Shown here: positions 1 to 60,248 of the stretch, one piece after another
Layout of the letters: every line of letters begins with the position of its first letter
Position numbering within the stretch: position 1 is the first letter of the stretch
Origin: Candidatus Aenigmatarchaeota archaeon
Lineage (GTDB): Archaea; Aenigmatarchaeota; Aenigmatarchaeia; PWEA01; JAGHBM01
Length of the DNA: 60,248 nucleotides
Direction: 5' to 3'
NCBI GenBank assembly: GCA_021162085.1
Contig: JAGGZI010000040.1
Location: 1-60,248, forward strand
Notes under the pieces: generated by a model
The model's input: the letters and a program-made list of their open reading frames with translations, nothing else
The model's database searches: none
Told to the model about the DNA's origin: nothing
Translations under genes and position numbers: made by a program

Positions 1-1
1 A

Positions 2-1570
2 TATACTATCTATGTGAATATAAATCAAAGCAAAAAGAAAACAATGAATTATTATCTCAGGGCTGTAAACCCAATACATGGTCAACCAGCCGGTAATGAT
101 GCAAAATCTATAAATTTTGAACCACCAACTTCACCAGAATATTGGACATGCACTGCATGGGTTCAGGGGTCTCCAGATGATATAGGAATGACACCACTGG
201 GTTATTTAAATCAATTCAACATTTCTTCTTGGTATAAATTATCAAAGGATGGAAAGGTGGGCATTCAAAGGTATGTAACGTATGATTATACAGCTTTTGA
301 TTTTTACGATTCAGTACCAGCTGTGTCAGAGTATACATGGATTGAAGTGAATTTCACAAATCTAGATAGTGAGAAATGGGCAATGGACTATGCTATTGAT
401 TGGTATTGGTTGGGAATCAAACTAACTGGGGGGCCCAGTAGTTTTCCCTATTGGTATACGAATCAAACGAATCCATCATATGTTAATATAAGCTACGTCT
501 ATTCTGATACACCGGAGATTAAATATTTATCAGATTATGATAACAATTTCATTTTATCAGCAACTTCTTCGTCAAGTATAAATAATGCTACTATTTATTT
601 GGAAGGAGAAGACACCGTAAACCTAACAGTTCAAATGCCTAATACAACATTATCTTACAGGGCTAAATATGATGGAGTTAGTTGTGGTTCAACAAACAAC
701 TGTAACCTCACGTATCAATCTAATGGGGAAATAAACTTTACATTAAAATTAGGTTCTGAACATCTCTTGGAGATAGAAGGTTATGTAACTGCTGGTGGAG
801 ACGTTACAGAGCCAATATGGAATTATACATCAGGATATTTAGGTTCCAACACAACCGTGCCAAGTCCAGGAGAATCTGTACTTTTGTATTCAATATGGAA
901 AGATGATACAGCCTTAGATTATACATGGTTGGCAACAAATGAAACTGGAAGTTGGGAAAATAAGACGGTATATTCTTCGCCTATGAAGATGACGGAAAAC
1001 AACCAATGGCAATGGGCTAACTTCACTTGGGATAATGATTCAATTTCATCGGGTGTTGTTTGTTGGAGAGTTTATGCAAATGATACAAGTGGAAATGAGA
1101 ATGTGACCACACCAGACCAGTGTTTCACAGTTAGTGTGTGTTCAGTAAGTATGGGATTCTCTTTAGCACTGGCTCAGGGAATAGATTTGGGTACTTTAAG
1201 CCCCACTAATGATATTCAGGCATCACCAGGTAACAATGGAACGGGAATCACCAACTATTCCATTCAGGTTCACGTGAGTGGATGCACACCAAACACAGTC
1301 AACCTGTGGACAAGGGTCAACCAAAGTTTGAATACGTCTGATAATTCTCAGAGTATTCCTTATGACCATTACTTTTTCAGGTATAATACAACCAACAGTA
1401 CGGTTCCGGGGAGTTCTCACACTTCATATAGTTTAAGTTACCAGCAGATAGGTATCAATCTTCAGGATGGTGATAGAAGTTATTTGAAGTTTTTCATAAA
1501 TGTGAGTACAGGTGCAGGACCCGGAAGTTACAAATCTTACACGTTTTTCAAAGTTAATGTTACAGGTTGA
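2..1570 (+). CDS. Secreted/surface glycoprotein, probably 5'-partial
   Basis: Frame of ORF 14..1570 has no in-frame stop back to nt 2, so the gene likely begins upstream of the window. About 25 N-x-S/T sequons; W/Y/N/T-rich. The C-terminal ~150 aa carry a GIDLGTLSP ... PGSYKSYTFFKV module also present in 1658..2218. Confidence 0.6.
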   Translation, partial: YTIYVNINQSKKKTMNYYLRAVNPIHGQPAGNDAKSINFEPPTSPEYWTCTAWVQGSPDDIGMTPLGYLNQFNISSWYKLSKDGKVGIQRYVTYDYTAFDFYDSVPAVSEYTWIEVNFTNLDSEKWAMDYAIDWYWLGIKLTGGPSSFPYWYTNQTNPSYVNISYVYSDTPEIKYLSDYDNNFILSATSSSSINNATIYLEGEDTVNLTVQMPNTTLSYRAKYDGVSCGSTNNCNLTYQSNGEINFTLKLGSEHLLEIEGYVTAGGDVTEPIWNYTSGYLGSNTTVPSPGESVLLYSIWKDDTALDYTWLATNETGSWENKTVYSSPMKMTENNQWQWANFTWDNDSISSGVVCWRVYANDTSGNENVTTPDQCFTVSVCSVSMGFSLALAQGIDLGTLSPTNDIQASPGNNGTGITNYSIQVHVSGCTPNTVNLWTRVNQSLNTSDNSQSIPYDHYFFRYNTTNSTVPGSSHTSYSLSYQQIGINLQDGDRSYLKFFINVSTGAGPGSYKSYTFFKVNVTG

Positions 1571-1657
1571 TGAAGATGGAGATTTTATGGTCAAGGATGA
1601 GAAAGGTTGGAGAAATTCCAATCTTTTGATTAAAAAAATAAAAGGAGGTGAAAAGAA

Positions 1658-2218
1658 GTGATAGCAAACAAGGCAACAAGTGCTGCAATTTTGGCAATAA
1701 CGTTGGGAATAATAGCATTCGGGGTTTGGATAGTAACACCGAGTCAGGTAAGTGCAGCAACGAATGAAACAAATGCAACAACAACAAGTGTAACAGTAAA
1801 TGTATATGTAGCATGTGGTATGCCAGATACTTATGCAGATGGAATAGACTTTGGTTCATTGGATCCAGAAACAAATGATAACTTCGCTGAAAATGGTTTT
1901 AAATTAACATCGCCAGATACAAACAATGTAAACATAACTTACTACATAAAGGCAAACGGAGATTTAACAAGACAAGATGGAGGAGAAGGCTTCATAAAAC
2001 TGGGTAACTATACATGGTATGACAACGGAACTGTTGTAGGTTCAGAGAACGCTAGTTTAAGTACTGCTTTGACTACAAGTTATGCAATTTTTTCAGCAGA
2101 TGGACAGAATATACCGCCAGGTGGAACAGATTATATGGGACTATGGTTAGATGTGCCAATAGTACCACCAGGTACGTACAACAATACGATATACATAAAG
2201 TGTAATCAGTCTACGTAA
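1658..2218 (+). CDS. Small secreted beta-rich protein (possible fibre/adhesin subunit)
   Basis: GTG start just downstream of AAGGAGGTGA. N-terminal signal peptide (AILAITLGIIAFGVWIVTPSQVSA). Mature part has GIDFGSLDP and PPGTYNNTIYIK motifs and several N-x-S/T sequons. Confidence 0.6.
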   Translation: MIANKATSAAILAITLGIIAFGVWIVTPSQVSAATNETNATTTSVTVNVYVACGMPDTYADGIDFGSLDPETNDNFAENGFKLTSPDTNNVNITYYIKANGDLTRQDGGEGFIKLGNYTWYDNGTVVGSENASLSTALTTSYAIFSADGQNIPPGGTDYMGLWLDVPIVPPGTYNNTIYIKCNQST

Positions 2219-2319
2219 GTTCCTTAAAAACCATCCTTATTCCCTTATTTTTTATGTGTGCCTAAGGGAGTAGGAATTCCTTAAAGCCTAAAATCCTAAA
2301 CATCTAAGGAGGTGAATGA

Positions 2320-3090
2320 ATGAAGAAGGTGATGGTTGCCTTATTGGTTGGTTTGATTTTTTTGCCAACCATAGCGGCAGCCCAAGAAAAATACGTAGGA
2401 GTAGGATTAGTCTGCAAAACCTATGGCGAAACCGTAGCAAAGGCAAAGGATATTACAGTATTCGATGTTTTAAAGGAAATGATAGACAAGAATGCAGTTA
2501 TAGAAGGGCAGCCAGTGTGTGTAGAATATGGAATATATAACCCATTTGACATAAAGCTAGACAGTTCACTGGTCTTCACGGGGGAAATAAAGGACAAGAT
2601 ATTCACAGTAGAGCCAAGCAGTGTGATAGTGGACCCGGATAAGAACAAGTTACCAGAGGAAGCCATACCAGTAAAAGTGTGTTTCAAAGTTGAGACAAAG
2701 TATCCTTATACACCTAAGAAGTATGTGGGTTCAACTACTGCAGTATGGAGCATGAAGCCAGGAGAAGGTGGTGGGACAGGATCAGCAACTGGTGGTTCAG
2801 TGGAGTGTCCATTTTACTTGCAGGTTAATACAGAAGCAGGACAGAAAATAATGCTTGAAGAAAGAAAGGAGGCAGTATTTAAGTTGCAAGTGTTGATAGT
2901 AGTCGTAGTGGTGGTTATAGTGCTGGCAGTGATAATGGGTCTATACAGGAGAAAGAAGAAGAAGGAATGGGAGACAAAGATAGTGAAGATATGTCCAAAG
3001 TGCAAGAAGCAGTATCCTTTAAGCTTAGAGTATTGTCCAAAGTGCGGAGTAAAACTAAAGAAATACAAGGCCGGAAAAGAGATAGAGTAG
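2320..3090 (+). CDS. Type I membrane protein: extracellular domain, one TM, cytoplasmic zinc ribbon
   Basis: ATG follows AAGGAGGTGA. Signal peptide MKKVMVALLVGLIFLPTIAAA; TM LQVLIVVVVVVIVLAVIMGLY; C-terminal CPKC-x10-CPKC. Confidence 0.6.
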   Translation: MKKVMVALLVGLIFLPTIAAAQEKYVGVGLVCKTYGETVAKAKDITVFDVLKEMIDKNAVIEGQPVCVEYGIYNPFDIKLDSSLVFTGEIKDKIFTVEPSSVIVDPDKNKLPEEAIPVKVCFKVETKYPYTPKKYVGSTTAVWSMKPGEGGGTGSATGGSVECPFYLQVNTEAGQKIMLEERKEAVFKLQVLIVVVVVVIVLAVIMGLYRRKKKKEWETKIVKICPKCKKQYPLSLEYCPKCGVKLKKYKAGKEIE

Positions 3091-3099
3091 GTGGTCTAA

Positions 3100-3390
3100 A
3101 TGGAGAAGAATGTAGACGTTATCCTATCGGATAATGTAGTTAAGAAGGAAAAGAAAAATCCATTTCCCTATCTCCTAACGGCTGTCCATTACACTTTTCA
3201 GAGGAAGGACGAGTGTACAATAGCAGCAACAAAGAAGTTCCAGCCAATGTTGTTTCAGATAGCAAAGATGTTCGAGAGGTTTGGAGCCAGAGAAGTCGGT
3301 AGATGGGAATATACAGTAAACACACATGGGAGAGACCTCAAGGCATTGGCAATTCGACTGAGAATTGAGAATGATGGAAAGCATGCATAA
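3100..3390 (+). CDS. Hypothetical cytoplasmic protein (96 aa)
   Basis: ORF tightly spaced within a same-strand gene run; no recognisable motif. Confidence 0.4.
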   Translation: MEKNVDVILSDNVVKKEKKNPFPYLLTAVHYTFQRKDECTIAATKKFQPMLFQIAKMFERFGAREVGRWEYTVNTHGRDLKALAIRLRIENDGKHA

Positions 3391-3402
3391 GGAAGTGTTT
3401 AA

Positions 3403-5403
3403 GTGAAGAAAATATTGGAATTGATTATAGTGGTTTGTATAGTTTTACTTAGCATTGAGTATGTAAAGGCAGGATATAATAATTCAGGAAGTAGCGCAAA
3501 CATTTGTGAGATAGCCCTTAAGATCGATGCTGCCGCCGACGCATCATCATTCAGTCTGTATCAAACGGCAAAGATAATGGTGTACACTATGAAGGCATGT
3601 GGTAGTCCCATAGATGCAGATGTATCCGGATACATAAAGAGACCAACGGGGATAATAGATAATCTAACATTTACCCACATTGATACAGGAATTTATGAAG
3701 CTGAATATATGTTCAACAGCACGGGAGACTATGAGTTATATGCTCAGGCAATTAATGCTACGTGGTGGACATCTGAGGAGTATGGTGGAAAGGTTTGGGT
3801 GAGAGAATACATATCAGTTCCATTTCTTTCCATGTACCTTTCTTTGCCTTATGGAACAAGATACCAAGTAGGGGACACTGTAAGGATATGGGCCCATGTT
3901 GAGGACAGCAACGGACTTCCAATAAACGATGCATCGGTGAACATAACGGTTTTCTATCCAAATCTAACAACAGCTTATGTTTCAGAACAACCAATGACGC
4001 TTTTTGCTAATGGGGATTATTATTATACCTTCACTGCTCCGGGTGTGGAGGGGCAGTACTTTGCCAGAGTTGAAGCAAGGGAAAACTTCTCGTATCAGAG
4101 CAAGTCAAAAACATTTGAAGTTGGAGGATGGGCATCTCAAATTGGAGAGATGAATAAGACTCTTGAGGAAACTGTGGTTCCTTACTTACAAGAGATAAAC
4201 AAGACAGTTCATTCTATAGATGACCTCTTGAATGATTTGAACATAACAATCAACAACATAAATACAGTTGCCGAAGAAATAAACAAAACCATAGGAAGGT
4301 ATACAGTAACTTATTACAACGATTCTGTTGTGAAGAGTTATATACCGGGCTCTGATTTATTACAGGTGATATGGAGAGAAGAAATTGGTGACGGTGAGTC
4401 GTGGATCGAGTACAGGGCAGTTGCAAATAATACTTATAACTTCACAGGTTCTCTGAATTTAACAAACATGGAGGTGGTTGGCTATTCCTGTTATAACTGC
4501 TCCGGATCCGATACTTTATCTATAACAACTACCAGGCTGAAGTATAGTTTTTTGACGAATTACGAAAAAGGATTCGACTTGAGGGTTAAATTAAAGAAAA
4601 AGGTAGGTACGGCGACATTTGATGGAACAATAAATGGAACAAGAAATGAAAACATAACATACTTGGGCAGGTCAGCTGTTACCTCACTGCCTTTTACTTT
4701 TGAGGTAATGGAGACCGCCTTGTCTTCGACGGTCATGAATTCCCTGGAAGAAAATCACAAGGATCTGACCAATGAAGTGGAACAGATAATATCAGACCTT
4801 AGTGCAATAGGGTCCAATGCGGTTGTGAGTAGTGGTGGAGGGAGTGGATACATTTATCAGGGAATAAACAACACAAAGGAAATTCTTGAGGGAGTAAGAA
4901 ATATGCTTGCAACGACAAAGACTCCAACCGCTGAGAGCATATCAGATATTATGGATAGATTGAACGATGCCAAGCAAGAGCTTCTGAATGTAATTGAAAG
5001 GTTGCATAAAGAAAGAAAGAACGAGGCAACGAGTCTTGCGCAATTGTTCTCAAGTCTGGAATCTGCATCAACCGTGACCATGTTGTTAGGACTTCTTTTC
5101 GTTATTTTGGTCATTGGGGTATTTCTTTACATATTGGTTAAATCTCGTGAGGAGGAGTTTGATTTTTCATCATTGCTATTCTGGAGAATGTTTAAGAAGG
5201 GAAGGGACAGCATTTCCAATAAGTTGATGGCATACTCGATTCTCTCTGGAAGAAAGGACATAGCAAATAAATTATTTAAATTATCAATCGCAAAAGATAT
5301 TCTGGAAGAGGGTAAAATGGAAGAGGATGTCAAAGAAGAAGTTAAGGGAGAAATTAAGAAGAGCATAATTGAAAGGTTAAAAGAAAGGTATAGAAAGAGG
5401 TGA
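3403..5403 (+). CDS. Large surface glycoprotein with C-terminal TM anchor
   Basis: Signal peptide KKILELIIVVCIVLLSIEYVKA. Ig-like stretch (YQVGDTVRIWAHVEDSNG...GQYFARVEA). Heptad-like N-x-T-rich stalk. TM VTMLLGLLFVILVIGVFLYILV followed by a K/E-rich tail. Confidence 0.65.
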   Translation: MKKILELIIVVCIVLLSIEYVKAGYNNSGSSANICEIALKIDAAADASSFSLYQTAKIMVYTMKACGSPIDADVSGYIKRPTGIIDNLTFTHIDTGIYEAEYMFNSTGDYELYAQAINATWWTSEEYGGKVWVREYISVPFLSMYLSLPYGTRYQVGDTVRIWAHVEDSNGLPINDASVNITVFYPNLTTAYVSEQPMTLFANGDYYYTFTAPGVEGQYFARVEARENFSYQSKSKTFEVGGWASQIGEMNKTLEETVVPYLQEINKTVHSIDDLLNDLNITINNINTVAEEINKTIGRYTVTYYNDSVVKSYIPGSDLLQVIWREEIGDGESWIEYRAVANNTYNFTGSLNLTNMEVVGYSCYNCSGSDTLSITTTRLKYSFLTNYEKGFDLRVKLKKKVGTATFDGTINGTRNENITYLGRSAVTSLPFTFEVMETALSSTVMNSLEENHKDLTNEVEQIISDLSAIGSNAVVSSGGGSGYIYQGINNTKEILEGVRNMLATTKTPTAESISDIMDRLNDAKQELLNVIERLHKERKNEATSLAQLFSSLESASTVTMLLGLLFVILVIGVFLYILVKSREEEFDFSSLLFWRMFKKGRDSISNKLMAYSILSGRKDIANKLFKLSIAKDILEEGKMEEDVKEEVKGEIKKSIIERLKERYRKR

Positions 5404-5407
5404 TTTT

Positions 5408-5761
5408 TTGTTAGAATGGTTGATAGCCACATTGGTTGTAATAAATATAATTTTTCTAATGGTCATATACATGCTGACTCAAAAGAAAGGCGAGGTTGAT
5501 CCACTCATGCTTTCAATGATGGATGAGGAATCCTCTCCAGAAACTTTAATGATGATGCAGTTGATGGAGGGTGGAAAGATGGACCCTGTGAAGATGATGT
5601 TGCTGAGTAAGATGATGAAGAGTAAAAAGGAGACACCACCCAAACCTGAAATACCATACGATCTGAAGAAAGAAGTTGTAGAGAGCATAAAGCCGATGAT
5701 AAAGGAAAAACTCAAGAAGGAGACTGAAAGAGAAATCAAAAAATATTTTGAACTAAAGTAG
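5408..5761 (+). CDS. Small membrane protein with Met-rich segment
   Basis: N-terminal TM (LIATLVVINIIFLMVIYML), then MLSMMDEESSPETLMMMQLMEGGKMDPVKMMLLSKMMK. Start lies 5 nt after the upstream stop. Confidence 0.45.
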   Translation: MLEWLIATLVVINIIFLMVIYMLTQKKGEVDPLMLSMMDEESSPETLMMMQLMEGGKMDPVKMMLLSKMMKSKKETPPKPEIPYDLKKEVVESIKPMIKEKLKKETEREIKKYFELK

Positions 5762-6313
5762 AACTATGATGTTGTAAATTAAATGAATCAGTATGGCCAT
5801 CATAAGTCCTGTTAAGGCAAATTTTTTCTGTGCCATCCCTGAGAAGACAATGGATGAGTTCATATGAATTAAAATGGGATATATGAACCTGAGCGCCATT
5901 ATGCTAAAAAAGTATGGACTTGGGATAAGCTCAACAGAATAAAGAAGATTCTCTACAAATCCATATCCACCACCCATGGCAAGTCCATATATAAGAGAAT
6001 ACTTCATGTCAGGCAGAGTCTTTCTTATGAAGTAAAATAAAACAACAGATTTTACGATTTCCTCTATGAATGGGGAAACGTAGGGAAGAATTCTGGTGCC
6101 AGAGAGTAGGTACTCAAGCAGGTAAATAGGATAAACTATCACAATGGAAGAAATTAGTATAAAAAATACCGCAAATTCTTTATCGTTCTCATCATTGAAC
6201 AAATGCATAAATATTAATAACGGAGAATTAAATATAAAATGACAAATGAAAGGTGATGATATGATTTCATTTTTAAGAAAGAAGCCAAAGAATGAGGATG
6301 AAAAGAAGAACAC
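5753..6313 (-). CDS. PrsW-family intramembrane protease (start uncertain)
   Basis: Polytopic membrane protein with FIEEIVKS (EExxK), GFVENLLY, HMNSS and HLIYN motifs typical of PrsW proteases. GTG start at 6313; an internal Met at 6208 is also possible. Confidence 0.55.
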   Translation of the reverse strand: MFFFSSSFFGFFLKNEIISSPFICHFIFNSPLLIFMHLFNDENDKEFAVFFILISSIVIVYPIYLLEYLLSGTRILPYVSPFIEEIVKSVVLFYFIRKTLPDMKYSLIYGLAMGGGYGFVENLLYSVELIPSPYFFSIMALRFIYPILIHMNSSIVFSGMAQKKFALTGLMMAILIHLIYNIIVLL

Positions 6314-6338
6314 TCAAGAGAATAGTGGAGGTGCTAAC

Positions 6339-6500
6339 ATGGGTGAAGACATAGAGAATGAAGTTAAATCAAAGGTCGTACAGGAAATTGTTGAAGAGAT
6401 AAAGGATGAAATAATCCAAGAATTAAAGGAAGAGTTAAAGGACGAACTCAAGGACAAGATTAAGAAGCAAATTAAAGAGGAAATATTAAGGGAGATATAA
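6339..6500 (+). CDS. Small K/E-rich low-complexity protein
   Basis: ATG 6339 lies 5 nt after GGAGGTG (6327-6333). The longer ORF-track form (6246) would overlap the PrsW start on the opposite strand. Confidence 0.3.
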   Translation: MGEDIENEVKSKVVQEIVEEIKDEIIQELKEELKDELKDKIKKQIKEEILREI

Positions 6501-6532
6501 GCTTTTAATATTTTTCTTTCCTTATTTTCCAT

Positions 6533-7807
6533 ATGTTAATTAAGAATTTAAGGTACATAGTTACGATGGATTCTCAGAGAAGAGTCATAAGAGATGGTGC
6601 TATTTTTATAGAGGGAAACAGGATTCTTGACGTAGGAAGAAATGGGGGGCTCTCAAGAAAGTACAGTAGGGAGGAGATCATAGATGGAAGTGGAATGGTT
6701 GCCATCCCAGGACTTATACAGGCTCATACTCATTCTCCAATGACTCTCATGAGAGGGTATGCGGATGACCTTCCACTCATGGATTGGCTCCAGAAAAAAA
6801 TATGGCCACTTGAGGCAAAGTTAAAGCCAAATGACATATACTACGGCTCTTTGCTTGCAAATCTTGAGATGATAAGTTTTGGCGTTACAACCTTTTCGGA
6901 TATGTATCCACACCCTGAGGAAATTTTAAAGGCCGTTAGAAAATCAGGTTTGAGGGCTGTGATTTCACCAGCGATATTTGAGGAAGTTGATAAGAACTCC
7001 AATGTCAAGAACGCCAAAAAATTTCTAAGGAATGAATCAGATAAGATAAAGATAGCTCTTGGTCCACATTCTCCTTATGCCTGTACCAAAGAAGAGCTTT
7101 TGGAGGTTAGGGATATATCAGAAGAAACTGGTGCAATTGTCCATATTCATGCTTCTGAAACTCAGGAAGAGGTAAGGCAGATAAAAGAAAAGTATGGTAT
7201 GAGGCCAATTGAATTTTTGGACTCCATAGGTCTCCTGACGGAGAGAACGCTCCTTGCCCATTCTGTATGGGTATCAGACAAGGAAATAAATCTCATTCAT
7301 AAAAGAGGTGCAAAGGTTGCACATTGTCCGATATCAAACACGAAACTTGCAAGCGGGATTGCGCCCATAGAAAAGTTGAAAGGTGTGGTTTCTCTGGGCT
7401 CGGACGGGCCTTCATCCAACAACAATCTTGACATTTTTGAAGAGATCAAGGCAGTAGCACTTCTTCACAAGGTACATAATCTGAATCCTACGCTCATTTC
7501 AGCTCAGCAGGCACTCGAGATGGCCACTATAAATGGTGCAAGGGCACTTGGACTTGAGGAAGAAATTGGCTCAATTGAAACTGGTAAAAGGGCTGATGTG
7601 GTACTCGTTGATTTTAGGAAGCCGCACTTAACACCGCTTTACAATCCTGTGTCACATCTTGTTTATGCATGCAACGGGGAGGATGTTGATACGGTCGTCG
7701 TTGATGGAAAAATTTTAATGAGGCATAGAAAGTTTTCTCTGGATTCGAAAGGAATCATGAAAAAGGTGGAAAGAATAAAAGAAGATTTGTTGAGAAGAGT
7801 TAATTGA
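6533..7807 (+). CDS. mtaD: Amidohydrolase, 5'-methylthioadenosine/S-adenosylhomocysteine deaminase-like
   Basis: AIPGLIQAHTHSPMTLMRGYADDLPLMDWLQKKIWPLE, HIHASET and GSDGPSSNN motifs of the MtaD/chlorohydrolase subgroup of metal-dependent amidohydrolases. Confidence 0.8.
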   Translation: MLIKNLRYIVTMDSQRRVIRDGAIFIEGNRILDVGRNGGLSRKYSREEIIDGSGMVAIPGLIQAHTHSPMTLMRGYADDLPLMDWLQKKIWPLEAKLKPNDIYYGSLLANLEMISFGVTTFSDMYPHPEEILKAVRKSGLRAVISPAIFEEVDKNSNVKNAKKFLRNESDKIKIALGPHSPYACTKEELLEVRDISEETGAIVHIHASETQEEVRQIKEKYGMRPIEFLDSIGLLTERTLLAHSVWVSDKEINLIHKRGAKVAHCPISNTKLASGIAPIEKLKGVVSLGSDGPSSNNNLDIFEEIKAVALLHKVHNLNPTLISAQQALEMATINGARALGLEEEIGSIETGKRADVVLVDFRKPHLTPLYNPVSHLVYACNGEDVDTVVVDGKILMRHRKFSLDSKGIMKKVERIKEDLLRRVN

Positions 7808-8014
7808 TGGTTTCTAGTACACATAAAATTAATGTGAACAAACGTCGAATTTTCACTACTTTTTAGTTTAAAGTATTTATAGTTTTACATACAATATTAC
7901 ATTGTTACAGAGTTGACACAAACATCCCAGTGACTTCAGAGGGATGACTCATTCTGACGACCTTTATTGATACCATTATACCTTAGTTCTAGTGTGCTCG
8001 ATGGGGTGTGGAAG

Positions 8015-8407
8015 ATGAGAGAACAGCTGAGGTATGATGGATTTGGGAGAAGTGAATTAGAAAGTAGAGAAACTTTAGAGCCTTACAGTAACTTAAGGTA
8101 TGTGGAAGAGAATAAAGGCGGAAGAAAGATCATAATATATGAAGGACTGTCTGGTGTGGGCACAGCCATCTTTAGTTTAGGTGAGTGCTTGGACAATAAA
8201 TATCTAAGTGCCTTTGGTGCTGGATTGGCTGCGGTTGGAGGTCTTGGAATTTTGGGTGAGGGATTCAACGGTGATGGCAGGCTGTACAAGACAAAGGAGA
8301 AATTATCAAAACTTAAGGATTACCTGTCAGATAAGTTGGTCCATCACAAGAAAAGAAACGGTGGAATTAATATGAAATTAGACTACTATGACAATGCACT
8401 ATTATAG
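8015..8407 (+). CDS. Hypothetical protein with Gly-rich hydrophobic core
   Basis: ATG 8015 preceded by GGGGTG. The ORF-track TTG start at 7967 is less likely. No family recognised. Confidence 0.35.
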   Translation: MREQLRYDGFGRSELESRETLEPYSNLRYVEENKGGRKIIIYEGLSGVGTAIFSLGECLDNKYLSAFGAGLAAVGGLGILGEGFNGDGRLYKTKEKLSKLKDYLSDKLVHHKKRNGGINMKLDYYDNALL

Positions 8408-8500
8408 TGAAAAAGTGACGGATTCACCTAGTGTTCAGTATATTCATTCAACTAATTGGAATATTTTTACCAACTACAAGTAATTAAACAAACCGTTAAC

Positions 8501-8535
8501 TTTATATAGTAGTTATGACAAAAGTATATATAAAT
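8501..8535 (+). promoter_or_regulatory. Two TATA-like boxes upstream of tfb
   Basis: TTTATATA at 8501-8508 and TATATATAAA at 8525-8534, 45-78 nt upstream of ATG 8579. Archaeal TATA consensus judged by eye only. Confidence 0.3.
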
Positions 8536-8578
8536 TGTCATGTGTGTTACTATCAAAAAATGATTAAAATGTGATTAA

Positions 8579-9526
8579 ATGGTTAGGAAAAGAGAGAAAA
8601 GAGCTACAAGCATCAAAGTTTGTCCTGAATGTGGTTCCACTCATCTGATAGAGGACCCAGCAAGGGGCGAAATAGTTTGTGCTAATTGTGGTTTAATCAT
8701 TGAAGAGAATGTTGTTGACCTCAGGCAGGAGTGGAGAGCATTTGACCAAGAGCAGAGATCAAAGAGAGCAAGAACAGGAGCCCCACTAACTCCTACGAAG
8801 CATGATAAGGGAATGATAACCGAGATAGGAAAGGGACCTGGAGAGTTCTTTAAGGTTTCTGCGAAGAAGAGAGCACAGTATTACAGGCTGAGAAAATGGC
8901 AGAAAAGGCTTGTTGAGAGCAAGGATAGGAATTTAAGTTTTGCACTTTCTGAATTACAGAGATTAGTTTCATTCTTAGGTTTACCAAAAAACGTTCATGA
9001 AGAAGTTGCCAAGGCCTATGAGGTTGCTGTTGATAAAGGACTTGTTAGAGGAAGGTCAATGGAATCTGTTGTGGCAGCTTTGTTGTACGCTATATGTAGA
9101 GAATTTAAGACACCGAGAACCCTTGATGAAATAACCGATGTTTCTGGTGTTGATAAGAGAGAAATAGGAAGGACCTACAGGTACATATGCAGGGAATTAG
9201 GAATAAGAATACTTCCATCCCAACCAGAGGATTACATACCAAGGTTTGCAACTATGCTTGGTCTTGGTGATAAGGTTCAGGCCAAGGCAATAGATGTGTT
9301 GAAGAAGGCAAAGGAACATGATATAACCTCTGGAAAGGGCCCAACGGGAGTTGCTGCTGCAGCTCTTTACATTGCAGCCGTTTTAAATGGCGAGAAGAGG
9401 ACTCAGAGAGAGGTTGCAGACGTTGTTGGTGTAACAGAAGTTACCATAAGAAACAGATACAAGGAAATTGTTGAAAAACTAGGTATAGAAGAGGAAGTTG
9501 AGAAGAGAGTGAGAGAAGAGGAATAA
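8579..9526 (+). CDS. tfb: Transcription initiation factor IIB (TFB)
   Basis: N-terminal zinc ribbon CPECGS...CANCG, B-finger region and two cyclin-like repeats (e.g. RGRSMESVVAALLYAICRE, GKGPTGVAAAALYIAA). Confidence 0.95.
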   Translation: MVRKREKRATSIKVCPECGSTHLIEDPARGEIVCANCGLIIEENVVDLRQEWRAFDQEQRSKRARTGAPLTPTKHDKGMITEIGKGPGEFFKVSAKKRAQYYRLRKWQKRLVESKDRNLSFALSELQRLVSFLGLPKNVHEEVAKAYEVAVDKGLVRGRSMESVVAALLYAICREFKTPRTLDEITDVSGVDKREIGRTYRYICRELGIRILPSQPEDYIPRFATMLGLGDKVQAKAIDVLKKAKEHDITSGKGPTGVAAAALYIAAVLNGEKRTQREVADVVGVTEVTIRNRYKEIVEKLGIEEEVEKRVREEE

Positions 9527-9534
9527 TTATTATT

Positions 9535-9789
9535 TTGGGGTGTGTCATCGTGAGGATATCAAGAGATGTTGTATTAAAAGAACATGAATTAAAGAATAGT
9601 CTATTTCCATTCAGGGATATGCAGGATCTGGTCAAGATAAGAAAACCCGTTGTTAAGAGAGTCGGCGATGTCGTCAAGGAATGTCATTTCTTTAAAGAGA
9701 CTGGACAGTGTTTTGGTAGCAGGTGTTTTTGGACCCGGCACGGGAGCTGTCCATTCTACGAGAGAATAAAGAAGACTGGAAAGGTTTAA
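9535..9789 (+). CDS. Small protein with CCCH-like Cys/His cluster
   Basis: C50-x8-C59-x4-C64-x4-H69 followed by GSCPFYE. Start codon uncertain (GTG). 4-nt overlap with the trm1 stop on the opposite strand. Confidence 0.35.
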   Translation: MGCVIVRISRDVVLKEHELKNSLFPFRDMQDLVKIRKPVVKRVGDVVKECHFFKETGQCFGSRCFWTRHGSCPFYERIKKTGKV

Positions 9790-10880
9790 ATGAATTTTAT
9801 AAGTTCTTCGAAACTGGCATTTGTCTTTATGGCAGTTGGACAAAAATGCGTTCTGGATGCCTTAAATCCAGATTCTTTTAAGTCTTTAATTATGTTTTCT
9901 ATTTTCTTTATTTGTTTTCCAGCCTTCTTACATATGTAGTGTGTATCATAGTATAATGAAAATGAAACTTCTTCCCTGATTTTATCTATTAAATTTTTTT
10001 CTTTTACAAACATTCTTTTCTCCATTTTCTTTTTAAGGCTATTAAGGAAGGTCTTGTTCTGTATTTCTCCGAGATATATTTCACAAAATTTTGTTTTGCT
10101 GCCACAGATGGGACATTTTTGATTTAAGGAAGCTCCTCTCCAACCACAATTGAAGCAATGACTTATATATCCAAATTCTTTCATTTCTCTGTTGACTCTT
10201 TTAACTCCTCTTTCAATCTTTCCATAGACTCTAAAGTAATGTCTCCTTGAATAGCTCAGATATGGAGTAAGACTAATCTCGTATCTACTGAACATTTTCA
10301 TCATTGACGAAATGAGTATTCTTATCCCAAGTTCGTTGTAGTAGTCTGGCTTGAATGACTCTATACCATACCTTCTCAGGCAGACCTTTGGATACGTCCC
10401 ACACAGAGGGGCTGTATCAGTTGCTGTAATTGACAGAAATCCCTCCTTTGGAAAACTTCTTGCCGCAGAATCTAAAAAATAAATTGGTGAACCAAATGGA
10501 TCTATATCTATGAAATCAAATTTGTTTTTTCTCATTATTATATTGGCATCTTCGTTTGTTATTTTCATCTCTATGTTGTTTATTTTTAAGTTCTTCTTTA
10601 TCAGTGAAGCTGCCTTCGGATTAGCATCATTTGCCCACGTGTTTATTTCAGATTCTTTTATGTAGCGCAGCGCCCTCACGCCGGTTGCTGAAAGGGCATC
10701 TAACGCTTTGATATCATTTCTTTTTTTGTTTAGTATCTCTGGAAGGAGGTCAGCGACGCACGTAGAGATATTTCTATCGAACGTCATTATGGGATTATAG
10801 AAAACTTCTCCCTCTTCTGATTTCTCTACATTCGGAATTTTTAGTTTTACTTTTCCTTCCTTGATTTCTCTAAGTTTCAT
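9786..10880 (-). CDS. trm1: tRNA (guanine26-N2)-dimethyltransferase Trm1
   Basis: FYNPIMTFDRNIS, DALSATGVRALRY, DIDPFGSP and a C-terminal CFNCG...CPICG zinc cluster. Confidence 0.9.
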   Translation of the reverse strand: MKLREIKEGKVKLKIPNVEKSEEGEVFYNPIMTFDRNISTCVADLLPEILNKKRNDIKALDALSATGVRALRYIKESEINTWANDANPKAASLIKKNLKINNIEMKITNEDANIIMRKNKFDFIDIDPFGSPIYFLDSAARSFPKEGFLSITATDTAPLCGTYPKVCLRRYGIESFKPDYYNELGIRILISSMMKMFSRYEISLTPYLSYSRRHYFRVYGKIERGVKRVNREMKEFGYISHCFNCGWRGASLNQKCPICGSKTKFCEIYLGEIQNKTFLNSLKKKMEKRMFVKEKNLIDKIREEVSFSLYYDTHYICKKAGKQIKKIENIIKDLKESGFKASRTHFCPTAIKTNASFEELIKFI

Positions 10881-10943
10881 GTAATAAATTTAATATACGA
10901 CAAATAAAAAACATTTAAATTCTTTTTCTCTTATTAAAGAAAT

Positions 10944-11567
10944 ATGAAATTTCTTTGTTCGTCAGATTTTCATGGCGTCGTACCCATACAGATGAAAGAG
11001 ATAGCCAAACAGCACAACATTAATGCAATTCTTGCTGCAGGCGACTTCTCTCCTCATGGATGGCATGGCGAGGGAGAAAGCGCGGAGGGTCCATTAAGAT
11101 TTTTAATATCCCTTGGATTGCCCGTATTTTGTGTTCATGGTAACATAGACCCTTCTCCAGATTATTTCCTTCATTTAGAAAAGATGTACAAAAATTTTCA
11201 TTATGTTCATTTAAAAAGAGTAAAAATGGGAGACTACTACATTGTTGGTATAGGGGACTTTTATTTCATGTCATCATATGTTTTAGATAAGTTCGAGGAA
11301 TTGTTGAAGAAAAATCCTAAGAAGACCATAGTTATAAGCCACTATCCACCACTTGGAATTCTTGATAAGAGCAACCTCGGGAATCATGCTGGAAGTGAGG
11401 AATTAAGGAATCTTATAGAGAAGTATCAGCCGCTTTTGTTTCTCTGTGGTCATATTCACGAATCGGCCGGAGTTGGTAACATAGGGAGAACAACTGTAAT
11501 AAATGCAGCAATGAAAAATGTATTGGTAGAGATAGAGGACGAAGAAGTTAATGTCTCTTTAGTTTAA
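10944..11567 (+). CDS. Calcineurin-like metallophosphoesterase
   Basis: SSDFHG, AGDF, VHGNID and CGHIHE motifs. Confidence 0.75.
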   Translation: MKFLCSSDFHGVVPIQMKEIAKQHNINAILAAGDFSPHGWHGEGESAEGPLRFLISLGLPVFCVHGNIDPSPDYFLHLEKMYKNFHYVHLKRVKMGDYYIVGIGDFYFMSSYVLDKFEELLKKNPKKTIVISHYPPLGILDKSNLGNHAGSEELRNLIEKYQPLLFLCGHIHESAGVGNIGRTTVINAAMKNVLVEIEDEEVNVSLV

Positions 11568-11576
11568 GGTCATAAA

Positions 11577-12785
11577 TTATTTCTTCTTCTCATTTGAATC
11601 TTTTGCAGTCTCTTTGACCTTTTTTACCTTTTCTCTTTCAACTGCAATCTTCTTGACGTTGTCTATGAATCTCCTAACGTACTCCTTACTTAAGTTTATG
11701 TCTCTCTCACTGATTTCGTCAAGTTTTTTATCGTTTGCCATCTTCTTCATTTCAAGTATTTTGAAGAACACGTTTTCATAGATGGGATTCATTAATCCGG
11801 AGTCAATTAAGTGTTTTTTAAATGCAGATGGTAATTCTTTTGGATCTTCCGGTAACTTATTTATGGTTTTAAGCGCAGCCACGCTTGCCTTTATCATTAT
11901 CTCGTATGTTTTTTCTATGTCAGAAGTCTTCCTTCTGTTCTCAAGAACCTTTAGAATTCTCTCCATTTCCTTCACGAATTCTTTGGCCCTCTTTATGAAC
12001 TTGTCTACTTCTTCACCCTTTATTTCCTTTATTTCTCTGTGTTCGGTGGCTTTCCTGAATTTTACTATATCTTCAAGAATCTTTATGTATTCCTCTTTTG
12101 TCAGTCCATTCTCCACGAGGTATTTTCTTCCCACCTCAGGTGCATGGTTCGCATCTGGTGGTCCTCTGCCCATGTACATTACCACTGCCTGTAGTGAGTC
12201 TAAGACAGCATAGTAAAGGTCTTCTGCAACTATGTACAGTTTTGCATGTTCGGCTCTTCTCAACCTTTTTGGAACGTTTTCCATCCTGCTCTCTACAGCT
12301 TCCTTCGTGATTGGTATCTCTCCCATTTCAAGCAATCTCTTGTTGGTTAAGAAGAATCCAGTATCGTATACCGCTATTCCATCCTTAAGCAGATTGTATG
12401 CGAGCGGGGAGGTTCTTCTTATCATGCTCATAAATTCCGTTATCGTCCATACTGGCTGTGGAGAGAGTTTTTCATCTGTTTCCTCTGCAACCTTAAACAT
12501 GAAGTCATCTATTTCTGCTCTCAACTTCTTGGTGAAATCTCTTCTCGTATCGTCAACAAGAACAACAACATCAATATCACTTTTGCTTGTGAACTCGTTT
12601 CTCACAACGCTTCCCCAGGCAACAATGGACTTTATGAATGGTCCGTATTTTTCAAGAAGTCTCTTACTGAATTTTTTTATAATTTCAGCCCTTCTTCGCT
12701 TTTCAAAATCTTTTATTTTTTTGGCGGTTTTTCTTTTTATCTTGGTTTTACTTTCGAGTGTTTTCTTTTTGAATTTTACCTCCAT
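11577..12785 (-). CDS. Nucleotidyltransferase (MNT-type) fused to HEPN-like helical domains
   Basis: VAWGSVVRNEFTSKSDIDVVVLVDD (GS-x10-DxD pol-beta-type NTase). Downstream R-x5-H (RLRRAEH) lies in a helical region. K-rich termini. Confidence 0.6.
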   Translation of the reverse strand: MEVKFKKKTLESKTKIKRKTAKKIKDFEKRRRAEIIKKFSKRLLEKYGPFIKSIVAWGSVVRNEFTSKSDIDVVVLVDDTRRDFTKKLRAEIDDFMFKVAEETDEKLSPQPVWTITEFMSMIRRTSPLAYNLLKDGIAVYDTGFFLTNKRLLEMGEIPITKEAVESRMENVPKRLRRAEHAKLYIVAEDLYYAVLDSLQAVVMYMGRGPPDANHAPEVGRKYLVENGLTKEEYIKILEDIVKFRKATEHREIKEIKGEEVDKFIKRAKEFVKEMERILKVLENRRKTSDIEKTYEIMIKASVAALKTINKLPEDPKELPSAFKKHLIDSGLMNPIYENVFFKILEMKKMANDKKLDEISERDINLSKEYVRRFIDNVKKIAVEREKVKKVKETAKDSNEKKK

Positions 12786-12838
12786 GTTAACACCATTAAG
12801 TAATAACTAATAATAGTTGTACAATCTACTATATAAAC

Positions 12839-14380
12839 TTATCGGTGTTCTTCTTTCTTCCATGTTTCAGGTCTAACTCTCTTCTTCTCCATAGCTTCCT
12901 TTCCAAGCCATGTGTGGTTTAACTCAGGAAGTTCAAACATTCCCTGAATGGGATCAAAGGCATGCGATTTCACAACCCTTTTTTCATGTTCCATCTCTGC
13001 AGGTGTTAGACCAAAGAATTCATCTGGTAGTTCATCGGGCGGTATATCCATCGTAAGATATTTTGCTATGTCTTTCAAAGTTATGACTATTTGCTCATAC
13101 AGTCTTGGTTCCTCATACCCACCCCTCTCGAATATGAATATACCATGCTCAAATCCCTTTTGTCTCAACGTCCATATGAGTTTGTAGAGATACACGTCTC
13201 CACGAGGTGATGGTGCATGAGTATGGGCTGGCACAGGTATGGTACCAACGTGTAGTGTTAGCACGTATTTTCCTAAATCGCTTGGTGCCTTCTCTAAATC
13301 TTTTAATGGATCTATTCCCTGTGTTGCTTCATGTTCAAAATCTATGAGTATTCTGACATACGGAGAATTGATATGCTTAACCACATGATAGATTTCTGTT
13401 GAACTTTGTAGCCTATAATATCCTGCATATTGGCCGCCCCTTGCATCAGGGCTCTCCAGTGTAATTATAACATTTTTTTCTTCTAATTTTTCTAGAAATT
13501 TTTTAAGGTGACCTGCAACATACCTTGCAGACACAGCGGCAATTGCCTTTTCTTCTTCGACATCCTCATAACCTTTATTTCCACAGTAAGCCTTCCATAA
13601 TGGGTCCTTGGTCTCGTGCATCCATCTCCCCATTATTTCAAATGCCCAGTCTTCGACTCCATGGTCTCTCCACGGTTGATTATGAATATCTTTTTTGAAG
13701 GTTTCCATCGCTTTATCAATTCCCTCTTTTTTCAATTCCTCATATTTTTTTTCAAATTCTTCCATACTTATTTCTTTTCTATTCACCGCTTTTTCCAGAG
13801 CATCCATTTTTAGTAGTATTTCTCTTGGGAAGTAAACTGTTATGGACCTCCCGAATATGTCTCTAAGAAAGATATTTATGAACCATTCCTTTAATTTTGG
13901 AGTTTTGTCAGAAATCTTTTTTATTATGTTGTCTCCATTTTCGTCAACCAAAAAGTCATACCTTCTTGGAATTGGATACATCCTTGGTATTGCGAGAACA
14001 GATGCGTGGAAGTTAATGTATTTGGCCTTTATTTTTGCTCCAGCATCTATATACAGATTCAATTTCTTTTCTGCATCCTTGTAGTCTATATCACATGGAG
14101 AGGTTATGTAAACATCCAGTCCGCCATGCATACCAAGTGTTACGCCAAGTCTTTTTCTTACGAGATTTATTTCATCTATCTCTTTCTTTGTCAGAGCGAC
14201 TGGATGTTCGACCATTAATTCTATAAATTCAGTGCCCTTCATAACAGAGTATCCTAATCTACCTGCGAGCGTAGGATATTGTCTTGGCATTCCTGTGGAT
14301 ACACCAACTACGTAGTCCATTTTTGGTTCTGGGCTCTCATCTTTTTTGGATGTTATCTTTTCTATTATTTTTTTAATCAT
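12839..14380 (-). CDS. Xylose-isomerase-like TIM-barrel protein with a large K/E-rich insertion
   Basis: Pattern of metal-ligand-like motifs (NFHAS, LESPD, IDFEHE, LHVG, FERGG) resembling the AP-endonuclease-2/sugar-phosphate-isomerase fold. About 140 aa are inserted between barrel segments. Assignment is tentative. Confidence 0.45.
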   Translation of the reverse strand: MIKKIIEKITSKKDESPEPKMDYVVGVSTGMPRQYPTLAGRLGYSVMKGTEFIELMVEHPVALTKKEIDEINLVRKRLGVTLGMHGGLDVYITSPCDIDYKDAEKKLNLYIDAGAKIKAKYINFHASVLAIPRMYPIPRRYDFLVDENGDNIIKKISDKTPKLKEWFINIFLRDIFGRSITVYFPREILLKMDALEKAVNRKEISMEEFEKKYEELKKEGIDKAMETFKKDIHNQPWRDHGVEDWAFEIMGRWMHETKDPLWKAYCGNKGYEDVEEEKAIAAVSARYVAGHLKKFLEKLEEKNVIITLESPDARGGQYAGYYRLQSSTEIYHVVKHINSPYVRILIDFEHEATQGIDPLKDLEKAPSDLGKYVLTLHVGTIPVPAHTHAPSPRGDVYLYKLIWTLRQKGFEHGIFIFERGGYEEPRLYEQIVITLKDIAKYLTMDIPPDELPDEFFGLTPAEMEHEKRVVKSHAFDPIQGMFELPELNHTWLGKEAMEKKRVRPETWKKEEHR

Positions 14381-14384
14381 ACAT

Positions 14385-15599
14385 TCACCAATGTCTCTTT
14401 AGTTTCAATCCACCAATCAAGTCTTTCAATTCATCATAAAATTCTATGAAGTCCCTTCTTATGATATCCTTCAATTCACCTTCTAATCCCTTTGGAAGAT
14501 AAAACTCACCCTCAATTGGCTTTCCAATTATTGCCCTTATCGACTTCTCAATAGATATGATTAATTCACTTCTTTTCTTACTTTTTTCTTTTTTACCTTC
14601 AGTTTCTTCTTCAACTTCTTCCTCACCCTTCAGTTCCTTTATCTCTTTCCACAGTAATTCCTCTCTTTCCTTTATTTTTTTCTCTATTTCTTCAATTTCC
14701 TTCCGAGTCTTGAGATAAACTTTGAATGTTATTTCCATTTTCTCCGTTTCCTTACCGGATAGGAATAGGGTTTTTCTCTTTATGTTTATTTCAATATAAG
14801 AGTAGAATTTGTATTTCTCTTTGTTGTATTCAAACTCCTTCTCTGATGATATACCCTTCCAGCAGAAAAGCTCGACCCCAGCAACCGTTGTGCTATATCC
14901 TTCTATGAGGTTTGGGTCATCGAGCCCAACGTACTCGTTCTCTGAGAATTTTATCTTGTTTATTGCCTTTATGTAGGGGTTCAAGAGCTCTTTGTACATC
15001 TTCAGAGAAGCCTTTCTACTGTTCAACTGTTCTTTTAACATCCTAACCTTTTCATCAATTTCCTTTCCATATATTTCTTTCCAATATTTGTAGAGTCTCC
15101 ATTTCTTTTTTAATATACCTTTCTCCGTTTGAGATACCTTGAGTTTCTTTATGTCGTCTTCCTTTTTTATTTTGTAGAAATCGACAACAATTGTTGGGAA
15201 TTTTCCACTGGTTGCAAGGTCTATTAAACTTAATGCTCCAGTGTTTCTATCCACAAGGTCAACAAAATCAGACTTGAGTATATGTTCGTCCTTTTCTTCG
15301 AAATGTCTCTTAACTTCTTCTAATTTTCTTAGATCATGTTTTATGAGCTCTATATCTCTTCTCATATCGCTTATGTTGATTAAAGTTCTTGCTATGCTTT
15401 GCTCGATTGCTTGCTTTTTCTGCATCATCTCCTGATGGTAATTACTTCTTGGATTTACTTCAAGCCAGTCCTTATATTTTTTAATCGTGTAATGCCTATT
15501 TTTGAGTAGTTTGATCATTTTAAAGTATATGTTGGTTGGGAATCCAACGTTGCCCTTTATCTTTAAAGTTCTCTCAAGAATAGCTCCCATACGCATCAC
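14385..15599 (-). CDS. Hypothetical coiled-coil protein (404 aa)
   Basis: Long K/E heptad-like stretches flank a beta-rich core. 4-nt gap to the downstream TIM-barrel gene. No family recognised. Confidence 0.45.
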   Translation of the reverse strand: MMRMGAILERTLKIKGNVGFPTNIYFKMIKLLKNRHYTIKKYKDWLEVNPRSNYHQEMMQKKQAIEQSIARTLINISDMRRDIELIKHDLRKLEEVKRHFEEKDEHILKSDFVDLVDRNTGALSLIDLATSGKFPTIVVDFYKIKKEDDIKKLKVSQTEKGILKKKWRLYKYWKEIYGKEIDEKVRMLKEQLNSRKASLKMYKELLNPYIKAINKIKFSENEYVGLDDPNLIEGYSTTVAGVELFCWKGISSEKEFEYNKEKYKFYSYIEINIKRKTLFLSGKETEKMEITFKVYLKTRKEIEEIEKKIKEREELLWKEIKELKGEEEVEEETEGKKEKSKKRSELIISIEKSIRAIIGKPIEGEFYLPKGLEGELKDIIRRDFIEFYDELKDLIGGLKLKRHW

Positions 15600-15602
15600 A
15601 TA

Positions 15603-15637
15603 ATATTTATATAAAGTGATTTTTAATATTTATATCG
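15603..15637. promoter_or_regulatory. Divergent promoter region with two TATA-like boxes
   Basis: TTTATATAAA (15606-15615) and TTTATAT (15629-15635) sit in the 50-bp spacer between divergent starts 15599(-) and 15650(+). Confidence 0.3.
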
Positions 15638-15649
15638 ACAGGCGATTAA

Positions 15650-16024
15650 ATGTTGGATACTCTTAAGAAAATTCTTCATCATGGGAAGAACACGGAACCA
15701 AGAAAACCAATAATAGAGGCAGGTGCTCCAAGAGAGGATTATCACATTCCAGGACCGGAGGATATAAGAAGTCTCCCTGCACCAAATTTTAACGTTGGGA
15801 GAGACATGAATAGAGAAGTGCCAAGGAGGAACGAATATCAGGTGCCAAGAGAGCCAAGATTTGAGCCAACTCCAGAACCCCCAACAATGGTCAGAGAAAA
15901 TAATTTTAGGGGACCAACCAATCTCGATGAAGTTCTTGACGAAATCTTGCGCAGACTTGATGACATAGACAGAAGATTAGCCAACTTGGAGAGAAGTGTT
16001 TCACCTCCATCAAGAAGATATTAA
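15650..16024 (+). CDS. Pro/Arg/Glu-rich disordered protein with C-terminal coiled coil
   Basis: PRE/PEP-rich middle, then LDEVLDEILRRLDDIDRRLANLER at the C-terminus. No family recognised. Confidence 0.4.
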   Translation: MLDTLKKILHHGKNTEPRKPIIEAGAPREDYHIPGPEDIRSLPAPNFNVGRDMNREVPRRNEYQVPREPRFEPTPEPPTMVRENNFRGPTNLDEVLDEILRRLDDIDRRLANLERSVSPPSRRY

Positions 16025-17763
16025 TTGGTGTAATAATATTTTTTGTTTTCCTTTTGTTCTCTGTCTTTAACAGAGTTAGGCTTGTTTGCTCTTGGTCTTC
16101 CGTTTTCAGGATCTCTTCTGAACGTTATATCAACTTCTTTTAAAAATGTATTGAAAGAAGATTTCAAATCCATTGGTGGGAGGGCATGACCTTTCTTTCC
16201 AGGGATGCCCATGAATACAATACCCTTCTGTGATATGTAATCAAGGAATAGTATGTCGTGGTCTATGACCATTGCAGTTGCCTCTCTAAGGAACATCACT
16301 TTTTGAATTATTTTTGCCACTGAGAGCCTCTGCTCAACATCTAAATAAGCGGATGGTTCATCAAGAAGGTACAGATCAGCATCTTGCATGAGGCACAGGG
16401 CGATTGCAAGCTTCTGTAGTTCACCACCGCTTAGCTCAGATGCCCTTGAGTGAAAGAGATTAGGGAGATTCAATGGCTCAATTACAGAATTCTTGAATTT
16501 CTCAAAATTTTTATTCTTTCTCAAGATTTCGCCAACGGTCCCGTTGTAGTTGGTGTATATGTACTGTGGTTTGTAACTTATTGATACTTTAGGACTTATG
16601 GTTCCTTCATCAGGTTTTATTTCTCCTGCGAGTATTTTGGCGAACGTTGTTTTTCCAAGGGCGTTCGCTCCGAATATACCAATAACATCTTTTTGGTTTA
16701 TTTCTCCGGAGTCAACCTCCAGGGTGAAGTCACCAAGTTTTTTCTTTATGTTCGAGAATTTCAATAAGGTGGGGCTCTCTTTGTCCTTTGTCGGTGCAAT
16801 GACCTCAAAAATAATTGGTTCGCTTCTTATCTTCACATTATCTTCTTTTATGTAACCATCCAGGAATATATTTATTCCAGTTCTCACCATGTATGGCTTG
16901 CTTACAATACCATACACACCAGGCACACCATAGAAAACATGTATTTGGTCTGCCATGAAATCAAGTGTTGCAAGGTCATGTTCCACAACAATCACGGTTT
17001 TTTCTTTTCCTATTTCTCTTATCAACTTTCCAACTTCCATTCTTTCCCTGACGTCCAAATAAGATGATGGCTCATCTATGAAGTAAAATTCAGCATCCAT
17101 TGAAAGAGCTATTGCTATGGCAAGTCTCTGGAGTTCTCCGCCTGATAGGTCGGTAGTCTTCCTGTCAAGAATGTATTCAATGGATAGTTTTCTTAATATG
17201 TCCTCTGCCACATCGTTTTTTATGATCTTACTAACCTTCCCACCATAAACCTTTGATATTTCATCGACCTGCTGTGGTTTGTATACAGTTTTCATTCCCT
17301 CTGAAAGATTTTCAAAATATTTTTGTAGTTCGTTACCACGAAACATTTTGGATACATCTTTCCAGTCGCTCTCTTCTCCTTCCCTTCCAAAATTTGGCTT
17401 GATTCTCCCGGAGAGAATTTTTAGTGCCGTTGTCTTTCCAGTTCCATTGGGTCCAAGAAGTCCGATGATCTTTCCAGGGACTGGAATTGGCAGGCGATAT
17501 AGAGCAAATCCGTTCTTTCCAAACCTGTGTACTGGACTTTCTTTCAGAGCCTCGGGAAGATTGACAATTTTAATGGCATTGAATGGACATTTCTTTACAC
17601 ATATTCCACAACCAATACAAAGATTTTCATCGATAACAGGTTTTCCATCTTCCCTCTTGGTTATGCATTCATCTCCGGCGCGATTCCTCGGACAGAACCT
17701 GATGCACTCATAACTGCATTTTTTAGGGTTACACTTCTTATAATCAATGACGGCAATTCTCAT
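16021..17763 (-). CDS. abce1: ABCE1 / RNase L inhibitor-type ribosome recycling ATPase
   Basis: N-terminal 4Fe-4S ferredoxin cysteines (CNPKKCSYECIRFCP, CIGCGICVKKCP). Two ABC cassettes (GPNGTGKTT, GANALGKTT, two LSGGELQ signatures). Confidence 0.95.
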   Translation of the reverse strand: MRIAVIDYKKCNPKKCSYECIRFCPRNRAGDECITKREDGKPVIDENLCIGCGICVKKCPFNAIKIVNLPEALKESPVHRFGKNGFALYRLPIPVPGKIIGLLGPNGTGKTTALKILSGRIKPNFGREGEESDWKDVSKMFRGNELQKYFENLSEGMKTVYKPQQVDEISKVYGGKVSKIIKNDVAEDILRKLSIEYILDRKTTDLSGGELQRLAIAIALSMDAEFYFIDEPSSYLDVRERMEVGKLIREIGKEKTVIVVEHDLATLDFMADQIHVFYGVPGVYGIVSKPYMVRTGINIFLDGYIKEDNVKIRSEPIIFEVIAPTKDKESPTLLKFSNIKKKLGDFTLEVDSGEINQKDVIGIFGANALGKTTFAKILAGEIKPDEGTISPKVSISYKPQYIYTNYNGTVGEILRKNKNFEKFKNSVIEPLNLPNLFHSRASELSGGELQKLAIALCLMQDADLYLLDEPSAYLDVEQRLSVAKIIQKVMFLREATAMVIDHDILFLDYISQKGIVFMGIPGKKGHALPPMDLKSSFNTFLKEVDITFRRDPENGRPRANKPNSVKDREQKENKKYYYTN

Positions 17764-17826
17764 AATATTAAAAAGGCAAAAAGATATTTAAAAAACTTTT
17801 AATTTTATTAAGATTCAATTATATTC

Positions 17827-19005
17827 ATGGTTCTCATAGCACTCGTGGGAAAGACCAACGTGGGGAAGTCTACGTTCTTTAATGCAGCTACTATGGTAGA
17901 TGTTGAAATATCAAATAGAATTTTCACAACAATAAAGCCCAATGAGGGAGTTGGATATGTAACTACTCCCTGTCCATGTAGGGAACTTGGAAAAAAGTGC
18001 AACCCAAAGAATTCTGAGTGCATAAACGGGACTAGGTTCATACCAATAAAGCTGCTTGATGTAGCTGGCCTGATTCCTGGTGCCCATGAAGGTAAAGGAC
18101 TCGGAAACCAGTTCCTAGATGACTTAAGGCAGGCGCCTGTCTTGATTCACGTTCTCGATATGTCTGGAACCACTGATACCGAGGGTAATCCAACGAAGGG
18201 ACACGACCCTGAGGAAGATATAAGATTCTTTGAGGAAGAACTTAATTTCTGGTATGCGAACATTTTTAAGAGGGAATGGTTTCAAATGGCAAAGCAAACT
18301 GAGATAACCCATTCTGATTTTGAAAAACAAATTATGAGTAGGTTCTCCGGACTTGGTATAAAGAAGGAGGATATTCGCATCGCAATAGAGAAGTCATGTG
18401 TCGATCCAACGAGTCCCACCAAGTGGACGGATGATGATATATTTAGATTTGTAAAGGAGTTAAGGGAAGTTTCCAAGCCAATAATAATAGCAGCCAACAA
18501 GATGGACCTCCCAGATGCAGAGAAGAATTACGAGAGAATTAAAGATAAATATAAATTGGTCATCCCTACATCGGCTGATGCAGAACTAGCGCTAAGAAAG
18601 GCTGCCAAGGCAGGTTTGATAAGCTATATTCCAGGCGACGGCGACTTCAAGGTTACAAAGGAATTATCAGAGAAACAAAAAATAGCATTGATGAGGATAA
18701 GGGAACTTCTAAAGAAGTACGGTTCAACAGGAATACAAAGATGTTTGAATATGGCAGTTTTCGATCTGATGAATTACATAGTTGTTTATCCAGTCGAGGA
18801 TGAGACTCATTGGACAGACAAGAAGGGAAACGTTCTTCCAGATGCGTATCTTGTTCCAGAAGGTACGACTGCTAAGGAGTTTGCATATTTAATTCATACT
18901 GATATAGGAGACAAATTTATTGGAGCCATTGATGCAAGAACAAAGAGAAAGGTTGGAGCTGACCATGTTTTGAAAAATGGAGATGTAATAAAAATTTTAA
19001 CGTGA
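17827..19005 (+). CDS. Obg-like GTPase (YchF/Ygr210 branch) with C-terminal TGS domain
   Basis: G1 GKTNVGKST, G3 DVAGLIPGAHEGKGLGNQFL, G4 NKMD. C-terminal GDVIKI TGS-like end. Confidence 0.8.
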   Translation: MVLIALVGKTNVGKSTFFNAATMVDVEISNRIFTTIKPNEGVGYVTTPCPCRELGKKCNPKNSECINGTRFIPIKLLDVAGLIPGAHEGKGLGNQFLDDLRQAPVLIHVLDMSGTTDTEGNPTKGHDPEEDIRFFEEELNFWYANIFKREWFQMAKQTEITHSDFEKQIMSRFSGLGIKKEDIRIAIEKSCVDPTSPTKWTDDDIFRFVKELREVSKPIIIAANKMDLPDAEKNYERIKDKYKLVIPTSADAELALRKAAKAGLISYIPGDGDFKVTKELSEKQKIALMRIRELLKKYGSTGIQRCLNMAVFDLMNYIVVYPVEDETHWTDKKGNVLPDAYLVPEGTTAKEFAYLIHTDIGDKFIGAIDARTKRKVGADHVLKNGDVIKILT

Positions 19006-19007
19006 TC

Positions 19008-19979
19008 TTATTTTGAGCTATATTTGTAGTGCTTTCTTTTCCCCGTTCTTTCAATAAGTCCTTTCTTCCATAGATAATTAATGACTCCACCCAAACTACC
19101 TTTACCCAAATCTACCTTTTTGTCCTTAACTTCTTCATATATCGTACTGAAGTCTATGGGTTTCTCATGACTTTTAATTACATCAAAAACAAGTTCATTC
19201 AGAGATTTCTCCCTCTTATTCACGAAGTATCTATAGTTATGCCTTGTGCCTTCCTTATCTATTAAGCCATCGTTGTACATTTGAGAGAGCATCACTGATA
19301 GATATCTATTATCAACTTTTGGATTGAACTCTCTTACCTTTCTCAGTATCTTTTTAAAGTTCTTTGGTTCGCCTGAAAGTTCATCAACGGCTTTAAGAAT
19401 AAATTCTTTTGTTGTCATCTTTCTGACTTTATTACCGTTTATTGGCCTTAAGCGTCCAAAATGAGTCTCAAGAAATTTATCTATGTTTTCCACACCATTT
19501 CGCGATGCAAAATCTTTATACTCTCTGTAGCATTCCATAGGGATGTCATACGTTTCTTTGGTCAGCAAGTGTAGGCTCTCCTTCCATACCTCAAAGGCAA
19601 ATTTTTTCTTGATATCGTCCCTAACCATAAAGATATCATTAACTTCATATTTTCTTTTCAAAAATTCTTCAGCAAGGTTCATTACATCTTCAATTATTTC
19701 AAGAGGTCCATTATCAATTGTTTTGAAAAAATAATTGGTTGTAATCTCTTGTGGTTCTTCCGGGAATAGAATTGACAAGTACTCGTTTGGATGCTCTAAA
19801 AGTTTTTTATGAAATTCTCTAAGCAGACCGTAGACATTTTTTGAAAATTCTTTCTCCATTTCTGTAGAGAGTTGATTATCCTCCGTATCCTCTGAATTGT
19901 TTCTGCTTGGATATATATCCAATATCTTCGCTTCCACATCGTCGTTAAAGGGAATTTCCTCCGATTTTTCTTCAATCAT
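19008..19979 (-). CDS. Hypothetical protein with two C-terminal winged-helix-like repeats
   Basis: Repeated ...MYNDGLIDKEGTRHNYRY... and ...LWKKGLIERTGKRKHYKY... segments resemble tandem wHTH wings. Confidence 0.4.
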   Translation of the reverse strand: MIEEKSEEIPFNDDVEAKILDIYPSRNNSEDTEDNQLSTEMEKEFSKNVYGLLREFHKKLLEHPNEYLSILFPEEPQEITTNYFFKTIDNGPLEIIEDVMNLAEEFLKRKYEVNDIFMVRDDIKKKFAFEVWKESLHLLTKETYDIPMECYREYKDFASRNGVENIDKFLETHFGRLRPINGNKVRKMTTKEFILKAVDELSGEPKNFKKILRKVREFNPKVDNRYLSVMLSQMYNDGLIDKEGTRHNYRYFVNKREKSLNELVFDVIKSHEKPIDFSTIYEEVKDKKVDLGKGSLGGVINYLWKKGLIERTGKRKHYKYSSK

Positions 19980-20030
19980 TTTAAAAAATTAGTGGATTAA
20001 AAAATTTAAACTTTAACTATCAAAAGTTAT

Positions 20031-21233
20031 TTATATCTTACCAAAAAAATCAGACAATCTCATCTGTCTTAGTATTTTACTTCTCTTCACGTATTCTTCT
20101 AATGGTATCCTTAGCCTTGGGCGGATGTAGTCAAGTGCTTCTTTGAGGGTTGAGAATTTCTCACAGTCAGATTTCATGGCATTCCTTACATTCTCGCGCA
20201 CCTGCCAGACACCCACGGGCACGGCATATCCCTCGTAGACTTCTCTAAACACGACGACTCTTGCCTGCCTTTTCATCCTGTGTAATCCTTCTGTAACTCC
20301 AAATCTTGATGCATAGTATCCGCCAGCCTGTTTGTCAGCGTATTTTGTTCTTCCTGTAAATGGCTCGTATTCCTCTATTATCTCAGTTTTTTTCAGGTTA
20401 TGTGACCAGAAAGAACCAGGTGCCCACGCCTCAAAGTTTTCAAATTCCCAGTTTCCAGGTATAAGGAGCACCAAGAATTTATTGTTCAAAAAATTTGACT
20501 CGTAAACCTGAAATTCATTCACCGATGGATATTCTCTAATGTAGTTCAGAAGGTTTTTTGCTACTATGTCATCAATTGCCGTTATGCTCCATCTTGTTGG
20601 AACCATCTTTTTATCTGTTCCGAGAACTCCTGCTGAGAACACAGTGGTTATCTTGTAAATATCTATGCCTTTTTCATAAAGAATGGATACTGAATCATTT
20701 GCCTTCATTTCATCATTGGCGACTCTTTCAAGGGTTCTCTTTATTTTTATGTTTTCAGTTGTCTTCATCTCCTTGATGATCGCGGATGGACCCATTGGCC
20801 TGACTATATCAGAAAAGCTCATGTGATGCGATGGTGGGGATTTAAATTTTATTTCAACGTCTGTTGGCTTCTTTGCCATGGAAAGGAGCTTATTTTCTTC
20901 AACAAATCTTGATTTTGATTTCACATTCGCCTTGTATCTGGACCTTAGTATAAGCGAGCTCATGTCAATTATTTTTTCATAGTTCATTCCAAACCATTTT
21001 CCGGGGCTGTCTGCAATCTTTGCCTGACCTACCTCTATAACTGATAGTGGTCCAATGAATACACTTGGGTATCCAATCCTTCCCACGAAGACGGATATAC
21101 TTGGTCCAAAGAATTCGTCCGATAATTTTCTCTCCTTGAAGTAATTCATACTTCTGAGCAGTGGGCAATATCCAAGTCCGCATAAATTTCTAGAACCTTT
21201 ACAATACAGACAAAGTTGTGCAGGAGAGACCAT
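20031..21233 (-). CDS. Nre-family archaeal DNA repair protein
   Basis: N-terminal Cys cluster CLYCKGSRNLCGLGYCP and overall length match the archaeal NreA/NreB (DUF650/DUF651) architecture as I recall it. Confidence 0.7.
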   Translation of the reverse strand: MVSPAQLCLYCKGSRNLCGLGYCPLLRSMNYFKERKLSDEFFGPSISVFVGRIGYPSVFIGPLSVIEVGQAKIADSPGKWFGMNYEKIIDMSSLILRSRYKANVKSKSRFVEENKLLSMAKKPTDVEIKFKSPPSHHMSFSDIVRPMGPSAIIKEMKTTENIKIKRTLERVANDEMKANDSVSILYEKGIDIYKITTVFSAGVLGTDKKMVPTRWSITAIDDIVAKNLLNYIREYPSVNEFQVYESNFLNNKFLVLLIPGNWEFENFEAWAPGSFWSHNLKKTEIIEEYEPFTGRTKYADKQAGGYYASRFGVTEGLHRMKRQARVVVFREVYEGYAVPVGVWQVRENVRNAMKSDCEKFSTLKEALDYIRPRLRIPLEEYVKRSKILRQMRLSDFFGKI

Positions 21234-21291
21234 AATAATGATTTATTCAAGAAGAAATAAATAATCAAAAATAAAAAAATAAGAAAAGGGT

Positions 21292-21594
21292 TTATCTTTT
21301 TCTTTTGGCCTTTTTCTTTGATGGTTTCTTGGTCTTTGGCTCTTCTTCAATCTCGGGAACCACTGGAGTTTTAAGTTCTTCACTTTCTATCCAGACTATC
21401 AATGCACCCAAGATTATTATTGTAGGTGGTATAATTCCCTTAAGGACGATTAGAAAATCACTCCACCAATCAAAGATCGCTAGACTTTTTGGTTTTATTG
21501 CAGTTAATCCATACGATGGATTCGATGGTACTAACAGCCAAAGTCCTATTATGATTAATATTATCCCTATGATTGCTTTTGCTGCTGCATGCAT
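21292..21594 (-). CDS. Small two-TM membrane protein with Lys-rich tail
   Basis: Hydrophobic segments IIGIILIIIGLWLLV and IIPPTIIILGALIVWI; tail KTKKPSKKKAKRKR. Confidence 0.45.
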   Translation of the reverse strand: MHAAAKAIIGIILIIIGLWLLVPSNPSYGLTAIKPKSLAIFDWWSDFLIVLKGIIPPTIIILGALIVWIESEELKTPVVPEIEEEPKTKKPSKKKAKRKR

Positions 21595-21722
21595 CTATTT
21601 AAACCTCCTTTTATAGTATTTTAAGTATAACTTTAAATCATTAATAAATATTTATATTTAAAGTTTTTTAATTAATATAAACCCACGATGTGCCATTTTG
21701 GTGAAGGTTGAGAGGTGAGCGA

Positions 21723-22292
21723 ATGGGACTTTATCAGAGAGTTAGTGAGTTATGGAAGAGACCAAAGGAGAGTCTTGGAGATTTGTGGAAGGAAAGATTA
21801 ATTAAATGGAGAAGAGAGGAATCCGTAGTTAGGATTGAAAATCCCACCAGAATCGACAGGGCAAGGAACTTGGGCTACAAGGCAAAGCAAGGATACATTC
21901 TGGCAAGAGTTAGGTTGAGGAGAGGAGGCAGAAAGAGGCCAAAGCCAGCTGGAGGAAGAAAACCTTCAAAGGCAGGTCTTGTTAAGTTCACACCAGATAA
22001 AGGACTGAGATGGATAGCAGAAGAAAGGGCAGCAAGAAAATTTCCAAACCTTGAAGTCTTGAACTCTTACTATGTGGGGGAGGATGGAGTATACAAGTGG
22101 TATGAAGTGATACTTGTTGATCCAAATCACCCTGTGATAAAAAAAGACCCCAAGATAAACTGGATAGTTCATGATAAAGGAAGAGTTTTCAGGGGAAGAA
22201 CGTCGGCAGGTCAGAGGGCGAGAGGTCTAAGAGGGAGGGGCAAAGGATTTGAAAAGGCTCGCCCATCAAAAAGAAAAAGGTTATCAAAATAA
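21723..22292 (+). CDS. rpl15e: 50S ribosomal protein L15e
   Basis: [16 protein letters not shown]..., [12 protein letters not shown], very basic. ATG 21723 preferred over the TTG 21708 of the ORF track. Confidence 0.92.
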
Positions 22293-22387
22293 GAAGACAA
22301 TTGTCGATTTCTTTGATTTTTATTAATTATGTATTTCTAATAATAAATTGGGGAACGAAGGAGCAAAAATTAAAAATGGTAGATTTA

Positions 22388-22540
22388 ATGGATTTTTATG
22401 ATTTTGCGATAAGGATGGAAAAACAAAACTTAAAAATCTAAAGAGGGATGTATAGATGGATTTTTATGATTTTGCGATAAGGATGGAAAAACAAAACTTA
22501 AAAATCTAAAGAGGGATGTATAGATGGATTTTTATGATTT
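22388..22540 (+). repeat. Perfect 68-bp tandem duplication (2 copies plus a 17-nt partial third copy that is the rnp3 start)
   Basis: 22388-22455 and 22456-22523 are identical (ATGGATTTTTATGATTTTGCGATAAGG...AGAGGGATGTATAG). 22524-22540 repeats the first 17 nt and is the real gene start. A degenerate partial copy lies at about 22362-22387. Confidence 0.9.
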
Positions 22541-23213
22541 GCATGCTCACGTTGAAGATTTGAAAAGTGTGGAAGAAATAGTTGAGATAGCCAAGAGGAT
22601 AGGATATTCTGGAATAGGTTTGACTGTTAAGTATGCCAATATAGGAGAATTAAGGAGACTAAAGGAAAAAATAAATGAACTCAAAAGTGGAATTGATATA
22701 GCAACCTGTGTTGAGATAGATGCCAGCGGGGTTAAGGAGCTCAGGAGAAAGGTCTCCAAGGCGAGAAAGCTCTCTGAAGTGATCGTAGTTTCTGGTGGTG
22801 ATTATAAAATCAATCGGGCTGCGTGTGAGGATTCACGAGTTGATATACTGGCTCATCCGGAATACAAGAGATCCGACTCTGGGATTGACCATATAGTTGT
22901 CCGCGCCGCCCATGAGAACAACGTGGCAATAGAGATAAATTTTCATGAAATTTTAGAGACGTACAGGAAGATAAGGGCCCATGTATTAAGTCATATGAGA
23001 AGGAATGTGATGCTTGCCGAAGAATACAATGCACCAATCATAATAACTTCTGGAGCAAGGAGCAAGTGGGAGTTGAGAGGTCCGAGGGAACTCTCGTCCG
23101 TGGGCCAAGTCCTCGGAATGAGTCTGGAGAATTCTATGAAGTCAGTATCTGACGTACCAAGGCTCATCGTTGAGACCAACAGAAGAAAACTCAAGGTGTT
23201 GCCTCATGGCTGA
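22524..23213 (+). CDS. rnp3: RNase P protein component 3 (Rpp30, PHP-like)
   Basis: MDFYDLHAHV start typical of Rpp30/PHP domains. Size ~229 aa. 8-nt overlap with the downstream Pop5 gene (ATGGCTGA). Confidence 0.8.
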   Translation: MDFYDLHAHVEDLKSVEEIVEIAKRIGYSGIGLTVKYANIGELRRLKEKINELKSGIDIATCVEIDASGVKELRRKVSKARKLSEVIVVSGGDYKINRAACEDSRVDILAHPEYKRSDSGIDHIVVRAAHENNVAIEINFHEILETYRKIRAHVLSHMRRNVMLAEEYNAPIIITSGARSKWELRGPRELSSVGQVLGMSLENSMKSVSDVPRLIVETNRRKLKVLPHG

Positions 23214-23601
23214 TATACCAAAAACTTTGCCACCAACGCTGAGGGGTAAGAAAAGATACATAGTATTTGAGATAATAAGTGAAAAGAAGTTGGAGTTCTC
23301 TGAAATTCTAAATGCGTTCTGGCATTCCATACTCAATTTCATGGGGGAGATGGGAACATCCAGGACAAATATATGGTTTGTAAAGGATATGTGGGAAGAA
23401 AAAAATCAGCGTGGTTTGATTAGATGCAATCACAAGCAGGTTGAGTACGTCAGAGTGGCACTGGCGCTCATAGACAGAATTGGTGATGTTCAGGTAATTC
23501 CATTCACCCTTGGCGTCAGCGGAACTATGAAAGCTGCAAAGAGAAAATTTTTTGGAGAGCGAACCCTGGAGGATTTCGAAGTTCCACCTGAAGAATCTTA
23601 G
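23206..23601 (+). CDS. rnp2: RNase P protein component 2 (Pop5)
   Basis: LPPTLRGKKRYIVFEI... N-terminus typical of archaeal Pop5. ATG 23206 overlaps the rnp3 stop, so the TTG 23170 extension is rejected. Confidence 0.8.
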   Translation: MADIPKTLPPTLRGKKRYIVFEIISEKKLEFSEILNAFWHSILNFMGEMGTSRTNIWFVKDMWEEKNQRGLIRCNHKQVEYVRVALALIDRIGDVQVIPFTLGVSGTMKAAKRKFFGERTLEDFEVPPEES

Positions 23602-23874
23602 AGTGATGGCCAGGTAATAATATGGAAGTTATTCTGGATTAAATATGTCTATAAACCGAAGCATCCATTGGAGAGCGAAGATGCAGAAATTCTGGAAATG
23701 AAGTTGAAAAATAAAATCTAGTATTTAAGTGAATCTTCAAATATGTTAGAATTGTACTCTCATATGAAGAGAATTCTCTTAATTTTGGTCCCATTGTTGT
23801 TTTTGATTTTCTCTTTTCAGGCAAGGCGCGCAACTTAACTGTGAATTTTAGAAATTTAATTTTTGTCAGCTAAG

Positions 23875-24119
23875 TGGTGCGGGGGACGAGATCTTCGTAG
23901 GGCGATAAAGCTTTCTTTCGCTGTTTCGAATTCACGGATCCATTCTTTTTCACACATGCCTCAAAGTTTCTTTTCCCTAGAGGCTTTTCTTTGTGAAAGA
24001 AAAGGCTCTCTCGCGAAGCGCCTACGCGCACAAGGCCCTCAACCTTGCCCCATATCCAATTGACTGCACAAACTTAAGCTTCATGCAGGCCAATTTTTTG
24101 ACCACTCGGGCACCCCCGC
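23875..24119 (-). tRNA. tRNA-Leu(GAG), class II, encoded CCA, three predicted introns (D-loop, 53/54, 59/60)
   Basis: Minus strand reads GCGGGGG-UG-CCC-GAGUGGUCAAA[~45 nt]GGG-G-CAAGG-UUGAGGG-CCUUG-U-GCGC-GUAG-GCGC-UUC-GCGAG[79 nt]UUCGAA[33 nt]U-CUCGU-CCCCCGC-A-CCA. Acceptor stem is perfect. The spliced product would be about 88 nt, like known archaeal tRNA-Leu. Confidence 0.75.
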
Positions 24120-24179
24120 ACGCTAATATTTATATACTTCATTCTTTTTATCTTTATTTAAAATTATAAGGTGTGAAAA

Positions 24180-25325
24180 ATGCATACTAATTTTCTCAGC
24201 ATAAGAAAAATCGGATTGAATAAAGAGATTAAAGAGATATATCTCAATCGTTTCTTGCAGAGCTTCTCTCTTGGTTTAATAGGAATATTTGTTCCAATTC
24301 ATTTAATGAGAATAGGTTATTCATTAAATCAAGCAATTACATATCTTATAATGATATATCTTGGGATGATGATTTTTGTTCCATTAGCTTCCAAGATCAG
24401 TTCCATAATAGGGATAAAGCACACGATATCTATAACATTTCCAATATGGATTCTCTATTTTTATCTCCTTTTTTCTCTAAAATTTCCAGACTCTGATTAT
24501 CTCCTTATAGGTATGTTGTATGGGCTTGCAAACGTAATTTATTGGGTACCATTAAACACAGATTTCTCAAGTAATGTAGAAAAGATAAGAATAGGCGAGG
24601 AATTCGGTATAATGAGAATAATACCATTTTTAACCAACATGATAAGCCCTCTCGTTGGAGCGTTCATAATAACGTACATGGGATTTGATAACCTCATAAT
24701 TGTTGTGTGTTTATTACTTCTGATATCTTTGGTTCCACTGTTCCTAACAAAGGACTACAAATTTAAGTTTGGTTATGATTGGAAGAAAATGTTCAACAAG
24801 AAGCACTTTGTATTTCTCGGCGATTTTATTATGAAGGGAATCATATTCGGCTCAAATGTTCTCTGGCCCATATATGTTTTCATTTCATTTGGCTCTAGGG
24901 GTGTTATAAATGTTGGTTTGGCAGCTTCATTTGGAGCAATCGGCTCCATAATATTCACATTCTTTGTTGGTAGTCTATGCGACAGGTATGACAAGGTCAA
25001 ATTACTTAAAATGGGTGGTCTAGCTAATTTCGTTGTATGGACATCCGCTATAATTTTTGTTTCACCGATGGCAGTTCTATTGCTTTCCTTCATTAAGGGA
25101 CTTTTATTCATTCTCATAGACATGCCTATGTTCATCATAGCGTGTGAGCAAACTGACAACAAGAACAATATAGAGTTCATGTCATTTAGAGAGATAGGGC
25201 TTTGTACAGGAAGATTAATTATACTCGCTCTTGCTTTTCTGAGTATACTTTCACTTAAATTCCCTACGGTATTTTTAGTTGCATCTATTGCTTCGTTGTA
25301 TTTTACTCTCTCAAGGATAAAGTGA
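24180..25325 (+). CDS. Polytopic membrane transporter, MFS-like
   Basis: About 12 hydrophobic segments in two halves separated by a KDYKFKFGYDWKKMFNKKH loop. No specific subfamily recognised. Confidence 0.55.
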   Translation: MHTNFLSIRKIGLNKEIKEIYLNRFLQSFSLGLIGIFVPIHLMRIGYSLNQAITYLIMIYLGMMIFVPLASKISSIIGIKHTISITFPIWILYFYLLFSLKFPDSDYLLIGMLYGLANVIYWVPLNTDFSSNVEKIRIGEEFGIMRIIPFLTNMISPLVGAFIITYMGFDNLIIVVCLLLLISLVPLFLTKDYKFKFGYDWKKMFNKKHFVFLGDFIMKGIIFGSNVLWPIYVFISFGSRGVINVGLAASFGAIGSIIFTFFVGSLCDRYDKVKLLKMGGLANFVVWTSAIIFVSPMAVLLLSFIKGLLFILIDMPMFIIACEQTDNKNNIEFMSFREIGLCTGRLIILALAFLSILSLKFPTVFLVASIASLYFTLSRIK

Positions 25326-25326
25326 G

Positions 25327-26514
25327 CTATCTTCTCCAGTTTCTTTTATATTCATATCTGAAAGAATTTCTGTTTTTCCTATTTTCGTAGTCCCTCTTGA
25401 ATTTTAAGATTTTTATGTCTGGAACTTCCATTTTCTCTATGTTGTAAGAGAAAGTTGTTATTATCTTTCTGAATGAACTATGGTCATCCGTGGTTAATAG
25501 GGATATCGCCTTTCCTGACTTTCCTGCCCTTGCAGTTCTCCCTATTCTGTTTGTATACTCATCTGGATTTTTCGGTATGTTGTAGTTGAATATGTGGGTC
25601 ACACTTTCTATGTCAAGTCCTCGAGCAGCTACATCGGTTGCAACAAGGATATTGATTTTTTTGTTGCGGAATTTCTCGATAACCTTTTCCCTTCTTTGTT
25701 GTGATAGTCCACCATGTAGTGCTTCAACATTTATGCCATTCTCCATGAGATTTCTTGATACGGAGTCCACGTATCTTCTGGTATTACAAAAGACTATTGC
25801 AAGGCTAGGAGTTTCCTCTTTTATAAGATGAACTAGCAATGAGAACTTTCTCCTGTAGTCAATATCACAATAGTATTGCTTTAGTAAGCTTTCTTCAACT
25901 TTATTTCTTGTCTTTATCCTTTTGGGATTTTTTGTGAATCTGGTTGCAATTCCTTTCAAATTTTCTGGCATGGTGGCGCTGAAGAGCAGAGTCTGTCTTT
26001 CCTTAGGTAGATTACTTTCGATTCTTTTTATATCGTCTATGAATCCCATGTCTATCATTCTATCCGCTTCATCCAAAACGAATATCTTAACGTTACTTAA
26101 ATTCATGTTTCTTCTTCTTATGTGGTCGAGTAACCTTCCAGGTGTCCCAACAACTATTTCGGCATTGCTCAATCCTCTTATTTGAGGTTCCATTGAGACC
26201 CCTCCATAGACTGTCTGCACATGGATTTTTTTCTTGCTGGAATACTCTCCTAAGTTTTTTGCTATCTGCAATACCAACTCTCTTGTCGGTGCTAAGACCA
26301 GTGCTTGAATCCCTCGCCCCTCAACGACTTTTTCTACCAATGGTATTCCAAAGGCAGCGGTTTTTCCAGAACCAGTCTCGGACTGCCCTATAACATCATA
26401 ACCCTTTTTAATTATTGGTATTGTTTCGTGCTGTATTTTTGTCGGGTTTTCAAATCCTATTTCATTCAACGAATCCAAGATACTCTCTTCAATATTCATA
26501 TCTTTAAATTTCAT
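25327..26514 (-). CDS. DEAD-box ATP-dependent RNA helicase
   Basis: Q-motif region, GSGKTAAF, PTRELV, VLDEADRM, SAT, ARGLD and HRIGRTARAG-type (NRIGRTARAG) motifs. Confidence 0.92.
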   Translation of the reverse strand: MKFKDMNIEESILDSLNEIGFENPTKIQHETIPIIKKGYDVIGQSETGSGKTAAFGIPLVEKVVEGRGIQALVLAPTRELVLQIAKNLGEYSSKKKIHVQTVYGGVSMEPQIRGLSNAEIVVGTPGRLLDHIRRRNMNLSNVKIFVLDEADRMIDMGFIDDIKRIESNLPKERQTLLFSATMPENLKGIATRFTKNPKRIKTRNKVEESLLKQYYCDIDYRRKFSLLVHLIKEETPSLAIVFCNTRRYVDSVSRNLMENGINVEALHGGLSQQRREKVIEKFRNKKINILVATDVAARGLDIESVTHIFNYNIPKNPDEYTNRIGRTARAGKSGKAISLLTTDDHSSFRKIITTFSYNIEKMEVPDIKILKFKRDYENRKNRNSFRYEYKRNWRR

Positions 26515-26664
26515 GTTATCAACTCCTAATAAAAAGTCACAAAAGCAATAGAATTAGTATTATAAACTAACGCTATTTGACACGATTTAATATCGCGGCT
26601 CTGTACTTTTTGTTTTTAAAACTATTAGCATCGTTAAGTATTTAAAGGTTAAAATTGGTTAAAT

Positions 26665-26951
26665 TGGTGCTCCCGCCGGGAGATTTCCAGCACGAAGCAC
26701 ACTACGTGTGCTTCAACCCCTTTCCATCAACATCACCAAAGTTTCTTTGGAAGTACAGAAACTTTCTTTGTGAAAGAAAGGATCTGTTTTGAACCCGGGT
26801 CTCGAGCTCTCTCCAAAGTTTTAGTTTTGCTTAAAGCTTTTTCTAAAAACTTACGAGAGGCTCGCATCCTTAGCCATTGTCCAAACCTTCCTTTTCTTTT
26901 CCTGAAGGATTTCTTTTTGTGAAAAAGAAAGGCTTCCTAGACTACGGGAGC
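26665..26951 (-). tRNA. tRNA-Glu(CUC), encoded CCA, three predicted introns (D-loop ~58 nt, 37/38 45 nt, 59/60 ~106 nt)
   Basis: Minus strand reads GCUCCCG-UA-GUCU-AG[intron]AAUGGCUAA-GGAU-G-CGAGC-CUCUCG[intron]A-GCUCG-AGAC-CCGGG-UUCAAA[intron]U-CCCGG-CGGGAGC-A-CCA. It closely parallels known archaeal tRNA-Glu. The spliced length would be about 78 nt. Confidence 0.7.
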
Positions 26952-26990
26952 ATTCTTAATTCATTATGTATTTTGCATTTTTATTATTTT

Positions 26991-27163
26991 TGGCGGGCCT
27001 GGAGGGACACTCAAAAGTTTGTCGACTTAGTGTAGTCCAAGTTTGTGCATCCAACTTCACTCGAACCCCCAATCTCTCGGTTTCTTAGATACCTTAGTTT
27101 TGATGAAACTTTTTCTAAAGTTTCTCCGAAGCCGAGCGCGTTATCCAGTTACGCTACAGGCCC
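26991..27163 (-). tRNA. tRNA-Arg(UCG), encoded CCA, two predicted introns (37/38 44 nt, 59/60 ~52 nt)
   Basis: Minus strand reads GGGCCUG-UA-GCGU-AACUGGAUA-ACGC-G-CUCGG-CUUCGG[intron]A-CCGAG-AGAUU-GGGGG-UUCGAG[intron]U-CCCUC-CAGGCCC-G-CCA. The spliced length would be 77 nt. Confidence 0.75.
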
Positions 27164-27268
27164 TCATGAAAATTAAAATTTTTCATTCAATAAAAGCACA
27201 TACTGCGTATGTGTCAGTATATTTTATTTTTTGTAAGGTTTAAATCTTTTTTTAGCCTATTTATATGC

Positions 27269-28723
27269 ATGTGTGGGGTTATTGGGGTTTACGGTCTTGA
27301 CGATGTTGCCCCAGAAATTTACAAGTCACTAAAACTTTTAGTCCATAGGGGAAGGTCTGGCTCTGGGATGATAACTTATGATGATTTCAACATTCATCCC
27401 AGAAAGAGTGGTTCAACTCCAGATACACTGGATTGGAGGGGTTGTGAAGGAAGTATAGGCATAGGACATACAAGGTATTCAACAAGTGGAGGGGATAGTT
27501 TAGAAGAACTTAAAAGAAATGCGCAACCTGAATATGTTATAAATCCATTCGTTGCCGTTGCCCATAATGGAAACATATACAACTATAAGAGTGTGATTAG
27601 AAGAATTCTTGGAGACAAAAAGCCAAGGACTGATTGCGATGTTCAAGCGCTTCTTTTGTCCTTACACAAAGAGTTGAAGCAGTTTCCAAAAATAAATGAG
27701 GATAGTATTTTTGAATCTCTAAGAAATGTGACAAATGATTTAAATGGTTCATGGTCTTCTGCTTTACTCATAACCGATAAGGAGAGCAAGTATCTTGTTG
27801 GATTCACGGACCCTCATAAGGTAAGGCCACTTGTTGTTGGAAAAAAAGAAAAAAATGATGAAAGAGTATGGTACATAACCTCAGAGAATTCCGTCCTGAA
27901 GGGATTGGGTGTGGAGTACGTTATGGACGTCCCGCCGGGCAGCGCAGTTTTTGTTAATCCAGAGTGGGATAAGCCAAAGGTAAGAACTATTAAAAAAGAT
28001 AAGGCTTATCACTGCATGTTTGAATGGATTTATTTTGCCAATAGAAATTCTGAGATAGAAGGAGTCTCCGTCCATGATGTCAGATGTTGCCTCGGTAAGG
28101 AGTTAGCAAGGAAATATCCTGTCAGGGCGGATGGTGTTGTCCCCGTCCCCGAATCTGGAAGGGCCTATGCAACTGGCTATGCAAGAGAAAGTAAATTGCC
28201 TATAATAGAGGGTCTTCAAAAAAGGGAAAAAACAAGAACCTTCATGCTTCAAACACAGGAGGAGCGAGATAAGGAAGCATTAGAAAATATAATGGTCATA
28301 GAAGAGGCTGTTAAAGGAAAAAAGATAGTCCTTGTGGACGACAGTTTAATAAGGGGCACCAATATGAAGAATTATAACAAAAAGTTAAGGAGGGCTGGAG
28401 CAAAGGAAGTTCATGTGAGGATTGGATGCCCGCCACTTGTTAACCCATGTTATTTTGGAATAGATATGAGGACGAAGAAAGAATTCATAGCAAGAAGGGA
28501 TGATGAAATCAAGGGGTGGGATGAAATTGCAAAGGAGATTGGAGTAGATTCTTTGGCATATACGGATATGGATACTTTAAGAAAATGTATAATAGGTGAT
28601 AAAAACTTCGATATCTGTACGGGATGTCTCCATTTAGGATCGAATGGTTATCCACCTGATATGGGAAAGGATATTGGCAAACTGCTTCTCAATGATAAGG
28701 AGTCAAGAAGGGCATACGAGTAA
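27269..28723 (+). CDS. purF: Amidophosphoribosyltransferase (glutamine PRPP amidotransferase)
   Basis: The mature N-terminus must be MCGVIGVYG (Ntn Cys), which fixes the start at 27269. PRPP loop VLVDDSLIRGTN; C-terminal Cys residues. Confidence 0.9.
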   Translation: MCGVIGVYGLDDVAPEIYKSLKLLVHRGRSGSGMITYDDFNIHPRKSGSTPDTLDWRGCEGSIGIGHTRYSTSGGDSLEELKRNAQPEYVINPFVAVAHNGNIYNYKSVIRRILGDKKPRTDCDVQALLLSLHKELKQFPKINEDSIFESLRNVTNDLNGSWSSALLITDKESKYLVGFTDPHKVRPLVVGKKEKNDERVWYITSENSVLKGLGVEYVMDVPPGSAVFVNPEWDKPKVRTIKKDKAYHCMFEWIYFANRNSEIEGVSVHDVRCCLGKELARKYPVRADGVVPVPESGRAYATGYARESKLPIIEGLQKREKTRTFMLQTQEERDKEALENIMVIEEAVKGKKIVLVDDSLIRGTNMKNYNKKLRRAGAKEVHVRIGCPPLVNPCYFGIDMRTKKEFIARRDDEIKGWDEIAKEIGVDSLAYTDMDTLRKCIIGDKNFDICTGCLHLGSNGYPPDMGKDIGKLLLNDKESRRAYE

Positions 28724-30160
28724 TCAGTAACTCTTTGCAACGTAAACCATGTATTTGGCAGGCTTTCCGCAAACGAGGCATTTGCCCTTTGGGGTATTCT
28801 CATTTAGCTCTAATGGTATCGTTATTATCTTGGCAGAAGTTTCCTCCTTTATCTTTTCCTCACAGGATGATTCCCCACACCATGGCATCAATGCCCAATT
28901 ACCCCCAACAACTTCCTTCAATTCATCGTAGTTTTTAGGTTTCTTTATATGAGATTCCATAAAATTTTTGGCTCTCTCAAAAAGATTGTTTTGGATGGAT
29001 TCGAGGTTCTTTTCTATGGCTCCCAGCAATTCCTTCATTTTAACAGAAGTTTTTTCTCCACTATCCCTCCTGACAAGGATAACCTGGTTCTTTTCAATGT
29101 CTTTTGGTCCGATTTCTATTCTCAGCGGCACTCCCTTTAACTCCCATTCGTTGAATTTGAAACCTGGTGTGTATTCGTCTCTATCATCTAAATGAACCAT
29201 GAATTTTTTATTTAGAAGTTCAAGAATTTTTTTGGATTCTTTTAAGACCTTTTCTTTATTCTCATCTTTGTATATTGGTACTATAACCACTTCTATTGGC
29301 GCTATTTTTGGGGGTATTATGAGCCCTCTGTCATCTCCATGAGTTGCAAACATTATCCCAAGCTGGCGTGTTGTGAATCCCCATGAATTCTGCCAGACAT
29401 ATTTTTCATTTTCATCCTTGTCCAGGAATTTTATATCAAATGCCTTTGAAAAGTTTTGTCCGAGATGATGTGAGTCCGGTCCCTGTATCGCCTTTCCATT
29501 TGGCATCATGTGCTCCAATGTAAGTGTGTACTCGCCACCGGCAAACTTTTCACTTTCTGTTTTCCTTCCTACCACAGACGGTATTGCAAGGTATTTCTCA
29601 TTAATTTCCCTGTAGATGTTTAATATCTTCATGACTTCGTTCTCCGCATCTTCTTTCTTTGCATGGGCGGTATGACCCTCCTGCCATAGGAATTCTCTTG
29701 TCCTAAGAAACATGACAGGATTTTTAAATTCCCATCTGACGATGTTCACCCATTGATTTATTTTCAATGGTAGATCTCTCCATGATCTTATCCATTTTGA
29801 AAACGATTCGTACATTATTGTTTCAGATGTTGGCCTTACTGCTAGGGGTTCGTCCAGTTCTGTGGAACCACCCCTTGTTACCCATGCAACTTCTGGAGAG
29901 AATCCTTCTACATGTTCTTCTTCTTTTTTCAGCAGTCTCATTGGTATTAAGAGAGGGAAATATGCATTTTTCACACCAAGGTCTTTGAGCCTCTCGTTAA
30001 GTAGTGCCTGTATTTTTTCCCACATTGAATATGCATAAGGCTTTATAACTATACATCCAGATACCGAGGAATAATCTGCAAGACCTGATTTTTTAATGAG
30101 TTCTATGTACCATTCGTTGAAATTATTCTTTTTAGTTGTCATTCCAAGCTCTTCGCTCAT
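28724..30160 (-). CDS. proS: Prolyl-tRNA synthetase, archaeal/eukaryal type
   Basis: NFNEWYIELIKKSGLADY..., class II motifs (FRTREFLWQEGHT, GGEYTLTLEHMMPNGKAIQ), C-terminal Zn-type CLVCGKPA. MSEEL start (30160) preferred, because it leaves a promoter-sized spacer before divergent mre11. Confidence 0.88.
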   Translation of the reverse strand: MSEELGMTTKKNNFNEWYIELIKKSGLADYSSVSGCIVIKPYAYSMWEKIQALLNERLKDLGVKNAYFPLLIPMRLLKKEEEHVEGFSPEVAWVTRGGSTELDEPLAVRPTSETIMYESFSKWIRSWRDLPLKINQWVNIVRWEFKNPVMFLRTREFLWQEGHTAHAKKEDAENEVMKILNIYREINEKYLAIPSVVGRKTESEKFAGGEYTLTLEHMMPNGKAIQGPDSHHLGQNFSKAFDIKFLDKDENEKYVWQNSWGFTTRQLGIMFATHGDDRGLIIPPKIAPIEVVIVPIYKDENKEKVLKESKKILELLNKKFMVHLDDRDEYTPGFKFNEWELKGVPLRIEIGPKDIEKNQVILVRRDSGEKTSVKMKELLGAIEKNLESIQNNLFERAKNFMESHIKKPKNYDELKEVVGGNWALMPWCGESSCEEKIKEETSAKIITIPLELNENTPKGKCLVCGKPAKYMVYVAKSY

Positions 30161-30259
30161 GAAATCACTATTATTTTTAATGTTTTTATTTTTATAAAGA
30201 TTTGAAGCAATATAATTTTTTATTCTTGCATTACCCATATTAGAGAGTGGGTGTGCGAG

Positions 30260-31462
30260 ATGAGTGTCAAGATTGCCATAATATCAGATTTACACCTTGG
30301 TATAGGGAGGAACACCGAGAGGTCAGAGGACTGCTGGGATGCTGCAAGAGAGGCATTTGAGAAGGCAAAGGATTGCGACCTAATACTTCTTCCAGGGGAT
30401 ATATTCGATGGGAGGATACCGCGCCCCGAGGATTGGGCAAAATGCATGGGCATATTGTCCAATGTAAAAGTTCCCATAGTTGCCATACATGGAAATCATG
30501 AGAGAAGAGGAAAAGGATTGATAAATCCAGTTGAGGGACTGGAGCATGCCAAATTCTTGAAATACCTTCATTGTAAATCAAAGGTCTTTGACATAAAGGG
30601 AAGAAAAATATCAGTGTTTGGAATGGGATGGGTTCCTGAAGCTTATGCAAAGGAAGTCCTACATAATTGTAATCCTCAACCAGTTGAGGGAGCATACAAT
30701 ATATTCGTGTTGCATCAATCCGTTAGTCCTTATGTTTTTAATTCCATTGAGCCACCGTCCCTGACTCTTGAAGACCTTCCAAAGGGATTTGACCTTTACG
30801 TGTGTGGTCACATACATTGGAATGTAATGGATAAGACACATGGAAAGCCATTCCTAATTCCTGGTTCAACCGTGACAACTCAGGTTAACAAGTCAGAGGC
30901 AAAGAATCCAAAGGGATTTTACATAGTTGAATTGGATGATGATGTGAAGATTAATTTCATAAAACTTGACAGCGCAAGAAAAGTGTACTACAAAGAATTC
31001 AAGGTTGACAACAACAAAAAAATATCCGATATAACTGAGGAGATAGAAGAATATCTGAATGGTATAAATGAGGATAAGAAACCACTCGTTAGAGTTGTTG
31101 TTAGGGGGAGTATCGGTAAGGGATCTAATCTTGACCTGAGATATCTAAAGGACAAATACAGGGATAAGATGATTCTTTCGGTAGGCGTAAGGGTTTCAGA
31201 GGAAGAGCTTGAAAAGAAGATAAAACTACTCAGGGATGTTATGGATGAAAGAGTCAGTATAATGGACATAGGGATGAGAATTCTCAGAGAGAACATGAAT
31301 GAGATGAAGTCATCATTTGACTTTGAAGAGATTTTTGAATTCCTTGTTGATGGTAATGTTGATGGTGCAATGGCACAACTTCTTTCAAATCTTGACGAGT
31401 TTGTTAACAAGAGTAAGAATCCTTCGGTGGATATGTCAGGTCTTCAAAGGTGGGTATCTTGA
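30260..31462 (+). CDS. mre11: DNA double-strand break repair nuclease Mre11
   Basis: IAIISDLHLG, LLPGDIFD, AIHGNHE, VLHQ and CGHIH phosphoesterase motifs. TTGA/GTG overlap with the rad50 start. Confidence 0.9.
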   Translation: MSVKIAIISDLHLGIGRNTERSEDCWDAAREAFEKAKDCDLILLPGDIFDGRIPRPEDWAKCMGILSNVKVPIVAIHGNHERRGKGLINPVEGLEHAKFLKYLHCKSKVFDIKGRKISVFGMGWVPEAYAKEVLHNCNPQPVEGAYNIFVLHQSVSPYVFNSIEPPSLTLEDLPKGFDLYVCGHIHWNVMDKTHGKPFLIPGSTVTTQVNKSEAKNPKGFYIVELDDDVKINFIKLDSARKVYYKEFKVDNNKKISDITEEIEEYLNGINEDKKPLVRVVVRGSIGKGSNLDLRYLKDKYRDKMILSVGVRVSEEELEKKIKLLRDVMDERVSIMDIGMRILRENMNEMKSSFDFEEIFEFLVDGNVDGAMAQLLSNLDEFVNKSKNPSVDMSGLQRWVS

Positions 31463-33480
31463 TAACGTCAGTTGTTTTGAGAGGTTGGAGGAGTCATAGA
31501 GAGTCAAAGTTTAAGTTCTCCGAGGGAACGAATGTTCTCATAGGAGTTATGGGGGCAGGAAAGAGCAGCCTACTTGATGCAATATCCTTTGCGCTCTTTG
31601 GGACGTTTCCGGCACTCAACTCAAGAAAGCTCACTCTTGAGGACATAATAATGAACAGGCCAAAAAAAGAGAACGTTGCCGAAGTTGAAGTTTCCTTTCA
31701 GATAAATGGCGATACATACACTGTCTTTAGAAGAATAGAGAGAGGTAAGGGTACCACAAAGTCAGAGATAAGGAAGAACGGAGAACTATTGGATTCTGGC
31801 ACAACAAAGACAACTGACATGGTTGAGAGGATTTTAAAAATAAACTACGACCTTTACTCAAGGGCAGTTTACTCCGAACAAAATGGGCTTGATTACTTCT
31901 TGACCGTACCGAAGGGCCAAAGAATGAAAAAGATGGATGACCTTCTCCAGATAGACAAATTCGAGAAGGCTCGTTCTTCTACAACATCATTGATAAATAG
32001 AATAAGGGAAAGTGTGTCGGATAAGTCAAGGATTGTAAGTGAGATGGAAGGAAGAGAGGATTTCGGAAGAGCGGACAGTATAAAGAAGGAGATAGAAGAA
32101 ATAAGAAAAGAACAAGGTGAGTTGAAGAAAACTCTCGAAGAAGTGGAGAAAGAAAGAGAGAAGATTGAGAACGAGTTAAAGAAGTTTGAGAACAAGAGGA
32201 AACTACTTGATGATTTAAAGAAGAAGAAGAACATTCTTTCAGGAATGATTAGAAGTTTGTCTGGTGAATTGGAGTCTTATAAGGACGTGGGAACTGTAAG
32301 TGACATAGAGATTAAAATAAAGGAGATAAATGAGACAATTAACTCCAAAAAAGAAGAGTTATCATCATTGGAAGATGAGATGAAGGAGCTGACTGAAGAG
32401 ATGCAGAAGATAAAGGTATCTATAGAAGACCTTACCAACAGGATAGATAACCTTAGGACAGCGGAGGGCAAGTGCCCTGTTTGTGGTAGTCCTCTCACAA
32501 AGGAGCATAAGGAAAAACTCATAACTGAGAGAAAGAATAAGATTTCTGATTACGAAGTAAAATTAAGTAGAATTGAGGAGGATGTGAGCGCTCTGGAGAA
32601 GAAAATAGATGAAGTCAAGAATGAAATAGAGAGCTATAGAGACAAAAAGTTGGAATTTGAGAGAATGAGAGAGAAAATAAAGGATGCTGAGGAAAAAAAG
32701 AAAAAACTAAACGAGTACAAAAAAGAAGAACTTGAGATTGGTGAAAAAATATCCCGGGAGATGGAAGGTTTCAACGAGGATGTAGTTAATGGTCTTCAAG
32801 AAAAACTTAGAGAGGTTTTAGGTAAGATCACAGAAGTAAGGGTGAGAAGTGAATCCAATGAGAAATTTTTAAAGGACAAAGAGGGACAGCTTCTTGAACT
32901 TGAGGAAAAAAAGAAGATGTTTAAGAAGTACAAAGAACAGATAGGTAAGATGAAAGTCCTTATAGAAGAACTCAAGAAGTTTGAAAAAGCACTGAAGGAG
33001 ACCCAGATAACATTAAGGTCGGAGTTTGTGGAGGCAGTGAATGCAACCATGGATAGGATATGGGAGTATCTTTATCCATACGACGATTACACCAGCATAA
33101 GGCTTTCAATTCAAAAAGGGGACTATGTTTTGGAGCTCAGGGAATCTGGTGGTACATGGGTCTCAGTTGATGGAATTGCTTCAGGTGGAGAGAGGACAAC
33201 CGTATGTCTTGCGTTGAGAATTGCCTTTGCTTTGGTTCTGGCTCCATCACTGAAATGGCTGGTCCTGGACGAACCTACTCACAATCTTGATTCTCAAGCT
33301 GTTGACTATCTTGCAACGGTTCTCAGGGAGAAAATCTCCGAGTTCATAGAACAGGTTTTCCTTATAACTCATGACGAAAAATTGGAGAATGCGGTGACTG
33401 GTTATTTGTACAGGTTGGAGAGAAAGAAGGAAAAAAACGAACCAACCAAGGTTGTTCTTCTAGCAAGTCCAAAGGACTAA
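31450..33480 (+). CDS. rad50: DNA double-strand break repair ATPase Rad50 (short coiled coil)
   Basis: Walker A GVMGAGKSSLLDAISFALFG, zinc hook CPVCGSPL in the middle of the coiled coil, signature SGGERTTVCLALRIAFA, Walker B WLVLDEPTHNLD. Start is GTG 31450 or TTG 31459. Confidence 0.9.
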   Translation: MGILITSVVLRGWRSHRESKFKFSEGTNVLIGVMGAGKSSLLDAISFALFGTFPALNSRKLTLEDIIMNRPKKENVAEVEVSFQINGDTYTVFRRIERGKGTTKSEIRKNGELLDSGTTKTTDMVERILKINYDLYSRAVYSEQNGLDYFLTVPKGQRMKKMDDLLQIDKFEKARSSTTSLINRIRESVSDKSRIVSEMEGREDFGRADSIKKEIEEIRKEQGELKKTLEEVEKEREKIENELKKFENKRKLLDDLKKKKNILSGMIRSLSGELESYKDVGTVSDIEIKIKEINETINSKKEELSSLEDEMKELTEEMQKIKVSIEDLTNRIDNLRTAEGKCPVCGSPLTKEHKEKLITERKNKISDYEVKLSRIEEDVSALEKKIDEVKNEIESYRDKKLEFERMREKIKDAEEKKKKLNEYKKEELEIGEKISREMEGFNEDVVNGLQEKLREVLGKITEVRVRSESNEKFLKDKEGQLLELEEKKKMFKKYKEQIGKMKVLIEELKKFEKALKETQITLRSEFVEAVNATMDRIWEYLYPYDDYTSIRLSIQKGDYVLELRESGGTWVSVDGIASGGERTTVCLALRIAFALVLAPSLKWLVLDEPTHNLDSQAVDYLATVLREKISEFIEQVFLITHDEKLENAVTGYLYRLERKKEKNEPTKVVLLASPKD

Positions 33481-33935
33481 GCGTACGCTATCGATTCTTT
33501 GCCTTTCTTCTTCATTTCTTTAATTTTTTTACTTGCTTTTCTCTTATATTTAAGAAACATATTCTCTAGACTCAGATATGATGAACGTGCTATTGGATCA
33601 ATCTTTTTCATAACAACATTTCCTATTTCACCTAGTCCTGATCCATATTTTTTAGTAAATTCCCCATATTTTTTCTCTATCACATCAGGATTTCTTTCAT
33701 AGTCAAGAATGACTATTCCCGAGTCTCTACTCTCAATTTTTGCAATATTATCTCGATATTCAACTAGAATGTTGTGCAAATTATCTGAGATATTTTTGGC
33801 TTCTTCCCTTCCAAAAGGCTTTTCAAGGGCTTTTCTTAAGCCTTCCTGACCCTTTGTTCCTTTTTCTATTTCTATTATTGATAAGTTAGCAAAGTTAATT
33901 GTTTCTTTTGCAAACTCTTCAAAAATGTCATTCAT
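33477..33935 (-). CDS. Hypothetical protein (152 aa)
   Basis: Compact ORF. Its stop overlaps the rad50 stop by 4 nt on the opposite strand. No family recognised. Confidence 0.4.
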   Translation of the reverse strand: MNDIFEEFAKETINFANLSIIEIEKGTKGQEGLRKALEKPFGREEAKNISDNLHNILVEYRDNIAKIESRDSGIVILDYERNPDVIEKKYGEFTKKYGSGLGEIGNVVMKKIDPIARSSYLSLENMFLKYKRKASKKIKEMKKKGKESIAYA

Positions 33936-33957
33936 TCACACACCCACAATAAATATT

Positions 33958-34383
33958 TTAAAGCTCTTTACTCTCTCTTGGAGGGTTTATCTCATTCTTA
34001 TACATCTCTATTATTTCCTTTCCTACAAACCCATTTTCTTTGATGCCTATTTTATCAATTTCTTCTGAGTCTTCTTTGCTAAGATATCTTATAACACCTC
34101 TTTTGTCTCTATATAAATAGGCACCCTCTATTAAGCTGAGCATTATTTCTTCCGGCACATATCCAATAACATCCTTAAATACCTCTTTTTGATTGTCTGT
34201 GAAGTTTTCTATTGGAACTGTTTCACCCTCATATCCCATTCTAGGGCTAAGTCCTGTTACTTCTTCCTCTCCAGTTTTTACATTAAAGTAGACGGAGCCA
34301 ATTAAATTTCCTTTATTATCTCTTATCTCTTCTGTTACTTCTCCATTTTTTAGTAGTTCAGCAATTTTTTTAATTACTACCAC
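33958..34383 (-). CDS. Hypothetical protein (141 aa)
   Basis: GTG start preceded by GGAGGGGGAGG, with a TATA-like AAGATATAAATA further upstream. No family recognised. Confidence 0.4.
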   Translation of the reverse strand: MVVIKKIAELLKNGEVTEEIRDNKGNLIGSVYFNVKTGEEEVTGLSPRMGYEGETVPIENFTDNQKEVFKDVIGYVPEEIMLSLIEGAYLYRDKRGVIRYLSKEDSEEIDKIGIKENGFVGKEIIEMYKNEINPPRESKEL

Positions 34384-34482
34384 ATTCCTCCCCCTCCTAC
34401 ACTATTTAGTTATTATTATTAAGTGATACTTGTATTTATATCTTACGGTGGTACATTATTCTTAGAATTTATATGGAGCAAT

Positions 34483-36033
34483 TTACAAAAAAGCCTTTGA
34501 GTCCTTCATCTTTTGTTGCCTTTCTTCAAAACTCTTCTTCCACCTTTTCAGTAGTGAGGTCTCCGCTGATTTAACACTTACCTCCTTCTTTATGCTCACA
34601 AGCACGGGTGCGTTGAACAGCTTCAGTGCAGTTGATTTCACGAGGGCGCGCCCCCTTGGAAGAAATCTGGCACTTTCTGCATACCTTGGACCAACTATGT
34701 CTGCAAGCCTTTTGAAGTCCACGTCCTCACATGAATGAGCTATCAGGTTCTGTCCAGTCTGGGTTGAAAGTGTTTTGTCAAGTTTTGCCAGTCTTTGAGT
34801 TGTCAACCACAGGGACATCCCATTCCTTGGTCCTGTTGTTGCTATTCTACTCTTAAGAAGTTTTGTTAATTCCTTGTGGGTTCCTGGGTCTCCTATTTGG
34901 TCTTCCTGAAACTGTGGAGCAAGAAGATGAGCCTCATCTATTATTGCAACAACTCCGAAGTCCTTGTTCTTCACGGCTTCGTTGAAGCAACTCTCCAAGG
35001 CAACAAGGGATGCATACAAGAAGTTATCGAAGTCAGGGCTCGTAGAGCCATCTATATGGACTATTGTATTCCTTTTGACAAGATCTGGAATGTTCAACCC
35101 ATAGGATGCCATTTCCTGTGATACAACCTTATTTTCAAATTGGTCCCACATTGAGAGTATTTTTTCTTTAATTTCTTCATTCATGGAGTACTTCGATATA
35201 ATTTCTCTGAAATTCTTCATGGTCAGTGGAACATCATCCTTTTGTGCAGAGGTTGCGCAACCATAAATTGTTTTTATTATACTTGAGTTCGGACCAATCC
35301 CAAATATATTCTCAAATTTTTTCTTAAACGAGTCTGGAGTGTAGGATGTTTTCCTGACAAATCCAGATTTTCTATCACAGGTAACTTGGGTGTATCCTTC
35401 TTTCTCGTTTGCCAGGTTTATTACGTCTTCGCTTCCAAGTTCACCATCCGGGTCTATGAGAAGTATTTTTGGATTCAGCCCATCTATTTTTAAAAGATTG
35501 TACAATAAACTCCCTAGGGTTGTTGTCTTACCGGTCCCTATGCCACCAGTGATGAGCAACCCCTGTCTGAGTATTCTCTCAAGGTCGAGGTATATCTCTA
35601 TATCTTCCTTAGGATACCTCTTGCCTATTTTCAATTTGTACTCTGCCTTTGGGAGTAATATCTCTTTTATTTTTTCTTCGGATGGCAAAAAGACAGGAGA
35701 CATTGGAGGTATGGCATCAAGGTATGGTTGTAAATTTCCGTTTTCATCAAAGAAACCTATCTGTGATGCAATTATACCTTTTCTCATCTTATCCTCATCA
35801 AACGTTGTGTCTCTTAGCCCCTTTTGTATGGCTTCTTTTTCATATCCAAAACTATCGTATTCGTATAGGGGACTTAGAACCTGAAACAGTATCTCTTTTT
35901 CTTCAACCTTAACTATTATGAAGTCGGTTCTCTTTGGACCTTCCACACCATCAAGCAATGTGACAAAAACTTTATCAGGGTCATAGATACCCTCTATGTT
36001 GAATACATATCCTATCTCATTCAATTTTCTCAC
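34483..36033 (-). CDS. herA: HerA-type DNA translocase/helicase ATPase
   Basis: N-terminal beta-barrel-like region, Walker A LITGGIGTGKTTTL, Walker B VAIIDEAHLLAP. Translationally coupled to nurA (17-nt overlap). Confidence 0.85.
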   Translation of the reverse strand: MRKLNEIGYVFNIEGIYDPDKVFVTLLDGVEGPKRTDFIIVKVEEKEILFQVLSPLYEYDSFGYEKEAIQKGLRDTTFDEDKMRKGIIASQIGFFDENGNLQPYLDAIPPMSPVFLPSEEKIKEILLPKAEYKLKIGKRYPKEDIEIYLDLERILRQGLLITGGIGTGKTTTLGSLLYNLLKIDGLNPKILLIDPDGELGSEDVINLANEKEGYTQVTCDRKSGFVRKTSYTPDSFKKKFENIFGIGPNSSIIKTIYGCATSAQKDDVPLTMKNFREIISKYSMNEEIKEKILSMWDQFENKVVSQEMASYGLNIPDLVKRNTIVHIDGSTSPDFDNFLYASLVALESCFNEAVKNKDFGVVAIIDEAHLLAPQFQEDQIGDPGTHKELTKLLKSRIATTGPRNGMSLWLTTQRLAKLDKTLSTQTGQNLIAHSCEDVDFKRLADIVGPRYAESARFLPRGRALVKSTALKLFNAPVLVSIKKEVSVKSAETSLLKRWKKSFEERQQKMKDSKAFL

Positions 36034-37036
36034 CCCATGTTAGTTTATATATGTATCTTAGTTTAGGTGGGACCCTCCTCATAATTTCTTTATACAATTT
36101 CCTTGAAAGGATTTCTCCCATCTTAACCTCCTTGTCAACTCTGTCAAGCATATAAGGTATACCCTTGGTCAACGGACCTGAATTTTTAATTAACCAATTA
36201 AGCCAACATCTGTACTCCTTCAGCGCTACTTCATTGAAGTCTATTCTAAACAGCGGATATATGCTTTCCTTCTGCGTCTTGAAGTATGTGTAATAAAAAT
36301 TAGATGATATGTCCTTAAAAGATTTCGTCATGGGATTTTCTGGTGGATCTGGCGAGAATTCCCCCTTGTTCAGGAACATATCGAGAAATACAGGATCCCT
36401 TAATTCAGAGATTCTTTCTGGAAGGTTGTGTTTTCTTATGTAAAATTTTGATTGCGGCCTCTTCACAAATCCTATGACAGGGATGCCTTCTTTAACTGAT
36501 ACATCGTTCAGTTTTTTAACACTCTCAAGAAATGCCTCAAAAGATTTCAATTCACCATATCTTATGAATGCATCCCTTATTATCAGTGGACCATCAACAA
36601 CTATTACATCTGGTTTTCTCTTTATCTCTTTTATGGCCAGCTGAAATATGGCATTCTCCCTTATAAGCGATACAACGTCCCTGATTCTAAGGTATCCCTC
36701 CTTTTCTATGCCCTCTTTCTCTATGATTTCTGGTGTAGATTTAATGTAAGGTCCAATGAATTTTTTTCCTCCCCTCTCATTTATTGATAGCGCTGATATC
36801 ATGTAAAGGCTATCCGTTGCCAACGGAATTTCCTGACTGCCAGCATCTATGAACGTGAATTTCTTTGGTTCTTTACATGAAGCATTGGCAAGAGAACCGA
36901 TGTTTTTTGGTTTGAACTTATTAAAATCATATTTTTCAAGATTTTTTATTTTCTTGGAGAAATCCTCTAATTGATTCCGCAGGGATAATATTATGTCAAT
37001 ATTGGTCTTCATACTTCTGTCATTCTTCATCTCCAC
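36017..37036 (-). CDS. nurA: NurA 5'-3' nuclease
   Basis: FTFIDAGSQ and VIVVDGPLIIRD acidic motifs typical of NurA; position directly upstream of herA. Confidence 0.78.
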   Translation of the reverse strand: MEMKNDRSMKTNIDIILSLRNQLEDFSKKIKNLEKYDFNKFKPKNIGSLANASCKEPKKFTFIDAGSQEIPLATDSLYMISALSINERGGKKFIGPYIKSTPEIIEKEGIEKEGYLRIRDVVSLIRENAIFQLAIKEIKRKPDVIVVDGPLIIRDAFIRYGELKSFEAFLESVKKLNDVSVKEGIPVIGFVKRPQSKFYIRKHNLPERISELRDPVFLDMFLNKGEFSPDPPENPMTKSFKDISSNFYYTYFKTQKESIYPLFRIDFNEVALKEYRCWLNWLIKNSGPLTKGIPYMLDRVDKEVKMGEILSRKLYKEIMRRVPPKLRYIYKLTWGEKIE

Positions 37037-37078
37037 ACCCTTCTAATTATTTATCCTTTCATTCATAAAAACATTTTC

Positions 37079-37849
37079 ATGAATATAAAGTTCATTACAG
37101 ATGAGGCGGCTCTTTTTTTGAACGACAGAATACTTGTAGTTGGCGATCTCCACATAGGTATAGAGTATGAGTTGTATCGTTCTGGTTTTTCTCTACCATC
37201 CTTGATTGGTAAGATGGAGAAAAAAATTTTAGGTCTTGTGAGAAGGAATCGTGCCAAAATTTTGGTCCTGCTTGGGGATGTGAAGCATAACGTTCCTCAG
37301 ATAAGCATACAGGAGGAGAGGGAGATACCAAAGTTTCTGGAGAATCTATCAAAAAGGGTTGAAGTTCATATAGTTCCGGGAAACCATGATGGAAAAATAA
37401 AAAGGTTGTCTCCTAAAGGTGTTGTAGTTCATCCTATCTCTGGTTTTATGATGGATGGTTTTTATTTTAATCATGGACATAGTTGGCCTGGAAAGACTTT
37501 CCCCGATGCAGAAGTGCTTGTGATGGCGCATTCCCATCCAGCCGTTGAGTTCAGGGATGCCCTTGGCTACAGATATGTGGAACCATGCTGGCTGATATGT
37601 AATCTAAACAAGAAGAAACTGAAGGAAAAATACAAGAAAAACGTTCGAACAAGATATGCGATAATAATTCCATCTTTCAACCCTTTGATTTCAGGAATGC
37701 CTGTTAACAGGGAGCCTGAAGAGCCATTCATAGGACCGCTTATGCGTTCTGGAATAATAAGCATGAAGAATTCAGATGTTTACCTCCTCGATGGAACGCA
37801 CTTAGGGAAAGTTAAAGAGGTTTCAAACAGACCTAATTACTTAAAATAA
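37079..37849 (+). CDS. SbcD/Mre11-related metallophosphoesterase (MJ0037-like)
   Basis: VVGDLHIG, LLGDVKHN, VPGNHDG, NHGHSWP and MAHSHP motifs. Divergent from nurA. Confidence 0.72.
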   Translation: MNIKFITDEAALFLNDRILVVGDLHIGIEYELYRSGFSLPSLIGKMEKKILGLVRRNRAKILVLLGDVKHNVPQISIQEEREIPKFLENLSKRVEVHIVPGNHDGKIKRLSPKGVVVHPISGFMMDGFYFNHGHSWPGKTFPDAEVLVMAHSHPAVEFRDALGYRYVEPCWLICNLNKKKLKEKYKKNVRTRYAIIIPSFNPLISGMPVNREPEEPFIGPLMRSGIISMKNSDVYLLDGTHLGKVKEVSNRPNYLK

Positions 37850-37948
37850 TAATGAGTACATAAATTAATTTTACCATTTCAAAGTATATAAGATTAATCT
37901 GTTTCCAATTAGAAACAATTTAAAAATAAAAAAGAAAGGAAATGAATT

Positions 37949-38155
37949 TCATTCTGCAATGGAATTCTCTATATCACTAACCGTTATGTTGTTCACCGCC
38001 TCATCCAATTCCTGTTCTATGGCATTATCCGCCTGGTTTTCTAAGCTTGGTGCTGTTATCTGGGATTCTGCTGTTCCAGTTTTTCCCTGACTAACACATC
38101 CGCTTATGAATATCACTGAAATTAAGAGGCCTATAAGGGCAAACTCCTTTATCAT
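37949..38155 (-). CDS. Small acidic lipoprotein-like secreted protein
   Basis: LIGLLISVIFISGC lipobox-like N-terminus. 4-nt overlap with the upstream gene's stop. Confidence 0.4.
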   Translation of the reverse strand: MIKEFALIGLLISVIFISGCVSQGKTGTAESQITAPSLENQADNAIEQELDEAVNNITVSDIENSIAE

Positions 38156-39078
38156 CTTCTACCACCCAGTACATTACTTATTCCGCCAACGGTTGTGTTA
38201 GTTTCCATTGAACCGGTATTGATTTCTCTTATTCTGTTCCTGATGGCCTGCGCTCTCTCGAGCAATCTTGGATTGTTTATCACGGTTTGCTTTACTACTG
38301 CACATCCTGGGTTGTCTGGATGATTTTTGCAGAAGTTTACTATCTTATCTCCTATTCTTTTACATAGAATGGATTCTGAGTGAACCTCACAGTACTTCTT
38401 TGCCCTGTTGAGCTCGAATGGAACACAATACCTGTTAGTTGGATTGTTCTTGCACCAATTTGCGAATTCTTCTCTACATCTTATGTCCTTCATTTTTGTC
38501 TTCATACAGTATGCTCTGAACAATGCTCTGCACCTTGCATCTTCTGGATTGTTCTGACAGTAACTTGCAATCTTTTTGCAGTTCTGGTCTCCTGGATTTT
38601 CTTTACAATACTCTGAGACTTTATCTTTTAGCTCTGAAGGTCTTATTGGTCTGTTTCCTTCAATTATGTATGTGTTGTAGGTTTCACCATTCAGATTAAT
38701 TGTTCCTGCCCATACCTCTGTATCGCCCTTCATCACTGAAGACAAATCGAATGAGCCAGCTTCTGTTCCATTTGCATACATCTTTCCTGTGACTTCTCCA
38801 TCGTTCATTGATATGTTTCTTAGCCTATATCTTGTGTCATCAAGTAGAGCCACTCCCACTGAGAGCGTGTTGTTTCCTGCTACAACTTTCCCTATACCGA
38901 ACTTTATTATCATGAAGTTCATTGGATCGCTGGATGATGCTATTATACCTTTTCCAAGTACCATCAATGATTCTATCTTTACTCTTCCTTGGTTTGCTGG
39001 TGTATTTGTTGGACCCTGTGCCATTGCTGGGATTGCCAACAACGATAAGGTAATAAGTATTACCAATATCTTCTTCAT
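38152..39078 (-). CDS. Secreted protein with six tandem Cx8-9C units
   Basis: Signal peptide MKKILVILITLSLLAIPAMA. Cys pairs at 158/167, 174/183, 191/201, 209/218, 230/239 and 250/259, several as C-[KQ]-N-[NH]-P-x4-C. Confidence 0.6.
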   Translation of the reverse strand: MKKILVILITLSLLAIPAMAQGPTNTPANQGRVKIESLMVLGKGIIASSSDPMNFMIIKFGIGKVVAGNNTLSVGVALLDDTRYRLRNISMNDGEVTGKMYANGTEAGSFDLSSVMKGDTEVWAGTINLNGETYNTYIIEGNRPIRPSELKDKVSEYCKENPGDQNCKKIASYCQNNPEDARCRALFRAYCMKTKMKDIRCREEFANWCKNNPTNRYCVPFELNRAKKYCEVHSESILCKRIGDKIVNFCKNHPDNPGCAVVKQTVINNPRLLERAQAIRNRIREINTGSMETNTTVGGISNVLGGRR

Positions 39079-39139
39079 TTTAAATCACCTTTTTATAAGA
39101 TTATAAGGAACTTTTATATAAAAATAGAGTATGATGAAA

Positions 39140-40138
39140 TTATATTCTCTTTGACTTCTTACCGAGTGATTTTTCTATCATCTTTAGAATTTCTCTGAAG
39201 GCACGATTGGCTTCACCAGGTTTCTTCCCATTTGCAGATGCTGCAACATCATGACCGCCCGCGGAGCCATCTATGATTTCTTCTATCTTTGAAAATATTT
39301 CTGCAAGATTTATTTTTTCTCTAAGGTAAGATTTCATCCTCCCGGAGATTCTAAGAGATTTCTTTTTGGGAGCTGCAACTATTGCTATGTCAGCTCCAGC
39401 CTTCAGCAAGTTACGGGCAACAGCAGCTTCAAAGGAGCCAACATGAGTAAAAGAAATTATAATGTCACCTATTCTGTATGACGTAGACCTGTTGAATGCT
39501 TTGAGAGTTGCTATTCTTTCAGATATATCGGTCTCAGTTTTCAATATGTCTAAGATTTCGCTATAACTCTTGTCGGAGATTTTAAGTAATTCTACCAGAG
39601 TTTCAAATGTCTCTATGTCGGCATTTCTCAAGTGTGCAGTGTCATATATAATTCCAGAAGCGAGTAAGAATCCCATTCTCGGTGTTAGTTCCACACCCAT
39701 TCTTCTCGAGATCTGAAATATTATTTCAGAACATGATTTTGCGTCTGGATCAACGTATGATTTTGATGAGCTTGTTAAAGGTCCAGGAATATGGTGGTCT
39801 ATGACTATCAGGTTCTTTCCATTGGGAATTTTTATTGGGATCAACTGTTCTGGTGCTGATGTGTCAACCACGATTATGTTTTCGTATTCTTTTATATCAG
39901 GGTCTATCTTAATCTCTTCATCTCCTACAAATTTCCTTGCAACCTCACTTATGCTTTCTGCAACACCAATGTCCACAACCTTGTCAATTTTTTCAAGAAT
40001 TTTTTTGAGAACTATTGCTGAGGCTATGCCATCAACATCTGCATTATGATGTGTTAGAATGATTACATTGTATACATTCTCCAGCTCATCTTTTATCTTA
40101 TCAAGGTTTCTCTCTTTTTGAATATCGACATCTATCAT
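39140..40138 (-). CDS. DHH/DHHA1 phosphoesterase (NrnA/RecJ-like)
   Basis: ILTHHNADVDGIAS, VVDTS, VIDHH and GGHDVAAS motifs. Confidence 0.82.
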   Translation of the reverse strand: MIDVDIQKERNLDKIKDELENVYNVIILTHHNADVDGIASAIVLKKILEKIDKVVDIGVAESISEVARKFVGDEEIKIDPDIKEYENIIVVDTSAPEQLIPIKIPNGKNLIVIDHHIPGPLTSSSKSYVDPDAKSCSEIIFQISRRMGVELTPRMGFLLASGIIYDTAHLRNADIETFETLVELLKISDKSYSEILDILKTETDISERIATLKAFNRSTSYRIGDIIISFTHVGSFEAAVARNLLKAGADIAIVAAPKKKSLRISGRMKSYLREKINLAEIFSKIEEIIDGSAGGHDVAASANGKKPGEANRAFREILKMIEKSLGKKSKRI

Positions 40139-40174
40139 AATTTAAAATAAAAGAAGAAGAGAATAAAAAGTTTT

Positions 40175-40537
40175 TTATTCTGCCTTTTCATTTCCTTCGT
40201 TTATGATTTTCTGTAATTTCTCCTGGTTTCTCATTGCGCTTTCCCTTATTCTCTTTTCGCTGTTCTCAACAAGTTTTAAGCTGTTGTTTATGCTGTCTAT
40301 TTTGTCTTCAAGTTCTTTTTTGAGTTCTTCTTTACCCTTCTTCACAAGTATGGGTCCAACGACTTTGAATACCTCGTCGTCATCCTTTGTTTTTTCTAAT
40401 TCTGCCAGGGCAGTTTCCAATTCTACCTTCTGATAGGAGAGACTTTGTTTTTGAAGAGACATGTTTTGTAGTTGCTTCTCCTGTTGCTGTAACTGTGTTA
40501 CAAGTCTCTGAGCCTCTGGAGAAATATCATAGTTCAA
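40175..40537 (-). CDS. pfdB: Prefoldin beta subunit
   Basis: 120-aa coiled-coil/beta-hairpin/coiled-coil layout (QQLQ...VFKVVGPILVKK...). TTG start. Last gene of the exosome-superoperon-like run. Confidence 0.82.
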   Translation of the reverse strand: MNYDISPEAQRLVTQLQQQEKQLQNMSLQKQSLSYQKVELETALAELEKTKDDDEVFKVVGPILVKKGKEELKKELEDKIDSINNSLKLVENSEKRIRESAMRNQEKLQKIINEGNEKAE

Positions 40538-40541
40538 TCAA

Positions 40542-40676
40542 TCACCTCGCCTTTACCTTTCTTTCTATAGGTGCTCTCTTCTTTATTAATATTCTGTATC
40601 CACAGTAAGGACATCTTACCCTTTTTCTAACATCTTCCAATGAAACGTCTTTACCACACCTCAAACATTTATACAA
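40542..40676 (-). CDS. rpoP: DNA-directed RNA polymerase subunit P (Rpo12/RpoP)
   Basis: Not in the ORF track (44 aa). TTG start 1 nt after the L37Ae stop codon. Translation (M)YKCLRCGKDVSLEDVRKRVRCPYCGYRILIKKRAPIERKVKAR carries the CxxC...CxxC zinc ribbon. Confidence 0.78.
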   Translation of the reverse strand: MYKCLRCGKDVSLEDVRKRVRCPYCGYRILIKKRAPIERKVKAR

Positions 40677-40677
40677 A

Positions 40678-40911
40678 TTAAGCACCTCTTACTTTAGATG
40701 GTGGTTTGTATGCTCCACCCGCAATCTTTTTTCCACAACTCTTACATACCCATATCCCATAGCTTTCTCTTTTCAGACTCATCTTATGACATGAAGGACA
40801 TTCATAAGTTTTTTTTCTGTAACTACTTTCTATCTTTTTTATTCTTTCCCTTATTCTTCTTCCATATCTTGATCCAAATCTTCCTGCAATGCCAACTTTT
40901 TTAGTCCTCAT
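40678..40911 (-). CDS. rpl37ae: 50S ribosomal protein L37Ae (eL43)
   Basis: [11 protein letters not shown], and zinc ribbon CPSC...CKSCG. Confidence 0.93.
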
Positions 40912-40917
40912 ATTTCA

Positions 40918-41706
40918 TCACTTTACAAAGTTTTTAAAGTATTTTTCCCTTATTTCTTTGCCCTTCTCCATCGATATTTTTATGGCTTCGTTGAGTTCGT
41001 CTGCCGTGAATCCGCCTACACCACTCTTTTGCATGGCACACATGGCACCGTCTATTGTTGTTATGGTTATCTTGCCTTCTGTTGCTTCTTCTTCCTCGTA
41101 AGTTGGGTCAACGAGCAGCTTTCCTGAAATTTTATTTACAGTACATGATATAGGTATTTTGCTTATTTCAAGTTTTCCTGTGTATTCTTCTCTATTTATA
41201 GTTTCATCTTCCTCAATTTTTGGTATTTTCGTGTCTAGAAGCGCTGCTATGGCACCTATGCTTGAGGCATCCATCAAGTTTCCACCATCACTTATTATGT
41301 GAATGTCAACGAAAACTATCCACACCCTTTCTCCTTCCTTTATGCATAGTTTTTTCAGGTTTATTGCTTTGGACTCTCTTATACCTCTGTCGACCACTCT
41401 TGCAAGTTCTATTGCATTTTCATCAGGAGGTCCTGACTCGAATTCTGGTGATGCTATTGGGACAAGCTCTGCGTTGACTATTAAAATTCCTTCATCTGGT
41501 GTGTCAGGGAAAGGTTCTCCAACTTCCATCTTAACTCCCACCAAAACTTTGGTATCTCCTAACGTTACGAGCGCAGAACCTTCTGCATTCTTGACGTAAC
41601 CTGTTTCTATTTTCATATCCCTGAATTGTAAGAAGTCTCTACCGTCATCTCTCTTACCTTCTTTAACGAGATTTTTTATGTAAGTCTTATCTATTTCTGT
41701 GATCAT
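40918..41706 (-). CDS. rrp42: Exosome complex component Rrp42
   Basis: RNase PH-like fold: GKRDDGRDFLQFRDMKIETGYVKNAEGSALVTLGDTKVLVGVK. Confidence 0.9.
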   Translation of the reverse strand: MITEIDKTYIKNLVKEGKRDDGRDFLQFRDMKIETGYVKNAEGSALVTLGDTKVLVGVKMEVGEPFPDTPDEGILIVNAELVPIASPEFESGPPDENAIELARVVDRGIRESKAINLKKLCIKEGERVWIVFVDIHIISDGGNLMDASSIGAIAALLDTKIPKIEEDETINREEYTGKLEISKIPISCTVNKISGKLLVDPTYEEEEATEGKITITTIDGAMCAMQKSGVGGFTADELNEAIKISMEKGKEIREKYFKNFVK

Positions 41707-41710
41707 TCTT

Positions 41711-42466
41711 TCACCTCTCTTCGTTATTTTCTCGGGGAATCTCTTCTATTTTTTCCCATACCTCATACTTTCTTTTTAGCGCTTTAACCTGCTCGTCGTA
41801 TATCTTTTTGCATCCTTCTATTGCCATTCCTATAGCCTTTTTGAATTCGTCATGCGTTAGTATACCATCCATCTGGAGCAGGTATATCTTATTATCACTT
41901 GGAATGTATGCTATTGGAAGGTCAACTTCTCCTTCTGTGTCCTCCTTTCCTGCAACATCCAGTACAATTTCTCCATCAACTTTTCCAACTGAGCAGGATG
42001 CCATTAGGTCCTTCATTGGTATACCTGCATCTGCAAGAGCCAGAGAGGCGGCATTCAATCCTACACATCTCGTGCTTGCATTTGCCTCAAGAATTTCTAT
42101 GTAAATTTCTATTCCTGCCCTTGGGAATTCGTCCAGATTTATTACAGATGACAGAGCCTCCCTTATAACTTTGCTGATTTCAGCCGACCTTCTACTTGGG
42201 CCAGGCCTCACCCTTTCCGTTGTGGAGAATGGGGCCATGTTGTATCTGCATTTTACAAATGCCTTAATTGGATCCACAAGGTGCTTTGGGTGCAGTTCTC
42301 TTGGTCCATAAACAGCTGCAACAGCAGACGTATTACCAAGTCTGAAGTAAGCTGAGCCTGTAGCCCTTTTAATTATACCAACTTTTGCTTCCATTTCTCT
42401 CATTTCATTTAACTTTCTTCCATCCAATCTTATACCATTTTTTATAAGTTTAACTTCTTCACTCAT
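41711..42466 (-). CDS. rrp41: Exosome complex exonuclease Rrp41 (RNase PH-like)
   Basis: RLDGRKLNEMREMEAKVGIIKRATGSAYFRLGNTSAVAAVYGPRE and GPSRRSAEISK phosphate-site-like motif. Confidence 0.92.
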   Translation of the reverse strand: MSEEVKLIKNGIRLDGRKLNEMREMEAKVGIIKRATGSAYFRLGNTSAVAAVYGPRELHPKHLVDPIKAFVKCRYNMAPFSTTERVRPGPSRRSAEISKVIREALSSVINLDEFPRAGIEIYIEILEANASTRCVGLNAASLALADAGIPMKDLMASCSVGKVDGEIVLDVAGKEDTEGEVDLPIAYIPSDNKIYLLQMDGILTHDEFKKAIGMAIEGCKKIYDEQVKALKRKYEVWEKIEEIPRENNEER

Positions 42467-43176
42467 TCTTTATCACCTTTTATTTCTTTATCAAGCATTT
42501 CTGATATTCTATTCGTTAGTCCATCTACGTGGCTTTCCCTTTCAACCATCATTACTGCCTTGGCTGCAAGGGATTCTCTACCACCGTTTATCCATACGAG
42601 TCCGTTCTGTCCAACTATTATCTGGCAGCCAGTTTTGTTCTTTATCATCTCTATCATGCTGCCATTCTTTCCTATGAGCCTTGGAACCTTCGCGGGTGTT
42701 ATCCTTACTATGTTTCCTCCGTGAAGCTTTCTGCACATCCTATCCTTCATTGTTAGTTGAACATCTTTTTTCTTTGTAACTCTCTGAATCTTTGCGTATA
42801 TAACGTCTCCCACATCGAAGTATTCGGTTATATCCTTTCTTGACAGGTCAACGAATTCTTCAACGGCTTCCGCCAAGGAGAGATATCCTATGTATGGCGA
42901 ATTTATGTCAACCAACCATGACGTTATCTGAACGTCTTTTATTTCTCCTATCACCCTATCGTTTGGTATTGGTACATAAACACCCGCCAACGGTATCACA
43001 CTTATAAGGTGTTCCTTTATCTTTACCAATCCAAGGATGTTACTTCTTATCTCTCCATTTTCTTTGTAAGCGCCCTTCCCAGGCAAAAAATCTATTCCCC
43101 TGGCCAATAACTCGCCAGGCACGACTACCTTTCTTTCTCCAACAAATAATTTACTTTCCTGTTTAACTTCTTCCAT
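42463..43176 (-). CDS. rrp4: Exosome RNA-binding subunit Rrp4 (S1 + KH)
   Basis: S1 region (DRVIGEIKDVQITSWLVDINSP) and KH motif (LIGKNGSMIEMIKNKTGCQIIVGQNGLVWI). MEEVKQ start chosen; the 36-aa upstream extension looks non-coding. Confidence 0.88.
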   Translation of the reverse strand: MEEVKQESKLFVGERKVVVPGELLARGIDFLPGKGAYKENGEIRSNILGLVKIKEHLISVIPLAGVYVPIPNDRVIGEIKDVQITSWLVDINSPYIGYLSLAEAVEEFVDLSRKDITEYFDVGDVIYAKIQRVTKKKDVQLTMKDRMCRKLHGGNIVRITPAKVPRLIGKNGSMIEMIKNKTGCQIIVGQNGLVWINGGRESLAAKAVMMVERESHVDGLTNRISEMLDKEIKGDKE

Positions 43177-43327
43177 CAAAACACCTCTCAAATATCTGTT
43201 TTGTTCTCTTGTATCATGACAATAATTTTTTAATACACTTCTTATGGGAATCAATCCCCTTAGCAATTTTAGGGGTGTAAACAATATAAGTTTTTTGTTA
43301 TCCTTTGTTTGCGTGTTATCGTATATG

Positions 43328-43681
43328 TCATTCTAATTTCACTTCCTTTTCTGGTGCCCACGAAGGTGTATGGACTAGGAGTAATTTCAGAACAGTCCCC
43401 TTTATTGCTTTATAATCGTATGGTGTGTTTTTTGGGATAATTATGACATCGGTAGGTTTAACGGGTATAGTCTTTTCATCTATTATGAATTCTCCTTCAC
43501 CTTCTAGAACATAATATACCCTATTACTCACAAGACTCTTAACTTTACCATGTCTTCCTGTTACTTCAAATAAAGCTACACTCGCATCCTTAAAATCTGA
43601 GGAATTGTTGTATGCTTTACCTTTTATTCCTTCCCATCCAAAATCATATGCTTCTTTCAAAGTAAATTTATATTTTTTCAT
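43328..43681 (-). CDS. Cupin-domain protein
   Basis: GRHGKVKSLVSNRVYYVLEGEGEFIIDEKTIPVKPTDVIIIPKNTPY resembles the two cupin beta-motifs. Confidence 0.65.
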   Translation of the reverse strand: MKKYKFTLKEAYDFGWEGIKGKAYNNSSDFKDASVALFEVTGRHGKVKSLVSNRVYYVLEGEGEFIIDEKTIPVKPTDVIIIPKNTPYDYKAIKGTVLKLLLVHTPSWAPEKEVKLE

Positions 43682-43685
43682 CCAA

Positions 43686-44384
43686 TCACTTTATTATCTT
43701 GGTTTCTGCTTCGCCCTTCGTCAGTGAGTTAAGCAGTTCATAAAAATCTCCCTGCATCCCTGCGGGAATTTCTATTACACAAAACCACGAGCCGTCGTTT
43801 TTCCATTCTTCCTTCTTTATCTCTCCAAATTCCTTTATCTTCCCGTAAGATTTTCCAACGAATGCTGCTGGAATTCTAATTGCTATCTTCACAGATTCCA
43901 TGCTTATCGGTATTACAGGCTTAAGCGCCGTCAGTACTCTTTCCACCTGAGCTTCTGCAGACTCAGTTTCATCAATATGAACCCTTGCCTCATCCATTGC
44001 GTTTAAAATTCTTTGAGGAGGATGTGGTATCTTCGTCTTGGGGTCAACTGATTTCCTTGATATTATGTTCGCAATCTTTATTTTCTTTTCCTCTCTTATC
44101 TTCCTTCTTTGTTCTGTTGTTAGCTGGACCATACCTTCCCTTATTATTCTGTATGCTATGGTTTTGAAGTCGTCCGTTCCAAATACTTTTTTCAGGTCTT
44201 CTTCCTTGCAGCGCTCTCCCTTTGCGGAGTCTTCAAACACTTCGTCTATTACCGTGAGGTCATCTATTGGGACATCTTTCCCTCTCTTTGCTTCCATTGC
44301 CTTGTAAGGATCTACCAGAATCTCAAACTTCTTTCCATGAGATATCAATCTGGCTATGACCGCATTCTCCGTAGAAATGGACAT
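43686..44384 (-). CDS. sdo1: SBDS-family ribosome maturation protein (Sdo1)
   Basis: VIARLISHGKKFEILVDPYKA N-terminal FYSH-like motif and three-domain size. Confidence 0.88.
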   Translation of the reverse strand: MSISTENAVIARLISHGKKFEILVDPYKAMEAKRGKDVPIDDLTVIDEVFEDSAKGERCKEEDLKKVFGTDDFKTIAYRIIREGMVQLTTEQRRKIREEKKIKIANIISRKSVDPKTKIPHPPQRILNAMDEARVHIDETESAEAQVERVLTALKPVIPISMESVKIAIRIPAAFVGKSYGKIKEFGEIKKEEWKNDGSWFCVIEIPAGMQGDFYELLNSLTKGEAETKIIK

Positions 44385-44405
44385 AAAATTCCCCTAATAT
44401 CCAAA

Positions 44406-45119
44406 CTAAGATTTCTTCAAAAGATTTAGCTTTTCCTTACCCTCATACCTTTTAAATCCGTTTTTGTTTATTACCGCAACCTCTATGTTTTCTGTTGTTA
44501 TTCCCTTCTCTGATTTTTTCAATGCCTTCAATGCAAGCGCTATCGCTTTTTTCATGTCCATATTCTCTTTCCATCCTGTTTCAAGTATCTTCCTTGCTGT
44601 TTCCAGACCTCTGCCTATAGCCTGTGCCTTCCACTCAAACATTGAGCCGCCCGGGTCTGTTTCAAAGAGGAACGGCCTTTCATCCATGCCTGCTATCAAG
44701 AAGGACACACCCATAGGCCTTAATCCTGCATATTGCGTGTGAAGTTGCTTTAAGTCCGATATGTATTTGGTTAAGCTCAACGTGTCTATTGGCTCCTCGT
44801 AAGTTATTCTATGGATTTGTGCCTTAACTCTTGCTTTATCTATTAATACCCTTGCATCGCCGAGAAGTCCAGACGACACTATACCTATGTGGTCATCAAC
44901 CTGCTGTATCTTTTCATTCTGGAAGTTTCTTACAGACAGCTTGTCTACAGGTCTTGCTGCCATGACCACTATACCATCCTTAAATGTGACTGCAACCGAT
45001 GTTGAGCCTCTTTTAACTGCTTCCCTCGCATACTCTACCTGGAACAATCTTCCATCAGGAGAAAATGTCACAATTGCCCTGTCATATCCCATTTTACCCA
45101 TATCTGGCATAACTTCCAT
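44406..45119 (-). CDS. psmA: Proteasome subunit alpha
   Basis: GYDRAIVTFSPDGRLFQVEYAREAVKRGST signature. Confidence 0.95.
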   Translation of the reverse strand: MEVMPDMGKMGYDRAIVTFSPDGRLFQVEYAREAVKRGSTSVAVTFKDGIVVMAARPVDKLSVRNFQNEKIQQVDDHIGIVSSGLLGDARVLIDKARVKAQIHRITYEEPIDTLSLTKYISDLKQLHTQYAGLRPMGVSFLIAGMDERPFLFETDPGGSMFEWKAQAIGRGLETARKILETGWKENMDMKKAIALALKALKKSEKGITTENIEVAVINKNGFKRYEGKEKLNLLKKS

Positions 45120-45168
45120 TTACTTCACCTACTTAACTTTTTTAGAATTTTCACATTTAAAAAGGTTT

Positions 45169-45459
45169 CTATTCTTCTAATCCAATTATGTGTCTTATCT
45201 CCTTTATTATCTCTTCTGGCTCATTTCTAAAGAGGTCATCCAGATATTCCTCTGGTTTCACTCCTTCTTTTTTGGCTTCTTTGTATACGGATTCCGCCAG
45301 GACCTGACCAAATGGAAGTTTTTCTCTTTTCATCAATTCGAATGGAAGCATGTTGAACATCTTTCTTAGTCTTCTTCCATCTTCAGGTCTATCGTCTTCA
45401 TAGTCAATCAGTTTTTCATTTATGTAAATCTTCAAGTTTTCAATTTCTTCTTCCATCAT
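45169..45459 (-). CDS. Hypothetical acidic protein (96 aa)
   Basis: ORF between alba and psmA on the same strand. No family recognised. Confidence 0.4.
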   Translation of the reverse strand: MMEEEIENLKIYINEKLIDYEDDRPEDGRRLRKMFNMLPFELMKREKLPFGQVLAESVYKEAKKEGVKPEEYLDDLFRNEPEEIIKEIRHIIGLEE

Positions 45460-45499
45460 TTAAATTTTATGAGAAAAGGAATTTAAGCATGCCTTTTTT

Positions 45500-45540
45500 G
45501 CAAAAAATAAAAAATAAGGGGAAAAGAAAAGCACATCCCC
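45500..45540 (-). terminator. Hairpin plus oligo-T tract downstream of albA
   Basis: On the minus strand, GGGGA-(13 nt)-UCCCC (45540..45518) is followed by CUUAUUUUUUAUUUUUUG (45517..45500), directly after the alba stop at 45543. Confidence 0.4.
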
Positions 45541-45542
45541 AC

Positions 45543-45839
45543 TTATTTTGCTAACGTTATGTCTATCGTTGACACGTTTATTTTGTCTCCATTTTCAGTT
45601 GTTATTTCATCTGTTCCTATGTCCACGCTTTTTATCTTTGCTCCTTCGGCAAATTTGTTCCTTGTGATTTCTGCTACGTCCACTGCCTTGGATATGGACT
45701 TTCCTCTTGCCTTGATGTGTATTTCATTTATTCCTCCGTTGAACTGCGTCACACATGCAAGGACGTAAGACATCGTTGGTTTTTTCCCAACGAATACCAT
45801 GTTTTCTTCTGCTTTTTCTTTCTTCTTTTCTTCTGCCAT
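45543..45839 (-). CDS. albA: Chromatin/RNA-binding protein Alba
   Basis: [49 protein letters not shown]. Confidence 0.92.
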
Positions 45840-45928
45840 TACTTACACCTCCGATTTTTGTTGTTCTTTTTATCCTAGGACTCTAGGAGCATTACCGTTT
45901 TAAAATCATCATATCAAATATTTAAAGA

Positions 45929-46255
45929 TTACTTATTTAATCCCATACAGCACATCGATTCTGCCTTCTCTAGTTTTTTTTGGTTGTTGGGAGGATTCCA
46001 TTTATAACCCAATGTACAGTTTATCGCATCCACAAGGTCTCCATAGTTGCTCATGTCGCTTGCTTTAATCTTATCATCGCATCCTCCGGCAGAAACGAAT
46101 TTCTGACACTCGGCACTGAGTTTTGCCTGACATTTCATGGTACTTGATGGTGTTCCAAATGCACCAACGAAGAAAGCCACAATTCCAAGGAGCACTATCA
46201 GTCCAACGGCAAGTATTATTATTGTATTTATCGGTATTGACATACCTTTTTTCAT
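45929..46255 (-). CDS. Pilin-like protein with class III signal peptide and 6-Cys C-domain (paralogue A)
   Basis: MKKG|MSIPINTIIILAVGLIVLLGIVAFFV, then MKCQAKLSAECQKFVSAGGCDD ... CC. Last gene of the pilus operon. Confidence 0.7.
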   Translation of the reverse strand: MKKGMSIPINTIIILAVGLIVLLGIVAFFVGAFGTPSSTMKCQAKLSAECQKFVSAGGCDDKIKASDMSNYGDLVDAINCTLGYKWNPPNNQKKLEKAESMCCMGLNK

Positions 46256-46265
46256 ATATTCACCT

Positions 46266-46556
46266 TTAGGTTGTGATTGTTGTTGAATTCTGACAACAAG
46301 TATCTCTTACATCTGCTTCACTTATTCCCATACATGATGCTGCATTTTTTAAAGAGTCTAAATCTCCTTTGTTTATGTCATCGCATCCACCAGCTGCAAC
46401 GTATTTGGCACATTCAGCATTCCACTTTGCCTGACATTTCATGGTGTTGCCACCCGGCGTTGCCGAACCCATGAATATGGCAAGAAGTGAGGCAAGCACA
46501 ATCAGCCCAATAACTAATATAATTATCGTATTTATCGACATTGATATTCCTTTCAT
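46266..46556 (-). CDS. Pilin-like protein with class III signal peptide and 6-Cys C-domain (paralogue B)
   Basis: MKG|ISMSINTIIILVIGLIVLASLLAIF, then MKCQAKWNAECAKYVAAGGCDD ... CC. Confidence 0.7.
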   Translation of the reverse strand: MKGISMSINTIIILVIGLIVLASLLAIFMGSATPGGNTMKCQAKWNAECAKYVAAGGCDDINKGDLDSLKNAASCMGISEADVRDTCCQNSTTITT

Positions 46557-46566
46557 TTTAAATCAC

Positions 46567-48912
46567 CTACTCCCATGGGTTTGAAACAACTACAGCTTTT
46601 ATCCAATCTATTTTCAAATTAAAACCATTACCATTCCAATAATTCGGGCATATATCTATTCTTTTCACTTTTCTACTGGTATCGAATCCATTAAAGGTGA
46701 TTTCTTCTGGATATGAAATTGAATTTACCGTATAGTAATCATGACCATTCATTAATACATTTCCAAGTCCAAGTTTACTGCAATCATCACCCACATAACA
46801 TACAAATGGATAAATATCAATATTCGGATTTGTAAAGCTGTCTGTCGCTGAGTATCTCATTTTCAATGAGTAGATGTACATTGGATTACTTTCTAAATCT
46901 ATTTTTATACATTGTGCAACAAAATAGTCTTTGAGACCAGCCGATGAGTAATAAGCGTTACACCTTCCAGTCTGGGTTGAAGAACCCTTCATATCAAGAC
47001 ATAGATAGTCACTATCTTGCCAATCGCTGCAATACCGCCGAATACAATTATCATCATTACAGTCCTGGTCAATTGTTATATCATTTTCACATGTTGTAGA
47101 TCGGCAGCCTCCTTTAATTTTTGTTATGTTTGGATTTAGACATATAGTTTTTAAGCATCCCTCATTTGTGCACAAGCCACTTACCTGTGAGCAGCTTGGG
47201 CAGAACTCACTTCTGATACAATAACAAGCACTCGAAGATGCATCACCACAACCAAAGTTATTTCCTGTTGTGTCAAAGTAAAATGGAAGTTGTTTATAAC
47301 TTATGCAAGTGTCTAAAATTGAAAGAGGACCAGCCACACATTGCGGATTTGGAGTAGTAATTGTGTTTCTGCATGCTCCATAAGAATTGGCATTTAAATG
47401 CTTACATGCAGCATCACAGGGATCTGCAGGCTTTTGTGCACATCCTGAGTTGTCGTTGTTACACCCATAAGCACATTGTTGAATTGGTCCGACAGATTCC
47501 ACACATCCATCTCCATTCGTATCCGCACAATTTAGTAAATATGCTTTACCATCCTCTCCTACATAGCATGTTGTGCCACCATTTTCAAGTCCATGTTGTA
47601 CACATATTTGTTCCGGTTGACATGGAGGTTTAGTTAAGCTCTCATTTGTTGTGAATTTGACCCAGGCAATTTTATGGTCTTTGCTATCACGTTTTGGACA
47701 AATATCTATCATATCCAATTTTTTGTCTACAAAGATATGGTTCAAAACATTGTATCCCTCAACATCTTCTGCAATGGTATGCCACCCATCACCATTGTTA
47801 TTACAACTTCCATCGTAACAACCAAAAACATAAAGGTCATTGTGTCCGTCATCAGAGCCAGACCTGAACCACAAATCTTTTACATATACAGATTTTCCAT
47901 AGAAATCTTTGAAATTTAATCGAAGACATTGGCCAGTTTCGATGTTAGACCTTTTACAATCTCCGGATTGATCTAAACATATTGTAATATCATTATTTAC
48001 ATTTTGGTATGGATCTGAGTATAAATAATATATTTTTAGCGGAATACTAGTACAATCCGAAGATATGCCATCACTTATTCTATCTTTTTGGCAACCAGTT
48101 GACGAAACACTACAACCAATTTTCTCCAATAAACTCTTGCCTGGAACTTTTTCAGAATTGGCACAGTATTCAGTAAAATTATTAATATTTCCATACTCTT
48201 TTTTACAATCTTCTTCCGTTTTATCTATTGGGCAACATACATTTAGATTTTTATTCCATTCCCAATCTTCCGGACAACAATAATAATATGTGAAATTTGT
48301 ATAAGTTTCTCCAAAAATCCCAGAATAGTGTGAAGAGATTTTATATTTAAAAAACAAATTTTGTCCACTGAAGTAATTATTTTCAACGGGAGATGATAAA
48401 GAATATATACAATTATGCACTCCTTTATATTCACACTTTGGTTGATCTTTCACGCTATTGGTGAAGTCTGGGGAAGTAGAGTCAAAACCTTTGTATATCT
48501 CCGTTTTAAGTGCTGAAGTTTCTCCATGAGACATACCAGTAAGAACTCTCCCCGAAGCTTGAGTATTTTTTATAATACAACTTCCTTCTCCTCCAGGAAC
48601 ATCACATCTCCACTTAGTCTCAATTTCATGAGATTTTTTTTCATTTTTATTGTCTACTTTTTGTTCTATAACTACAAAAGTATATTCCGGTGACGATTGA
48701 TCACTCAGGCAGGTTATTGAGGCTCCCTGATTCTCATTCTCACTTCCATTGAACATTTCCCACGCATTGCTTATGATGTCACTAACTGAACGAATTGGCT
48801 TAGCCTGGTGCATCATACCAAGACCAAACCCAAGGACGGCGAGGGCAAGGATTATGGTTACAACAACAATTATAACACTACTACCGACACCCTTACCATT
48901 TCCCATATTCAT
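46567..48912 (-). CDS. Giant Cys-rich pilin-like protein (781 aa), putative tip adhesin
   Basis: MNMGNGKG|VGSSVIIVVVTIILALAVLGFGL class III-like N-terminus. Roughly 70 Cys. Internal duplication of a ~110-135 aa module ending IDICP...W[VI]K[FA]. Confidence 0.7.
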   Translation of the reverse strand: MNMGNGKGVGSSVIIVVVTIILALAVLGFGLGMMHQAKPIRSVSDIISNAWEMFNGSENENQGASITCLSDQSSPEYTFVVIEQKVDNKNEKKSHEIETKWRCDVPGGEGSCIIKNTQASGRVLTGMSHGETSALKTEIYKGFDSTSPDFTNSVKDQPKCEYKGVHNCIYSLSSPVENNYFSGQNLFFKYKISSHYSGIFGETYTNFTYYYCCPEDWEWNKNLNVCCPIDKTEEDCKKEYGNINNFTEYCANSEKVPGKSLLEKIGCSVSSTGCQKDRISDGISSDCTSIPLKIYYLYSDPYQNVNNDITICLDQSGDCKRSNIETGQCLRLNFKDFYGKSVYVKDLWFRSGSDDGHNDLYVFGCYDGSCNNNGDGWHTIAEDVEGYNVLNHIFVDKKLDMIDICPKRDSKDHKIAWVKFTTNESLTKPPCQPEQICVQHGLENGGTTCYVGEDGKAYLLNCADTNGDGCVESVGPIQQCAYGCNNDNSGCAQKPADPCDAACKHLNANSYGACRNTITTPNPQCVAGPLSILDTCISYKQLPFYFDTTGNNFGCGDASSSACYCIRSEFCPSCSQVSGLCTNEGCLKTICLNPNITKIKGGCRSTTCENDITIDQDCNDDNCIRRYCSDWQDSDYLCLDMKGSSTQTGRCNAYYSSAGLKDYFVAQCIKIDLESNPMYIYSLKMRYSATDSFTNPNIDIYPFVCYVGDDCSKLGLGNVLMNGHDYYTVNSISYPEEITFNGFDTSRKVKRIDICPNYWNGNGFNLKIDWIKAVVVSNPWE

Positions 48913-48954
48913 AACTTATCACTATAAATCTTCTTCTTCATTATTTTTAAAGAT

Positions 48955-50613
48955 TTATCCGGTCTGAACACAATACAATCTGTTTTTATTATTACATCCA
49001 CTTGAGATTATATCAACCCAGTTGAAACTATTCTCATTTGATAAACCAAGATGGCCAAAGTCCTCGTCGTCTCCTGTAGTCCATCCGTCTTTATCTGATG
49101 TCCAGTCTCTACAAGAATTATTTTCCTCATATTGCCCAGTTTTGTTGCTTCCTGTCCAAACATAATAACCATTCGCGATGAGATTACCATTTTCGTCATA
49201 ATTTATTGCATTTTCTATTGAGCCATCCCACAGGTCATCACAGTCCGTAGATATCACGTCTCCGTGAGTATTCTTTAAGTAACAGTTTGATATTCTATTC
49301 CTGGCATCTGTATTCGAGTCCGATAGGAGTGCTACGAACGTGCCACTTAATCCAGCATTACTTGCAAGTTCCTGACATTTCGCATCTGCTCCACTAAGCC
49401 CACCAAGCGAACCATTGTAAACTTCAGATGTCACGAAGATTATTCTATATGGGGTAACTATGCAACCATTCTCATTTTCACACTTGTCTATGCCACAGTT
49501 ACAGGATTGTTGATACTCACAATAGCAGCTTTGTCCAGACTGGCAGTTGGCTTTTTCTTTCTTCACCCAATAGTTGCATAAGCCACCTGAGCACGCATTG
49601 ACTGGATAATCAATATCACATTTTGAGTCAATGGCACTTTCACATACATTTTCTACTATCCTTGTGAAACTCATCGTATCCTCTATGCCAAATGTTAGAG
49701 CAAGTTTTTTCATGCCATCGGGAGTTGGAATTTTAGTGGATTTATCTATAACACTTACACTTATTACAAATGAAGCTTTGTAGTTGTTGAATCCCATATT
49801 CAATAAATTCATCTTCACCAGTTTTAGTTCCCATTCGATGTTATTATCATTTTTACCATTTGCTATTTCATTCAACTTGGATTGAATTTTGTTTTTAGCT
49901 TCATTTTCGGATAATGTTCCACCTTCAGAGCCGCAGACTTTGACATAATCTAATACATCCTTAAGTTCACTTTTCAAATCATTAATATTATTAACGAAGT
50001 TCTTAGCCTTGTCGTACAAAATGAAGTATTTTGTGGGAATGTCAGTTTCTATCTTTTCATTACCTTCGATTGTTTGATTTAATGATTCATCGCCTTGGTA
50101 TTTGTTGCTTGAGAATAAGTTTGCTTCATAACTTAGTTTTATTTTTGAATTTGTGTAGTCCATTTTTATTTTTGGTGTAGGATCATCGAGATATCTATTA
50201 ACTTTTACGTCAAGGTCAGAAGCGAAGTTATCAAACCATCCTTTATATGTTTCGTTTATTCTGCTACCAAGCTGGGAGGCAACATCATCCTTACTTGGAT
50301 AATTATCCTTTGACCAGCATACATATCCTTCGCATTTGCCCCATGTGTTGTATTCGGTAGAATCTTTATCCAATCCACCATTTAAGCCGTTCTCATACAG
50401 AGAGTTCACTCCGGACAACCAGAGAGCATTTCCTAAAAATTGTTTATCTGCATCATAGTGTGCCTGTGCTTCCATGAGTTTCCCTTCGTCAAGCATTATG
50501 GTGTATCCCACAGAATTCTTTGTGAGTTTAATAGATTCATACGAAATTACTCCACCAACAATTATTCCAGTGATTATTATTAGTGCAATCACGAGTCCAG
50601 CGATGCCCTTCAT
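48955..50613 (-). CDS. Pilin-like protein (552 aa) with C-terminal endostatin/C-type-lectin-like domain
   Basis: MKG|IAGLVIALIIITGIIVGGVISY N-terminus; Cys-knot-like middle. C-terminus: GSLGGLSGADAKCQELASNAGLSGTFVALLS ... VWTGSN ... CRDWTS ... RLYCV. Confidence 0.7.
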   Translation of the reverse strand: MKGIAGLVIALIIITGIIVGGVISYESIKLTKNSVGYTIMLDEGKLMEAQAHYDADKQFLGNALWLSGVNSLYENGLNGGLDKDSTEYNTWGKCEGYVCWSKDNYPSKDDVASQLGSRINETYKGWFDNFASDLDVKVNRYLDDPTPKIKMDYTNSKIKLSYEANLFSSNKYQGDESLNQTIEGNEKIETDIPTKYFILYDKAKNFVNNINDLKSELKDVLDYVKVCGSEGGTLSENEAKNKIQSKLNEIANGKNDNNIEWELKLVKMNLLNMGFNNYKASFVISVSVIDKSTKIPTPDGMKKLALTFGIEDTMSFTRIVENVCESAIDSKCDIDYPVNACSGGLCNYWVKKEKANCQSGQSCYCEYQQSCNCGIDKCENENGCIVTPYRIIFVTSEVYNGSLGGLSGADAKCQELASNAGLSGTFVALLSDSNTDARNRISNCYLKNTHGDVISTDCDDLWDGSIENAINYDENGNLIANGYYVWTGSNKTGQYEENNSCRDWTSDKDGWTTGDDEDFGHLGLSNENSFNWVDIISSGCNNKNRLYCVQTG

Positions 50614-51035
50614 TTGTAAAACCTCAACTGAATATTTTCATATCCACCTAGAACTGCAATCTTTCTGAAGGCGGTGTAGTGTTTCCCATTCAAATCTATG
50701 TTATTTGGGTTAAGTGTTTGGTCCTTAAACACCAACACGGCTTTGTAATTTCCAAACATATCGTTGAATTTGTTTTTGATAATTGTCTTTATGTTGTCAT
50801 CTCCTGTGATAAGGTATTCACTTATAAGATCTCTCATAGTAATTCCGTTGACCCTCATTCCAAGGAAAGAGTTAAATGTTAATTCTGGAAAAGTTGGTTC
50901 GGCTATCTCTTCTTTTATATCTGACTTGAATTCCAAGAGGTGATAAGAGTGTAGAACTGTCAGAAGCATAACTGCAAATATTATACCAATCGATATCATT
51001 GCAATGAAAAAACATGTGACAATTCCCTTTCTCAT
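50610..51035 (-). CDS. Pilin-like protein (141 aa)
   Basis: MRKG|IVTCFFIAMISIGIIFAVMLL. 4-nt overlap with the downstream gene. Confidence 0.6.
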   Translation of the reverse strand: MRKGIVTCFFIAMISIGIIFAVMLLTVLHSYHLLEFKSDIKEEIAEPTFPELTFNSFLGMRVNGITMRDLISEYLITGDDNIKTIIKNKFNDMFGNYKAVLVFKDQTLNPNNIDLNGKHYTAFRKIAVLGGYENIQLRFYK

Positions 51036-51046
51036 AAACTACACCA

Positions 51047-51583
51047 CTAAATGGGAGGTAACGATGTTGAACCTTTTGGTGGAAGCTTGTAATATGTCTT
51101 CAACTTGAGGATTGCAGGCTCGTCTCCACCATCAGACCTTATTAGAACAGGCAATGTGATCTGAATTCCAGGCTTTTTACCAAAGAGCCACAGGAATGGA
51201 AGTATCATGGATTGTTTTGGCTCATTCGTGAGGTCATAACTAAAGTCCCATTTGTCATTGGAGGAACTTATCGTTAAGTCAAAGTACGTCCTGTACATCT
51301 TTACACAATCTATGTCACCAGTTTGTTTCCTTTCATCCAGGAGAGTTTTATTCAAAATTCCCATTTCTCCTGTGCTGAAGCAATCCTTTGAAGTTAATAT
51401 CCTACTGAGCATGGACATCTGTACAATTTCTTGAGTCACTATGTCTGCTCCTTCCTCTTCCTGCTTGAGTATCCCAGCGAAGAATCCTATGGAAAAGGCG
51501 AGCGCAAAGACTAGCAAAATGAAGGCAAAAATACAAACAATCGTGTTTATTCCAAATCCTTTGTTAGAGATCACTCTTTCCAT
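51047..51583 (-). CDS. Pilin-like protein (178 aa)
   Basis: MERVISNKG|FGINTIVCIFAFILLVFALAF. Confidence 0.6.
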   Translation of the reverse strand: MERVISNKGFGINTIVCIFAFILLVFALAFSIGFFAGILKQEEEGADIVTQEIVQMSMLSRILTSKDCFSTGEMGILNKTLLDERKQTGDIDCVKMYRTYFDLTISSSNDKWDFSYDLTNEPKQSMILPFLWLFGKKPGIQITLPVLIRSDGGDEPAILKLKTYYKLPPKGSTSLPPI

Positions 51584-51993
51584 ATGGATATAACATCACC
51601 ATTTTTGTCTATATGAACTATCGTATTTCCATGGTTGCATTCTATGGTTGACGGCACCTCGATTTTTGTGTCGTTTAAGAAGTACATACCATATGTCATC
51701 TGATTTAGACCTTTGGTTGTGGTTTTTATGTACTTATTTGTTGAGTCAAGTGTCATAGTGCATGATAGGGCACCTATTTTAATTTTTGCTGTTTGGTTCT
51801 GCGGGCTTGAGGAAATTATGTTCATGATACCCACAACGCTCTGTGTTATTGATGTAGCCCTTGAGAGACCCAATATATTGCTTCCCCATCCGCCAACCTT
51901 AGCATACACAACACCAAAGAAAAATGCGATTATCACAGTTATCAAAAGCATCATCATAAGATTCATCATGGCTCCCTTTTTCATTTTCACCAA
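51571..51993 (-). CDS. Pilin-like protein (140 aa)
   Basis: MVKMKKG|AMMNLMMMLLITVIIAFFFGVVYA. Overlaps both neighbours. Confidence 0.6.
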   Translation of the reverse strand: MVKMKKGAMMNLMMMLLITVIIAFFFGVVYAKVGGWGSNILGLSRATSITQSVVGIMNIISSSPQNQTAKIKIGALSCTMTLDSTNKYIKTTTKGLNQMTYGMYFLNDTKIEVPSTIECNHGNTIVHIDKNGDVISIWKE

Positions 51994-52802
51994 CCCAGAC
52001 TATGGTGTTTTGAACAACTCCAGTCTTTGGACTTTTCCGGCCAATTTGTATCTACTGGTTCGGATGTTATACCAAACGGTCCTTCAAAAAGCCTAATAGT
52101 AGATTTAATTATAGTACCTCCTAAATCAACAGGATCATTGTTCCAGCAAAAGTTTTTATCCGATGTGAATCCATCCTTCTTACCAAGATTTCTTATCTTA
52201 CAAATTTTTATTTTGTCTTTAGTTTTGTCGTAGTAAACCTTAACCTCTGCTCCACATGGGCTTAAAAGCCAGAATGGTTCCACCTTACCTGATAGGTCCT
52301 TATCAAATTCCACTTTGTCGTTGTTGCTCATTTCAACCATTCCATAGCAGATTCCGTTAGGACATTTATCATAAACAACATGTTGAACATCTGTGAATGT
52401 TATTTCATAAAGTATGATTCCTATGCTACCTTTTTCTCCACCTTTCTCTCTGCTATGGTATATTATCCATTTTGGGTCGTTTCCATAACTGTAGTCACCA
52501 CCATGTACATAATATGTTATACCCTTTGTCAGTTGTTGTGGCATGGTTATGTTAACTTTTTCCTCGCAGTCCTCAGGGTGTCCGTTTGTCTTGCTCTCTT
52601 CCTCCTGAACGCACTGATAGACTCCTTTTATTGCATCTCCAAGCCTAAGAGCACTACCGGTTGTTGCGGCTCCCTCGGAGAGAACTTGATTGGCACCAAG
52701 GGCATGCCATATAACTACGAGGAGTACGAATCCAATTGCTACGGACAGGAAAATGGTCAACAAGTGTCCAACTTCAGTTCCCTTCACAAAATCACCCAAC
52801 AT
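51987..52802 (-). CDS. Pilin-like protein (271 aa)
   Basis: MLGDFVKG|TEVGHLLTIFLSVAIGFVLLVVIW. Several Cys in the globular part. Confidence 0.6.
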   Translation of the reverse strand: MLGDFVKGTEVGHLLTIFLSVAIGFVLLVVIWHALGANQVLSEGAATTGSALRLGDAIKGVYQCVQEEESKTNGHPEDCEEKVNITMPQQLTKGITYYVHGGDYSYGNDPKWIIYHSREKGGEKGSIGIILYEITFTDVQHVVYDKCPNGICYGMVEMSNNDKVEFDKDLSGKVEPFWLLSPCGAEVKVYYDKTKDKIKICKIRNLGKKDGFTSDKNFCWNNDPVDLGGTIIKSTIRLFEGPFGITSEPVDTNWPEKSKDWSCSKHHSLGW

Positions 52803-52938
52803 TTATGTTACCTACAATGTCTTCTATTCTTGGTTTTATTCCCATCAATATTATTATGAGTATTATTGATAACACTATCAAAAACACTATTACAGTCCAT
52901 AGTACTCCAGATGTTTTCTCCCATGTTAGAAGGCCCAT
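52792..52938 (-). CDS. Mini membrane/pilin-like protein (48 aa, not in ORF track)
   Basis: Hand translation: MGLLTWEKTSGVLWTVIVFLIVLSIILIIILMGIKPRIEDIVGNINVG. The ATG overlaps the upstream stop (TAATG). Its own stop overlaps the next gene's start region. Confidence 0.45.
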   Translation of the reverse strand: MGLLTWEKTSGVLWTVIVFLIVLSIILIIILMGIKPRIEDIVGNINVG

Positions 52939-53093
52939 TATCCACCACCCTGAAGTACCTTGCCCATTTCATTTATAAGGTCAAATGTTTTTCCATGAAC
53001 TTTTCCATAAAGGAAGAAAATGAAAAGTGCAATGATTATGAAAATTATTATCACCAACAATGCAGCAAGTACGCCTCCAATACCTTTTCTCAT
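52938..53093 (-). CDS. Mini-pilin-like protein (51 aa, not in ORF track)
   Basis: Hand translation: MRKG|IGGVLAALLVIIIFIIIALFIFFLYGKVHGKTFDLINEMGKVLQGGG. ATGA overlap with the upstream stop. Paralogous to 53090..53257. Confidence 0.5.
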   Translation of the reverse strand: MRKGIGGVLAALLVIIIFIIIALFIFFLYGKVHGKTFDLINEMGKVLQGGG

Positions 53094-53257
53094 GTGTTCA
53101 CCTTTCCTATAACTTGGTTGAATATTTTTTCAAGGGCATCAAGCCCAAATTTTTTTCCCTGATTAAGTATGAGAACAACTATACCGAGGATGACAAGTAT
53201 TAATATGAAGGCTATAAGAAACCATATTATTTGTGATATACCTTTTTTCTTCAACAT
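53090..53257 (-). CDS. Mini-pilin-like protein (55 aa)
   Basis: MLKKKG|ISQIIWFLIAFILILVILGIVVLILNQGKKFGLDALEKIFNQVIGKVNT. The internal Met is preferred to the ORF-track start at 53284. Confidence 0.5.
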   Translation of the reverse strand: MLKKKGISQIIWFLIAFILILVILGIVVLILNQGKKFGLDALEKIFNQVIGKVNT

Positions 53258-53445
53258 CCACAAGGACCTCCCGGTAGAAGCCATGTTCTTAAAGGACCTG
53301 CAATCTTAAAATTACAGTAAATCCAACATCCAGCATTTTTCAGTGATAAACCATATCCCTTTACACCACTATAGACAGCAAAGACAAACATGAAGAGAAT
53401 TAAGAACACTATCAGGGCAAGTATGACTGCAACTGTCTTATTCAT
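53251..53445 (-). CDS. Small membrane protein with 4-Cys tail (64 aa)
   Basis: MNKTVAVILALIVFLILFMFVFAVY, then ...NAGCWIYC...GGPCGC. AAGGAG lies upstream of the ATG. Confidence 0.45.
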   Translation of the reverse strand: MNKTVAVILALIVFLILFMFVFAVYSGVKGYGLSLKNAGCWIYCNFKIAGPLRTWLLPGGPCGC

Positions 53446-53477
53446 ACTAAGATTTTATTCTCCTTAAAATATAAAAC

Positions 53478-53609
53478 CTACGGAAGGACAAATTTGTATG
53501 TACTGCTCAAAGCTTTACTTACATAGGGAACTATGAGAGAAAATGATATTGCAGCAACCACAATGAACACTATTATTATGAGGACGATTTTGAGTGTGGT
53601 ATCTTCCAT
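53478..53609 (-). CDS. Small single-TM protein (43 aa)
   Basis: MEDTTLKIVLIIIVFIVVAAISFSLIVPYV.... ATG 53609 lies 4 nt after the stop of 53614..53733. Confidence 0.4.
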   Translation of the reverse strand: MEDTTLKIVLIIIVFIVVAAISFSLIVPYVSKALSSTYKFVLP

Positions 53610-53613
53610 ATTA

Positions 53614-53733
53614 TCACAACCAGTTGCCAAAGAAGTTGTAAAACATACCAACAACCCCAAGCAATATTAAAAGGGCAATTGCAATGGCTATTACAACTTC
53701 CTTAAGTCCATATCCAACCAAACCTTTATGCAA
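53614..53733 (-). CDS. Possible mini-pilin-like protein (39 aa, TTG start, not in ORF track)
   Basis: Hand translation: (M)HKG|LVGYGLKEVVIAIAIALLILLGVVGMFYNFFGNWL. The TTG overlaps the FlaJ-like stop. Weakest member of the series. Confidence 0.3.
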   Translation of the reverse strand: MHKGLVGYGLKEVVIAIAIALLILLGVVGMFYNFFGNWL

Positions 53734-55798
53734 GTGAACCACCCGTCAGCAAATCTTCTATCATCGGTCCAAACATACTGTACGTTACGACCAAACTCAA
53801 TGTATATATTATTAAACCAATTAATAAACTCCACCCAACAAGGTCCCTTTCACTTATCTTGTCTCCTGGACCGTTCTCAACGCCATTTATGAGATAAGAA
53901 AGAAGATATATGACCTCTATCGTGTATATGCCTACAATAATCTGGAAGAATCCAAGTGGCATTATCTTTCCAACTCCTCCCCAACCTCCTATCATTGTTT
54001 GAGTAAATCCGGGAATCTTTGAGCTCTGGAGGTTTGTCATGCTTTCTCCAAGGGCCTTGAAAATCATCATCATTATTGCCGCCATGGTTATGGTCACACC
54101 GGATATCAATGGAGCAAGAAACATTGATAGGAATTTCATACTTGTTGTAACTTCTCCAAGCATCTCCTTGAGGTCCTCATTTATCTGATGAAGTTGTTTT
54201 ATGTAACGTGATATTGCCATGGCGCTCAACGCAGCGTTCTTAACTCCCTTCTTTGCTGCCTCAAATATTATTCTCATAACGTTCACGATAAGCTTTGATG
54301 GATAATCCCATACTGCTCCGAACTTCTTATCAAACAATGCTGCCTCAAGTGCCAATCCACCCTGCCTCATATTCCTTAAAGTCTTCTTGAACATCTGAGA
54401 TATTGTGAGGTCGGAAGTCTTTTCAACGGTTTGTTCCATGGCCTTCTCCATGGGATTACCAAGAGCCATCCTGCTGCCAAACTGGAAGAGTGCTTCTGAG
54501 AACTCGTCCTGAAGCTTCCTGACGTTGTCCCTTATCTTGGTTTTGGTTCCGCTGTCTATTATAAACACTGAGGATATACCAAGTCCAATTCCCCATGTTA
54601 TTATTAAGGAGTACATAAGATTTCCAAGGCTTATCTGGGATGCACTACCAAGGGTCAAGAGTGCCCCAGGTACTATCAGTGCCAATGATATGAATAGTCC
54701 AATTGGCCACAGGGAAATATCTTTTTTAACATTTCCAATGGTTATTTTTATTCTTCCAACGGGGCTGTACTTCGGGTGCATCGATATGTCAGGAGAGTAA
54801 TAGCTTACTGGTCTATAGGATAGAACTTTTTTGGTTATGGCAAATATGGTCAGTGGCAGGATTACATCATACATAACAATCAATAACAAGGGATCTATGG
54901 TTTCGCTCATCATCAGCATGACAACAGGCATCATAACAAGGAGAAGTATTGGTAGCATTATACCAAGGGCATATATTAACATGACTGGCATCCTCAGGGA
55001 TTGTGAGTAGTGTTTCATCCTTTCCTTTGTTCCCTCAAGTATTCTATTGACTGCCTCATCCAGCATGGCATTTCTTCTTGTTTCAGGTTGCTCCATGGAA
55101 GACCTTATGAGGTGCATCGACTCTATGAAATCTTCGTTACCCTTCCATTTATCCACATAATCCTCCACAGCATCGTAAATGTTTTCATACCTTCTTACAT
55201 CAACGTCCCATAGAATTTTCCTCAGGTCGTAGGCAAGTGGACCCGTGAGGTTTTGCGCGGCAAATTTTATTGCACCTTCCATGTTTGGGGAGGCTCTCAT
55301 GTATATTACCATGTACAGGACGGCAAGGATTATTTCCTGAGAAGCATTAACCCTAAATTGATTTGCTAGATACATTGGATATTTCATCAAACCATAGATC
55401 ACCAGAACTGAGAGTACGAACAACGATATGGTGAGGGTGAAGTTAACAGTGACGAACAGTACTATTACGGCAATGATCATTAAGAGAATACCCATGATAA
55501 TTGCAAGGGAGAATGCACCAACGGGCGTTATCTTCAAGTGGGCAAAGTCTATTGCCATTTGCATGTTCTTTCTCGTTTCCTTATCAGGCTCTATGTTCAA
55601 TGGCTCAAAAATCTTACATAATTTTTCATAAAGTGTTGTTTTTTCTCTCATCTCTTCTTCTTTGAAGGTTTGATATTCCTTGCTGTGGGGGTTTATTTCA
55701 AATTCTTCCGGTAACTCGATTGCTGGCATTGACTCATTCAGAATTCTCTTCAACTCTTCAATCCTAGCTTTTCTAAGGTCTTTGGGGGGTTTTGCCAT
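53726..55798 (-). CDS. FlaJ/TadC-type (T2SS-F-like) polytopic platform protein
   Basis: 690 aa. Two cytoplasmic helical domains alternate with clusters of TM helices. Located directly downstream of the secretion ATPase. Confidence 0.8.
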   Translation of the reverse strand: MAKPPKDLRKARIEELKRILNESMPAIELPEEFEINPHSKEYQTFKEEEMREKTTLYEKLCKIFEPLNIEPDKETRKNMQMAIDFAHLKITPVGAFSLAIIMGILLMIIAVIVLFVTVNFTLTISLFVLSVLVIYGLMKYPMYLANQFRVNASQEIILAVLYMVIYMRASPNMEGAIKFAAQNLTGPLAYDLRKILWDVDVRRYENIYDAVEDYVDKWKGNEDFIESMHLIRSSMEQPETRRNAMLDEAVNRILEGTKERMKHYSQSLRMPVMLIYALGIMLPILLLVMMPVVMLMMSETIDPLLLIVMYDVILPLTIFAITKKVLSYRPVSYYSPDISMHPKYSPVGRIKITIGNVKKDISLWPIGLFISLALIVPGALLTLGSASQISLGNLMYSLIITWGIGLGISSVFIIDSGTKTKIRDNVRKLQDEFSEALFQFGSRMALGNPMEKAMEQTVEKTSDLTISQMFKKTLRNMRQGGLALEAALFDKKFGAVWDYPSKLIVNVMRIIFEAAKKGVKNAALSAMAISRYIKQLHQINEDLKEMLGEVTTSMKFLSMFLAPLISGVTITMAAIMMMIFKALGESMTNLQSSKIPGFTQTMIGGWGGVGKIMPLGFFQIIVGIYTIEVIYLLSYLINGVENGPGDKISERDLVGWSLLIGLIIYTLSLVVTYSMFGPMIEDLLTGGSLA

Positions 55799-55835
55799 AA
55801 CTAGAATTATGTTTTCCCTTTATAAAAAGTTTGAA

Positions 55836-56180
55836 CTAAAGAGTTGGCTCAGTTGTATATTTAATTCTTTCCTCTACGGACTTGCTCTCATGGAGAACTT
55901 CCTCGTACATATTGTATGGTATTATTCTAAGAGAATCAAGGTATTGCCTTAGTTCATCAATTGCCTTTTTAAAATGTCTCTTTTTTCCTGCAAGAAAGAA
56001 ATATGTGACTGCATTTCTCAGATGATCCACTTCTCCATTTGAAAATATTCTCTTACTTTGCTTCTCATACTCCTCAAATTCCTTTTTACCCATTTCATTT
56101 AGACGCCTGATCTTTTCTTGCTCCGATAAATCAAAAAAATCTTCTCCAATTTTCTTTTTAAGTTCTTCCTCAAATAACAT
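55836..56180 (-). CDS. Hypothetical cytoplasmic helical protein (114 aa) between ATPase and platform genes
   Basis: K/E-rich helical sequence without a TM segment. No family recognised. Confidence 0.45.
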   Translation of the reverse strand: MLFEEELKKKIGEDFFDLSEQEKIRRLNEMGKKEFEEYEKQSKRIFSNGEVDHLRNAVTYFFLAGKKRHFKKAIDELRQYLDSLRIIPYNMYEEVLHESKSVEERIKYTTEPTL

Positions 56181-56310
56181 AAATAAGAAATCTTCATAAA
56201 AAGCTATTTAAATTTAATGTTCCCATTGAACTAAAAAATGCAAAATTTAAAGGATAAGAGCCTTGAGAGGCTAAAATTTAAAATTTTCTTATCGTAAGAA
56301 ACCGTTAAAT

Positions 56311-58584
56311 TTATATATGAGTTGTCTGAGTTTTCTTCCATTTTTTTATCTGTTCCTTCATCCAGTCATCCCACATCTTGTATGCCCTTTCCGGTGGTAT
56401 CGAGCCCACCTCTTCCCTTAGCTCCTCAGAGATTAAATGAAACTTCTCGTTTGATAACACCACAAATGGGGCTTCCATGAGTTCTTTTATTCCCGTGTTC
56501 AGGGCATAGTTTGTTATGGCCTGTTTTATTTTTCCTCTGAGGTTTATGTTGTCCCATACTGCTGACCAGTTGCCTGACCATTCTCTTATGTTAGATGCTA
56601 TTTCATTCAATATAACACTTTCCCCGTTTAGAAGTGTGGATGTTGGCTTTAGAGTATCCTCCTTTGCCGAATATTCCATAAGGTTCACGAAGCCTCCCTC
56701 TTCAACGGGGTCTTTCCTCCAGTGCTTTCTTACTTCCGTTACGGTTGTTACCCTCCTGAATCTATGAAGTCCATCTGCTGACTTGAGTATGTTGCATATT
56801 ATCACAAGGTCGGTTGCCTTGAAGGATGTTACTGGAACTCCCAGGTCATTTACAACACGGTCAAATATACCATAAGCACTTTCCCCGTGAATTGTCCCAG
56901 CAACTGTGTTTGCAAGAGCACCAATTCTCATTGCCTCGTAAAGTGCCTTTGCCTCTGTGGACCTGACCTCACCAAGTATTAGACAGGAATCTCCAAGTCT
57001 TAGGGCAGTTCTTATGGCTTCCTCGGTTGGCATCTCAGTTTCCACCTGTGTTATCACGGAACGGGATTTTAATCTCTCTATGTTGAATCCAAGTTCTCTC
57101 ATCCTCTTGACACTCAGTTCAAGTGTATCCTCAACGGTGACTATTCTATATTTCTTCATTATCTCAAGCATTGACGCATTTAGGAGTGAGGTTTTTCCTG
57201 ATGATCTGGTCCCGCCAATGAGGAATGTTCTTGAACCATCGATTACAAAGGACATCAGCCCTGCAAATAGTGGATTAAAGAATCTTATATCTGGCTTAAG
57301 GTAAAGTGGGTAAGTCCATGGATCATCTCTGTGCCTCCTTATTGAGAATCCAAATCCATCAGGAGATAGGGATCTCGTTATCACGGTTATTCTTGCCCTT
57401 CCCCCGGGCACCATAGCCTCCGTGTCAAGCACCGGATTTGCCTCATCCAGTGGTCTACCAGACATCATCCTGAATCTTGTTACCCAATATTCGGCATCCT
57501 CATGAGTTGGTATCAGATTGGTTTCACACTCCTGGTAATCCTGATGAAATATGTATATGGGTATCTCCCCAATTGGAGAATTTATGTATATGTCTTGAAT
57601 CTTTTTGTCTGCGAGCAGAACCTCAAGTATTCCAAGTCCCCCGGTATATCTTGTCAGTATCTCGGTAAGTTCTTCCACGTCCTGAGTCGAAAGCCTGATT
57701 CCCATCTGATCAGATAAGTCTGTTATGAGGTCTCTTCCTATGTTAGAAAATACTTCCCTCATTTTTTCTGGCTCGGTGAATTCTAAGGCTCTCGGCTTAT
57801 GTTCGGTTAGATATCTCCTTGCGGCATCTAAAATTGTGTATTTGTCCTCACCCAATCTGAACTCAGGGGGAACAACATGGTATACATATCTAACGGAGTT
57901 TGGTACTTTGTATATCTCTACCTCCACATCACCACCAATCTTATACCTATCTATTATCTCTCCGCCCCTTGGTGGCTGGGTCATGTACTTAGTTAACATG
58001 AAGTTTGGTCTAGTTGTGGGGTGGAATATCTCCCTGTATACGCCTCTATCGCCAATTTTATATTTGGACATGAATGGTTTTGCCTTCTTTATCAGATCAA
58101 GATTCTCTAATGTAGTTATGGTTGGAATCAATACGTTATCAAGTAGTTTCTGATAACATATTTGAGTTCTTCCCGTAACGGACTCTATTTTTATCCTAGT
58201 ATGCCTTATCAATCTCTTTATTTTTTCGTAGGCGGCAATCGGGTCGGACCTCAGATCGCTGAGCACGATACTTTGAAATTTAGAAAAAACTTCGCCCGTA
58301 TAGCCCATGCACTCTCTTCCAGCCCTTAAAGGGCTTATCAACTTCTTCGTTTTTATTATCTCATTTATTGCAGAGGCAAGTTGCGCAAGCATTTTAGTTT
58401 GTTCAAACGGGTATTCGTATTCCCTATTTTTAGCGAGAACTATGCTCTTGACGTTCTTGGTCTCTATAAGCTTGTCAATCGTTCGTGCCATACAGGCAGG
58501 ATAATCCTCTATACTGGAACCATATATACAACCAAGGCAATTAACCCTCATTGTTCCGTCCTTCATCTCATACTCGCAGACCAT
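56311..58584 (-). CDS. Type II/IV secretion-family ATPase (FlaI/PilB/VirB11-like) with long N-terminal extension
   Basis: Walker A IGGTRSSGKTSLLNA, Asp box VTVEDTLEL, Walker B CLILGEVRSTEA, His-box-like GTIHGES. The N-terminal ~300 aa include C3/C16/C19/C31. Confidence 0.9.
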   Translation of the reverse strand: MVCEYEMKDGTMRVNCLGCIYGSSIEDYPACMARTIDKLIETKNVKSIVLAKNREYEYPFEQTKMLAQLASAINEIIKTKKLISPLRAGRECMGYTGEVFSKFQSIVLSDLRSDPIAAYEKIKRLIRHTRIKIESVTGRTQICYQKLLDNVLIPTITTLENLDLIKKAKPFMSKYKIGDRGVYREIFHPTTRPNFMLTKYMTQPPRGGEIIDRYKIGGDVEVEIYKVPNSVRYVYHVVPPEFRLGEDKYTILDAARRYLTEHKPRALEFTEPEKMREVFSNIGRDLITDLSDQMGIRLSTQDVEELTEILTRYTGGLGILEVLLADKKIQDIYINSPIGEIPIYIFHQDYQECETNLIPTHEDAEYWVTRFRMMSGRPLDEANPVLDTEAMVPGGRARITVITRSLSPDGFGFSIRRHRDDPWTYPLYLKPDIRFFNPLFAGLMSFVIDGSRTFLIGGTRSSGKTSLLNASMLEIMKKYRIVTVEDTLELSVKRMRELGFNIERLKSRSVITQVETEMPTEEAIRTALRLGDSCLILGEVRSTEAKALYEAMRIGALANTVAGTIHGESAYGIFDRVVNDLGVPVTSFKATDLVIICNILKSADGLHRFRRVTTVTEVRKHWRKDPVEEGGFVNLMEYSAKEDTLKPTSTLLNGESVILNEIASNIREWSGNWSAVWDNINLRGKIKQAITNYALNTGIKELMEAPFVVLSNEKFHLISEELREEVGSIPPERAYKMWDDWMKEQIKKWKKTQTTHI

Positions 58585-58750
58585 ATAACATCATCTAAAT
58601 TCATTTACTCTTTCGATGGCAAAAATGGAACGTTAGTTTCCATACAATAGATAATCTTTAAGCTTTTTGAATATAAAATTGTTTCAAAGGGGAGAGGTTT
58701 ATCTAATACCAGTTGCTAAATTTTTATAAAAAGATAATCAACCTATTATC

Positions 58751-60248
58751 ATGAAAAAATTAATGATTCTTGTTTTTTTGTTTTTTGTAGTTTTGCTTAC
58801 GCCTAGAACCTTTGCAACCGGAGAGCCAATTCTCATCAACACCACCACAGACAAATCCACATACAACGAAGGAGACACAGTTTACTTCATTTCATACGTA
58901 AACGACACCAGCGGTGACTACGTAAAATTACTCATAGACAACAGTACAGACTTCACAAATTGTAATTATTCTGTAACCACCGGTTGCATAGCTGCATCTT
59001 CACCTTTACAAACAACAGGCTCACCACAACAACTGAACGCAACTTTAACCGCCTCACAAGACACAACCTGGTATGCAAAAGTCTGTGATGATGGTGGATT
59101 ATGTTATGGACCAAATGAGTGGTGTTACCAAGAATTTGCAAATAAATCTACTAATTGTGGTGGATTAGGAAATGGAAGTTATGTTTTTGATGGAGATTGG
59201 AACAATGAAAATAACTTAATAGACGGAGATTGGAGCAGTTATGCCCGCCTTGGTGGATGTAACGTCGGTGATCTTTATATGAATTATACAATACCTTCCA
59301 CCGTAATTAATGCGATGGTTGAAGACAAATACCAATATGTTATTGCTGGAGGAGCAATATGTCCTTCCTTTAGAGAATTTATCTCAATTTCTTATCAAAA
59401 TTCAAGTAAAGAAATTAAAAGCATTTGTGATGGGGAAAATATATTGGGATTATCAAATAATAAAATAAGAGATAATCAAGTGATAAAGAAGACAGAGCAT
59501 TATTACAATGGTCTCCTGTATAAATTTTATGGAAATAATTTTGAATTAGAGGCTACAGCCAATCATATGATATATGTTAAAAACAATGGTTATATAAGAG
59601 CTGATAAAGTGAAAATAGGAGATGATTTCTTAATTCTAAAAGAAAATAAATCACTAAGTTATGAAAAAGTAAAAAAAATAGAGTCTTATTGGTATAATGG
59701 AAGGGTGTATGACTTAGCTACTGAAACACAAAACTTCTTTGCAAATAATATATTGGTTCATAATGTATATGATGATTCAAGATTGAGATGTTATAATGGA
59801 AGTGAATGGGAGACAGTGAAGGATCTCAGCGATAGTGGCGTTCTTGTAAATGAAAATGCCACCATTCCAAATAGTTGCTTGCAAGGAGATGTACTACAAC
59901 TTAAGTATCATTTTGATACCGAAGCTTCTCCCGCATGTTACGCAAATTTTTACGAAGAAGCAATGTGGTGGAATATGTCTTTTACAGGTAGTTTCACTGT
60001 ATCATCACCAGAGGTCATAGACATGACAGTTCACGACGTGCCCATACAGTTTGGTAATGATGACCCCGGAACTGTTAACAAGTCGGCACAGGTTGGAAAT
60101 GGTTTCCCAATGATAGTTACCATAGAGCCAACCACAACAGTCAGCACAAATTTGACCCTAAGAGGATTGAACAACTTCTCATCTGGCTCAAGTTATTTCA
60201 ACATAGGAAATTTAACATATTCTAACGTTTCAACAATTGGGACCGGAA
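58751..60248 (+). CDS. Secreted glycoprotein with embedded Hint (intein-like) domain, 3'-partial
   Basis: Hand translation is open from ATG 58751 to the window end (not in the ORF track because there is no stop). Signal peptide MKKLMILVFLFFVVLLTPRTFA. Many N-x-S/T sequons and Cys. Ends in an IQFGNDDPGT module like 14..2218. Confidence 0.75.
   Translation, partial: MKKLMILVFLFFVVLLTPRTFATGEPILINTTTDKSTYNEGDTVYFISYVNDTSGDYVKLLIDNSTDFTNCNYSVTTGCIAASSPLQTTGSPQQLNATLTASQDTTWYAKVCDDGGLCYGPNEWCYQEFANKSTNCGGLGNGSYVFDGDWNNENNLIDGDWSSYARLGGCNVGDLYMNYTIPSTVINAMVEDKYQYVIAGGAICPSFREFISISYQNSSKEIKSICDGENILGLSNNKIRDNQVIKKTEHYYNGLLYKFYGNNFELEATANHMIYVKNNGYIRADKVKIGDDFLILKENKSLSYEKVKKIESYWYNGRVYDLATETQNFFANNILVHNVYDDSRLRCYNGSEWETVKDLSDSGVLVNENATIPNSCLQGDVLQLKYHFDTEASPACYANFYEEAMWWNMSFTGSFTVSSPEVIDMTVHDVPIQFGNDDPGTVNKSAQVGNGFPMIVTIEPTTTVSTNLTLRGLNNFSSGSSYFNIGNLTYSNVSTIGTG
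59426..59764 (+). other. 113-aa Hint / mini-intein-like domain inside the secreted protein
   Basis: Starts with Cys (SI|CDGENILGL). Block B is ELEATANHMIYV (TxxH); block F/G is GRVYDLATETQNFFANNILVHN. The next residue is Val, not C/S/T. No homing-endonuclease insert. Confidence 0.65.

Follow-up and report, generated by a model that had tools for sequence, protein, structure and literature searches.

A leucine tRNA gene in four pieces, with three introns at unusual positions, in a DPANN archaeon

The stretch of DNA analyzed here, 60,248 nt in total and henceforth referred to as the window, carries three multiply interrupted tRNA genes, all on the minus strand: a tRNA-Leu(GAG) gene at 24119..23875, which is the subject of this report, and, 2.5-3 kb away from it, a tRNA-Arg(UCG) and a tRNA-Glu(CUC) gene. 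Archaeal neighbors in the window encode L15e, the RNase P protein Rpp30, Pop5, Nre, and an archaeal-type ProRS. The named relatives of Rpp30 all belong to Candidatus Aenigmarchaeota/Aenigmatarchaeota, the nearest being 69% identical and orthologous proteins about 60-69%. Judged from these protein sequences, the host, a tiny uncultured organism, is a DPANN archaeon (Aenigmarchaeota) and not a member of the Thermoproteales. In the nearest relative (locus L001), gene order is kept (Pop5 ... MFS), and the same tRNA gene is found in the gap upstream of the MFS gene.

RNA-processing genes abound in the window, at 9786..10880 (minus), 11577..12785 (minus), 22524..23601 (plus), and 40918..43176 (minus). 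The set comprises Trm1 (m2,2G26 methyltransferase), a 402-aa nucleotidyltransferase-domain protein that is possibly the CCA-adding enzyme, Rpp30, Pop5, and the exosome core (Rrp41, Rrp42, Rrp4). A Pfam scan of 50 window ORFs returned neither EndA nor RtcB, and tblastn with the M. jannaschii EndA (sequence checked against PDB 1a79) found no EndA in the window and 13 archaeal loci. The minus strand of 46567..58584 contains a series of large ORFs, 781, 552, 690, and 757 aa long, together with several smaller ones (110-270 aa). Pfam matches are almost absent here, apart from a T2SSE/type IV ATPase domain and, below threshold, an Endostatin match in the 552-aa ORF. The region may represent a locus for the cell surface or for pilus-type structures, of a sort typical of DPANN.

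The tRNA-Leu gene spans 245 nt, from the 5' end GCGGGGGTGCCCGAGTGGTCAAA to the 3' end CTCGTCCCCCGCACCA. As had been described in the first-pass annotation of this DNA, these ends form a perfect 7-bp acceptor stem (GCGGGGG/CCCCCGC), followed by discriminator A and an encoded CCA. The anticodon arm (CAAGG-TTGAGGG-CCTTG), the variable arm (T-GCGC-GTAG-GCGC-TTC), and the pieces of the T-arm (GCGAG ... TTCGAA ... T-CTCGT) are likewise present exactly as written there. For the analysis the precursor was numbered 1-245, such that the window coordinate equals 24120 - n. Exons then occupy precursor positions 1-23 (or 1-24), 69-110 (or 67-110), 190-195, and 229-245, the alternatives reflecting two possible registers, X and Y, of the first intron. 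The features, in the order of transcription, are:

24097..24119 (24096 as end in register X), minus strand: exon 1, with the acceptor 5' strand, U8, G9, the D-stem 5' strand, and the 5' part of the D-loop (GCGGGGGTGCCCGAGTGGTCAAA)
24052..24096, 45 nt (register Y), or 24054..24095, 42 nt (register X), minus strand: intron 1, in the D-loop (about position 20b/21-21/22)
24010..24051, minus strand: exon 2, with the D-stem 3' strand, G26, CAAGG-UUGAGGG-CCUUG (anticodon GAG), GCGC-GUAG-GCGC, and the T-stem 5' strand GCGAG
23931..24009, 79 nt, minus strand: intron 2, at 53/54, with an HBh' motif and belonging to intron family 1
23925..23930, minus strand: exon 3, a 6-nt micro-exon UUCGAA, T-loop positions 54-59
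23892..23924, 33 nt, minus strand: intron 3, at 59/60, central helix exon UUCG/intron CGAA
23875..23891, minus strand: exon 4, with U60, the T-stem 3' strand CUCGU, acceptor CCCCCGC, discriminator A, and CCA (23877..23875)

Joined, the exons yield a class II product with a long variable arm, 88 nt (register Y) or 91 nt (register X) in length, CCA included. ARAGORN calls this spliced product tRNA-Leu(gag), in agreement with the isotype and anticodon originally assigned. Its acceptor stem has 7 bp, its anticodon stem 5 bp with a loop of 7 nt, and its T-stem 5 bp with a UUCRANY loop; together with the D-arm and the long variable arm, these are the features of a class II tRNA-Leu(GAG). We conclude that 24119..23875 is a genuine tRNA gene for leucine, divided into four pieces by three introns whose positions are unusual. 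Standard searches do not recognize it in unspliced form: ARAGORN reported 0 genes in the whole window, and Rfam gave no tRNA at gathering threshold in the window and none at E<=10 in the local region around the gene. With three introns, such a miss by models applied to the raw sequence is to be expected and does not count against a tRNA. A scan of the window for 7-bp acceptor pairs combined with U8 and NCCA retrieved 3 tRNA-like candidates in 60 kb, tRNA-Leu among them, the remaining matches being near the shuffled level (16 vs 4-13). GC content is 67% in the exons, 40% in the introns, and 38% in the window as a whole, and the precursor fold has a z-score of -2.67 relative to shuffles. A split or permuted tRNA gene was considered and rejected, as all four exons are collinear on one strand within the 245 nt. 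A C/D-box sRNA inside intron 2 was rejected as well, no C/D boxes being seen by eye.

The lengths given initially for the two T-region introns, 79 nt at 53/54 and 33 nt at 59/60, are exact. At 53/54 the boundary is unique because no sliding is possible there, and at 59/60 it is fixed by the 7-nt T-loop. The D-loop intron is less sharply delimited, since a run of six A's leaves its register open (42 vs 45 nt), and both registers are equal in energy (-16.5 vs -16.8 kcal/mol). The earlier figures of about 45 nt for this intron and about 88 nt for the product thus hold in register Y, while register X gives 42 and 91 nt. We favor register Y, on sequence grounds, because the D-loop it produces has the length found in five intronless homologs. 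The mature D-loop junction is predicted to read GGUCAAAGGGG in register Y and GGUCAAAAAUGGGG in register X, with exon joins (^) GGUCAAA^GGGG and GGUCAAAA^AUGGGG, respectively. In the T region, the predicted joins are GCGAG^UUCGAA and UUCGAA^UCUCGU.

Each junction was compared with the strict hBHBh' form of the bulge-helix-bulge (BHB) motif, in which a 4-bp central helix separates two 3-nt bulges bearing the splice sites and, for a canonical intron, the central helix takes in the first two bases of the anticodon (PMC4090602). The relaxed HBh' and hBH forms were also accepted. Under the rule applied, exon nucleotides -6..-3 pair with intron nucleotides -6..-3, leaving the final two nucleotides of both exon and intron in bulges. 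Importantly for the reading of these matches, junction positions were set by the cloverleaf, independently of the central-helix rule, and among random site pairs a 4/4 central helix arises by chance in 2.1% (0.021) when the pairs are drawn from this genome and in 2.8% when they are drawn from the precursor. The first-pass annotation had staked its reading on BHB-like motifs at the three junctions; all three have one.

At 59/60, UUCG (54-57) pairs with CGAA (4/4). The bulges read AA^A and GA^U, and the T-stem provides the outer helix. By its geometry this junction would be a strict BHB once the T-stem forms, that is, after removal of intron 2. At 53/54, the exon nucleotides C48-G51 (CGCG) pair with CGUG of the intron (4/4), with AG^A as 5' bulge and AA^U at the 3' end. 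An inner helix GAGCC/GGAUC (4/5) is present and the outer helix is missing, which makes this an HBh' motif; in the MFE fold the 3' bulge (AA) could instead pair with U46/U47. Intron 1 folds as a long hairpin, UUGG-C-CUGCAUGAA / UUUGUGCAGUCAA. In register X its central helix consists of U19-G64, C20-G63, A21-U62, and A22-U61 (UCAA/UUGG, 4/4) with a 5' bulge of 4 nt; in register Y it consists of G18-U66, U19-A65, and C20-G64 (3/4) with clean 3-nt bulges and a contiguous inner helix. The 3' splice site is within a 3-nt bulge adjoining the D-stem. The predicted fold of the D-loop junction is therefore BHB-like in either register and imperfect in both.

Orthologs were taken from L001, a second relative (L002), and a metagenome scan. 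A further scan of genome contigs with the anticodon-arm pattern gave mostly bacterial (Solirubrobacterales) tRNA-Leu(GAG) genes and, among the matches listed, at least three archaeal loci (L013, L017, L084), so that the multi-intron state has been sampled too thinly across taxa. The tRNA-Leu introns of the clade are distributed as follows:

Window: 15/16 absent; D-loop 45 or 42 nt; 53/54 79 nt; 59/60 33 nt
L001: 15/16 50 nt; D-loop 38 nt; 53/54 42 nt; 59/60 51 nt
L128: 15/16 50 nt; D-loop 38 nt; 53/54 86 nt; 59/60 51 nt
L002: 15/16 45 nt; D-loop 42-44 nt; 53/54 absent; 59/60 64 nt
L125: 15/16 80 nt; D-loop 13-14 nt; 53/54 71 nt; 59/60 present, running off the contig end
L124/L126: 15/16 apparently absent; D-loop ~72 nt; 53/54 absent; 59/60 absent

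Four intron sites are thus used in this clade, and L001, L002, L124, L125, and L128 hold different subsets with precise boundaries. Every ortholog has a D-loop insert, ranging from 13-14 to about 72 nt and unrelated in sequence; that of L124/L126 might be composite, which leaves its 15/16 entry uncertain. The 53/54 intron is missing from L002 and L124 exactly at the predicted boundary, L002 reading contiguously GCGAGTTCAAAT, and L124 also lacks the 59/60 intron, its whole T-arm being contiguous. These contiguous orthologs confirm the T-arm boundaries in the window. Together with the cloverleaf, this pattern of presence and absence bears out the claim of three introns, none of them at 37/38. 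The micro-exon UUCGAA is kept between the two T-region introns in the window, L001, L128, and L125, and exon 4 is identical in the window, L001, L002, and L128. The tRNA-Leu(GAG) genes of L001 (4882..5150, minus) and L128 (313-nt gene, minus) carry four introns, at 15/16, in the D-loop, at 53/54, and at 59/60, each of which is missing from at least one other ortholog or homolog.

Intronless tRNA-Leu(GAG) genes are found in L013 (Woesearchaeota), L017 (Aenigmatarchaeota), L127, and L129/L130. They are 79-86% identical to the spliced window product and share its anticodon arm, variable-arm layout, and D-loop length. The existence of such homologs indicates that the introns were gained within one sub-lineage. 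In L084 (uncultured archaeon SRP141376_co4_278), a tRNA-Leu(GAG) at ~3690..3835 (plus) bears a single insert of ~65 nt in the variable arm. The body of this insert, GCAAAAGCGTTCGCGGAAAA, resembles the 15/16 intron of L001, GCAAAAGCGTCTACGGAAAAA, a sequence likeness that hints at an intron family reaching beyond the clade.

All spliced ortholog forms are called tRNA-Leu(gag) by ARAGORN. When nine homologs, spliced or intronless, are compared, pairing in the cloverleaf is 100%, and 11 of its 22 pairs show compensatory changes, including all 3 D-stem pairs, which can form only across the D-loop intron(s). None of 500 shuffles reaches this level of pairing, and all slid controls collapse. Exons are 88-99% identical to those of the clade orthologs (88-93%, and 70/71 to L125), whereas same-site introns share only 24-60% identity, with the exception of the family-related 53/54 intron of L128 (77%). 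Conserved exons combined with diverged introns argue against a pseudogene.

The helices at the splice sites of homologous introns covary. Central helices (exon/intron) read CCCA/TGGG, TCCG/CGGG, and GTCT/GGAC at 15/16; CGCG/CGTG or CGCG/CGCG at 53/54, 4/4 in all four orthologs having this intron; and TTCG/CGAA, TTCA/TGGA (L002), and TTCG/TGAG at 59/60. The inner helices covary as well (GAGCC/GGATC, AAGCC/GGCTT, AACCT/GGGTT). Relaxed central helices of 3/4 occur at L125 15/16, in the L001 D-loop, at L001 59/60, and at 37/38 of the tRNA-Arg gene.

Just past the CCA, the 3' flank of the window gene (23874..~23825, minus) is almost identical to L001 4881..~4820, reading CTTAGCTGACAAAAATTAAATT(T)CTAA(A/T)ATTCACAGTTAAGTTGCGCGCC, despite the proteins of window and L001 being only about 69% identical. 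A 30-nt block of this flank (CTGAC...CACAG) is missing from L128, and in both L001 and L128 the flank continues ...GCGCGCCCGCACCA, which is tRNA 3' end-like. The flank might serve as a trailer or in processing, derive from a leftover exon, or be one more intron-like insert.

The two other tRNA genes of the window are built in the same manner:

27163..26991, 173 nt, minus strand: tRNA-Arg(UCG) gene with two introns
27125..27082, 44 nt, minus strand: Arg intron at 37/38, family 2
27059..27008, 52 nt, minus strand: Arg intron at 59/60, central helix 4/4
26951..26665, 287 nt, minus strand: tRNA-Glu(CUC) gene
26936..26877, 60 nt, minus strand: Glu intron at 15/16, family 1, central helix 4/4
26853..26809, 45 nt, minus strand: Glu intron at 37/38, family 2, central helix 4/4
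26787..26682, 106 nt, minus strand: insert in the Glu T-loop, containing a family-1 copy

The tRNA-Arg gene was missed by both ARAGORN and Rfam, and the tRNA-Glu gene is likewise hidden from standard finders; in spliced form, 77 and 76 nt long, the two products are called tRNA-Arg(tcg) and tRNA-Glu(ctc). Their junctions obey the same pairing rule as those of tRNA-Leu, apart from Arg 37/38 (3/4) and the Glu T-loop insert. Taken as a single intron, this insert has a central helix of 2/4 and fails the strict BHB rule, and a brute-force search for two introns removed in two steps returned many weak solutions, none of them compelling. The insert may be composite, which would bring the number of introns in tRNA-Glu to four.

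The introns at these loci fall into families that cross both sites and genes. The window Leu 53/54 intron is related to the 53/54 intron of L128 (z = 21) and to the 15/16 intron of L125 (z = 16), and the window 53/54 and L125 15/16 sites share the exon context CGAG^U. These three constitute the Leu members of family 1 (CCTTTYCTTTCACAAAGAAAG...AAAGAAAC), which further includes the window Glu 15/16 intron and part of the Glu T-loop insert. Family 2 (TTTAGAAAAAGYTT...CAAAACTAA) consists of the 15/16 intron of L002 tRNA-Leu and the canonical 37/38 introns of the window Glu and Arg genes; the L002 intron matches Glu 37/38 at 28/29 nt and is also like Arg 37/38. The intron copies in the window Glu gene were located, at 26853..26825 and 26779..26763, by blastn-short of the introns against the window. 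Similar introns are thus found at different positions and in different tRNA genes. Within each family the body is conserved, and the last 6-9 nt at the 3' end vary and pair with the local exon. A shared body with a re-tailored 3' end suggests that the introns were most likely gained by transposition between tRNA sites. In the Thermoproteales, the combination of a conserved body and a varied 3' end has been described as a signature of intron transposition (Fujishima 2010, as cited in PMC4033280 and PMC10714607).

Taken together, these data indicate that the locus is very probably a functional class II tRNA-Leu(GAG) gene, whose precursor would carry three protein-spliced BHB introns. The direct basis for this reading consists of the sequence itself, the cloverleaf, BHB geometry, presence and absence of introns in orthologs, covariation, and family relationships; from these we infer transcription, cleavage, ligation, order of removal, and mobility. 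Alternatively, an ancestral tRNA-Leu(GAG) gene might have been broken by three small mobile or repeat insertions that are not removed, with another tRNA taking over decoding. The inserts do belong to repeated families present elsewhere, gene finders do not detect the gene, and a second, intact tRNA-Leu(GAG) could lie beyond the 60-kb window. However, the exons are 88-99% conserved in orthologs whose Rpp30 is only about 60-69% identical, and the introns are not conserved; the changes in the stems are compensatory with 100% pairing; and each insert bears a covarying 4-nt complement to its own exon context in a splice-competent geometry. The Arg and Glu genes of the window share this construction and would have to be dead as well. 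We regard this as very improbable.

It is improbable, too, that the gene is functional with some other exon-intron structure, be it the 42-nt rather than the 45-nt D-loop register or nested or rearranged T-region introns. The run of A's does allow two D-loop registers of equal energy, CGUGAA of intron 2 can pair with CUCGU to give alternative precursor folds, and the 106-nt T-loop insert of the window Glu gene fits no single strict BHB intron. Yet the 5-bp T-stem and the 7-nt UUCGAAU loop make the 53/54 and 59/60 boundaries unique, and L002 and L124 confirm them, so that only the D-loop register is truly open. That the plus-strand ORF 23863..24063 (66 aa) is a real small protein gene with incidental tRNA features is scarcely credible. 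It figures in the mechanical ORF list, but it has a TTG start and no Pfam match and runs antisense to a fully paired, covarying cloverleaf. Moreover, its frame runs through both T-region introns, of which intron 2 is missing from L002 and L124 and intron 3 is replaced by unrelated sequence in relatives. An ORF spanning introns that are missing or replaced in relatives cannot be conserved, and its earlier dismissal as spurious appears reasonable.

For the functional, spliced tRNA-Leu gene, we propose the following course of events. Transcription would yield a precursor of about 245 nt plus leader that still contains the three introns (D-loop, 53/54, and 59/60). Immediately upstream of each 5' splice site, four exon nucleotides would pair with four intron nucleotides lying immediately upstream of the 3' splice site, thereby placing both cut sites in short bulges to be cleaved by EndA (six cuts in all), after which an RtcB-type ligase would join the exons. 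Intron 2 would probably be removed first, as its HBh' motif, which requires no outer helix, draws on the 5' strand of the T-stem. This motif and the T-stem are mutually exclusive, because the central helix C48-G51 overlaps the T-stem 5' strand. [quoted passage not shown] Removal of intron 1 would be independent of introns 2 and 3. Since the 3' end of intron 2 (CGUGAA) resembles the 5' strand of the T-stem and can itself pair with CUCGU in an alternative precursor fold, the reverse order, intron 3 before intron 2, is conceivable in this model. Relaxed motifs need a broad-specificity endonuclease (PMC5829648, PMC3239211), and by analogy the tRNA-Leu introns would require an EndA of this type.

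On a wider scale, we lean towards the view that a sub-lineage of the Aenigmarchaeota underwent a burst of tRNA-intron gain, independent of that in the Thermoproteales and past the recorded limit. In this scenario, tRNA-Leu(GAG) orthologs came to carry three to four introns, all three window tRNA genes became multiply interrupted, and at least two mobile families moved among 15/16, 37/38, 53/54, and the T-loop, adapting to each new exon the complementary 4-nt 'guide' at their 3' end. If true, the Aenigmarchaeota would possess an as yet uncharacterized splicing endonuclease of broad specificity, an enzymological prediction of its own, and 'missing' tRNAs in DPANN genome bins would be explained. 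Such bins are routinely scored as lacking tRNAs, and the three window genes are a concrete case in which at least part of this gap reflects multi-intron genes, not loss. In evolutionary terms, the locus adds a second, independent system for the spread of BHB introns in a phylum far from the Thermoproteales, for which multi-intron tRNAs and intron transposition have essentially been described so far; here, too, intron families are shared, and single introns distinguish one ortholog from another. The known maximum rises, in the relatives of the window, from three to four introns per gene.

Multi-intron BHB tRNA genes and transposing introns are of an already known kind; what is new is the phylum, and more novel still are two side results, the orthologs with four introns (L001, L128) and the intron families shared across sites. 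In the literature searched, no description of multi-intron tRNAs in Aenigmarchaeota was found. The first-pass annotation had placed such genes in the Thermoproteales and a few other archaeal lineages, and the present host, a DPANN archaeon of the Aenigmarchaeota, is one of these others. In the Thermoproteales (Pyrobaculum, Thermofilum, Caldivirga), up to three introns per tRNA gene are reported (Sugahara 2007/2008, as summarized in PMC4033280, PMC4090602, and PMC8450103), and reviews as well as the tRNAscan-SE 2.0 paper (PMC8450103) give three as the maximum for archaeal tRNA genes, which contrasts with the four introns of L001 and L128. As at our locus, the Thermoproteales have BHB, HBh', and hBH introns at non-canonical positions of the D- and T-arms, one of which must sometimes be removed before the next motif forms, and similar introns in different tRNAs and positions (Fujishima 2010, as cited in later papers). 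[quoted passage not shown]

Closer in host type is ARMAN-2 (Ca. Micrarchaeum; epsilon2 EndA; PMC3239211, PMC3488258), likewise a DPANN archaeon, in which a relaxed hBH intron at 59/60, a tRNA with two introns in the T-loop region, and many disrupted tRNA genes are known. The 59/60 hBH intron is cleaved in vitro by ARMAN-2 EndA (PMC3239211). ARMAN-2 belongs to another phylum, however, and the present gene differs by combining three introns, one of them in the D-loop, with a micro-exon of 6 nt. Kaneta et al. (2018; PMC5829648), who linked DPANN EndA variants to disrupted tRNA genes, predicted cases such as this one: in DPANN archaea with an alpha4 EndA bearing an L3 loop, tRNA sets seem incomplete, with disrupted genes going undetected. 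Aenigmarchaeota were absent from their sample of 46 species, and the paper describes no individual genes like these.

Follow-up and report, generated by a model that had tools for sequence, protein, structure and literature searches.

The window, that is, the whole stretch of 60,248 nucleotides analysed here, contains three interrupted tRNA genes on its minus strand, for tRNA-Leu(GAG), tRNA-Glu(CUC) and tRNA-Arg(UCG) (Table 1), the first of which was missed by both ARAGORN and Rfam. The 53/54 intron of the Leu gene, with orthologous module introns at the same site in two related genomes (G001 and G003), carries a structured module made of an outer stem (AGAG../..CUCU), a pyrimidine arm CUUUUCUUU (23996-24004), a CAC loop and a purine arm AAAGAAAAG (23984-23992), followed after a spacer by a second purine tract GAAAAGAAA (23967-23975), which mirrors the purine arm at 9 of 9 positions and continues into CUUUG. 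Two more modules occur in the Glu gene, where the equivalent tract of the D-loop intron, GGAAAAGAAAAGG (26890-26902), is an imperfect mirror (8/9), and that of the T-loop intron, CAAAGAAA, falls within a second hairpin CCAAAG-AAA-CUUUGG (26736-26750) with a mirror score of 7/8. Neither the 37/38 nor the T-loop intron of the Arg gene contains the pyrimidine/purine hairpin; the ortholog in G003 is devoid of the 37/38 intron, and its 190-nt T-loop intron does bear the hairpin. All strings quoted by a previous sequence-only reading of this DNA were recovered on the minus strand where it had placed them, and the three hairpins that it described at three tRNA positions in two genes are real and far above chance.

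Table 1. Features of the three tRNA genes in the window; intron ends derive from cloverleaf reconstruction and carry an ambiguity of 1-3 nt.
Feature	Position	Strand	Details
tRNA-Leu(GAG) gene	23875..24119	-	245 nt, CCA encoded; acceptor stem pairs, cloverleaf rebuilt by hand
tRNA-Leu(GAG) D-loop intron	~24052-24096	-	without module
tRNA-Leu(GAG) 53/54 intron	23931..24009	-	79 nt, module present
tRNA-Leu(GAG) micro-exon TTCGAA	23925-23930	-	6 nt
tRNA-Leu(GAG) 59/60 intron	23892-23924	-	
Leu module core	23962..24009	-	covariance-model match C39:23963-24012, E = 1.5e-11
Leu 53/54 hairpin	23985-24003	-	
tRNA-Glu(CUC) gene	26665..26951	-	287 nt, three introns
tRNA-Glu(CUC) D-loop intron	~26876-26936	-	
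tRNA-Glu(CUC) 37/38 intron	26809-26853	-	
tRNA-Glu(CUC) T-loop 59/60 intron	26682-26787	-	
Glu D-loop module	26890..26936	-	covariance-model match 26889-26939, E = 4.7e-6
Glu D-loop hairpin UUCUUUUU-CAC-AAAAAGAA	26911-26929	-	
Glu T-loop module	26736..26787	-	nhmmer match 26719-26781, E = 8.5e-11
Glu T-loop hairpin CUUUCUUU-CAC-AAAGAAAG	26762-26780	-	outer stem ACAGA/UCUGU
tRNA-Arg(UCG) gene	26991..27163	-	173 nt
tRNA-Arg(UCG) 37/38 intron	27082-27125	-	
tRNA-Arg(UCG) T-loop intron	27008-27059	-	

The host genome is a metagenome-assembled one of a DPANN archaeon of the Aenigmatarchaeota (~0.8 Mb, 37% G+C, 87.5% complete), for which ARAGORN, in either intron setting, and the tRNA model of Rfam gave almost no usable tRNA calls. 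A scan for acceptor stems and CCA ends combined with a custom cloverleaf solver was used in their place, and located 40 tRNA genes of 139-391 nt, every one of them interrupted. Removal of the inserts restored a canonical cloverleaf by cloverleaf search in 35 of 39 genes, and by hand in the remainder. The pyrimidine/purine hairpin was present in 28 of 33 T-loop introns, in 10 of 15 D-loop introns and in 3 of 23 anticodon-loop introns.

A covariance model, as proposed by the sequence-only reading, was built (R1) and employed as the search tool throughout the genome, where it gave 41 matches at 38 distinct sites, two matches being weak antisense hits to palindromic hairpins and one site being doubled at a contig break. 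All 38 sites are in the sense orientation of the host RNA gene. Some 30 tRNA genes carry the module, in D-loop, 53/54 or 59/60 introns (E-values of roughly 1e-9 to 1e-15), which supports the suspected position-independent intron family, and the module occurs as well directly after the CCA in tRNA 3′ trailers, in the 16S rRNA gene (C4:9923-9967) and in the 23S rRNA gene, where an insert of 125 nt replaces the 1 nt of the model at position ~2628. The search for free intergenic copies yielded one, between two protein genes. Profiles built with nhmmer recovered only 23-26 copies because loop length varies. Among 61 related genomes, 30 contain this sequence version of the module, in T-loop, D-loop, 37/38 and 53/54 contexts, and no publication describing it was found in the literature. 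That reading had overlooked this spread over about half of the related genomes sampled. The CAC loop, which it had noted in all three hairpins, is not a defining trait, given that other copies carry CAG, CAA, AGA, TCAA or TTGA.

Read from 5′ to 3′, the module begins with the first intron nucleotides, which form one 4-5-nt strand of the co-varying outer stem, followed by the pyrimidine arm Y (e.g., CCUUUCUUUU), a loop of 3-4 nt, the complementary purine arm R1 and the opposite strand of the outer stem with 1-3 further nt. The 3′ part, separated from R1 by a spacer of 6-12 nt, consists of a purine tract R2 that mirrors R1, then a conserved CUU and a second, variable hairpin. A MAFFT alignment of 32 copies was structurally inconsistent, and therefore a subset of 20 rows was used, in which the consensus stem is paired in 85% of the cells. 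Double changes were found in 31 cells compared with 10.5 in shuffled alignments, none out of 500 shuffles reaching 31, and controls with slid positions gave lower values. Regarding the third tract, which had escaped the sequence-only reading together with its mirroring of, and covariation with, the purine arm, of the 88 asymmetric copies in this and 20 related genomes, 66 have an R2 that exactly mirrors R1 and none an R2 that repeats it directly; 81 of 122 copies contain a perfect mirror, while permuted pairings average 36 and do not exceed 50. If R2 paired with the Y arm by Watson-Crick rules, it would be expected to repeat R1 directly; no asymmetric copy does so, and this pairing was therefore rejected as the cause of the covariation.

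As read from these alignments, what is new here is an R2 that is the mirror image of R1 within the module, with Y, R1 and R2 co-varying three ways and arranged like class II intrastrand triplex motifs. The closest known example is the bacterial PIT/BoxC/TMECO class II purine motif, CCCTCNCCC N3-6 GGGNGAGGG N3 GGGNGAGGG (Holder et al. 2015, PMC4666352), which has the same one-strand order of pyrimidine tract, loop, complementary purine tract, loop and mirror purine tract, and is likewise multi-copy and variable among close relatives. However, the archaeal tracts are A/U-rich (CCUUUCUUUU-type) instead of G/C-rich (CCCTCNCCC..), the second loop spans 6-12 nt rather than 3 and pairs with nucleotides upstream of the pyrimidine tract, and in contrast to the intergenic proteobacterial motifs, the module belongs to an archaeal host and is transcribed within genes for tRNA and rRNA, where its distance to the splice site is fixed. 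The triplex likeness is drawn from the three-way covariation. The mirror tract suggests that the module has a further fold, which may be three-stranded or act as a switch. We tentatively suggest, as one possibility that may well turn out to be wrong, that Y, R1 and R2 fold into a purine-motif triple helix built of A.A-U and G.G-C triples, whether as intron RNA or as transiently single-stranded DNA, and that its alternation with the extended hairpin is the functional core of the element, driving insertion or recombination, or switching the display of the 5′ splice site to the splicing endonuclease EndA. If true, this would be the first natural, evolutionarily supported example of an extended purine-motif triplex and would show concretely how protein-spliced introns can move, a subject on which the triple-helix signature may bear. 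The module is a candidate, backed by covariation, for a type of triple helix not yet established in nature.

The genome encodes both EndA (PF01974, 97 bits) and the ligase RtcB (PF01139, 584 bits). EndA can be aligned over its full length with the enzyme of M. jannaschii (1A79), and the single catalytic subunit found is of the alpha type (alpha4-like), with a lysine-rich insert (L3-type loop) like that of N. equitans (3IEY_A); its nearest loci are from Aenigmatarchaeota assemblies. A shallow search found no beta subunit. A second EndA-like match on contig C5 was judged spurious, as it is inside a 265-aa ORF with no further signs of EndA, presumably an unrelated gene (aldolase-like). Beginning with the first nucleotides of the intron, the hairpin adjoins the inferred 5′ cut at a fixed distance. 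Minimum-energy folds place both splice sites in single-stranded multiloop segments with no canonical bulge-helix-bulge (BHB) motif, and unlike in other archaeal BHB introns, this motif cannot be drawn at most sites. A 4-bp helix between T-loop positions 54-57 and the 3′ end of the intron can be drawn by eye for Gln, Lys(UUU) (C41:8400) and the long T-loop introns, and 3 of its 4 pairs for Lys(CUU). In 59/60 introns, nucleotides 54-57 of the T-loop would pair with the four nucleotides located 2 nt before the 3′ cut, resulting in a relaxed helix-bulge-helix substrate. The element would in this manner aid its own removal, since the hairpin would supply the intron-side helix of the 5′ cleavage bulge, and copies would persist in stable-RNA genes only where EndA excises them and RtcB rejoins the transcript.

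Copies of the element would arise through insertion at the DNA level, and it would therefore be mobile, a conclusion that is well supported by sequence comparison. Over 97 nt, the intergenic copy (C23:37713-37809) shares 97.9% identity with the 23S intron; other matches, between different tRNAs, go up to 100% (76 nt) and 93.5% (199 nt), and copies in unrelated contexts are 93-100% identical. The site of the intergenic copy is filled in G000 and empty in the same-genus genome G001, with a GTA repeat at the junction, and the intron content of orthologous Leu, Arg and CAU tRNAs varies across sister genera; this comparison covers only a few loci, and the direction of change is unrooted. Intron mobility, as suspected from the letters of the window, is supported by near-identical copies elsewhere, an empty site in a congener and variable introns in orthologs. 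Moreover, module copies at different tRNA positions resemble each other more than their host tRNAs do. Gene conversion among existing introns could also produce near-identical copies at the same position with no new insertion, the filled/empty polymorphism could reflect a precise deletion in G001, and the presence of the module in about half of the sampled relatives means that some of the similarity may date far back and have been maintained by selection rather than stem from recent movement. Concerning possible vehicles, no transposase, homing endonuclease or reverse transcriptase was found linked to the element, and a route through reverse transcription was discarded with no RVT_1 match in the 87.5%-complete genome. 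Viral carriage was also rejected: seven IMG/VR contigs show the tract pattern, six from high-GC phages (~63-65% G+C) with one shared hairpin and one of low GC (39%), none in a tRNA context, and they are therefore regarded as unrelated to the module. Altogether, we consider that the hairpins form the core (~45-65 nt) of a multiplied family of short non-coding intervening elements in this Aenigmatarchaeota lineage, which would be mobile and be spliced out by EndA and RtcB, with a probability of about 0.7 for this reading as a whole.

In a genome of 37% G+C, one could ask if low-complexity A/T-rich composition by itself explains the similarity, and the bare 9-mer GAAACTTTG does behave in this way, with 31 occurrences in the window at up to one mismatch versus 29.4 expected and 17 exact copies in the genome versus roughly 10 expected from our own composition estimate. 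For the hairpin module the chance of such an explanation is negligible. The pattern YTTTCTTTCACAAAGAAAR, allowing up to three mismatches, has four matches in the window, corresponding to two sites read on both strands, versus a mean of 0.45 in shuffled windows, none out of 100 reaching four. Throughout the genome there are 55 perfect pyrimidine/purine hairpins with arms of at least 7 nt and only 3-14 in 20 Markov shuffles, that is, 4-18 times the shuffled counts, and 42 of the 55 lie within or up to 60 nt from tRNA loci, which occupy 1.8% of the genome; model E-values down to 1e-14 and the compensatory changes in the stem argue in the same direction. The shuffled controls advised by the sequence-only reading are clearly exceeded by these hairpin counts. 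The second motif of that reading, GAAACUUUG, survived only in part: two of its five copies, those in Leu and in the Glu T-loop, sit at a fixed distance downstream of the hairpin and correspond to the 3′ end of the second purine tract plus the conserved CUU, but the bare motif is at chance level and was rejected as an independent module. The copy in the Glu anticodon intron and both Arg copies have no such hairpin adjoining and are at most putative homologues, the AAACUUU strings of the Arg gene included. It is also very improbable that the hairpin is a K-turn or L7Ae-type protein site, as had been suggested, or part of an intron-encoded C/D box RNA. C/D box RNAs are encoded in some archaeal tRNA introns, and CUGA and GUGA strings do occur in the long 3′ blocks of some introns here, but the consensus is a continuous stem of Watson-Crick pairs, rich in A-U, whose largest bulge is 1 nt and in which the 3-nt bulge with tandem G.A pairs and the C and D boxes are absent, and no Rfam family matches the module.

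A reading closer to host biology would see in the module a selected, immobile processing signal at each site, whose hairpin positions EndA or an accessory protein and whose copies are alike through shared function and concerted evolution by gene conversion. The fixed distance to the 5′ cut, the constant sense orientation to the host gene, the Leu 53/54 copy orthologous across three genera and the 30 of 61 related genomes with the module in the same contexts would all fit such a signal, which we nevertheless find unlikely: a spacer between protein genes, with no tRNA to be processed, has a 98%-identical copy whose site is empty in the congener; the similarity among copies at different tRNA positions exceeds that of their host tRNAs; introns have been gained, lost or swapped among orthologous tRNAs; and EndA recognition is not known to involve a mirror tract. 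Rather unlikely, in our opinion, is also that the element acts at the DNA level, with an intrastrand triplex in single-stranded DNA or H-DNA stalling replication or promoting recombination, an instability that would make the copies, and an RNA hairpin that merely makes the insertions tolerable. Insertion or deletion of DNA is seen directly at the filled/empty site, the Y-loop-R-loop-mirror-R order is that of class II purine motifs, and the bacterial TMECO/PIT motif folds as single-stranded DNA in vitro and has been linked to local genome variability, although its triplexes were undetected in vivo (PMC4666352). Whether RNA can serve as the third strand of purine-motif triplexes is disputed (PMC7583470). 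The RNA outer stem already uses the spacer that a triplex would need as its loop, and the two folds may therefore be those of different molecules. Yet G-U pairs in this outer stem (6 of 20 at one position) point to pairing at the RNA level, and a DNA-level process would not require a single orientation in RNA genes, even if selection for spliceability could impose it.

The mobile, protein-spliced family that we favour recalls the transposing tRNA introns of the Thermoproteales (Fujishima et al. 2010, Mol Biol Evol 27:2233), which, as summarised in PMC4090602, are also short, ORF-less and protein-spliced introns of multi-intron genes, whose sequences are highly similar even where the introns occupy different sites in tRNA genes that are not homologous, whose presence varies among close relatives (in our case at few loci and unrooted) and for which a movement at the DNA level has been inferred too. 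Unlike the Thermoproteales, with their (alpha-beta)2 heterotetrameric EndA and its Crenarchaea-specific loop, our host belongs to the DPANN Aenigmatarchaeota and has a single alpha-type EndA with an L3-type loop, every tRNA gene found is interrupted, the core is structured with three co-varying tracts, and copies are also found in rRNA genes, tRNA trailers and a protein-gene spacer, with a documented filled/empty pair. How ORF-less protein-spliced introns reach new positions has been an open question since that proposal of 2010, and a recent census in Asgard archaea (bioRxiv 10.64898/2026.10.13.758758) again found no general route of arrival. To this question, the present case offers a lineage with all found tRNA genes interrupted, a structured module that can be tested part by part, from outer stem and pyrimidine/purine stem to mirror tract, copies located outside RNA genes and a filled/empty site pair. 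Among DPANN archaea, Kaneta et al. (2018, PMC5829648) reported EndA enzymes of broadened specificity and linked a Nanoarchaeum-like insert to more tRNA gene disruption; their cases share with ours an alpha-type EndA with this insert and tRNA sets left incomplete by standard finders, although their paper describes neither a conserved intron module nor tRNA genes of Aenigmatarchaeota. Interrupted tRNA genes as found here explain the failure of standard finders on such DPANN genomes, where tRNA model matches number 5-8 per genome in those with the module and 27 in one module-free family.

Only interrupted tRNA genes were recovered from the Aenigmatarchaeota metagenome-assembled genome to which the window belongs as contig C39 (G000; 789,653 bp in 58 contigs, 37.4% G+C, 87.5% complete). 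ARAGORN with introns allowed returned 4 tRNA genes and the Rfam tRNA model 13 partial, weak matches, the Leu(GAG), Glu(CUC) and Arg(UCG) genes of the window being missed by both. A scan for a 7-bp acceptor stem followed by a discriminator and CCA, plus a tRNA-like 5′ end, yielded 39 tRNA genes and another one whose two parts stand at the edges of C16 and C51; with lengths of 139-391 nt, every tRNA gene found is therefore interrupted. A custom cloverleaf solver placed the introns of 35 genes in the T-loop (n = 33, consistent with position 59/60), the anticodon loop (n = 23) and the D-loop (n = 15), and four more were resolved manually: the two Leu genes and Pro(GGG) carry a 53/54 intron, a 6-nt micro-exon and then an extra 59/60 intron, and Gly(UCC) a 15-nt intron within the anticodon stem. 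The micro-exon, TTCGAA or TTCAAA, corresponds to T-loop positions 54-59, and alignment to the Leu gene of the window favours TTCGAA in Leu(UAA). In the window, just 39 bp separate the Glu and Arg genes; between this pair and the Leu gene are genes for a multi-pass membrane protein and a DEAD-box helicase.

The sequence-only reading had proposed that these introns share a hairpin with a CAC loop and a second motif. All the strings it quoted occur in the window, and the hairpin lies above chance, with 4 pattern matches (two sites, each counted on both strands) against 0.45 in shuffles and 4 reached in 0 of 100 shuffles, the CAC loop being merely one loop variant among the copies. As for the second motif, the Leu and Glu T-loop copies alone stand at a fixed distance behind a hairpin, unlike the Arg and Glu anticodon-intron copies; the bare 9-mer GAAACTTTG, with one mismatch allowed, occurs at chance level (31 seen, 29.4 expected).

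Genome-wide, the core TTTCACAAA occurs 41 times, about 22 of them as full modules located directly 3′ of exon sequence and alignable across ~65 nt. Nearly all T-loop introns open with one common order of parts: a 3-8-nt strand, CCYUUUCUU (the pyrimidine arm, Y), a loop, AAGAAARGG (the purine arm, R1), the complement of the first strand, AGGAAAGAAC-UUG and a second variable hairpin. Perfect pyrimidine/purine hairpins number 55, against 3-14 in shuffles, and 42 of them fall in tRNA loci, which make up 1.8% of the genome, the remainder being mostly in 16S rRNA or the C16/C51 tRNA. The hairpin was found in 28/33 T-loop, 10/15 D-loop and 3/23 anticodon-loop introns. A covariance model built from the module alignment (model R1, not to be confused with the purine arm) gave 41 matches, and all except two have the same sense as the host gene. 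These two are weak and antisense, on palindromic hairpins, and one site was scored twice at a contig break, which leaves 38 distinct sites. Four of these are trailers starting directly 3′ of CCA. C16 ends and C51 starts within one tRNA gene, with ~90 nt of overlapping module sequence; the assembly break falls at a module repeat. No paper describing the module was found in a literature search.

Features of the window and of other contigs (C) of the same genome
Feature	Location	Strand	Remark
tRNA-Leu(GAG) gene	window 23875-24119	minus	
Micro-exon, Leu(GAG)	window 23925-23930		
Hairpin, Leu 53/54 intron	window 23985-24003	minus	
Membrane protein gene	window 24181-25326	plus	
DEAD-box helicase gene	window 25340-26520	minus	
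tRNA-Glu(CUC) gene	window 26665-26951	minus	
Hairpin, Glu T-loop intron	window 26762-26780	minus	
Hairpin, Glu D-loop intron	window 26911-26929	minus	
tRNA-Arg(UCG) gene	window 26991-27163	minus	
Micro-exon locus, Leu(UAA)	C26:22545-22869		
Micro-exon locus, Pro(GGG)	C23:9394-9662		
16S rRNA gene	C4:8913-10653	plus	
Second 16S rRNA intron	about C4:9257-9320		nhmmer and by eye
16S rRNA intron with module	C4:9923-9967		model R1
tRNA-Ala(UGC) gene	C4:11407-11658	minus	
23S rRNA gene	C4:12002-15131	plus	
23S rRNA insert with module, 125 nt	C4:14653-14778		model R1
RNase P RNA match	C4:15554-15939		
Module between two protein genes	C23:37713-37809		model R1
Trailers filling the whole gap before the following tRNA gene	C23:8487; C23:9347; C26:23601		model R1
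Fifth trailer copy	C54:6643		hairpin scan only
Second (37/38) intron family	C16:5203-5401; C23:9104-9299; C11:13176-13371; C23:42227-42529		
Long T-loop introns, examples	C23:42227-42529; C26:23243-23595; C26:26216-26505; C47:7736-7985; C53:1394-1608		

Intron mobility, as the sequence-only reading had suggested, is now supported by a filled and an empty site. The intergenic copy is 97.9% identical across 97 nt to the one in the 23S intron, and in a genome of the same genus (G001) the flanking genes abut and the ~92-nt element is absent. The junctions read CCGTA[AAGC...TTAAGTA]GGTGG when filled and CCGTAGGTGG when empty, so that the insert is flanked by a GTA repeat. Moreover, different tRNA genes have intron segments in common (100% over 76 nt, 93.5% over 199 nt and 93% over 102 nt), and occupancy varies among relatives: the CAU tRNA ortholog (5′ end GCCUGGG) has a D-loop module in two related genomes, G004 and G007, and none in G000, and the C16/C51 tRNA has a T-loop module intron where a G004 tRNA, whose orthology we infer from its identical 3′ end, has an intact T-arm. 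The Leu(GAG) 53/54 module is kept in G001 and in another relative, G003, which lacks the 59/60 intron; its Arg(UCG) gene is without the 37/38 intron, and the T-loop intron there is a different one that bears the hairpin. A search of the G000 genome found no reverse transcriptase.

Direct repeats were seen at the edges of inserts in 16S (CGCGAAA, C4:9250-9330) and 23S rRNA (GCAGC) as well as of the intergenic copy, and such short repeats could represent target-site duplications, microhomology or splice-site ambiguity. The tRNA-Ala(UGC) gene lies in the 16S-23S spacer, on the opposite strand to the rRNA genes, and the hairpin loop of its 131-nt T-loop intron contains two additional nested hairpins, an insert shared with the 23S intron and with the copy between protein genes. 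At 386 nt, against 288 positions in the model, the RNase P RNA match may also include an insertion; model R1 has no match at this locus. A second family, with core CCCUUUACUCGGCGUAAAGCG-UCAACGGAAACUGGCUUGGUGAA, occupies anticodon-loop (37/38) introns, with an internal duplication in two genes and 93.5% identity across 199 nt between its copies in two different tRNAs. Long T-loop introns share a 3′ block, GGAAGGGAAGAUAUCAGGAAUACCGUAAAACUGAAAGGAACCGUAGGUUCCUUGCGGGUUCGUGA, ending in a T-arm-like GCGGGUUC copy regardless of the host T-stem, which looks like exon-like sequence transported between genes.

Among relatives, model R1 matched 30/61 related genomes (E ≤ 1e-3), including 7/7 of the same family, and 20/151 genomes of a phylum-wide sample (E ≤ 1e-6), with a distribution patchy by family. 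The contexts are those of G000 (T-loop, D-loop, 37/38 and 53/54), which has the highest copy number among the genomes compared. In a small sample of related, and thus not independent, genomes, tRNA model matches were 5-8 in module-bearing genomes versus 27 in a module-free family.

A shared binding site was the other explanation offered for the common hairpin. A K-turn or L7Ae site failed. Since the hairpin directly adjoins the inferred 5′ cut, it may plausibly serve to position the splicing endonuclease. The genome encodes the ligase RtcB and one catalytic endonuclease subunit (EndA, ~182 aa), co-linear with the α4 enzyme of M. jannaschii and closest to those of other Candidatus Aenigmatarchaeota genomes (identity up to 79%); its insert KLKKGPKSAKEH resembles that of the N. 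equitans α subunit, a type of insert named the L3 loop by Kaneta et al. and tied to more tRNA gene disruption in DPANN (PMC5829648). Folds of the intron-containing genes gave no canonical bulge-helix-bulge motif. Across an alignment of 20 copies, 85% of the cells of the 14-bp stem are paired and 31 cells show a change in both partners, where shuffles give 10.5 (0/500 reach 31) and slid controls have lower values; RNAalifold independently recovered the same stem. Its outer 4 bp vary among AU, UA, CG and GU, and the frequency of G-U pairs suggests that the pairing takes place in RNA.

The stem is followed by a second purine tract, R2. Writing R1 as A(a)-G-A(b)-G and R2 as G-A(c)-G-A(d), copies parsed from G000 and 20 related genomes showed an exact mirror, (c,d) = (b,a), in 66/88 asymmetric cases and a direct arrangement in 0/88. 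Each class, (2,3), (3,4), (4,3), (5,3) and (5,4), keeps its own mirror, and the relation survives in variants with additional C/G; for the Leu intron of the window, the ortholog in G003 has CUUUCUCUUU, AAAGAGAAA and GAAAGAGAAAA as its three tracts. A perfect mirror was found 3-24 nt downstream in 81/122 copies, versus 36 on average and at most 50 when hairpins were re-paired with downstream regions of other copies. In the window, Leu scores 9/9 (perfect) and the Glu copies 8/9 and 7/8. R2 thus complements the pyrimidine arm in parallel orientation and matches R1 in antiparallel orientation, which is the relation that A.A-U and G.G-C triples would require; if R2 competed for the Y arm by Watson-Crick pairing, a direct repeat should be favoured, and this is absent from all 88 copies. 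The spacer that would serve as triplex loop supplies the 3′ side of the co-varying outer stem, with only 1-3 nt after it, so the triplex and outer-stem folds seem to exclude each other; they may represent two states of the RNA, or one fold in RNA and the other in DNA. Purine-motif triplexes with an RNA third strand are disputed (PMC7583470). Bacteria have the same strand order in class II intrastrand triplex motifs (TMECO/PIT), which fold in vitro as single-stranded DNA, went undetected in vivo and are markers of variable loci (PMC4666352). The same order of pyrimidine, purine and mirror-purine tracts occurs in CCCUUUCUUCCCGAAGAAAGGGGACGGAAAGAAGGG, carried by one family of high-GC phage contigs from IMG/VR (L179-L183 and L185, about 63-65% G+C) in a G+C-rich stretch after a conserved coding-like region; this context is unrelated and terminator-like.

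What the first reader, a model, noticed from the sequence alone, without database searches (positions are those of the whole stretch)
26665..26951. tRNA-Glu(CUC) with three introns including a ~106-nt T-loop intron (gene 287 nt for a 78-nt tRNA)
Seen: the 5' end GCUCCCGUAGUCUAG and the 3' end UCCCGGCGGGAGCACCA form a perfect acceptor stem. Internal exon pieces AAUGGCUAAGGAUGCGAGCCUCUCG, AGCUCGAGACCCGGGUUCAAA and U-CCCGG reconstruct a tRNA almost co-linear with standard archaeal tRNA-Glu (...GACCCGGGUUCAAAUCCCGG...). The introns sit in the D-loop (~58 nt), at the canonical 37/38 site (45 nt) and at 59/60 (~106 nt). About 73 percent of the gene is intron. Inference: a T-loop intron this long is unusual even among multi-intron tRNAs and has room for an embedded functional RNA.
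Basis: partly seen in the sequence, partly recalled or inferred. Interest (0 to 1): 0.65.

Follow-up and report, generated by a model that had tools for sequence, protein, structure and literature searches.

The report
Three-intron archaeal tRNA-Glu gene
This is a real glutamate tRNA gene from a small-genome (DPANN-like) archaeon, split by three protein-spliced introns; this kind of gene is already known, and its long third intron looks like structural padding rather than a hidden functional RNA.

Summary
On the minus strand (26951..26665), four exon pieces join into a perfect tRNA-Glu(CUC). ARAGORN and Rfam find no tRNA in the unspliced DNA.

Seven orthologues from metagenomes and MAGs have 87-97% identical exons. 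They show four compensatory pair changes across the introns. Their introns are far more divergent and vary in length or are absent.

One correction: the D-loop intron is 60 nt, not 58, so the mature tRNA is 76 nt. Intron-less orthologues and the bulge-helix-bulge (BHB) geometry both support this.

The 106-nt T-loop (59/60) intron is long, but inside the published 11-129 nt range. Relatives reach 155 and 200 nt. It has no box C/D pair and no Rfam match. Only a 33-nt 5' stem-hairpin module is conserved; the rest is lineage-specific hairpins.

Related intron sequences recur in tRNA-Arg, Leu, Trp and Gly, as reported for Thermoproteales. The module also lies just after the CCA end of some tRNA genes in relatives.

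One anomaly: a 2-nt "UC" at the window's T-loop 3' junction weakens the central helix in the register that gives a normal T-loop.

Verdict: new member of a known kind, of moderate interest.

The parts
26665..26951 (-). Whole tRNA-Glu(CUC) gene: 287 nt, 4 exons and 3 introns, CCA encoded
   Evidence: Sequence. The spliced product is called tRNA-Glu(CUC) by ARAGORN.
26937..26951 (-). Exon 1 (tRNA positions 1-15): GCUCCCGUAGUCUAG, covering the acceptor 5' strand, the D-stem 5' strand, A14 and G15
   Evidence: The 7:66 pair covaries (G-C to A-U) with exon 4.
26877..26936 (-). Intron 1, D-loop 15/16, 60 nt (GAAGCC...GGACAA). It has a relaxed BHB of the HBh' type. H is G10-U13 paired with GGAC. The bulges are [A14 G15|G] and [A A|U16]. 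A 14-bp inner helix is formed by a polypyrimidine and a polypurine strand.
   Evidence: BHB tables. An unbiased scan recovers this site as (15,76). The BHB-constrained fold is -18.3 kcal/mol against -18.4 for the free fold. Covariation: i2:N-6 changes A-U to G-C in L034, and i3:N-7 changes A-U to G-C in L010 and L042. The intron is absent in L038 and L039.
26854..26876 (-). Exon 2 (positions 16-37): UGGCUAAGGAUGCGAGCCUCUCG, including the anticodon CUC
26809..26853 (-). Intron 2, canonical 37/38, 45 nt, with a full hBHBh' motif. The anticodon stem is the outer helix. H is CUCU paired with GGAG. The bulges are [C G|U] and [A G|A38].
   Evidence: It is 80-85% identical to the canonical intron of L041 and L042 tRNA-Glu. 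It is homologous to the tRNA-Arg canonical intron, with 74% mean column identity.
26788..26808 (-). Exon 3 (positions 38-59): AGCUCGAGACCCGGGUUCAAA
   Evidence: The anticodon-stem and T-stem pairs covary across introns 2 and 3.
26682..26787 (-). Intron 3, T-loop 59/60, 106 nt. The T-stem is the outer helix. The 3' bulge is [U C|U60] and the 5' bulge is [A58 A59|A]. The central helix is weak (2 of 4 pairs) in this register. An alternative cut 2 nt upstream gives a 104-nt intron with a 4/4 helix.
   Evidence: Orthologues have 3-4 of 4 H pairs at the same site.
26755..26787 (-). Conserved 5' module of intron 3: stem1 ACAGA/UCUGU enclosing the hairpin CUUUCUUU-CAC-AAAGAAAG. It probably acts as the inner helix (h') next to the 5' splice bulge.
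   Evidence: Structure and compensatory changes across 9 copies. nhmmer hits in other tRNA introns and in trailers.
26736..26750 (-). Hairpin 2 of intron 3: CCAAAG-AAA-CUUUGG. L042 has a counterpart.
   Evidence: Sequence comparison.
26694..26714 (-). Hairpin 3 of intron 3: a perfect 9-bp hairpin, GAAGCACAC-GUA-GUGUGCUUC. It lies in a window-specific insertion relative to L042.
   Evidence: Predicted in all folds. It is absent from the orthologous introns.
26665..26681 (-). Exon 4 (positions 60-76): UCCCGGCGGGAGCACCA, covering the T-stem 3' strand, the acceptor 3' strand, A73 and CCA

Best explanation
This is a genuine tRNA-Glu(CUC) gene from an uncultured small-genome, DPANN-like archaeon. 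It is interrupted by three protein-spliced (endonuclease/ligase, BHB-type) introns at positions 15/16 (60 nt), 37/38 (45 nt) and 59/60 (106 nt).

Inferred mechanism, from what is established for archaeal tRNA splicing:
- The gene is transcribed as one precursor, possibly together with the tRNA-Arg that ends 39 nt upstream.
- At each junction a bulge-helix-bulge or relaxed variant forms, and the splicing endonuclease cuts after the second base of each 3-nt bulge.
- A ligase of the RtcB type joins the exons and circularises the introns.
- At 37/38 the anticodon stem is the outer helix.
- At 59/60 the T-stem plays the same role. A 5-bp stem with a 7-nt loop cut between loop bases 6 and 7 is geometrically equivalent to 37/38.
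- At 15/16 the D-stem 5' strand pairs with the intron's 3' end.

The length of the T-loop intron comes from two sources:
- a conserved 5' stem-hairpin module that supplies the inner helix;
- lineage-specific hairpin insertions, not a conserved embedded RNA gene.

The introns belong to families shared between different tRNA genes and positions, so they spread or were homogenised among tRNA genes, as reported for Thermoproteales.

Shown here: exon reconstruction, covariation, BHB-compatible pairing, presence/absence polymorphism and intron families. Inferred: transcription, cleavage, ligation and the exact cut sites.
For: - Spliced exons give a perfect cloverleaf.
- Seven orthologues (L010, L034, L037, L038, L039, L041, L042) were found with an exon pattern and by ProRS synteny.
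- Exons are 87-97% identical. T-loop and D-loop introns are 38-63% identical, against about 40-44% for shuffled sequence.
- The spliced alignment pairs in 100% of cells. Compensatory changes occur at 7:66, two anticodon-stem pairs and one T-stem pair, all spanning introns. No shuffle reached the covariation score (0 of 500), and slid controls collapse.
- Natural intron-less alleles sit exactly at the predicted junctions: no D-loop intron in L038 and L039, and no T-loop intron in L041.
- BHB or relaxed BHB motifs are present at all three junctions in the family.
- The D-loop BHB fold is isoenergetic with the free minimum-energy fold.
- The 5' module of the T-loop intron shows compensatory changes in 9 copies.
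- Intron families: tRNA-Glu 15/16 matches tRNA-Leu 53/54, and the tRNA-Glu 37/38 intron matches the tRNA-Arg 37/38 intron.
- Two neighbouring tRNA genes in the window are built the same way.
- The sequence is identical in a second assembly.
- The genomic context is archaeal: Nre, Mre11/Rad50/HerA/NurA, exosome, RNase P proteins and Trm1.
- Literature: multi-intron tRNAs with up to three introns, relaxed BHB motifs and intron transposition are established (PMC4033280; PMC4090602; PMC8450103). DPANN endonucleases are linked to increased tRNA gene disruption (PMC5829648).
Against: - There are no expression or splice-junction data.
- No splicing endonuclease gene lies in the window. 57 of the 61 ORFs of at least 70 aa were scanned against Pfam, and none matched an endonuclease family.
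- In the window copy, the register that yields the canonical 7-nt T-loop has only 2 of 4 pairs in the central helix.
- A perfect helix (UUCA paired with UGGA) puts the 3' cut 2 nt upstream. That would leave a 9-nt T-loop.
- Other 59/60 introns in the same window have 4/4 helices, so this copy may be spliced inefficiently or aberrantly.
- T5 runs inside introns 1 and 2 could act as archaeal terminators.
- Whether another tRNA-Glu(CUC) gene exists in the genome is unknown.
Confidence: 0.78

Rival explanations
1. The 106-nt T-loop intron carries a functional small RNA that is released by splicing, for example a box C/D guide as in the archaeal tRNA-Trp intron, or another structured RNA.
For: - The length is well above the usual 12-25 nt (PMC4090602).
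- There is one near-C box, GUGAUGU.
- There are stable hairpins, and the whole gene folds with z = -4.6.
- The 5' module shows compensatory changes.
Against: - There is no CUGA D box anywhere in the intron, and no C/D pair in any orthologous intron.
- Rfam gives no hit at E <= 10, even in a 541-nt search.
- Orthologous introns are 0-200 nt long with near-random identity outside the 5' module.
- The module also occurs in other tRNAs and in tRNA trailers, and it sits exactly where the BHB inner helix is needed.
Confidence: 0.07
2. The window's copy is defective or decaying. A 2-nt UC duplication at the 3' junction of the T-loop intron shifts the cut, so the product has a 9-nt T-loop or is poorly made. 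tRNA-Glu(UUC) or another copy would then cover GAG codons.
For: - The canonical register has an H helix of 2/4, against 4/4 for the cut 2 nt upstream.
- The fold with a 4-bp H and a 5-nt bulge is 1.9 kcal/mol more stable than the canonical register.
- Orthologues and the window's own Arg and Leu 59/60 introns have 3-4 of 4 H pairs in the correct register.
Against: - All 21 stem pairs of the exons are intact and all conserved tRNA features are retained.
- The other two junctions are good BHBs.
- Canonical introns of relatives also tolerate 2-3 of 4 H pairs, for example L041. This suggests a permissive endonuclease that may use the strong T-stem as its reference.
- The sequence is identical in two assemblies.
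Confidence: 0.13
3. The T-loop 'intron' is not spliced in cis. Instead it is a spacer between two separately transcribed halves (a split tRNA in the Nanoarchaeum style), with an internal promoter for the 17-nt 3' piece.
For: - Split tRNAs exist in DPANN (N. equitans; PMC4033280).
- The intron's hairpin GAAGCACAC-GUA-GUGUGCUUC resembles hairpins seen upstream of tRNA genes in relatives.
Against: - The pieces are adjacent, collinear and on the same strand.
- No TATA-like box lies between the hairpin and exon 4.
- Orthologous introns as short as 50 nt leave no room for a promoter.
- The standard cis BHB geometry is present in orthologues.
Confidence: 0.02

Closest known systems
Multi-intron tRNA genes of Thermoproteales (e.g. 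Pyrobaculum, Thermofilum, Caldivirga), with up to three BHB introns per gene and intron transposition between tRNAs (Sugahara 2008 and Fujishima 2010, as summarised in PMC4033280, PMC4090602 and PMC8450103)
   Same: - Three introns in one gene, the known maximum.
- Non-canonical positions in the D- and T-arms plus the canonical 37/38.
- Relaxed BHB (HBh' and hBH) motifs.
- Near-identical intron families in different tRNAs and at different positions.
- Presence/absence polymorphism between relatives.
   Different: - The host is not a crenarchaeon. It is a small-genome lineage whose nearest named ProRS relatives, at about 60% identity, are Aenigmatarchaeota, Woesearchaeota and Nanoarchaeota. A related genome is a single 833-kb contig.
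- Non-canonical introns here are much longer (50-200 nt, against a usual 12-25 nt).
- Position 59/60 is occupied in all three tRNA genes of the window and all four in L039, and in most of those seen in other relatives.
- The 5' intron module also occurs right after the CCA end of tRNA genes in relatives.
Disrupted tRNA genes of DPANN archaea: ARMAN-1/2 multi-intron tRNAs cut by the epsilon2 endonuclease, and Nanoarchaeum equitans split and intron-containing tRNAs (PMC3239211, PMC5829648)
   Same: - A small-genome archaeon.
- Non-canonical introns with relaxed BHB motifs.
- tRNA genes invisible to standard finders. PMC5829648 explicitly predicts undetected disrupted tRNAs in DPANN.
   Different: - This is a different lineage.
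- The endonuclease type was not determined here.
- The introns are considerably longer and form recognisable sequence families.
Archaeal tRNA-Trp intron carrying a box C/D guide RNA (Haloferax and others; PMC4090602)
   Same: A long tRNA intron (about 65-105 nt) in an archaeal tRNA.
   Different: - That intron sits at 37/38 and has C, D', C' and D boxes and guides complementary to the tRNA.
- The intron here sits at 59/60, has no D box, and is not conserved among orthologues.
[quoted passage not shown]
   Same: Three introns distributed over the D-arm, anticodon arm and T-arm of one tRNA gene.
   Different: The host is a eukaryote with short introns and a different endonuclease.

Membership tests
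Archaeal BHB-type (endonuclease-spliced) intron-containing tRNA gene | Exons join into a tRNA with a canonical cloverleaf and conserved tertiary bases | tested here: met
   ARAGORN calls the 76-nt and 78-nt joined products tRNA-Glu(CUC). All 21 stem pairs form in all 8 genes.
Archaeal BHB-type (endonuclease-spliced) intron-containing tRNA gene | A bulge-helix-bulge or accepted relaxed form (HBh', hBH) at every exon-intron junction pair, with cuts after the second base of each 3-nt bulge | tested here: inconclusive
   Met for 37/38 (full hBHBh') and for 15/16 (HBh' with a 4-bp H and a 14-bp h'). For 59/60 in the window, the outer helix and both bulges are present, but H has only 2 of 4 pairs in the register that gives a normal T-loop, and 4/4 in a register 2 nt off. 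Orthologues have 3-4 of 4.
Archaeal BHB-type (endonuclease-spliced) intron-containing tRNA gene | Exons are under purifying selection and covary across the introns, while the introns evolve freely | tested here: met
   Exons are 87-97% identical, against 38-63% for the D- and T-loop introns. Four compensatory pairs span the introns. Intron presence/absence polymorphism sits at the exact junctions.
Archaeal BHB-type (endonuclease-spliced) intron-containing tRNA gene | The host encodes a splicing endonuclease (EndA) with broad specificity and an RtcB-type ligase | not testable with these tools
   Neither gene is in the 60-kb window. 57 of the 61 ORFs were scanned against Pfam. The rest of the genome is not available.
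Archaeal BHB-type (endonuclease-spliced) intron-containing tRNA gene | Spliced mature tRNA and excised or circular introns are observed | not testable with these tools
   No transcriptome data are available for this organism.
Box C/D sRNA-bearing tRNA intron (tRNA-Trp type) | A C box (RUGAUGA) and a D box (CUGA), usually with C'/D', able to form a k-turn | tested here: not met
   There is one near-C box and no CUGA in the 106-nt intron. No orthologous T-loop intron pairs a C-like box with a D box; the only CUGA among them is in L038. Rfam finds no C/D family match in the gene.
Box C/D sRNA-bearing tRNA intron (tRNA-Trp type) | The intron sequence is conserved among orthologues | tested here: not met
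   Intron length is 0-200 nt. Identity to the window's intron is 41-60%, against about 44% for shuffled sequence.
Self-splicing group I/II intron in a tRNA gene | A ribozyme core recognisable by covariance models; group I introns in tRNA genes typically exceed 200 nt | tested here: not met
   No Rfam intron family matches at E <= 10. The introns are 45-106 nt and made of simple hairpins.
Split or permuted tRNA gene | The tRNA pieces are encoded at separate loci or in permuted order, each with its own promoter | tested here: not met
   The four pieces are collinear, on the same strand and contiguous within 287 nt.
tRNA pseudogene | Broken stems, lost conserved bases, and no conservation in relatives | tested here: not met
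   All stems are intact and the gene is conserved with covariation. The only blemish is the 2-nt anomaly at the 59/60 3' junction.

The most novel reading that the evidence does not exclude
The 59/60 introns of this lineage are copies of a structured element, not independent junk.
- The element is a 5-bp stem enclosing a polypyrimidine/polypurine hairpin, often followed by a second hairpin.
- In related genomes the same element sits immediately after the CCA end of tRNA genes, where it carries T5-6 runs like a terminator.
- Under this reading, T-loop introns arise either by capture of tRNA 3'-flank sequence or by a tRNA-targeting mobile element that lands after A59 or after A76.
- This would give a concrete, testable route for how archaeal tRNA introns are gained.
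- It could also explain tRNAs that appear to be missing from DPANN genomes.
Probability: 0.25. Interest if true: 0.65.

Novelty: new member of a known kind. Interest (0 to 1): 0.4.

Why it matters
- It adds a clear case of maximal (three-intron) tRNA gene disruption outside the Thermoproteales, in a poorly sampled small-genome archaeal lineage.
- All three tRNA genes in this window, and most seen in related contigs, carry a T-loop intron. These introns reach 155-200 nt, beyond the 11-129 nt range in the reviews read here.
- ARAGORN finds none of these genes, and Rfam's covariance models give no tRNA match. This supports the suspicion in the literature that tRNAs "missing" from DPANN genomes are often heavily disrupted genes rather than real losses (PMC5829648; bioRxiv 10.64898/2026.05.13.725050).
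- The shared intron families, and the same module in tRNA 3' flanks, give material for testing how archaeal tRNA introns spread.

Tried and rejected
- **Finders on the genomic sequence.** ARAGORN, with and without intron mode, found 0 genes in the window. Rfam at gathering threshold and at E <= 10 found no tRNA or other credible family. These tools cannot see the gene, so that is not evidence against it.
- **Synteny through the adjacent PurF-like gene.** The genome-contig scan gave only distant relatives. L002 alone keeps a tRNA next to it, and that is tRNA-Arg. The closest PurF homologues (P0003, P0004) have a different neighbourhood.
Rejected in favour of 60 nt (see the observation check).
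- **Alternative D-loop cut registers** (+1/-1 and +2/-2). These also show 4/4 H helices because of sequence slippage. They give 11- or 13-nt D-loops that disagree with the intron-less orthologues.
- **Box C/D search.** Negative.
- **Nested intron inside intron 3.** The unbiased BHB scan gives many spurious 4-bp matches because the polypyrimidine/polypurine tracts are low-complexity. No convincing nested motif emerged.
- **Accession search in the literature** (CP070662, GCA_020355185, SAMN18353078, Ga0190359). No hits.
- **MAFFT alignment of the intron modules.** Not structure-aware, so a hand-made structural table was used instead.

Full report
**1. What is in the sequence**

The feature is on the minus strand, window 26951..26665, 287 nt. 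Its ends, GCUCCCG... and ...CGGGAGCACCA, form a perfect acceptor stem with an encoded CCA.

ARAGORN calls this tRNA-Glu(CUC) with a flawless cloverleaf.

On the unspliced DNA the standard tools find nothing. ARAGORN found no gene, with or without intron mode. Rfam found no tRNA at gathering score or at E <= 10, even when only 541 nt were searched. These tools are blind to this gene, so their silence is not evidence against it.

**2. Context and host**

The window is archaeal. It encodes the following:
- Nre, HerA/NurA/Mre11/Rad50, and the exosome subunits Rrp4, Rrp41 and Rrp42;
- proteasome alpha, SBDS, TFB and Alba;
- RNase P proteins p30 and Pop5, Trm1, and a nucleotidyltransferase-domain protein (possibly a CCA-adding enzyme).

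G+C content is about 38%.

The closest ProRS relatives are unnamed metagenome proteins at 83% identity or lower. One, at 71%, lies on a single 832,879-bp contig (CP070662.1, labelled "MAG: archaeon"). The nearest named hits, at about 60%, are Aenigmatarchaeota, Woesearchaeota and Nanoarchaeota. I therefore call the host an unclassified, DPANN-like, small-genome archaeon.

A second assembly of the same population (ENA scaffold, L001) contains the 287-nt gene with 100% identity.

**3. Orthologues**

A metagenome scan with a 22-nt exon-2 pattern returned 28 loci. Four of them (L010, L018, L034, L037) have the same broken architecture, with a tRNA-Arg just upstream. ProRS-anchored look-ups added the complete L018 gene (as L038), plus L039 (CP070662.1), L041 and L042.

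| Gene | D-loop intron (nt) | 37/38 intron (nt) | 59/60 intron (nt) |
|---|---|---|---|
| window | 60 | 45 | 106 |
| L010 | 85 | 45 | 77 |
| L034 | 30 | 25 | 50 |
| L037 | 25 | 24 | 90 |
| L038 | 0 | 38 | 200 |
| L039 | 0 | 42 | 78 |
| L041 | 45 (at 21/22, not 15/16) | 47 | 0 |
| L042 | 77 | 44 | 90 |

- Exons are 87-97% identical to the window's.
- D-loop and T-loop introns are 38-63% identical, against about 40-44% for shuffled sequence.
- On the spliced alignment every one of the 21 stem pairs forms in every sequence.
- Compensatory double changes occur at 7:66, at two anticodon-stem pairs and at one T-stem pair. In each case the two partners lie in different exons.
- No shuffle (0 of 500) reached the observed covariation score, and sliding the partners by 1-3 columns destroys the pairing.

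This is the signature of a functional tRNA whose pieces are joined at the RNA level. It argues against a pseudogene.

**4. Correction of the D-loop intron**

The intron-less orthologues read GUCU-AGUGGCUAA-GGAU (L038) and GUCU-AGCGGUUAA-GGAU (L039). This 9-nt D-loop is of the kind I recall for bacterial and eukaryotic tRNA-Glu (my own knowledge, not tested here).

For the window this means the intron is GAAGCC...GGACAA, 60 nt, at 26936..26877, and the mature tRNA is 76 nt.

Only this boundary fits the bulge-helix-bulge rule:
- H is G10-U13 paired with the four bases before the 3' bulge.
- The bulges are [A14 G15|G] and [A A|U16].
- A 14-bp inner helix follows.
- There is no outer helix, so this is the relaxed HBh' form.

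Supporting evidence:
- Pairs specific to this conformer covary. i2:N-6 changes from A-U to G-C in L034, and i3:N-7 changes from A-U to G-C in L010 and L042.
- The BHB-constrained fold is isoenergetic with the free fold (-18.3 against -18.4 kcal/mol).
- An unbiased scan of the gene recovers the site.

**5. The other two junctions**

The 37/38 intron has a textbook hBHBh' motif.

The 59/60 intron uses the T-stem as the outer helix and U54-A57 as one strand of the central helix. A 5-bp stem with a 7-nt loop cut between loop bases 6 and 7 is the geometric twin of 37/38.

Central-helix pairing at 59/60:

| Gene | H pairs |
|---|---|
| L010, L037, L038, L042 | 4 of 4 |
| L034, L039 | 3 of 4 |
| window | 2 of 4 |

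The window reads ...CUGGAAAUC|UCCCGG where L042 reads ...UGGAAA|UCCCCG. It looks as if UC had been duplicated.

The perfect helix (UUCA paired with UGGA) would put the 3' cut two bases upstream. That gives a 104-nt intron and a tRNA with a 9-nt T-loop, which ARAGORN still accepts.

Constrained folds:

| Conformer | Energy (kcal/mol) |
|---|---|
| T-stem + 5-nt bulge + 4-bp helix | -40.4 |
| canonical register | -38.5 |
| free fold | -43.6 |

The window's own tRNA-Arg and tRNA-Leu 59/60 introns have 4/4 helices. So the exact 3' cut, and the efficiency of splicing of this particular copy, remain open. Canonical introns of some relatives also have only 2-3 of 4 helix pairs, which hints at a permissive enzyme.

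**6. Is there an RNA inside the long intron?**

I found no support for this.
- The intron has one near-C box and no CUGA. No orthologous T-loop intron has a C/D pair.
- Rfam is silent.
- Only the first 33 nt are conserved: stem1 ACAGA/UCUGU enclosing CUUUCUUU-CAC-AAAGAAAG (26787..26755).
- In nine copies of this module, stem1 shows A-U/G-C exchanges at all five positions and the hairpin is always fully paired.
- The module begins at or one base after the 5' splice site, so it is best read as the inner helix (h') of the splice motif.
- The remainder differs from genome to genome. In the window it includes CCAAAG-AAA-CUUUGG and the perfect hairpin GAAGCACAC-GUA-GUGUGCUUC, which lies in an insertion relative to L042.

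A length of 106 nt is large next to the usual 12-25 nt, but inside the published 11-129 nt range (PMC4090602). Relatives exceed that range: 200 nt in L038 tRNA-Glu and 155 nt in L002 tRNA-Arg.

**7. Intron families**

- The window's tRNA-Glu 15/16 intron is homologous to the 53/54 intron of the window's tRNA-Leu, and to the 15/16 introns of L010 and L042 (70% mean column identity).
- The canonical introns of tRNA-Glu and tRNA-Arg are homologous within and between genomes (74%).
- The window's canonical intron is 80-85% identical to those of the more distant L041 and L042, but only 44-53% identical to those of the close L037 and L038.
- The 59/60 module occurs in tRNA-Glu, Arg, Trp and Gly.

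This repeats, in a different lineage, the pattern interpreted as intron transposition in Thermoproteales (PMC4033280; PMC4090602).

Unexpectedly, the same module also lies directly after the CCA end of two kinds of tRNA gene:
- tRNA-Arg in L039, L041, L042 and L043;
- tRNA-Trp in L039.

These trailer copies often carry T5-6 runs. I cannot explain this. Capture of 3'-flank or terminator sequence, a mobile element, or duplication of the 3' exon are all possible.

**8. Comparison with what is known, and verdict**

- Multi-intron tRNA genes with up to three introns, relaxed BHB motifs and broad-specificity endonucleases are well described in Thermoproteales.
- They are also known in N. equitans, M. 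kandleri, Korarchaeum and ARMAN (PMC4033280, PMC8450103, PMC3239211).
- Increased tRNA disruption in DPANN, and probably undetected genes, have been noted (PMC5829648).
- A 2026 preprint still reports unexplained missing tRNAs in complete Nanobdellota genomes.

The finding is therefore a new member of a known kind. Its speculation about an embedded RNA is not supported.

The features worth following up are:
- the frequency and length of 59/60 introns in this lineage;
- the shared intron families;
- the module's second home in tRNA trailers;
- the odd 3' junction of this particular copy.

Noticed in passing
window 26991-27163 (-): A tRNA-Arg(UCG) gene ends 39 nt upstream of tRNA-Glu on the same strand. 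It has a 44-nt intron at 37/38 and a 52-nt intron at 59/60 with a good hBHBh' motif (4/4 H). ARAGORN and Rfam miss it too. The Arg-Glu tandem is conserved in L010, L034, L037, L038, L039, L041 and L042.
   Followed up: partly
window 23875-24119 (-): A tRNA-Leu(GAG) gene with three introns: 44 nt in the D-loop, 79 nt at 53/54 and 33 nt at 59/60. This leaves a 6-nt micro-exon, UUCGAA, between the last two. The joined exons give an 89-nt tRNA-Leu in ARAGORN. Its 53/54 intron is homologous to the tRNA-Glu 15/16 intron.
   Followed up: partly
window ~26515-26610 (-), between tRNA-Glu and the DEAD-box helicase start (ATG at 26514): A non-coding block of about 100 nt upstream of the DEAD-box helicase is almost identical in L037 and L038. 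It contains a hairpin with compensatory changes: CGCGAU..AUCGUG, CAUGAU..AUCGUG and CACGGU..AUCGUG. It is probably a conserved 5' UTR or regulatory element. In L038 a cold-shock-domain gene follows the helicase.
   Followed up: partly
L039 13091-13165 and 1996-2065; L041 8060-8160; L042 8000-8075; L043 8030-8045: The stem-hairpin module of the 59/60 introns also lies immediately after the encoded CCA of tRNA-Arg (and of tRNA-Trp in L039). These copies often carry T5-6 runs like a terminator. The reason for this second location is unknown.
   Followed up: partly
L039 1733-1995 and 3318-3535 (CP070662.1): Two more disrupted tRNA genes in the related complete genome. One is a tRNA-Trp(CCA) with a canonical intron of about 100 nt plus a 59/60 intron. 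The other is a tRNA-Gly(UCC) with a long intron after the anticodon loop plus a 59/60 intron. All four tRNA genes seen in this 21-kb stretch carry a 59/60 intron, and three of them (Glu, Gly, Trp) carry the module in it.
   Followed up: partly
L042 8478-9722: A phage-integrase-family gene lies directly downstream of the three-intron tRNA-Glu in this relative. This bears on the idea that tRNA disruption and element integration are linked.
   Followed up: no
L002 1-320 (-): A tRNA-Arg(UCG) next to the PurF-like gene of a more distant relative has a 52-nt canonical intron and a 155-nt intron at 59/60. That is longer than the 129-nt maximum quoted in PMC4090602.
   Followed up: partly
L011, L016, L031, L022: tRNA-Glu(CUC) genes of another, unidentified lineage share exon 2. 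They carry short non-canonical insertions in the variable/T-stem region, and three of them (L011, L016, L031) also carry one in the T-loop.
   Followed up: no
window 11577-12785 (-) and 9786-10880 (-): Two tRNA-related genes lie in the window: a nucleotidyltransferase-domain protein of 402 aa (possibly a CCA-adding enzyme) and a Trm1 m2,2G methyltransferase. All three tRNA genes in the window already encode CCA.
   Followed up: no
window 26877-26936 and 26809-26853: Introns 1 and 2 contain T5 runs on the sense strand (CCTTTCTTTTTCAC and AAGTTTTTAG). These could act as archaeal termination signals inside the gene. Orthologues have similar runs.
   Followed up: no

Follow-up and report, generated by a model that had tools for sequence, protein, structure and literature searches.

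What does a long single-strand operon build in a DPANN archaeon when its secretion ATPase and membrane platform are followed by an unbroken series of mostly prepilin-like ORFs? The window analysed here (60,248 nucleotides) is the entire contig of a Candidatus Aenigmarchaeota metagenome-assembled genome, and the organism is a tiny, probably host-dependent archaeon. The operon occupies positions 45929-58584 of the minus strand and consists, in the order and at the positions of the original prediction, of a secretion ATPase, a 114-aa cytosolic protein, a T2SSF-type polytopic platform protein and 14 uninterrupted ORFs (six tiny transmembrane (TM) proteins, four mid-size ones, two giants and two pilins of ~100 aa). 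Most junctions are overlaps of 1-17 nt or gaps of 10-11 nt, the extremes being a 47-nt overlap and a 42-nt gap. The order of all 14 ORFs is kept in relatives and pN is far below pS, indicating purifying selection; thus even the ORFs of 42-64 aa represent real genes. Identity to relatives is 84% and 76% for the slowly evolving ATPase and platform and 36-42% for the fast-evolving giants, a pattern expected of surface and adhesin proteins. Equivalent architecture is present in Nanohaloarchaeota and other DPANN. All features below are on the minus strand.

The first gene (56311..58584) encodes a 757-aa secretion ATPase of the PilB/FlaI/TadA superfamily (Pfam T2SSE, 3.6e-15), with Walker A motif GTRSSGKTS at residues 458-466, LILGEVR at 535-541 and TIH at 564-566. 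Its relatives in the PDB are, in decreasing order of similarity, Archaeoglobus GspE (2OAP; 1e-27), CpaF (3e-18) and FlaI (1.5e-14), and all three alignments begin at residue ~285, past an N-terminal extension of ~285 aa that harbours four cysteines. More than 4400 homologs were found, the best 120 of which are at least 56% identical (at least 58% without the intein-bearing ones); inteins are carried by several orthologs. Orthologs occur at 592 or more genome loci, among which 80 were retained (50-84% identity; Aenigmat-, Nanohalo-, Woese- and Nanoarchaeota); in these phyla the ATPase gene stands beside a TadC-type gene and a similar gene run. Among NCBIfam models, FlaI fits the ATPase best (1.5e-36), as would suit an archaellum, a rotary swimming filament. 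The chance that the operon encodes one is nevertheless minute: the FlaI match reached 126 bits where the cut-off is 550, afGspE and CpaF are nearer to the ATPase than FlaI among solved structures, and neither archaellin (PF01917) nor FlaH/KaiC-like ATPase, FlaF/FlaG or FlaCDE/FlaX was found among the operon proteins.

The platform is encoded by one gene (53726..55798), the product of which (690 aa, ~9 TM segments) is of the TadC/FlaJ/PilC type. Its T2SSF score of 2.2e-4 lies just under the Pfam cut-off here, and T2SSF was found in six of six orthologs (best 3.1e-7); no sequence relative was found in the PDB. The platform adjoins the ATPase in 66 of 84 related loci. Between the two lies the gene of the charged 114-aa protein (55836..56180), which has no TM segment and no Pfam or NCBIfam family and is lineage-specific: its homologs are restricted to the closest relatives (L003-L005), and its position in other relatives is taken by another gene or by none.

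Downstream of this motor, 11 of the 14 ORFs carry a class III-like N-terminus, in which a short basic leader, closing with K-G, precedes a hydrophobic stretch long enough to span the membrane. Ten of them satisfy a strict rule, [KR]G^hydrophobic (^ marks the putative cleavage site), a home-made stand-in for FlaFind, and the eleventh, the 271-aa protein, is supported by its orthologs; the original count of at least 11 such N-termini was upheld. The remaining three, all tiny (53478-53609, 53251-53445 and 52792-52938), have an N-terminal TM helix without a canonical K-G. One of the 11, a 42-aa ORF, is atypical, as its hydrophobic helix begins ~9 residues past K-G. Position +1 is occupied by I, M, A, F, V, L or T, and by Gln in none of the 11 sites. 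The ten strict matches fall within 10.4 kb, versus two weaker ones (both K-A) on both strands of the other 45.9 kb, an enrichment of ~45-fold over the rest of the window (Poisson probability ~8e-14). When the same scan was applied to 43 related loci, 166 matches were found downstream of the ATPase on the strand of the operon, versus nine on the complementary strand of this DNA.

A prepilin peptidase (PibD/FlaK/EppA, peptidase A24) was found neither on the 60-kb contig, as had been predicted, nor in the 10-kb flanks of the ATPase gene at 84 related loci; outside the operon, two polytopic ORFs only were confirmed, which encode a PrsW-like protease and an MFS transporter. Searches with Pfam and NCBIfam profiles assigned no operon pilin to a curated pilin family (the best match being UpsA at E 0.081, with 13 bits where the cut-off is 130). 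Both results, together with the plain TM helix of three ORFs, would be in keeping with K-G N-termini that are ordinary Sec signal anchors, on surface proteins that adjoin the ATPase and platform and are not assembled by them. This reading is improbable, since the Gly after the last basic residue is present in 11 of the 14 and persists in orthologs with an identity of 25-60% elsewhere, the motif is strongly enriched, and its strand- and position-specific occurrence downstream of the ATPase and platform recurs in dozens of distant genomes. Because many class III-type prepilin-like proteins are encoded together with an ATPase and a platform, the operon is read as an archaeal type IV filament locus. 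It is likely that it encodes the assembly motor of a type IV pilus-like filament of this Aenigmarchaeota archaeon, along with most, if not all, of the filament's subunits.

Which of these proteins could form the filament was considered gene by gene. The atypical 42-aa mini-protein (53614..53742) begins with HKG, ~9 residues and a TM helix, and its orthologs begin MAKG^LIGYG (L005), MRKG^TSTM (L009) and ..GGKG^DISIG (L006) (pN 0.13 versus pS 0.71). It is followed by a 43-aa TM mini-protein without K-G (53478..53609), taken from its ATG start (an upstream TTG at 53660 would lengthen the ORF), which is 60-63% identical in L003-L005, has a positional equivalent in L009 and shows a pN of 0.23 versus a pS of 0.55. 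The 64-aa protein (53251..53445) likewise has an N-terminal TM helix without K-G, and bears a C-terminal CxxxC...PGGPCGC; it is 80% identical in L003-L005 (pN 0.11 versus pS 0.67), and its family occurs in L004, L005, L006 and L009 only, with two copies in L009. A Flp-sized class III mini-pilin candidate (53090..53284; KKKG^ISQIIW; pN 0.16 versus pS 0.50) probably has its true start at M10, position 53257. Its KG^IS is identical to the processing site listed for UpsB, an experimentally characterized pilin, where the listed site is a FlaFind prediction (PMC4371748, Table 1). Next are a 51-aa class III mini-pilin candidate (52938..53093; MRKG^IGGVL), with orthologs that begin MRKG^MSG and MKKG^YTG (pN 0.17 versus pS 0.61), and a 48-aa TM mini-protein (52792..52938) with an N-terminal MGFLTW that is conserved in orthologs and no canonical K-G (pN 0.15 versus pS 0.72).

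The four mid-size class III proteins are minor-pilin candidates. The 271-aa protein (51987..52802; eight Cys) begins VKG^TEVG, its K-G being present in orthologs (MKKG^ITSW, MRKG^ITTW); it has three database homologs only and no Pfam or NCBIfam match. The motif scan and orthologs support the other three, at 51571..51993 (140 aa, MKKG^AMMNL; no family in Pfam or NCBIfam), 51047..51583 (178 aa, NKG^FGINT; matches in seven loci including L009 and L006, dN/dS ~0.07) and 50610..51035 (141 aa, MRKG^IVTCF). Profile comparison of the 141-aa protein with the other mid-size proteins found no similarity past the N-terminus.

At the 3′ end of the operon are two shaft-pilin candidates with six Cys each, of 96 aa (46266..46556; MKG^ISMSINTIIIL) and 108 aa (45929..46255; MKKG^MSIPINTIIIL), which are paralogs of one family (46% identical); a Shine-Dalgarno-like GGTGA precedes the 96-aa gene. 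The family of the 108-aa pilin comprises 240 representative clusters (E<=1e-3), with K3 and G4 conserved in at least 90% of 51 sequences. It corresponds to no Pfam family, and Pilin_N was matched in one of the 51 members. An AF2 model of the 108-aa pilin (pLDDT 88) is all-alpha, with a TM helix plus three helices, and no PDB match was found by sequence or by fold. The predicted all-alpha head is unlike the usual alpha-beta pilin fold, a feature of the model that counts against the pilin reading.

The two giants, in which the predicted richness in Cys was confirmed by counts of 20 and 52, are adhesin candidates. The 552-aa class III protein (48955..50613; MKG^IAGLV; 20 Cys) ends in an endostatin/C-type-lectin-like domain (residues ~390-552) that was matched by Pfam Endostatin (8.3e-7) and DUF1554 (1.2e-5) and by NCBIfam LenA/B (2.3e-5). 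The AF2 model of this domain has a pLDDT of ~90, and Foldseek aligned it to endostatin (1dy1/1koe; E 1e-9, TM 0.72-0.76); residues 44-134 were modelled as long helices with pLDDT below 50. In L001, the gene in the corresponding position bears Lectin_C. The 781-aa class III protein (46567..48912; GKG^VGSSV; 52 Cys) contains an internally duplicated module of ~110 aa (repeat E 3e-5), has no match in Pfam even at E 10 and is encoded by the fastest-evolving gene of the operon (dN/dS ~0.39). The adhesin-type domain predicted on one giant fits the role of a tip adhesin.

With an ATPase, a platform, one or more small pilins and four different mid-size pilin-like proteins in one operon, the gene layout may also resemble, by analogy, that of bacterial comG and type II secretion (T2SS) pseudopilin operons. 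On an alternative reading, the operon makes not a long adhesive pilus but a short pseudopilus (a piston like that of the Com-pilus, T2SS or bindosome) or a scaffold for surface display, in which case it would take up host DNA or nutrients, or position large Cys-rich proteins in the envelope. DNA uptake via pili has been proposed for DPANN (PMC9563170), and the strong conservation of the ATPase in fast-evolving DPANN, together with its inteins, suggests a near-essential function that adhesion alone might not explain. The operon, however, is without substrate-binding proteins, DNA-binding or ComEA/ComEC-like genes and nuclease, the bindosome ATPase BasE matched at 51 bits against a cut-off of 1000, and the extracellular domains, of lectin-like and Cys-rich type, suggest binding rather than transport. 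A pseudopilus or scaffold is therefore a rather unlikely product, and an adhesive type IV filament is preferred.

How does such a filament locus relate to described systems? Among DPANN, Hamm et al. 2024 (Nat Commun, PMC11291902) described type IV pilus-like loci that cluster-2 DPANN, Aenigmarchaeota among them, have in common; the ATPase/platform locus was put forward as a candidate system for interaction with the host, and an associated coiled-coil protein resembles viral attachment proteins. The present operon may correspond to either of two published loci. Makarova et al. 2019 (PMC6393860) described DPANN type IV pilus (T4P) islands rich in unannotated signal-peptide proteins as diverse 'dark matter' pilins. 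The operon agrees with both in its CpaF-type ATPase, TadC and unannotated secreted proteins, is found in the same phyla as the cluster-2 loci and has been given a like interpretation in print. The novelty first claimed for it is thus not sustained, and the locus is in part an already described one; the two studies annotate few or no pilins and emphasize coiled-coil proteins, whereas here the full downstream run is resolved.

By description, the operon is also like euryarchaeal Clade 2/System 2 type IV pili (Makarova et al. 2016, PMC4858521; Sivabalasarma & Albers 2026 preprint), for which an extended ATPase, a single platform gene, many pilins and large adhesins are reported: it has an extended ATPase, one platform and 11 class III proteins, and shares with System 2 (for example, Haloferax volcanii PilB/PilC) some proteins that lack a class III motif, as well as large ones of adhesin-like type. 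The solved ATPase nearest to that of the operon is Archaeoglobus GspE. Clade 2 is further marked by an ATPase of the clade 2 branch, the signature minor pilin arCOG02911 and a PilA-family major pilin; the likeness seen here is one of layout, and no similarity to PilA-type pilins was found in the operon proteins with Pfam and NCBIfam. An arCOG02911 protein appears in the protein table of Ca. Nanohaloarchaeum antarcticus (PMC11291902 supplement), as a table entry only.

The earlier statement that described loci usually carry only a few pilins was too strong, as several pilins are encoded in the 11-gene Epd cluster of Methanococcus (Sivabalasarma & Albers 2026 preprint; PMC4371748). Like Methanococcus maripaludis Epd (System 1) and bacterial Tad/Flp, the operon is large and single with many pilins, and some of its pilin candidates, like EpdE and Flp, are very short (~35-50 aa when mature) and consist of a helix only; among solved structures, CpaF ranks second in similarity to the ATPase. 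Unlike Epd and Tad, which have two platform genes, it has one of 690 aa, and unlike the substrates of EppA, which require Gln at +1, its sites have none; membership of Epd/System 1 was rejected on these two grounds. Flp_Fap gave no significant match in the operon, the sole one (E 0.09) being far under the cut-off and outside the N-terminus. Ups/Aap pili of Sulfolobales were rejected too, with no UpsA/B or AapA/B match beyond the weak UpsA hit, as was the bindosome, no solute-binding domain being found in any ORF.

By analogy, the co-encoded diverse minor pilins and large adhesin resemble the priming complex of bacterial T4aP/T2SS with PilY1, which may suggest that they cap the fibre and bear its binding function; no sequence or fold similarity to T4aP/T2SS minor pilins or PilY1 was found. 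Unlike PilY1, the adhesin candidates bear class III N-termini, and the predicted fold is that of endostatin/C-type lectin, not the PilY1 beta-propeller. Through its matches to LenA/LenB and Endostatin/DUF1554 and its predicted endostatin fold, the C-terminal domain of the 552-aa protein resembles Leptospira endostatin-like (Len) outer-surface adhesins, but differs from them in score (24 bits against a cut-off of 300), in being fused to a pilin-type N-terminus and in being archaeal.

From these features we infer how the filament could be made. The 11 proteins would be synthesized with a class III signal peptide (the K-G leader and a hydrophobic helix of ~20 residues) and inserted in the membrane, where a PibD/FlaK-type aspartic prepilin peptidase, presumably encoded elsewhere, would cleave after the Gly. 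The hexameric ATPase, docked on the platform, would then draw the processed subunits out of the membrane at the expense of ATP, so that their N-terminal helices are packed together as a fibre. Its shaft may consist of the two all-alpha, 6-Cys pilins or else of the Flp-sized mini-pilins. The four unrelated mid-size proteins and the two giants may form a priming and tip complex, at the tip of which the giants would show their binding modules (endostatin/C-type-lectin-like in the 552-aa protein, duplicated and Cys-rich in the 781-aa protein). The original reading, a type IV filament with several tip proteins and a set of adhesins, is thus supported in part, by the ATPase, platform, class III set and adhesin-type domain, and not by the three ORFs that lack class III N-termini. 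The operon is a good example of a known and widely conserved locus, not a new kind of system, and its likely use would be attachment to a surface or to a partner or host cell.

[quoted passage not shown] The run opens with a secretion ATPase (757 aa; 56311-58584), a 114-aa protein (55836-56180) and a polytopic platform protein (690 aa; 53726-55798), all on the minus strand, followed on the same strand and down to 45929 by 14 ORFs of, in order, 42, 43, 64, 64, 51, 48, 271, 140, 178, 141, 552, 781, 96 and 108 aa. Neighbouring genes overlap by up to 47 nt or lie up to 42 nt apart, most junctions being small overlaps or gaps of 10-11 nt, and a GGTG-type ribosome-binding motif lies upstream of most of the genes. 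The three closest related loci (L003-L005; ATPase 84% identical) preserve all 14 ORFs and their order, except for the last two, which lie past the end of the L003-L005 loci retrieved, the 108-aa ortholog being present on the same 42-kb contig; at 69% ATPase identity, one other locus (L009) retains seven of the 14. For every tiny ORF, nonsynonymous divergence was 0.10-0.26 versus 0.50-0.72 for synonymous divergence. Across the operon, identity to the closest relatives was highest in the motor (84% and 76%) and lowest in the two giant proteins of 552 and 781 aa (42% and 36%), the latter of which exhibits the highest dN/dS (about 0.39).

The ATPase matched T2SSE in Pfam (3.6e-15) and, each far below cut-off, FlaI, TadA, VirB11 and BasE in NCBIfam. 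Among solved structures, Archaeoglobus fulgidus GspE (2OAP; 1e-27) ranked ahead of CpaF (3e-18) and FlaI (1.5e-14). As these three structural relatives align only from about residue 285, the preceding residues were regarded as an N-terminal extension, which had no family match of its own. The extension opens with a conserved four-Cys segment (MVCEYE..NCLGC..AC; residues 1-31; window 58492-58584, minus strand) that may bind metal, and the ATPase motifs are located further along the protein (Walker A GTRSSGKTS at 458-466, LILGEVR at 535-541 and TIH at 564-566). The platform protein has about nine predicted transmembrane (TM) segments and a sub-threshold T2SSF score (2.2e-4), the same family being matched in all six orthologs tested (best 3.1e-7), while neither its single sequence nor its profile matched PDB sequences. 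The two motor genes adjoin in 66 of 84 related loci.

Over 4,400 homologs of the ATPase were found, of which the top 120, mostly labelled Aenigmatarchaeota, are at least 56% identical (at least 58% without intein-bearing sequences). Contigs limited to one genome per species contain at least 592 loci with an ATPase relative, and the best 80 of them (50-84% identity) belong to Aenigmat-, Nanohalo-, Woese- and Nanoarchaeota, including the complete Nanohaloarchaeota genomes SG9 and M3_22. Furthermore, inteins (PF14890 and PF14528) are present in several ATPase orthologs of 900-1270 aa (P0038, P0055, P0070, P0091, P0098 and P0101). Together with the 50-84% identity across DPANN phyla, the intein-bearing orthologs suggest very strong constraint on the ATPase.

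The N-termini of the downstream proteins were scanned with a simple class III signal peptide rule ([KR][GA] at residues 1-20, neither charge nor Pro at +1/+2, followed by an 18-residue window of mean Kyte-Doolittle hydropathy at least 2.0). Downstream of the ATPase, ten ORFs matched within 10.4 kb, versus two (both K-A) on both strands of the other 45.9 kb (Poisson probability about 8e-14). The 271-aa protein fails the rule solely through T-E at +1/+2 and was counted as an eleventh class III protein because its orthologs begin MKKG↓ITSW and MRKG↓ITTW (arrow, putative cleavage site). The 42-aa ORF meets the rule in an atypical manner, with about nine residues between K-G and the helix. K-G is retained in orthologs of the tiny ORFs, and two operon ORFs carry KG↓IS, which is listed as the processing site predicted by FlaFind for UpsB, a characterized Sulfolobus pilin (PMC4371748). 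The remaining three ORFs, all tiny (53478-53609, 53251-53445 and 52792-52938, minus strand), have a plain N-terminal TM helix without a canonical site. The predicted minimum of 11 class III ORFs is therefore the exact count, and with 11 of 14 so equipped, 'mostly pilin-like' was a fair description. In the 43 loci with enough downstream DNA, 166 class III-like starts, a few of them internal to the platform gene, were found on the operon strand versus nine on the opposite strand; the rule also misses obvious cases such as KG↓D. Separately, the 64-aa protein at 53251-53445 (minus strand) ends in a conserved CxxxC...PGGxCGC after its N-terminal TM helix; this family turned up only among the closest relatives (L004, L005, L006 and L009) and is duplicated in L009.

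As originally stated, the window holds no prepilin peptidase gene: peptidase A24 was absent among its ORFs of at least 120 aa with at least three predicted TM segments, every one of which was checked. Likewise, none of eight polytopic GxGD-containing ORFs located near the ATPase in 84 related loci was an A24 peptidase. According to the literature, prepilin peptidases are present in Nanohaloarchaeota and most archaea with these ATPases, two nanoarchaea being exceptions.

In Pfam and NCBIfam scans, curated pilin families gave nothing above noise for any operon protein, nor for the counterpart proteins in three other DPANN loci. Profile-profile comparison, with shallow profiles, revealed no mutual relation among the four mid-size proteins (271, 140, 178 and 141 aa) beyond the N-terminal helix; for the 271-aa protein, three relatives were retrieved, too few for useful structure prediction. 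The 552-aa protein, identical to the NCBI hypothetical protein J7K87_03300 (Candidatus Aenigmarchaeota archaeon), whose 60,248-bp contig the window covers in full, carries a C-terminal Endostatin/DUF1554-like domain (Pfam 8.3e-7; LenA/B in NCBIfam, 2.3e-5). This domain was modelled by AlphaFold2 at a pLDDT of about 90 and matched endostatin in Foldseek (E 1e-9; TM 0.72-0.76), while the rest of the model is moderate at residues 190-320 and poor at the N-terminus. The corresponding giant of CP066684.1 harbours a C-type lectin domain. The 781-aa protein, with 52 Cys and an internal duplication of ~110 aa, had no Pfam match.

The terminal 96-aa and 108-aa proteins are paralogs within a family of 240 representative clusters, with the consensus M-K-K-G↓x-S-L-P-I-N-x-L-V-I-L-A-I-A..., conserved Cys, and a K-G whose conservation among 51 members is at least 90%; a look-up of the clusters yielded almost exclusively unnamed proteins. 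The AlphaFold2 model of the 108-aa protein is confident (pLDDT 88) and all-alpha, with three helices in addition to a TM helix. No Pfam model covers this ~100-aa family, its profile gave only non-significant matches to TM helices among PDB sequences, and Foldseek found no PDB fold with E below 2 for the 108-aa model.

A shared layout, in which tiny TM ORFs are followed by several mid-size class III proteins, giant(s) and then small pilins, recurs in six related loci (L006, L009, L019, L025, L054 and L085), with one or two giant class III proteins, mostly Cys-rich, and final Cys-containing pilins of ~100-135 aa. Two T4P-like loci with a CpaF-type ATPase, TadC and coiled-coil proteins were reported to be conserved in cluster-2 DPANN, including Aenigmarchaeota, with proteomic evidence of expression in Ca. 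Nanohaloarchaeum antarcticus (Hamm et al. 2024; PMC11291902); no arCOG identifiers were found in the supplements of that study. Unannotated signal-peptide proteins in DPANN T4P islands were considered probably diverse pilins (Makarova et al. 2019; PMC6393860). The operon also fits the published description of 'System 2': an extended ATPase N-terminus, a single platform gene, large adhesin-like proteins and multiple pilins, some of which lack class III motifs (Sivabalasarma and Albers 2026 preprint). Membership in the archaellum, Epd, Ups/Aap or bindosome classes was rejected on the defining features of each. The premise that described loci usually carry only a few pilins is overstated, since the Methanococcus Epd cluster, at 11 genes, gives pilin-rich operons a precedent. 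The claim of novelty falls as well, because the operon adds one new, cleanly resolved member to a DPANN locus type already known and published; it reveals no new kind of machine.

Directly 3′ of the terminal pilins is an Alba gene (PF01918; 45543-45839, minus strand), and further same-strand ORFs downstream are, by our reading of their translations, presumably proteasome alpha and an SBDS-like protein. The window is ordinary archaeal chromosome. GC is uniform at about 36-41%, and a mobile-element origin was rejected on this uniform composition and the housekeeping nature of the flanking genes. No tRNA or Rfam elements were found in the window, and a sigma-70 and terminator scan was uninformative, the source organism being an archaeon. 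Pilin blocks followed by Alba are also present in Nanohaloarchaeota and on contigs of other archaea (L043, L054, L062, L070, L085 and L086); in L085 and L086, no ATPase or platform gene was present in the upstream flank retrieved. Just upstream of the giant/mid-size/pilin block of L085 are genes for a DsbA-like thioredoxin and FeS_assembly_P (PF01883) (3595-4616), the former of which would fit disulfide formation in Cys-rich subunits; a PF01883 gene also lies between ATPase and platform in a complete Aenigmatarchaeota genome (L001 12259-12555). Transcribed divergently from the operon is the gene of a secreted protein (58751-60248, plus strand), truncated by the end of the contig, with 12 Cys in its 499 visible residues. 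The protein has a Sec-type signal peptide (MKKLMILVFLFFVVLLTPRTFA) and, at about 59426-59764, a mini-intein/Hint domain (PF14890; 3.1e-12), an unusual feature for an exported protein.

The original observation is confirmed, and sequence, conservation and predicted folds give good support to the assignment of the operon as a putative type IV filament locus that is rich in minor pilins and adhesins. Host attachment would be a plausible function of the filament. A broader joint reading, which we hold to be tentative and rather doubtful, is that the ~100-aa, 6-Cys, all-alpha proteins would serve as major subunit in an archaeal type IV filament of a structurally new class, with which DPANN would recognise and hold hosts, that a tip complex of six proteins, lectin-like adhesins among them, would cap this filament, and that the conserved module of six membrane proteins of 42-64 aa would be assembly components or Flp-like subunits new to T4P. 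Of modest added value are the unclassified all-alpha Cys-pilin family, a candidate endostatin-fold adhesin fused to a pilin N-terminus and the six tiny membrane proteins conserved as a module.

Tiny and for the most part uncultured, DPANN archaea rely on contact with a host. The locus belongs to a small number of systems whose conservation spans several DPANN phyla, and one clean example now provides a full parts list in which the shaft pilin, the minor pilins and a lectin-like adhesin each have concrete candidates. An unusually conserved motor combined with large, fast-evolving Cys-rich subunits is what a host-recognition organelle would be expected to show.
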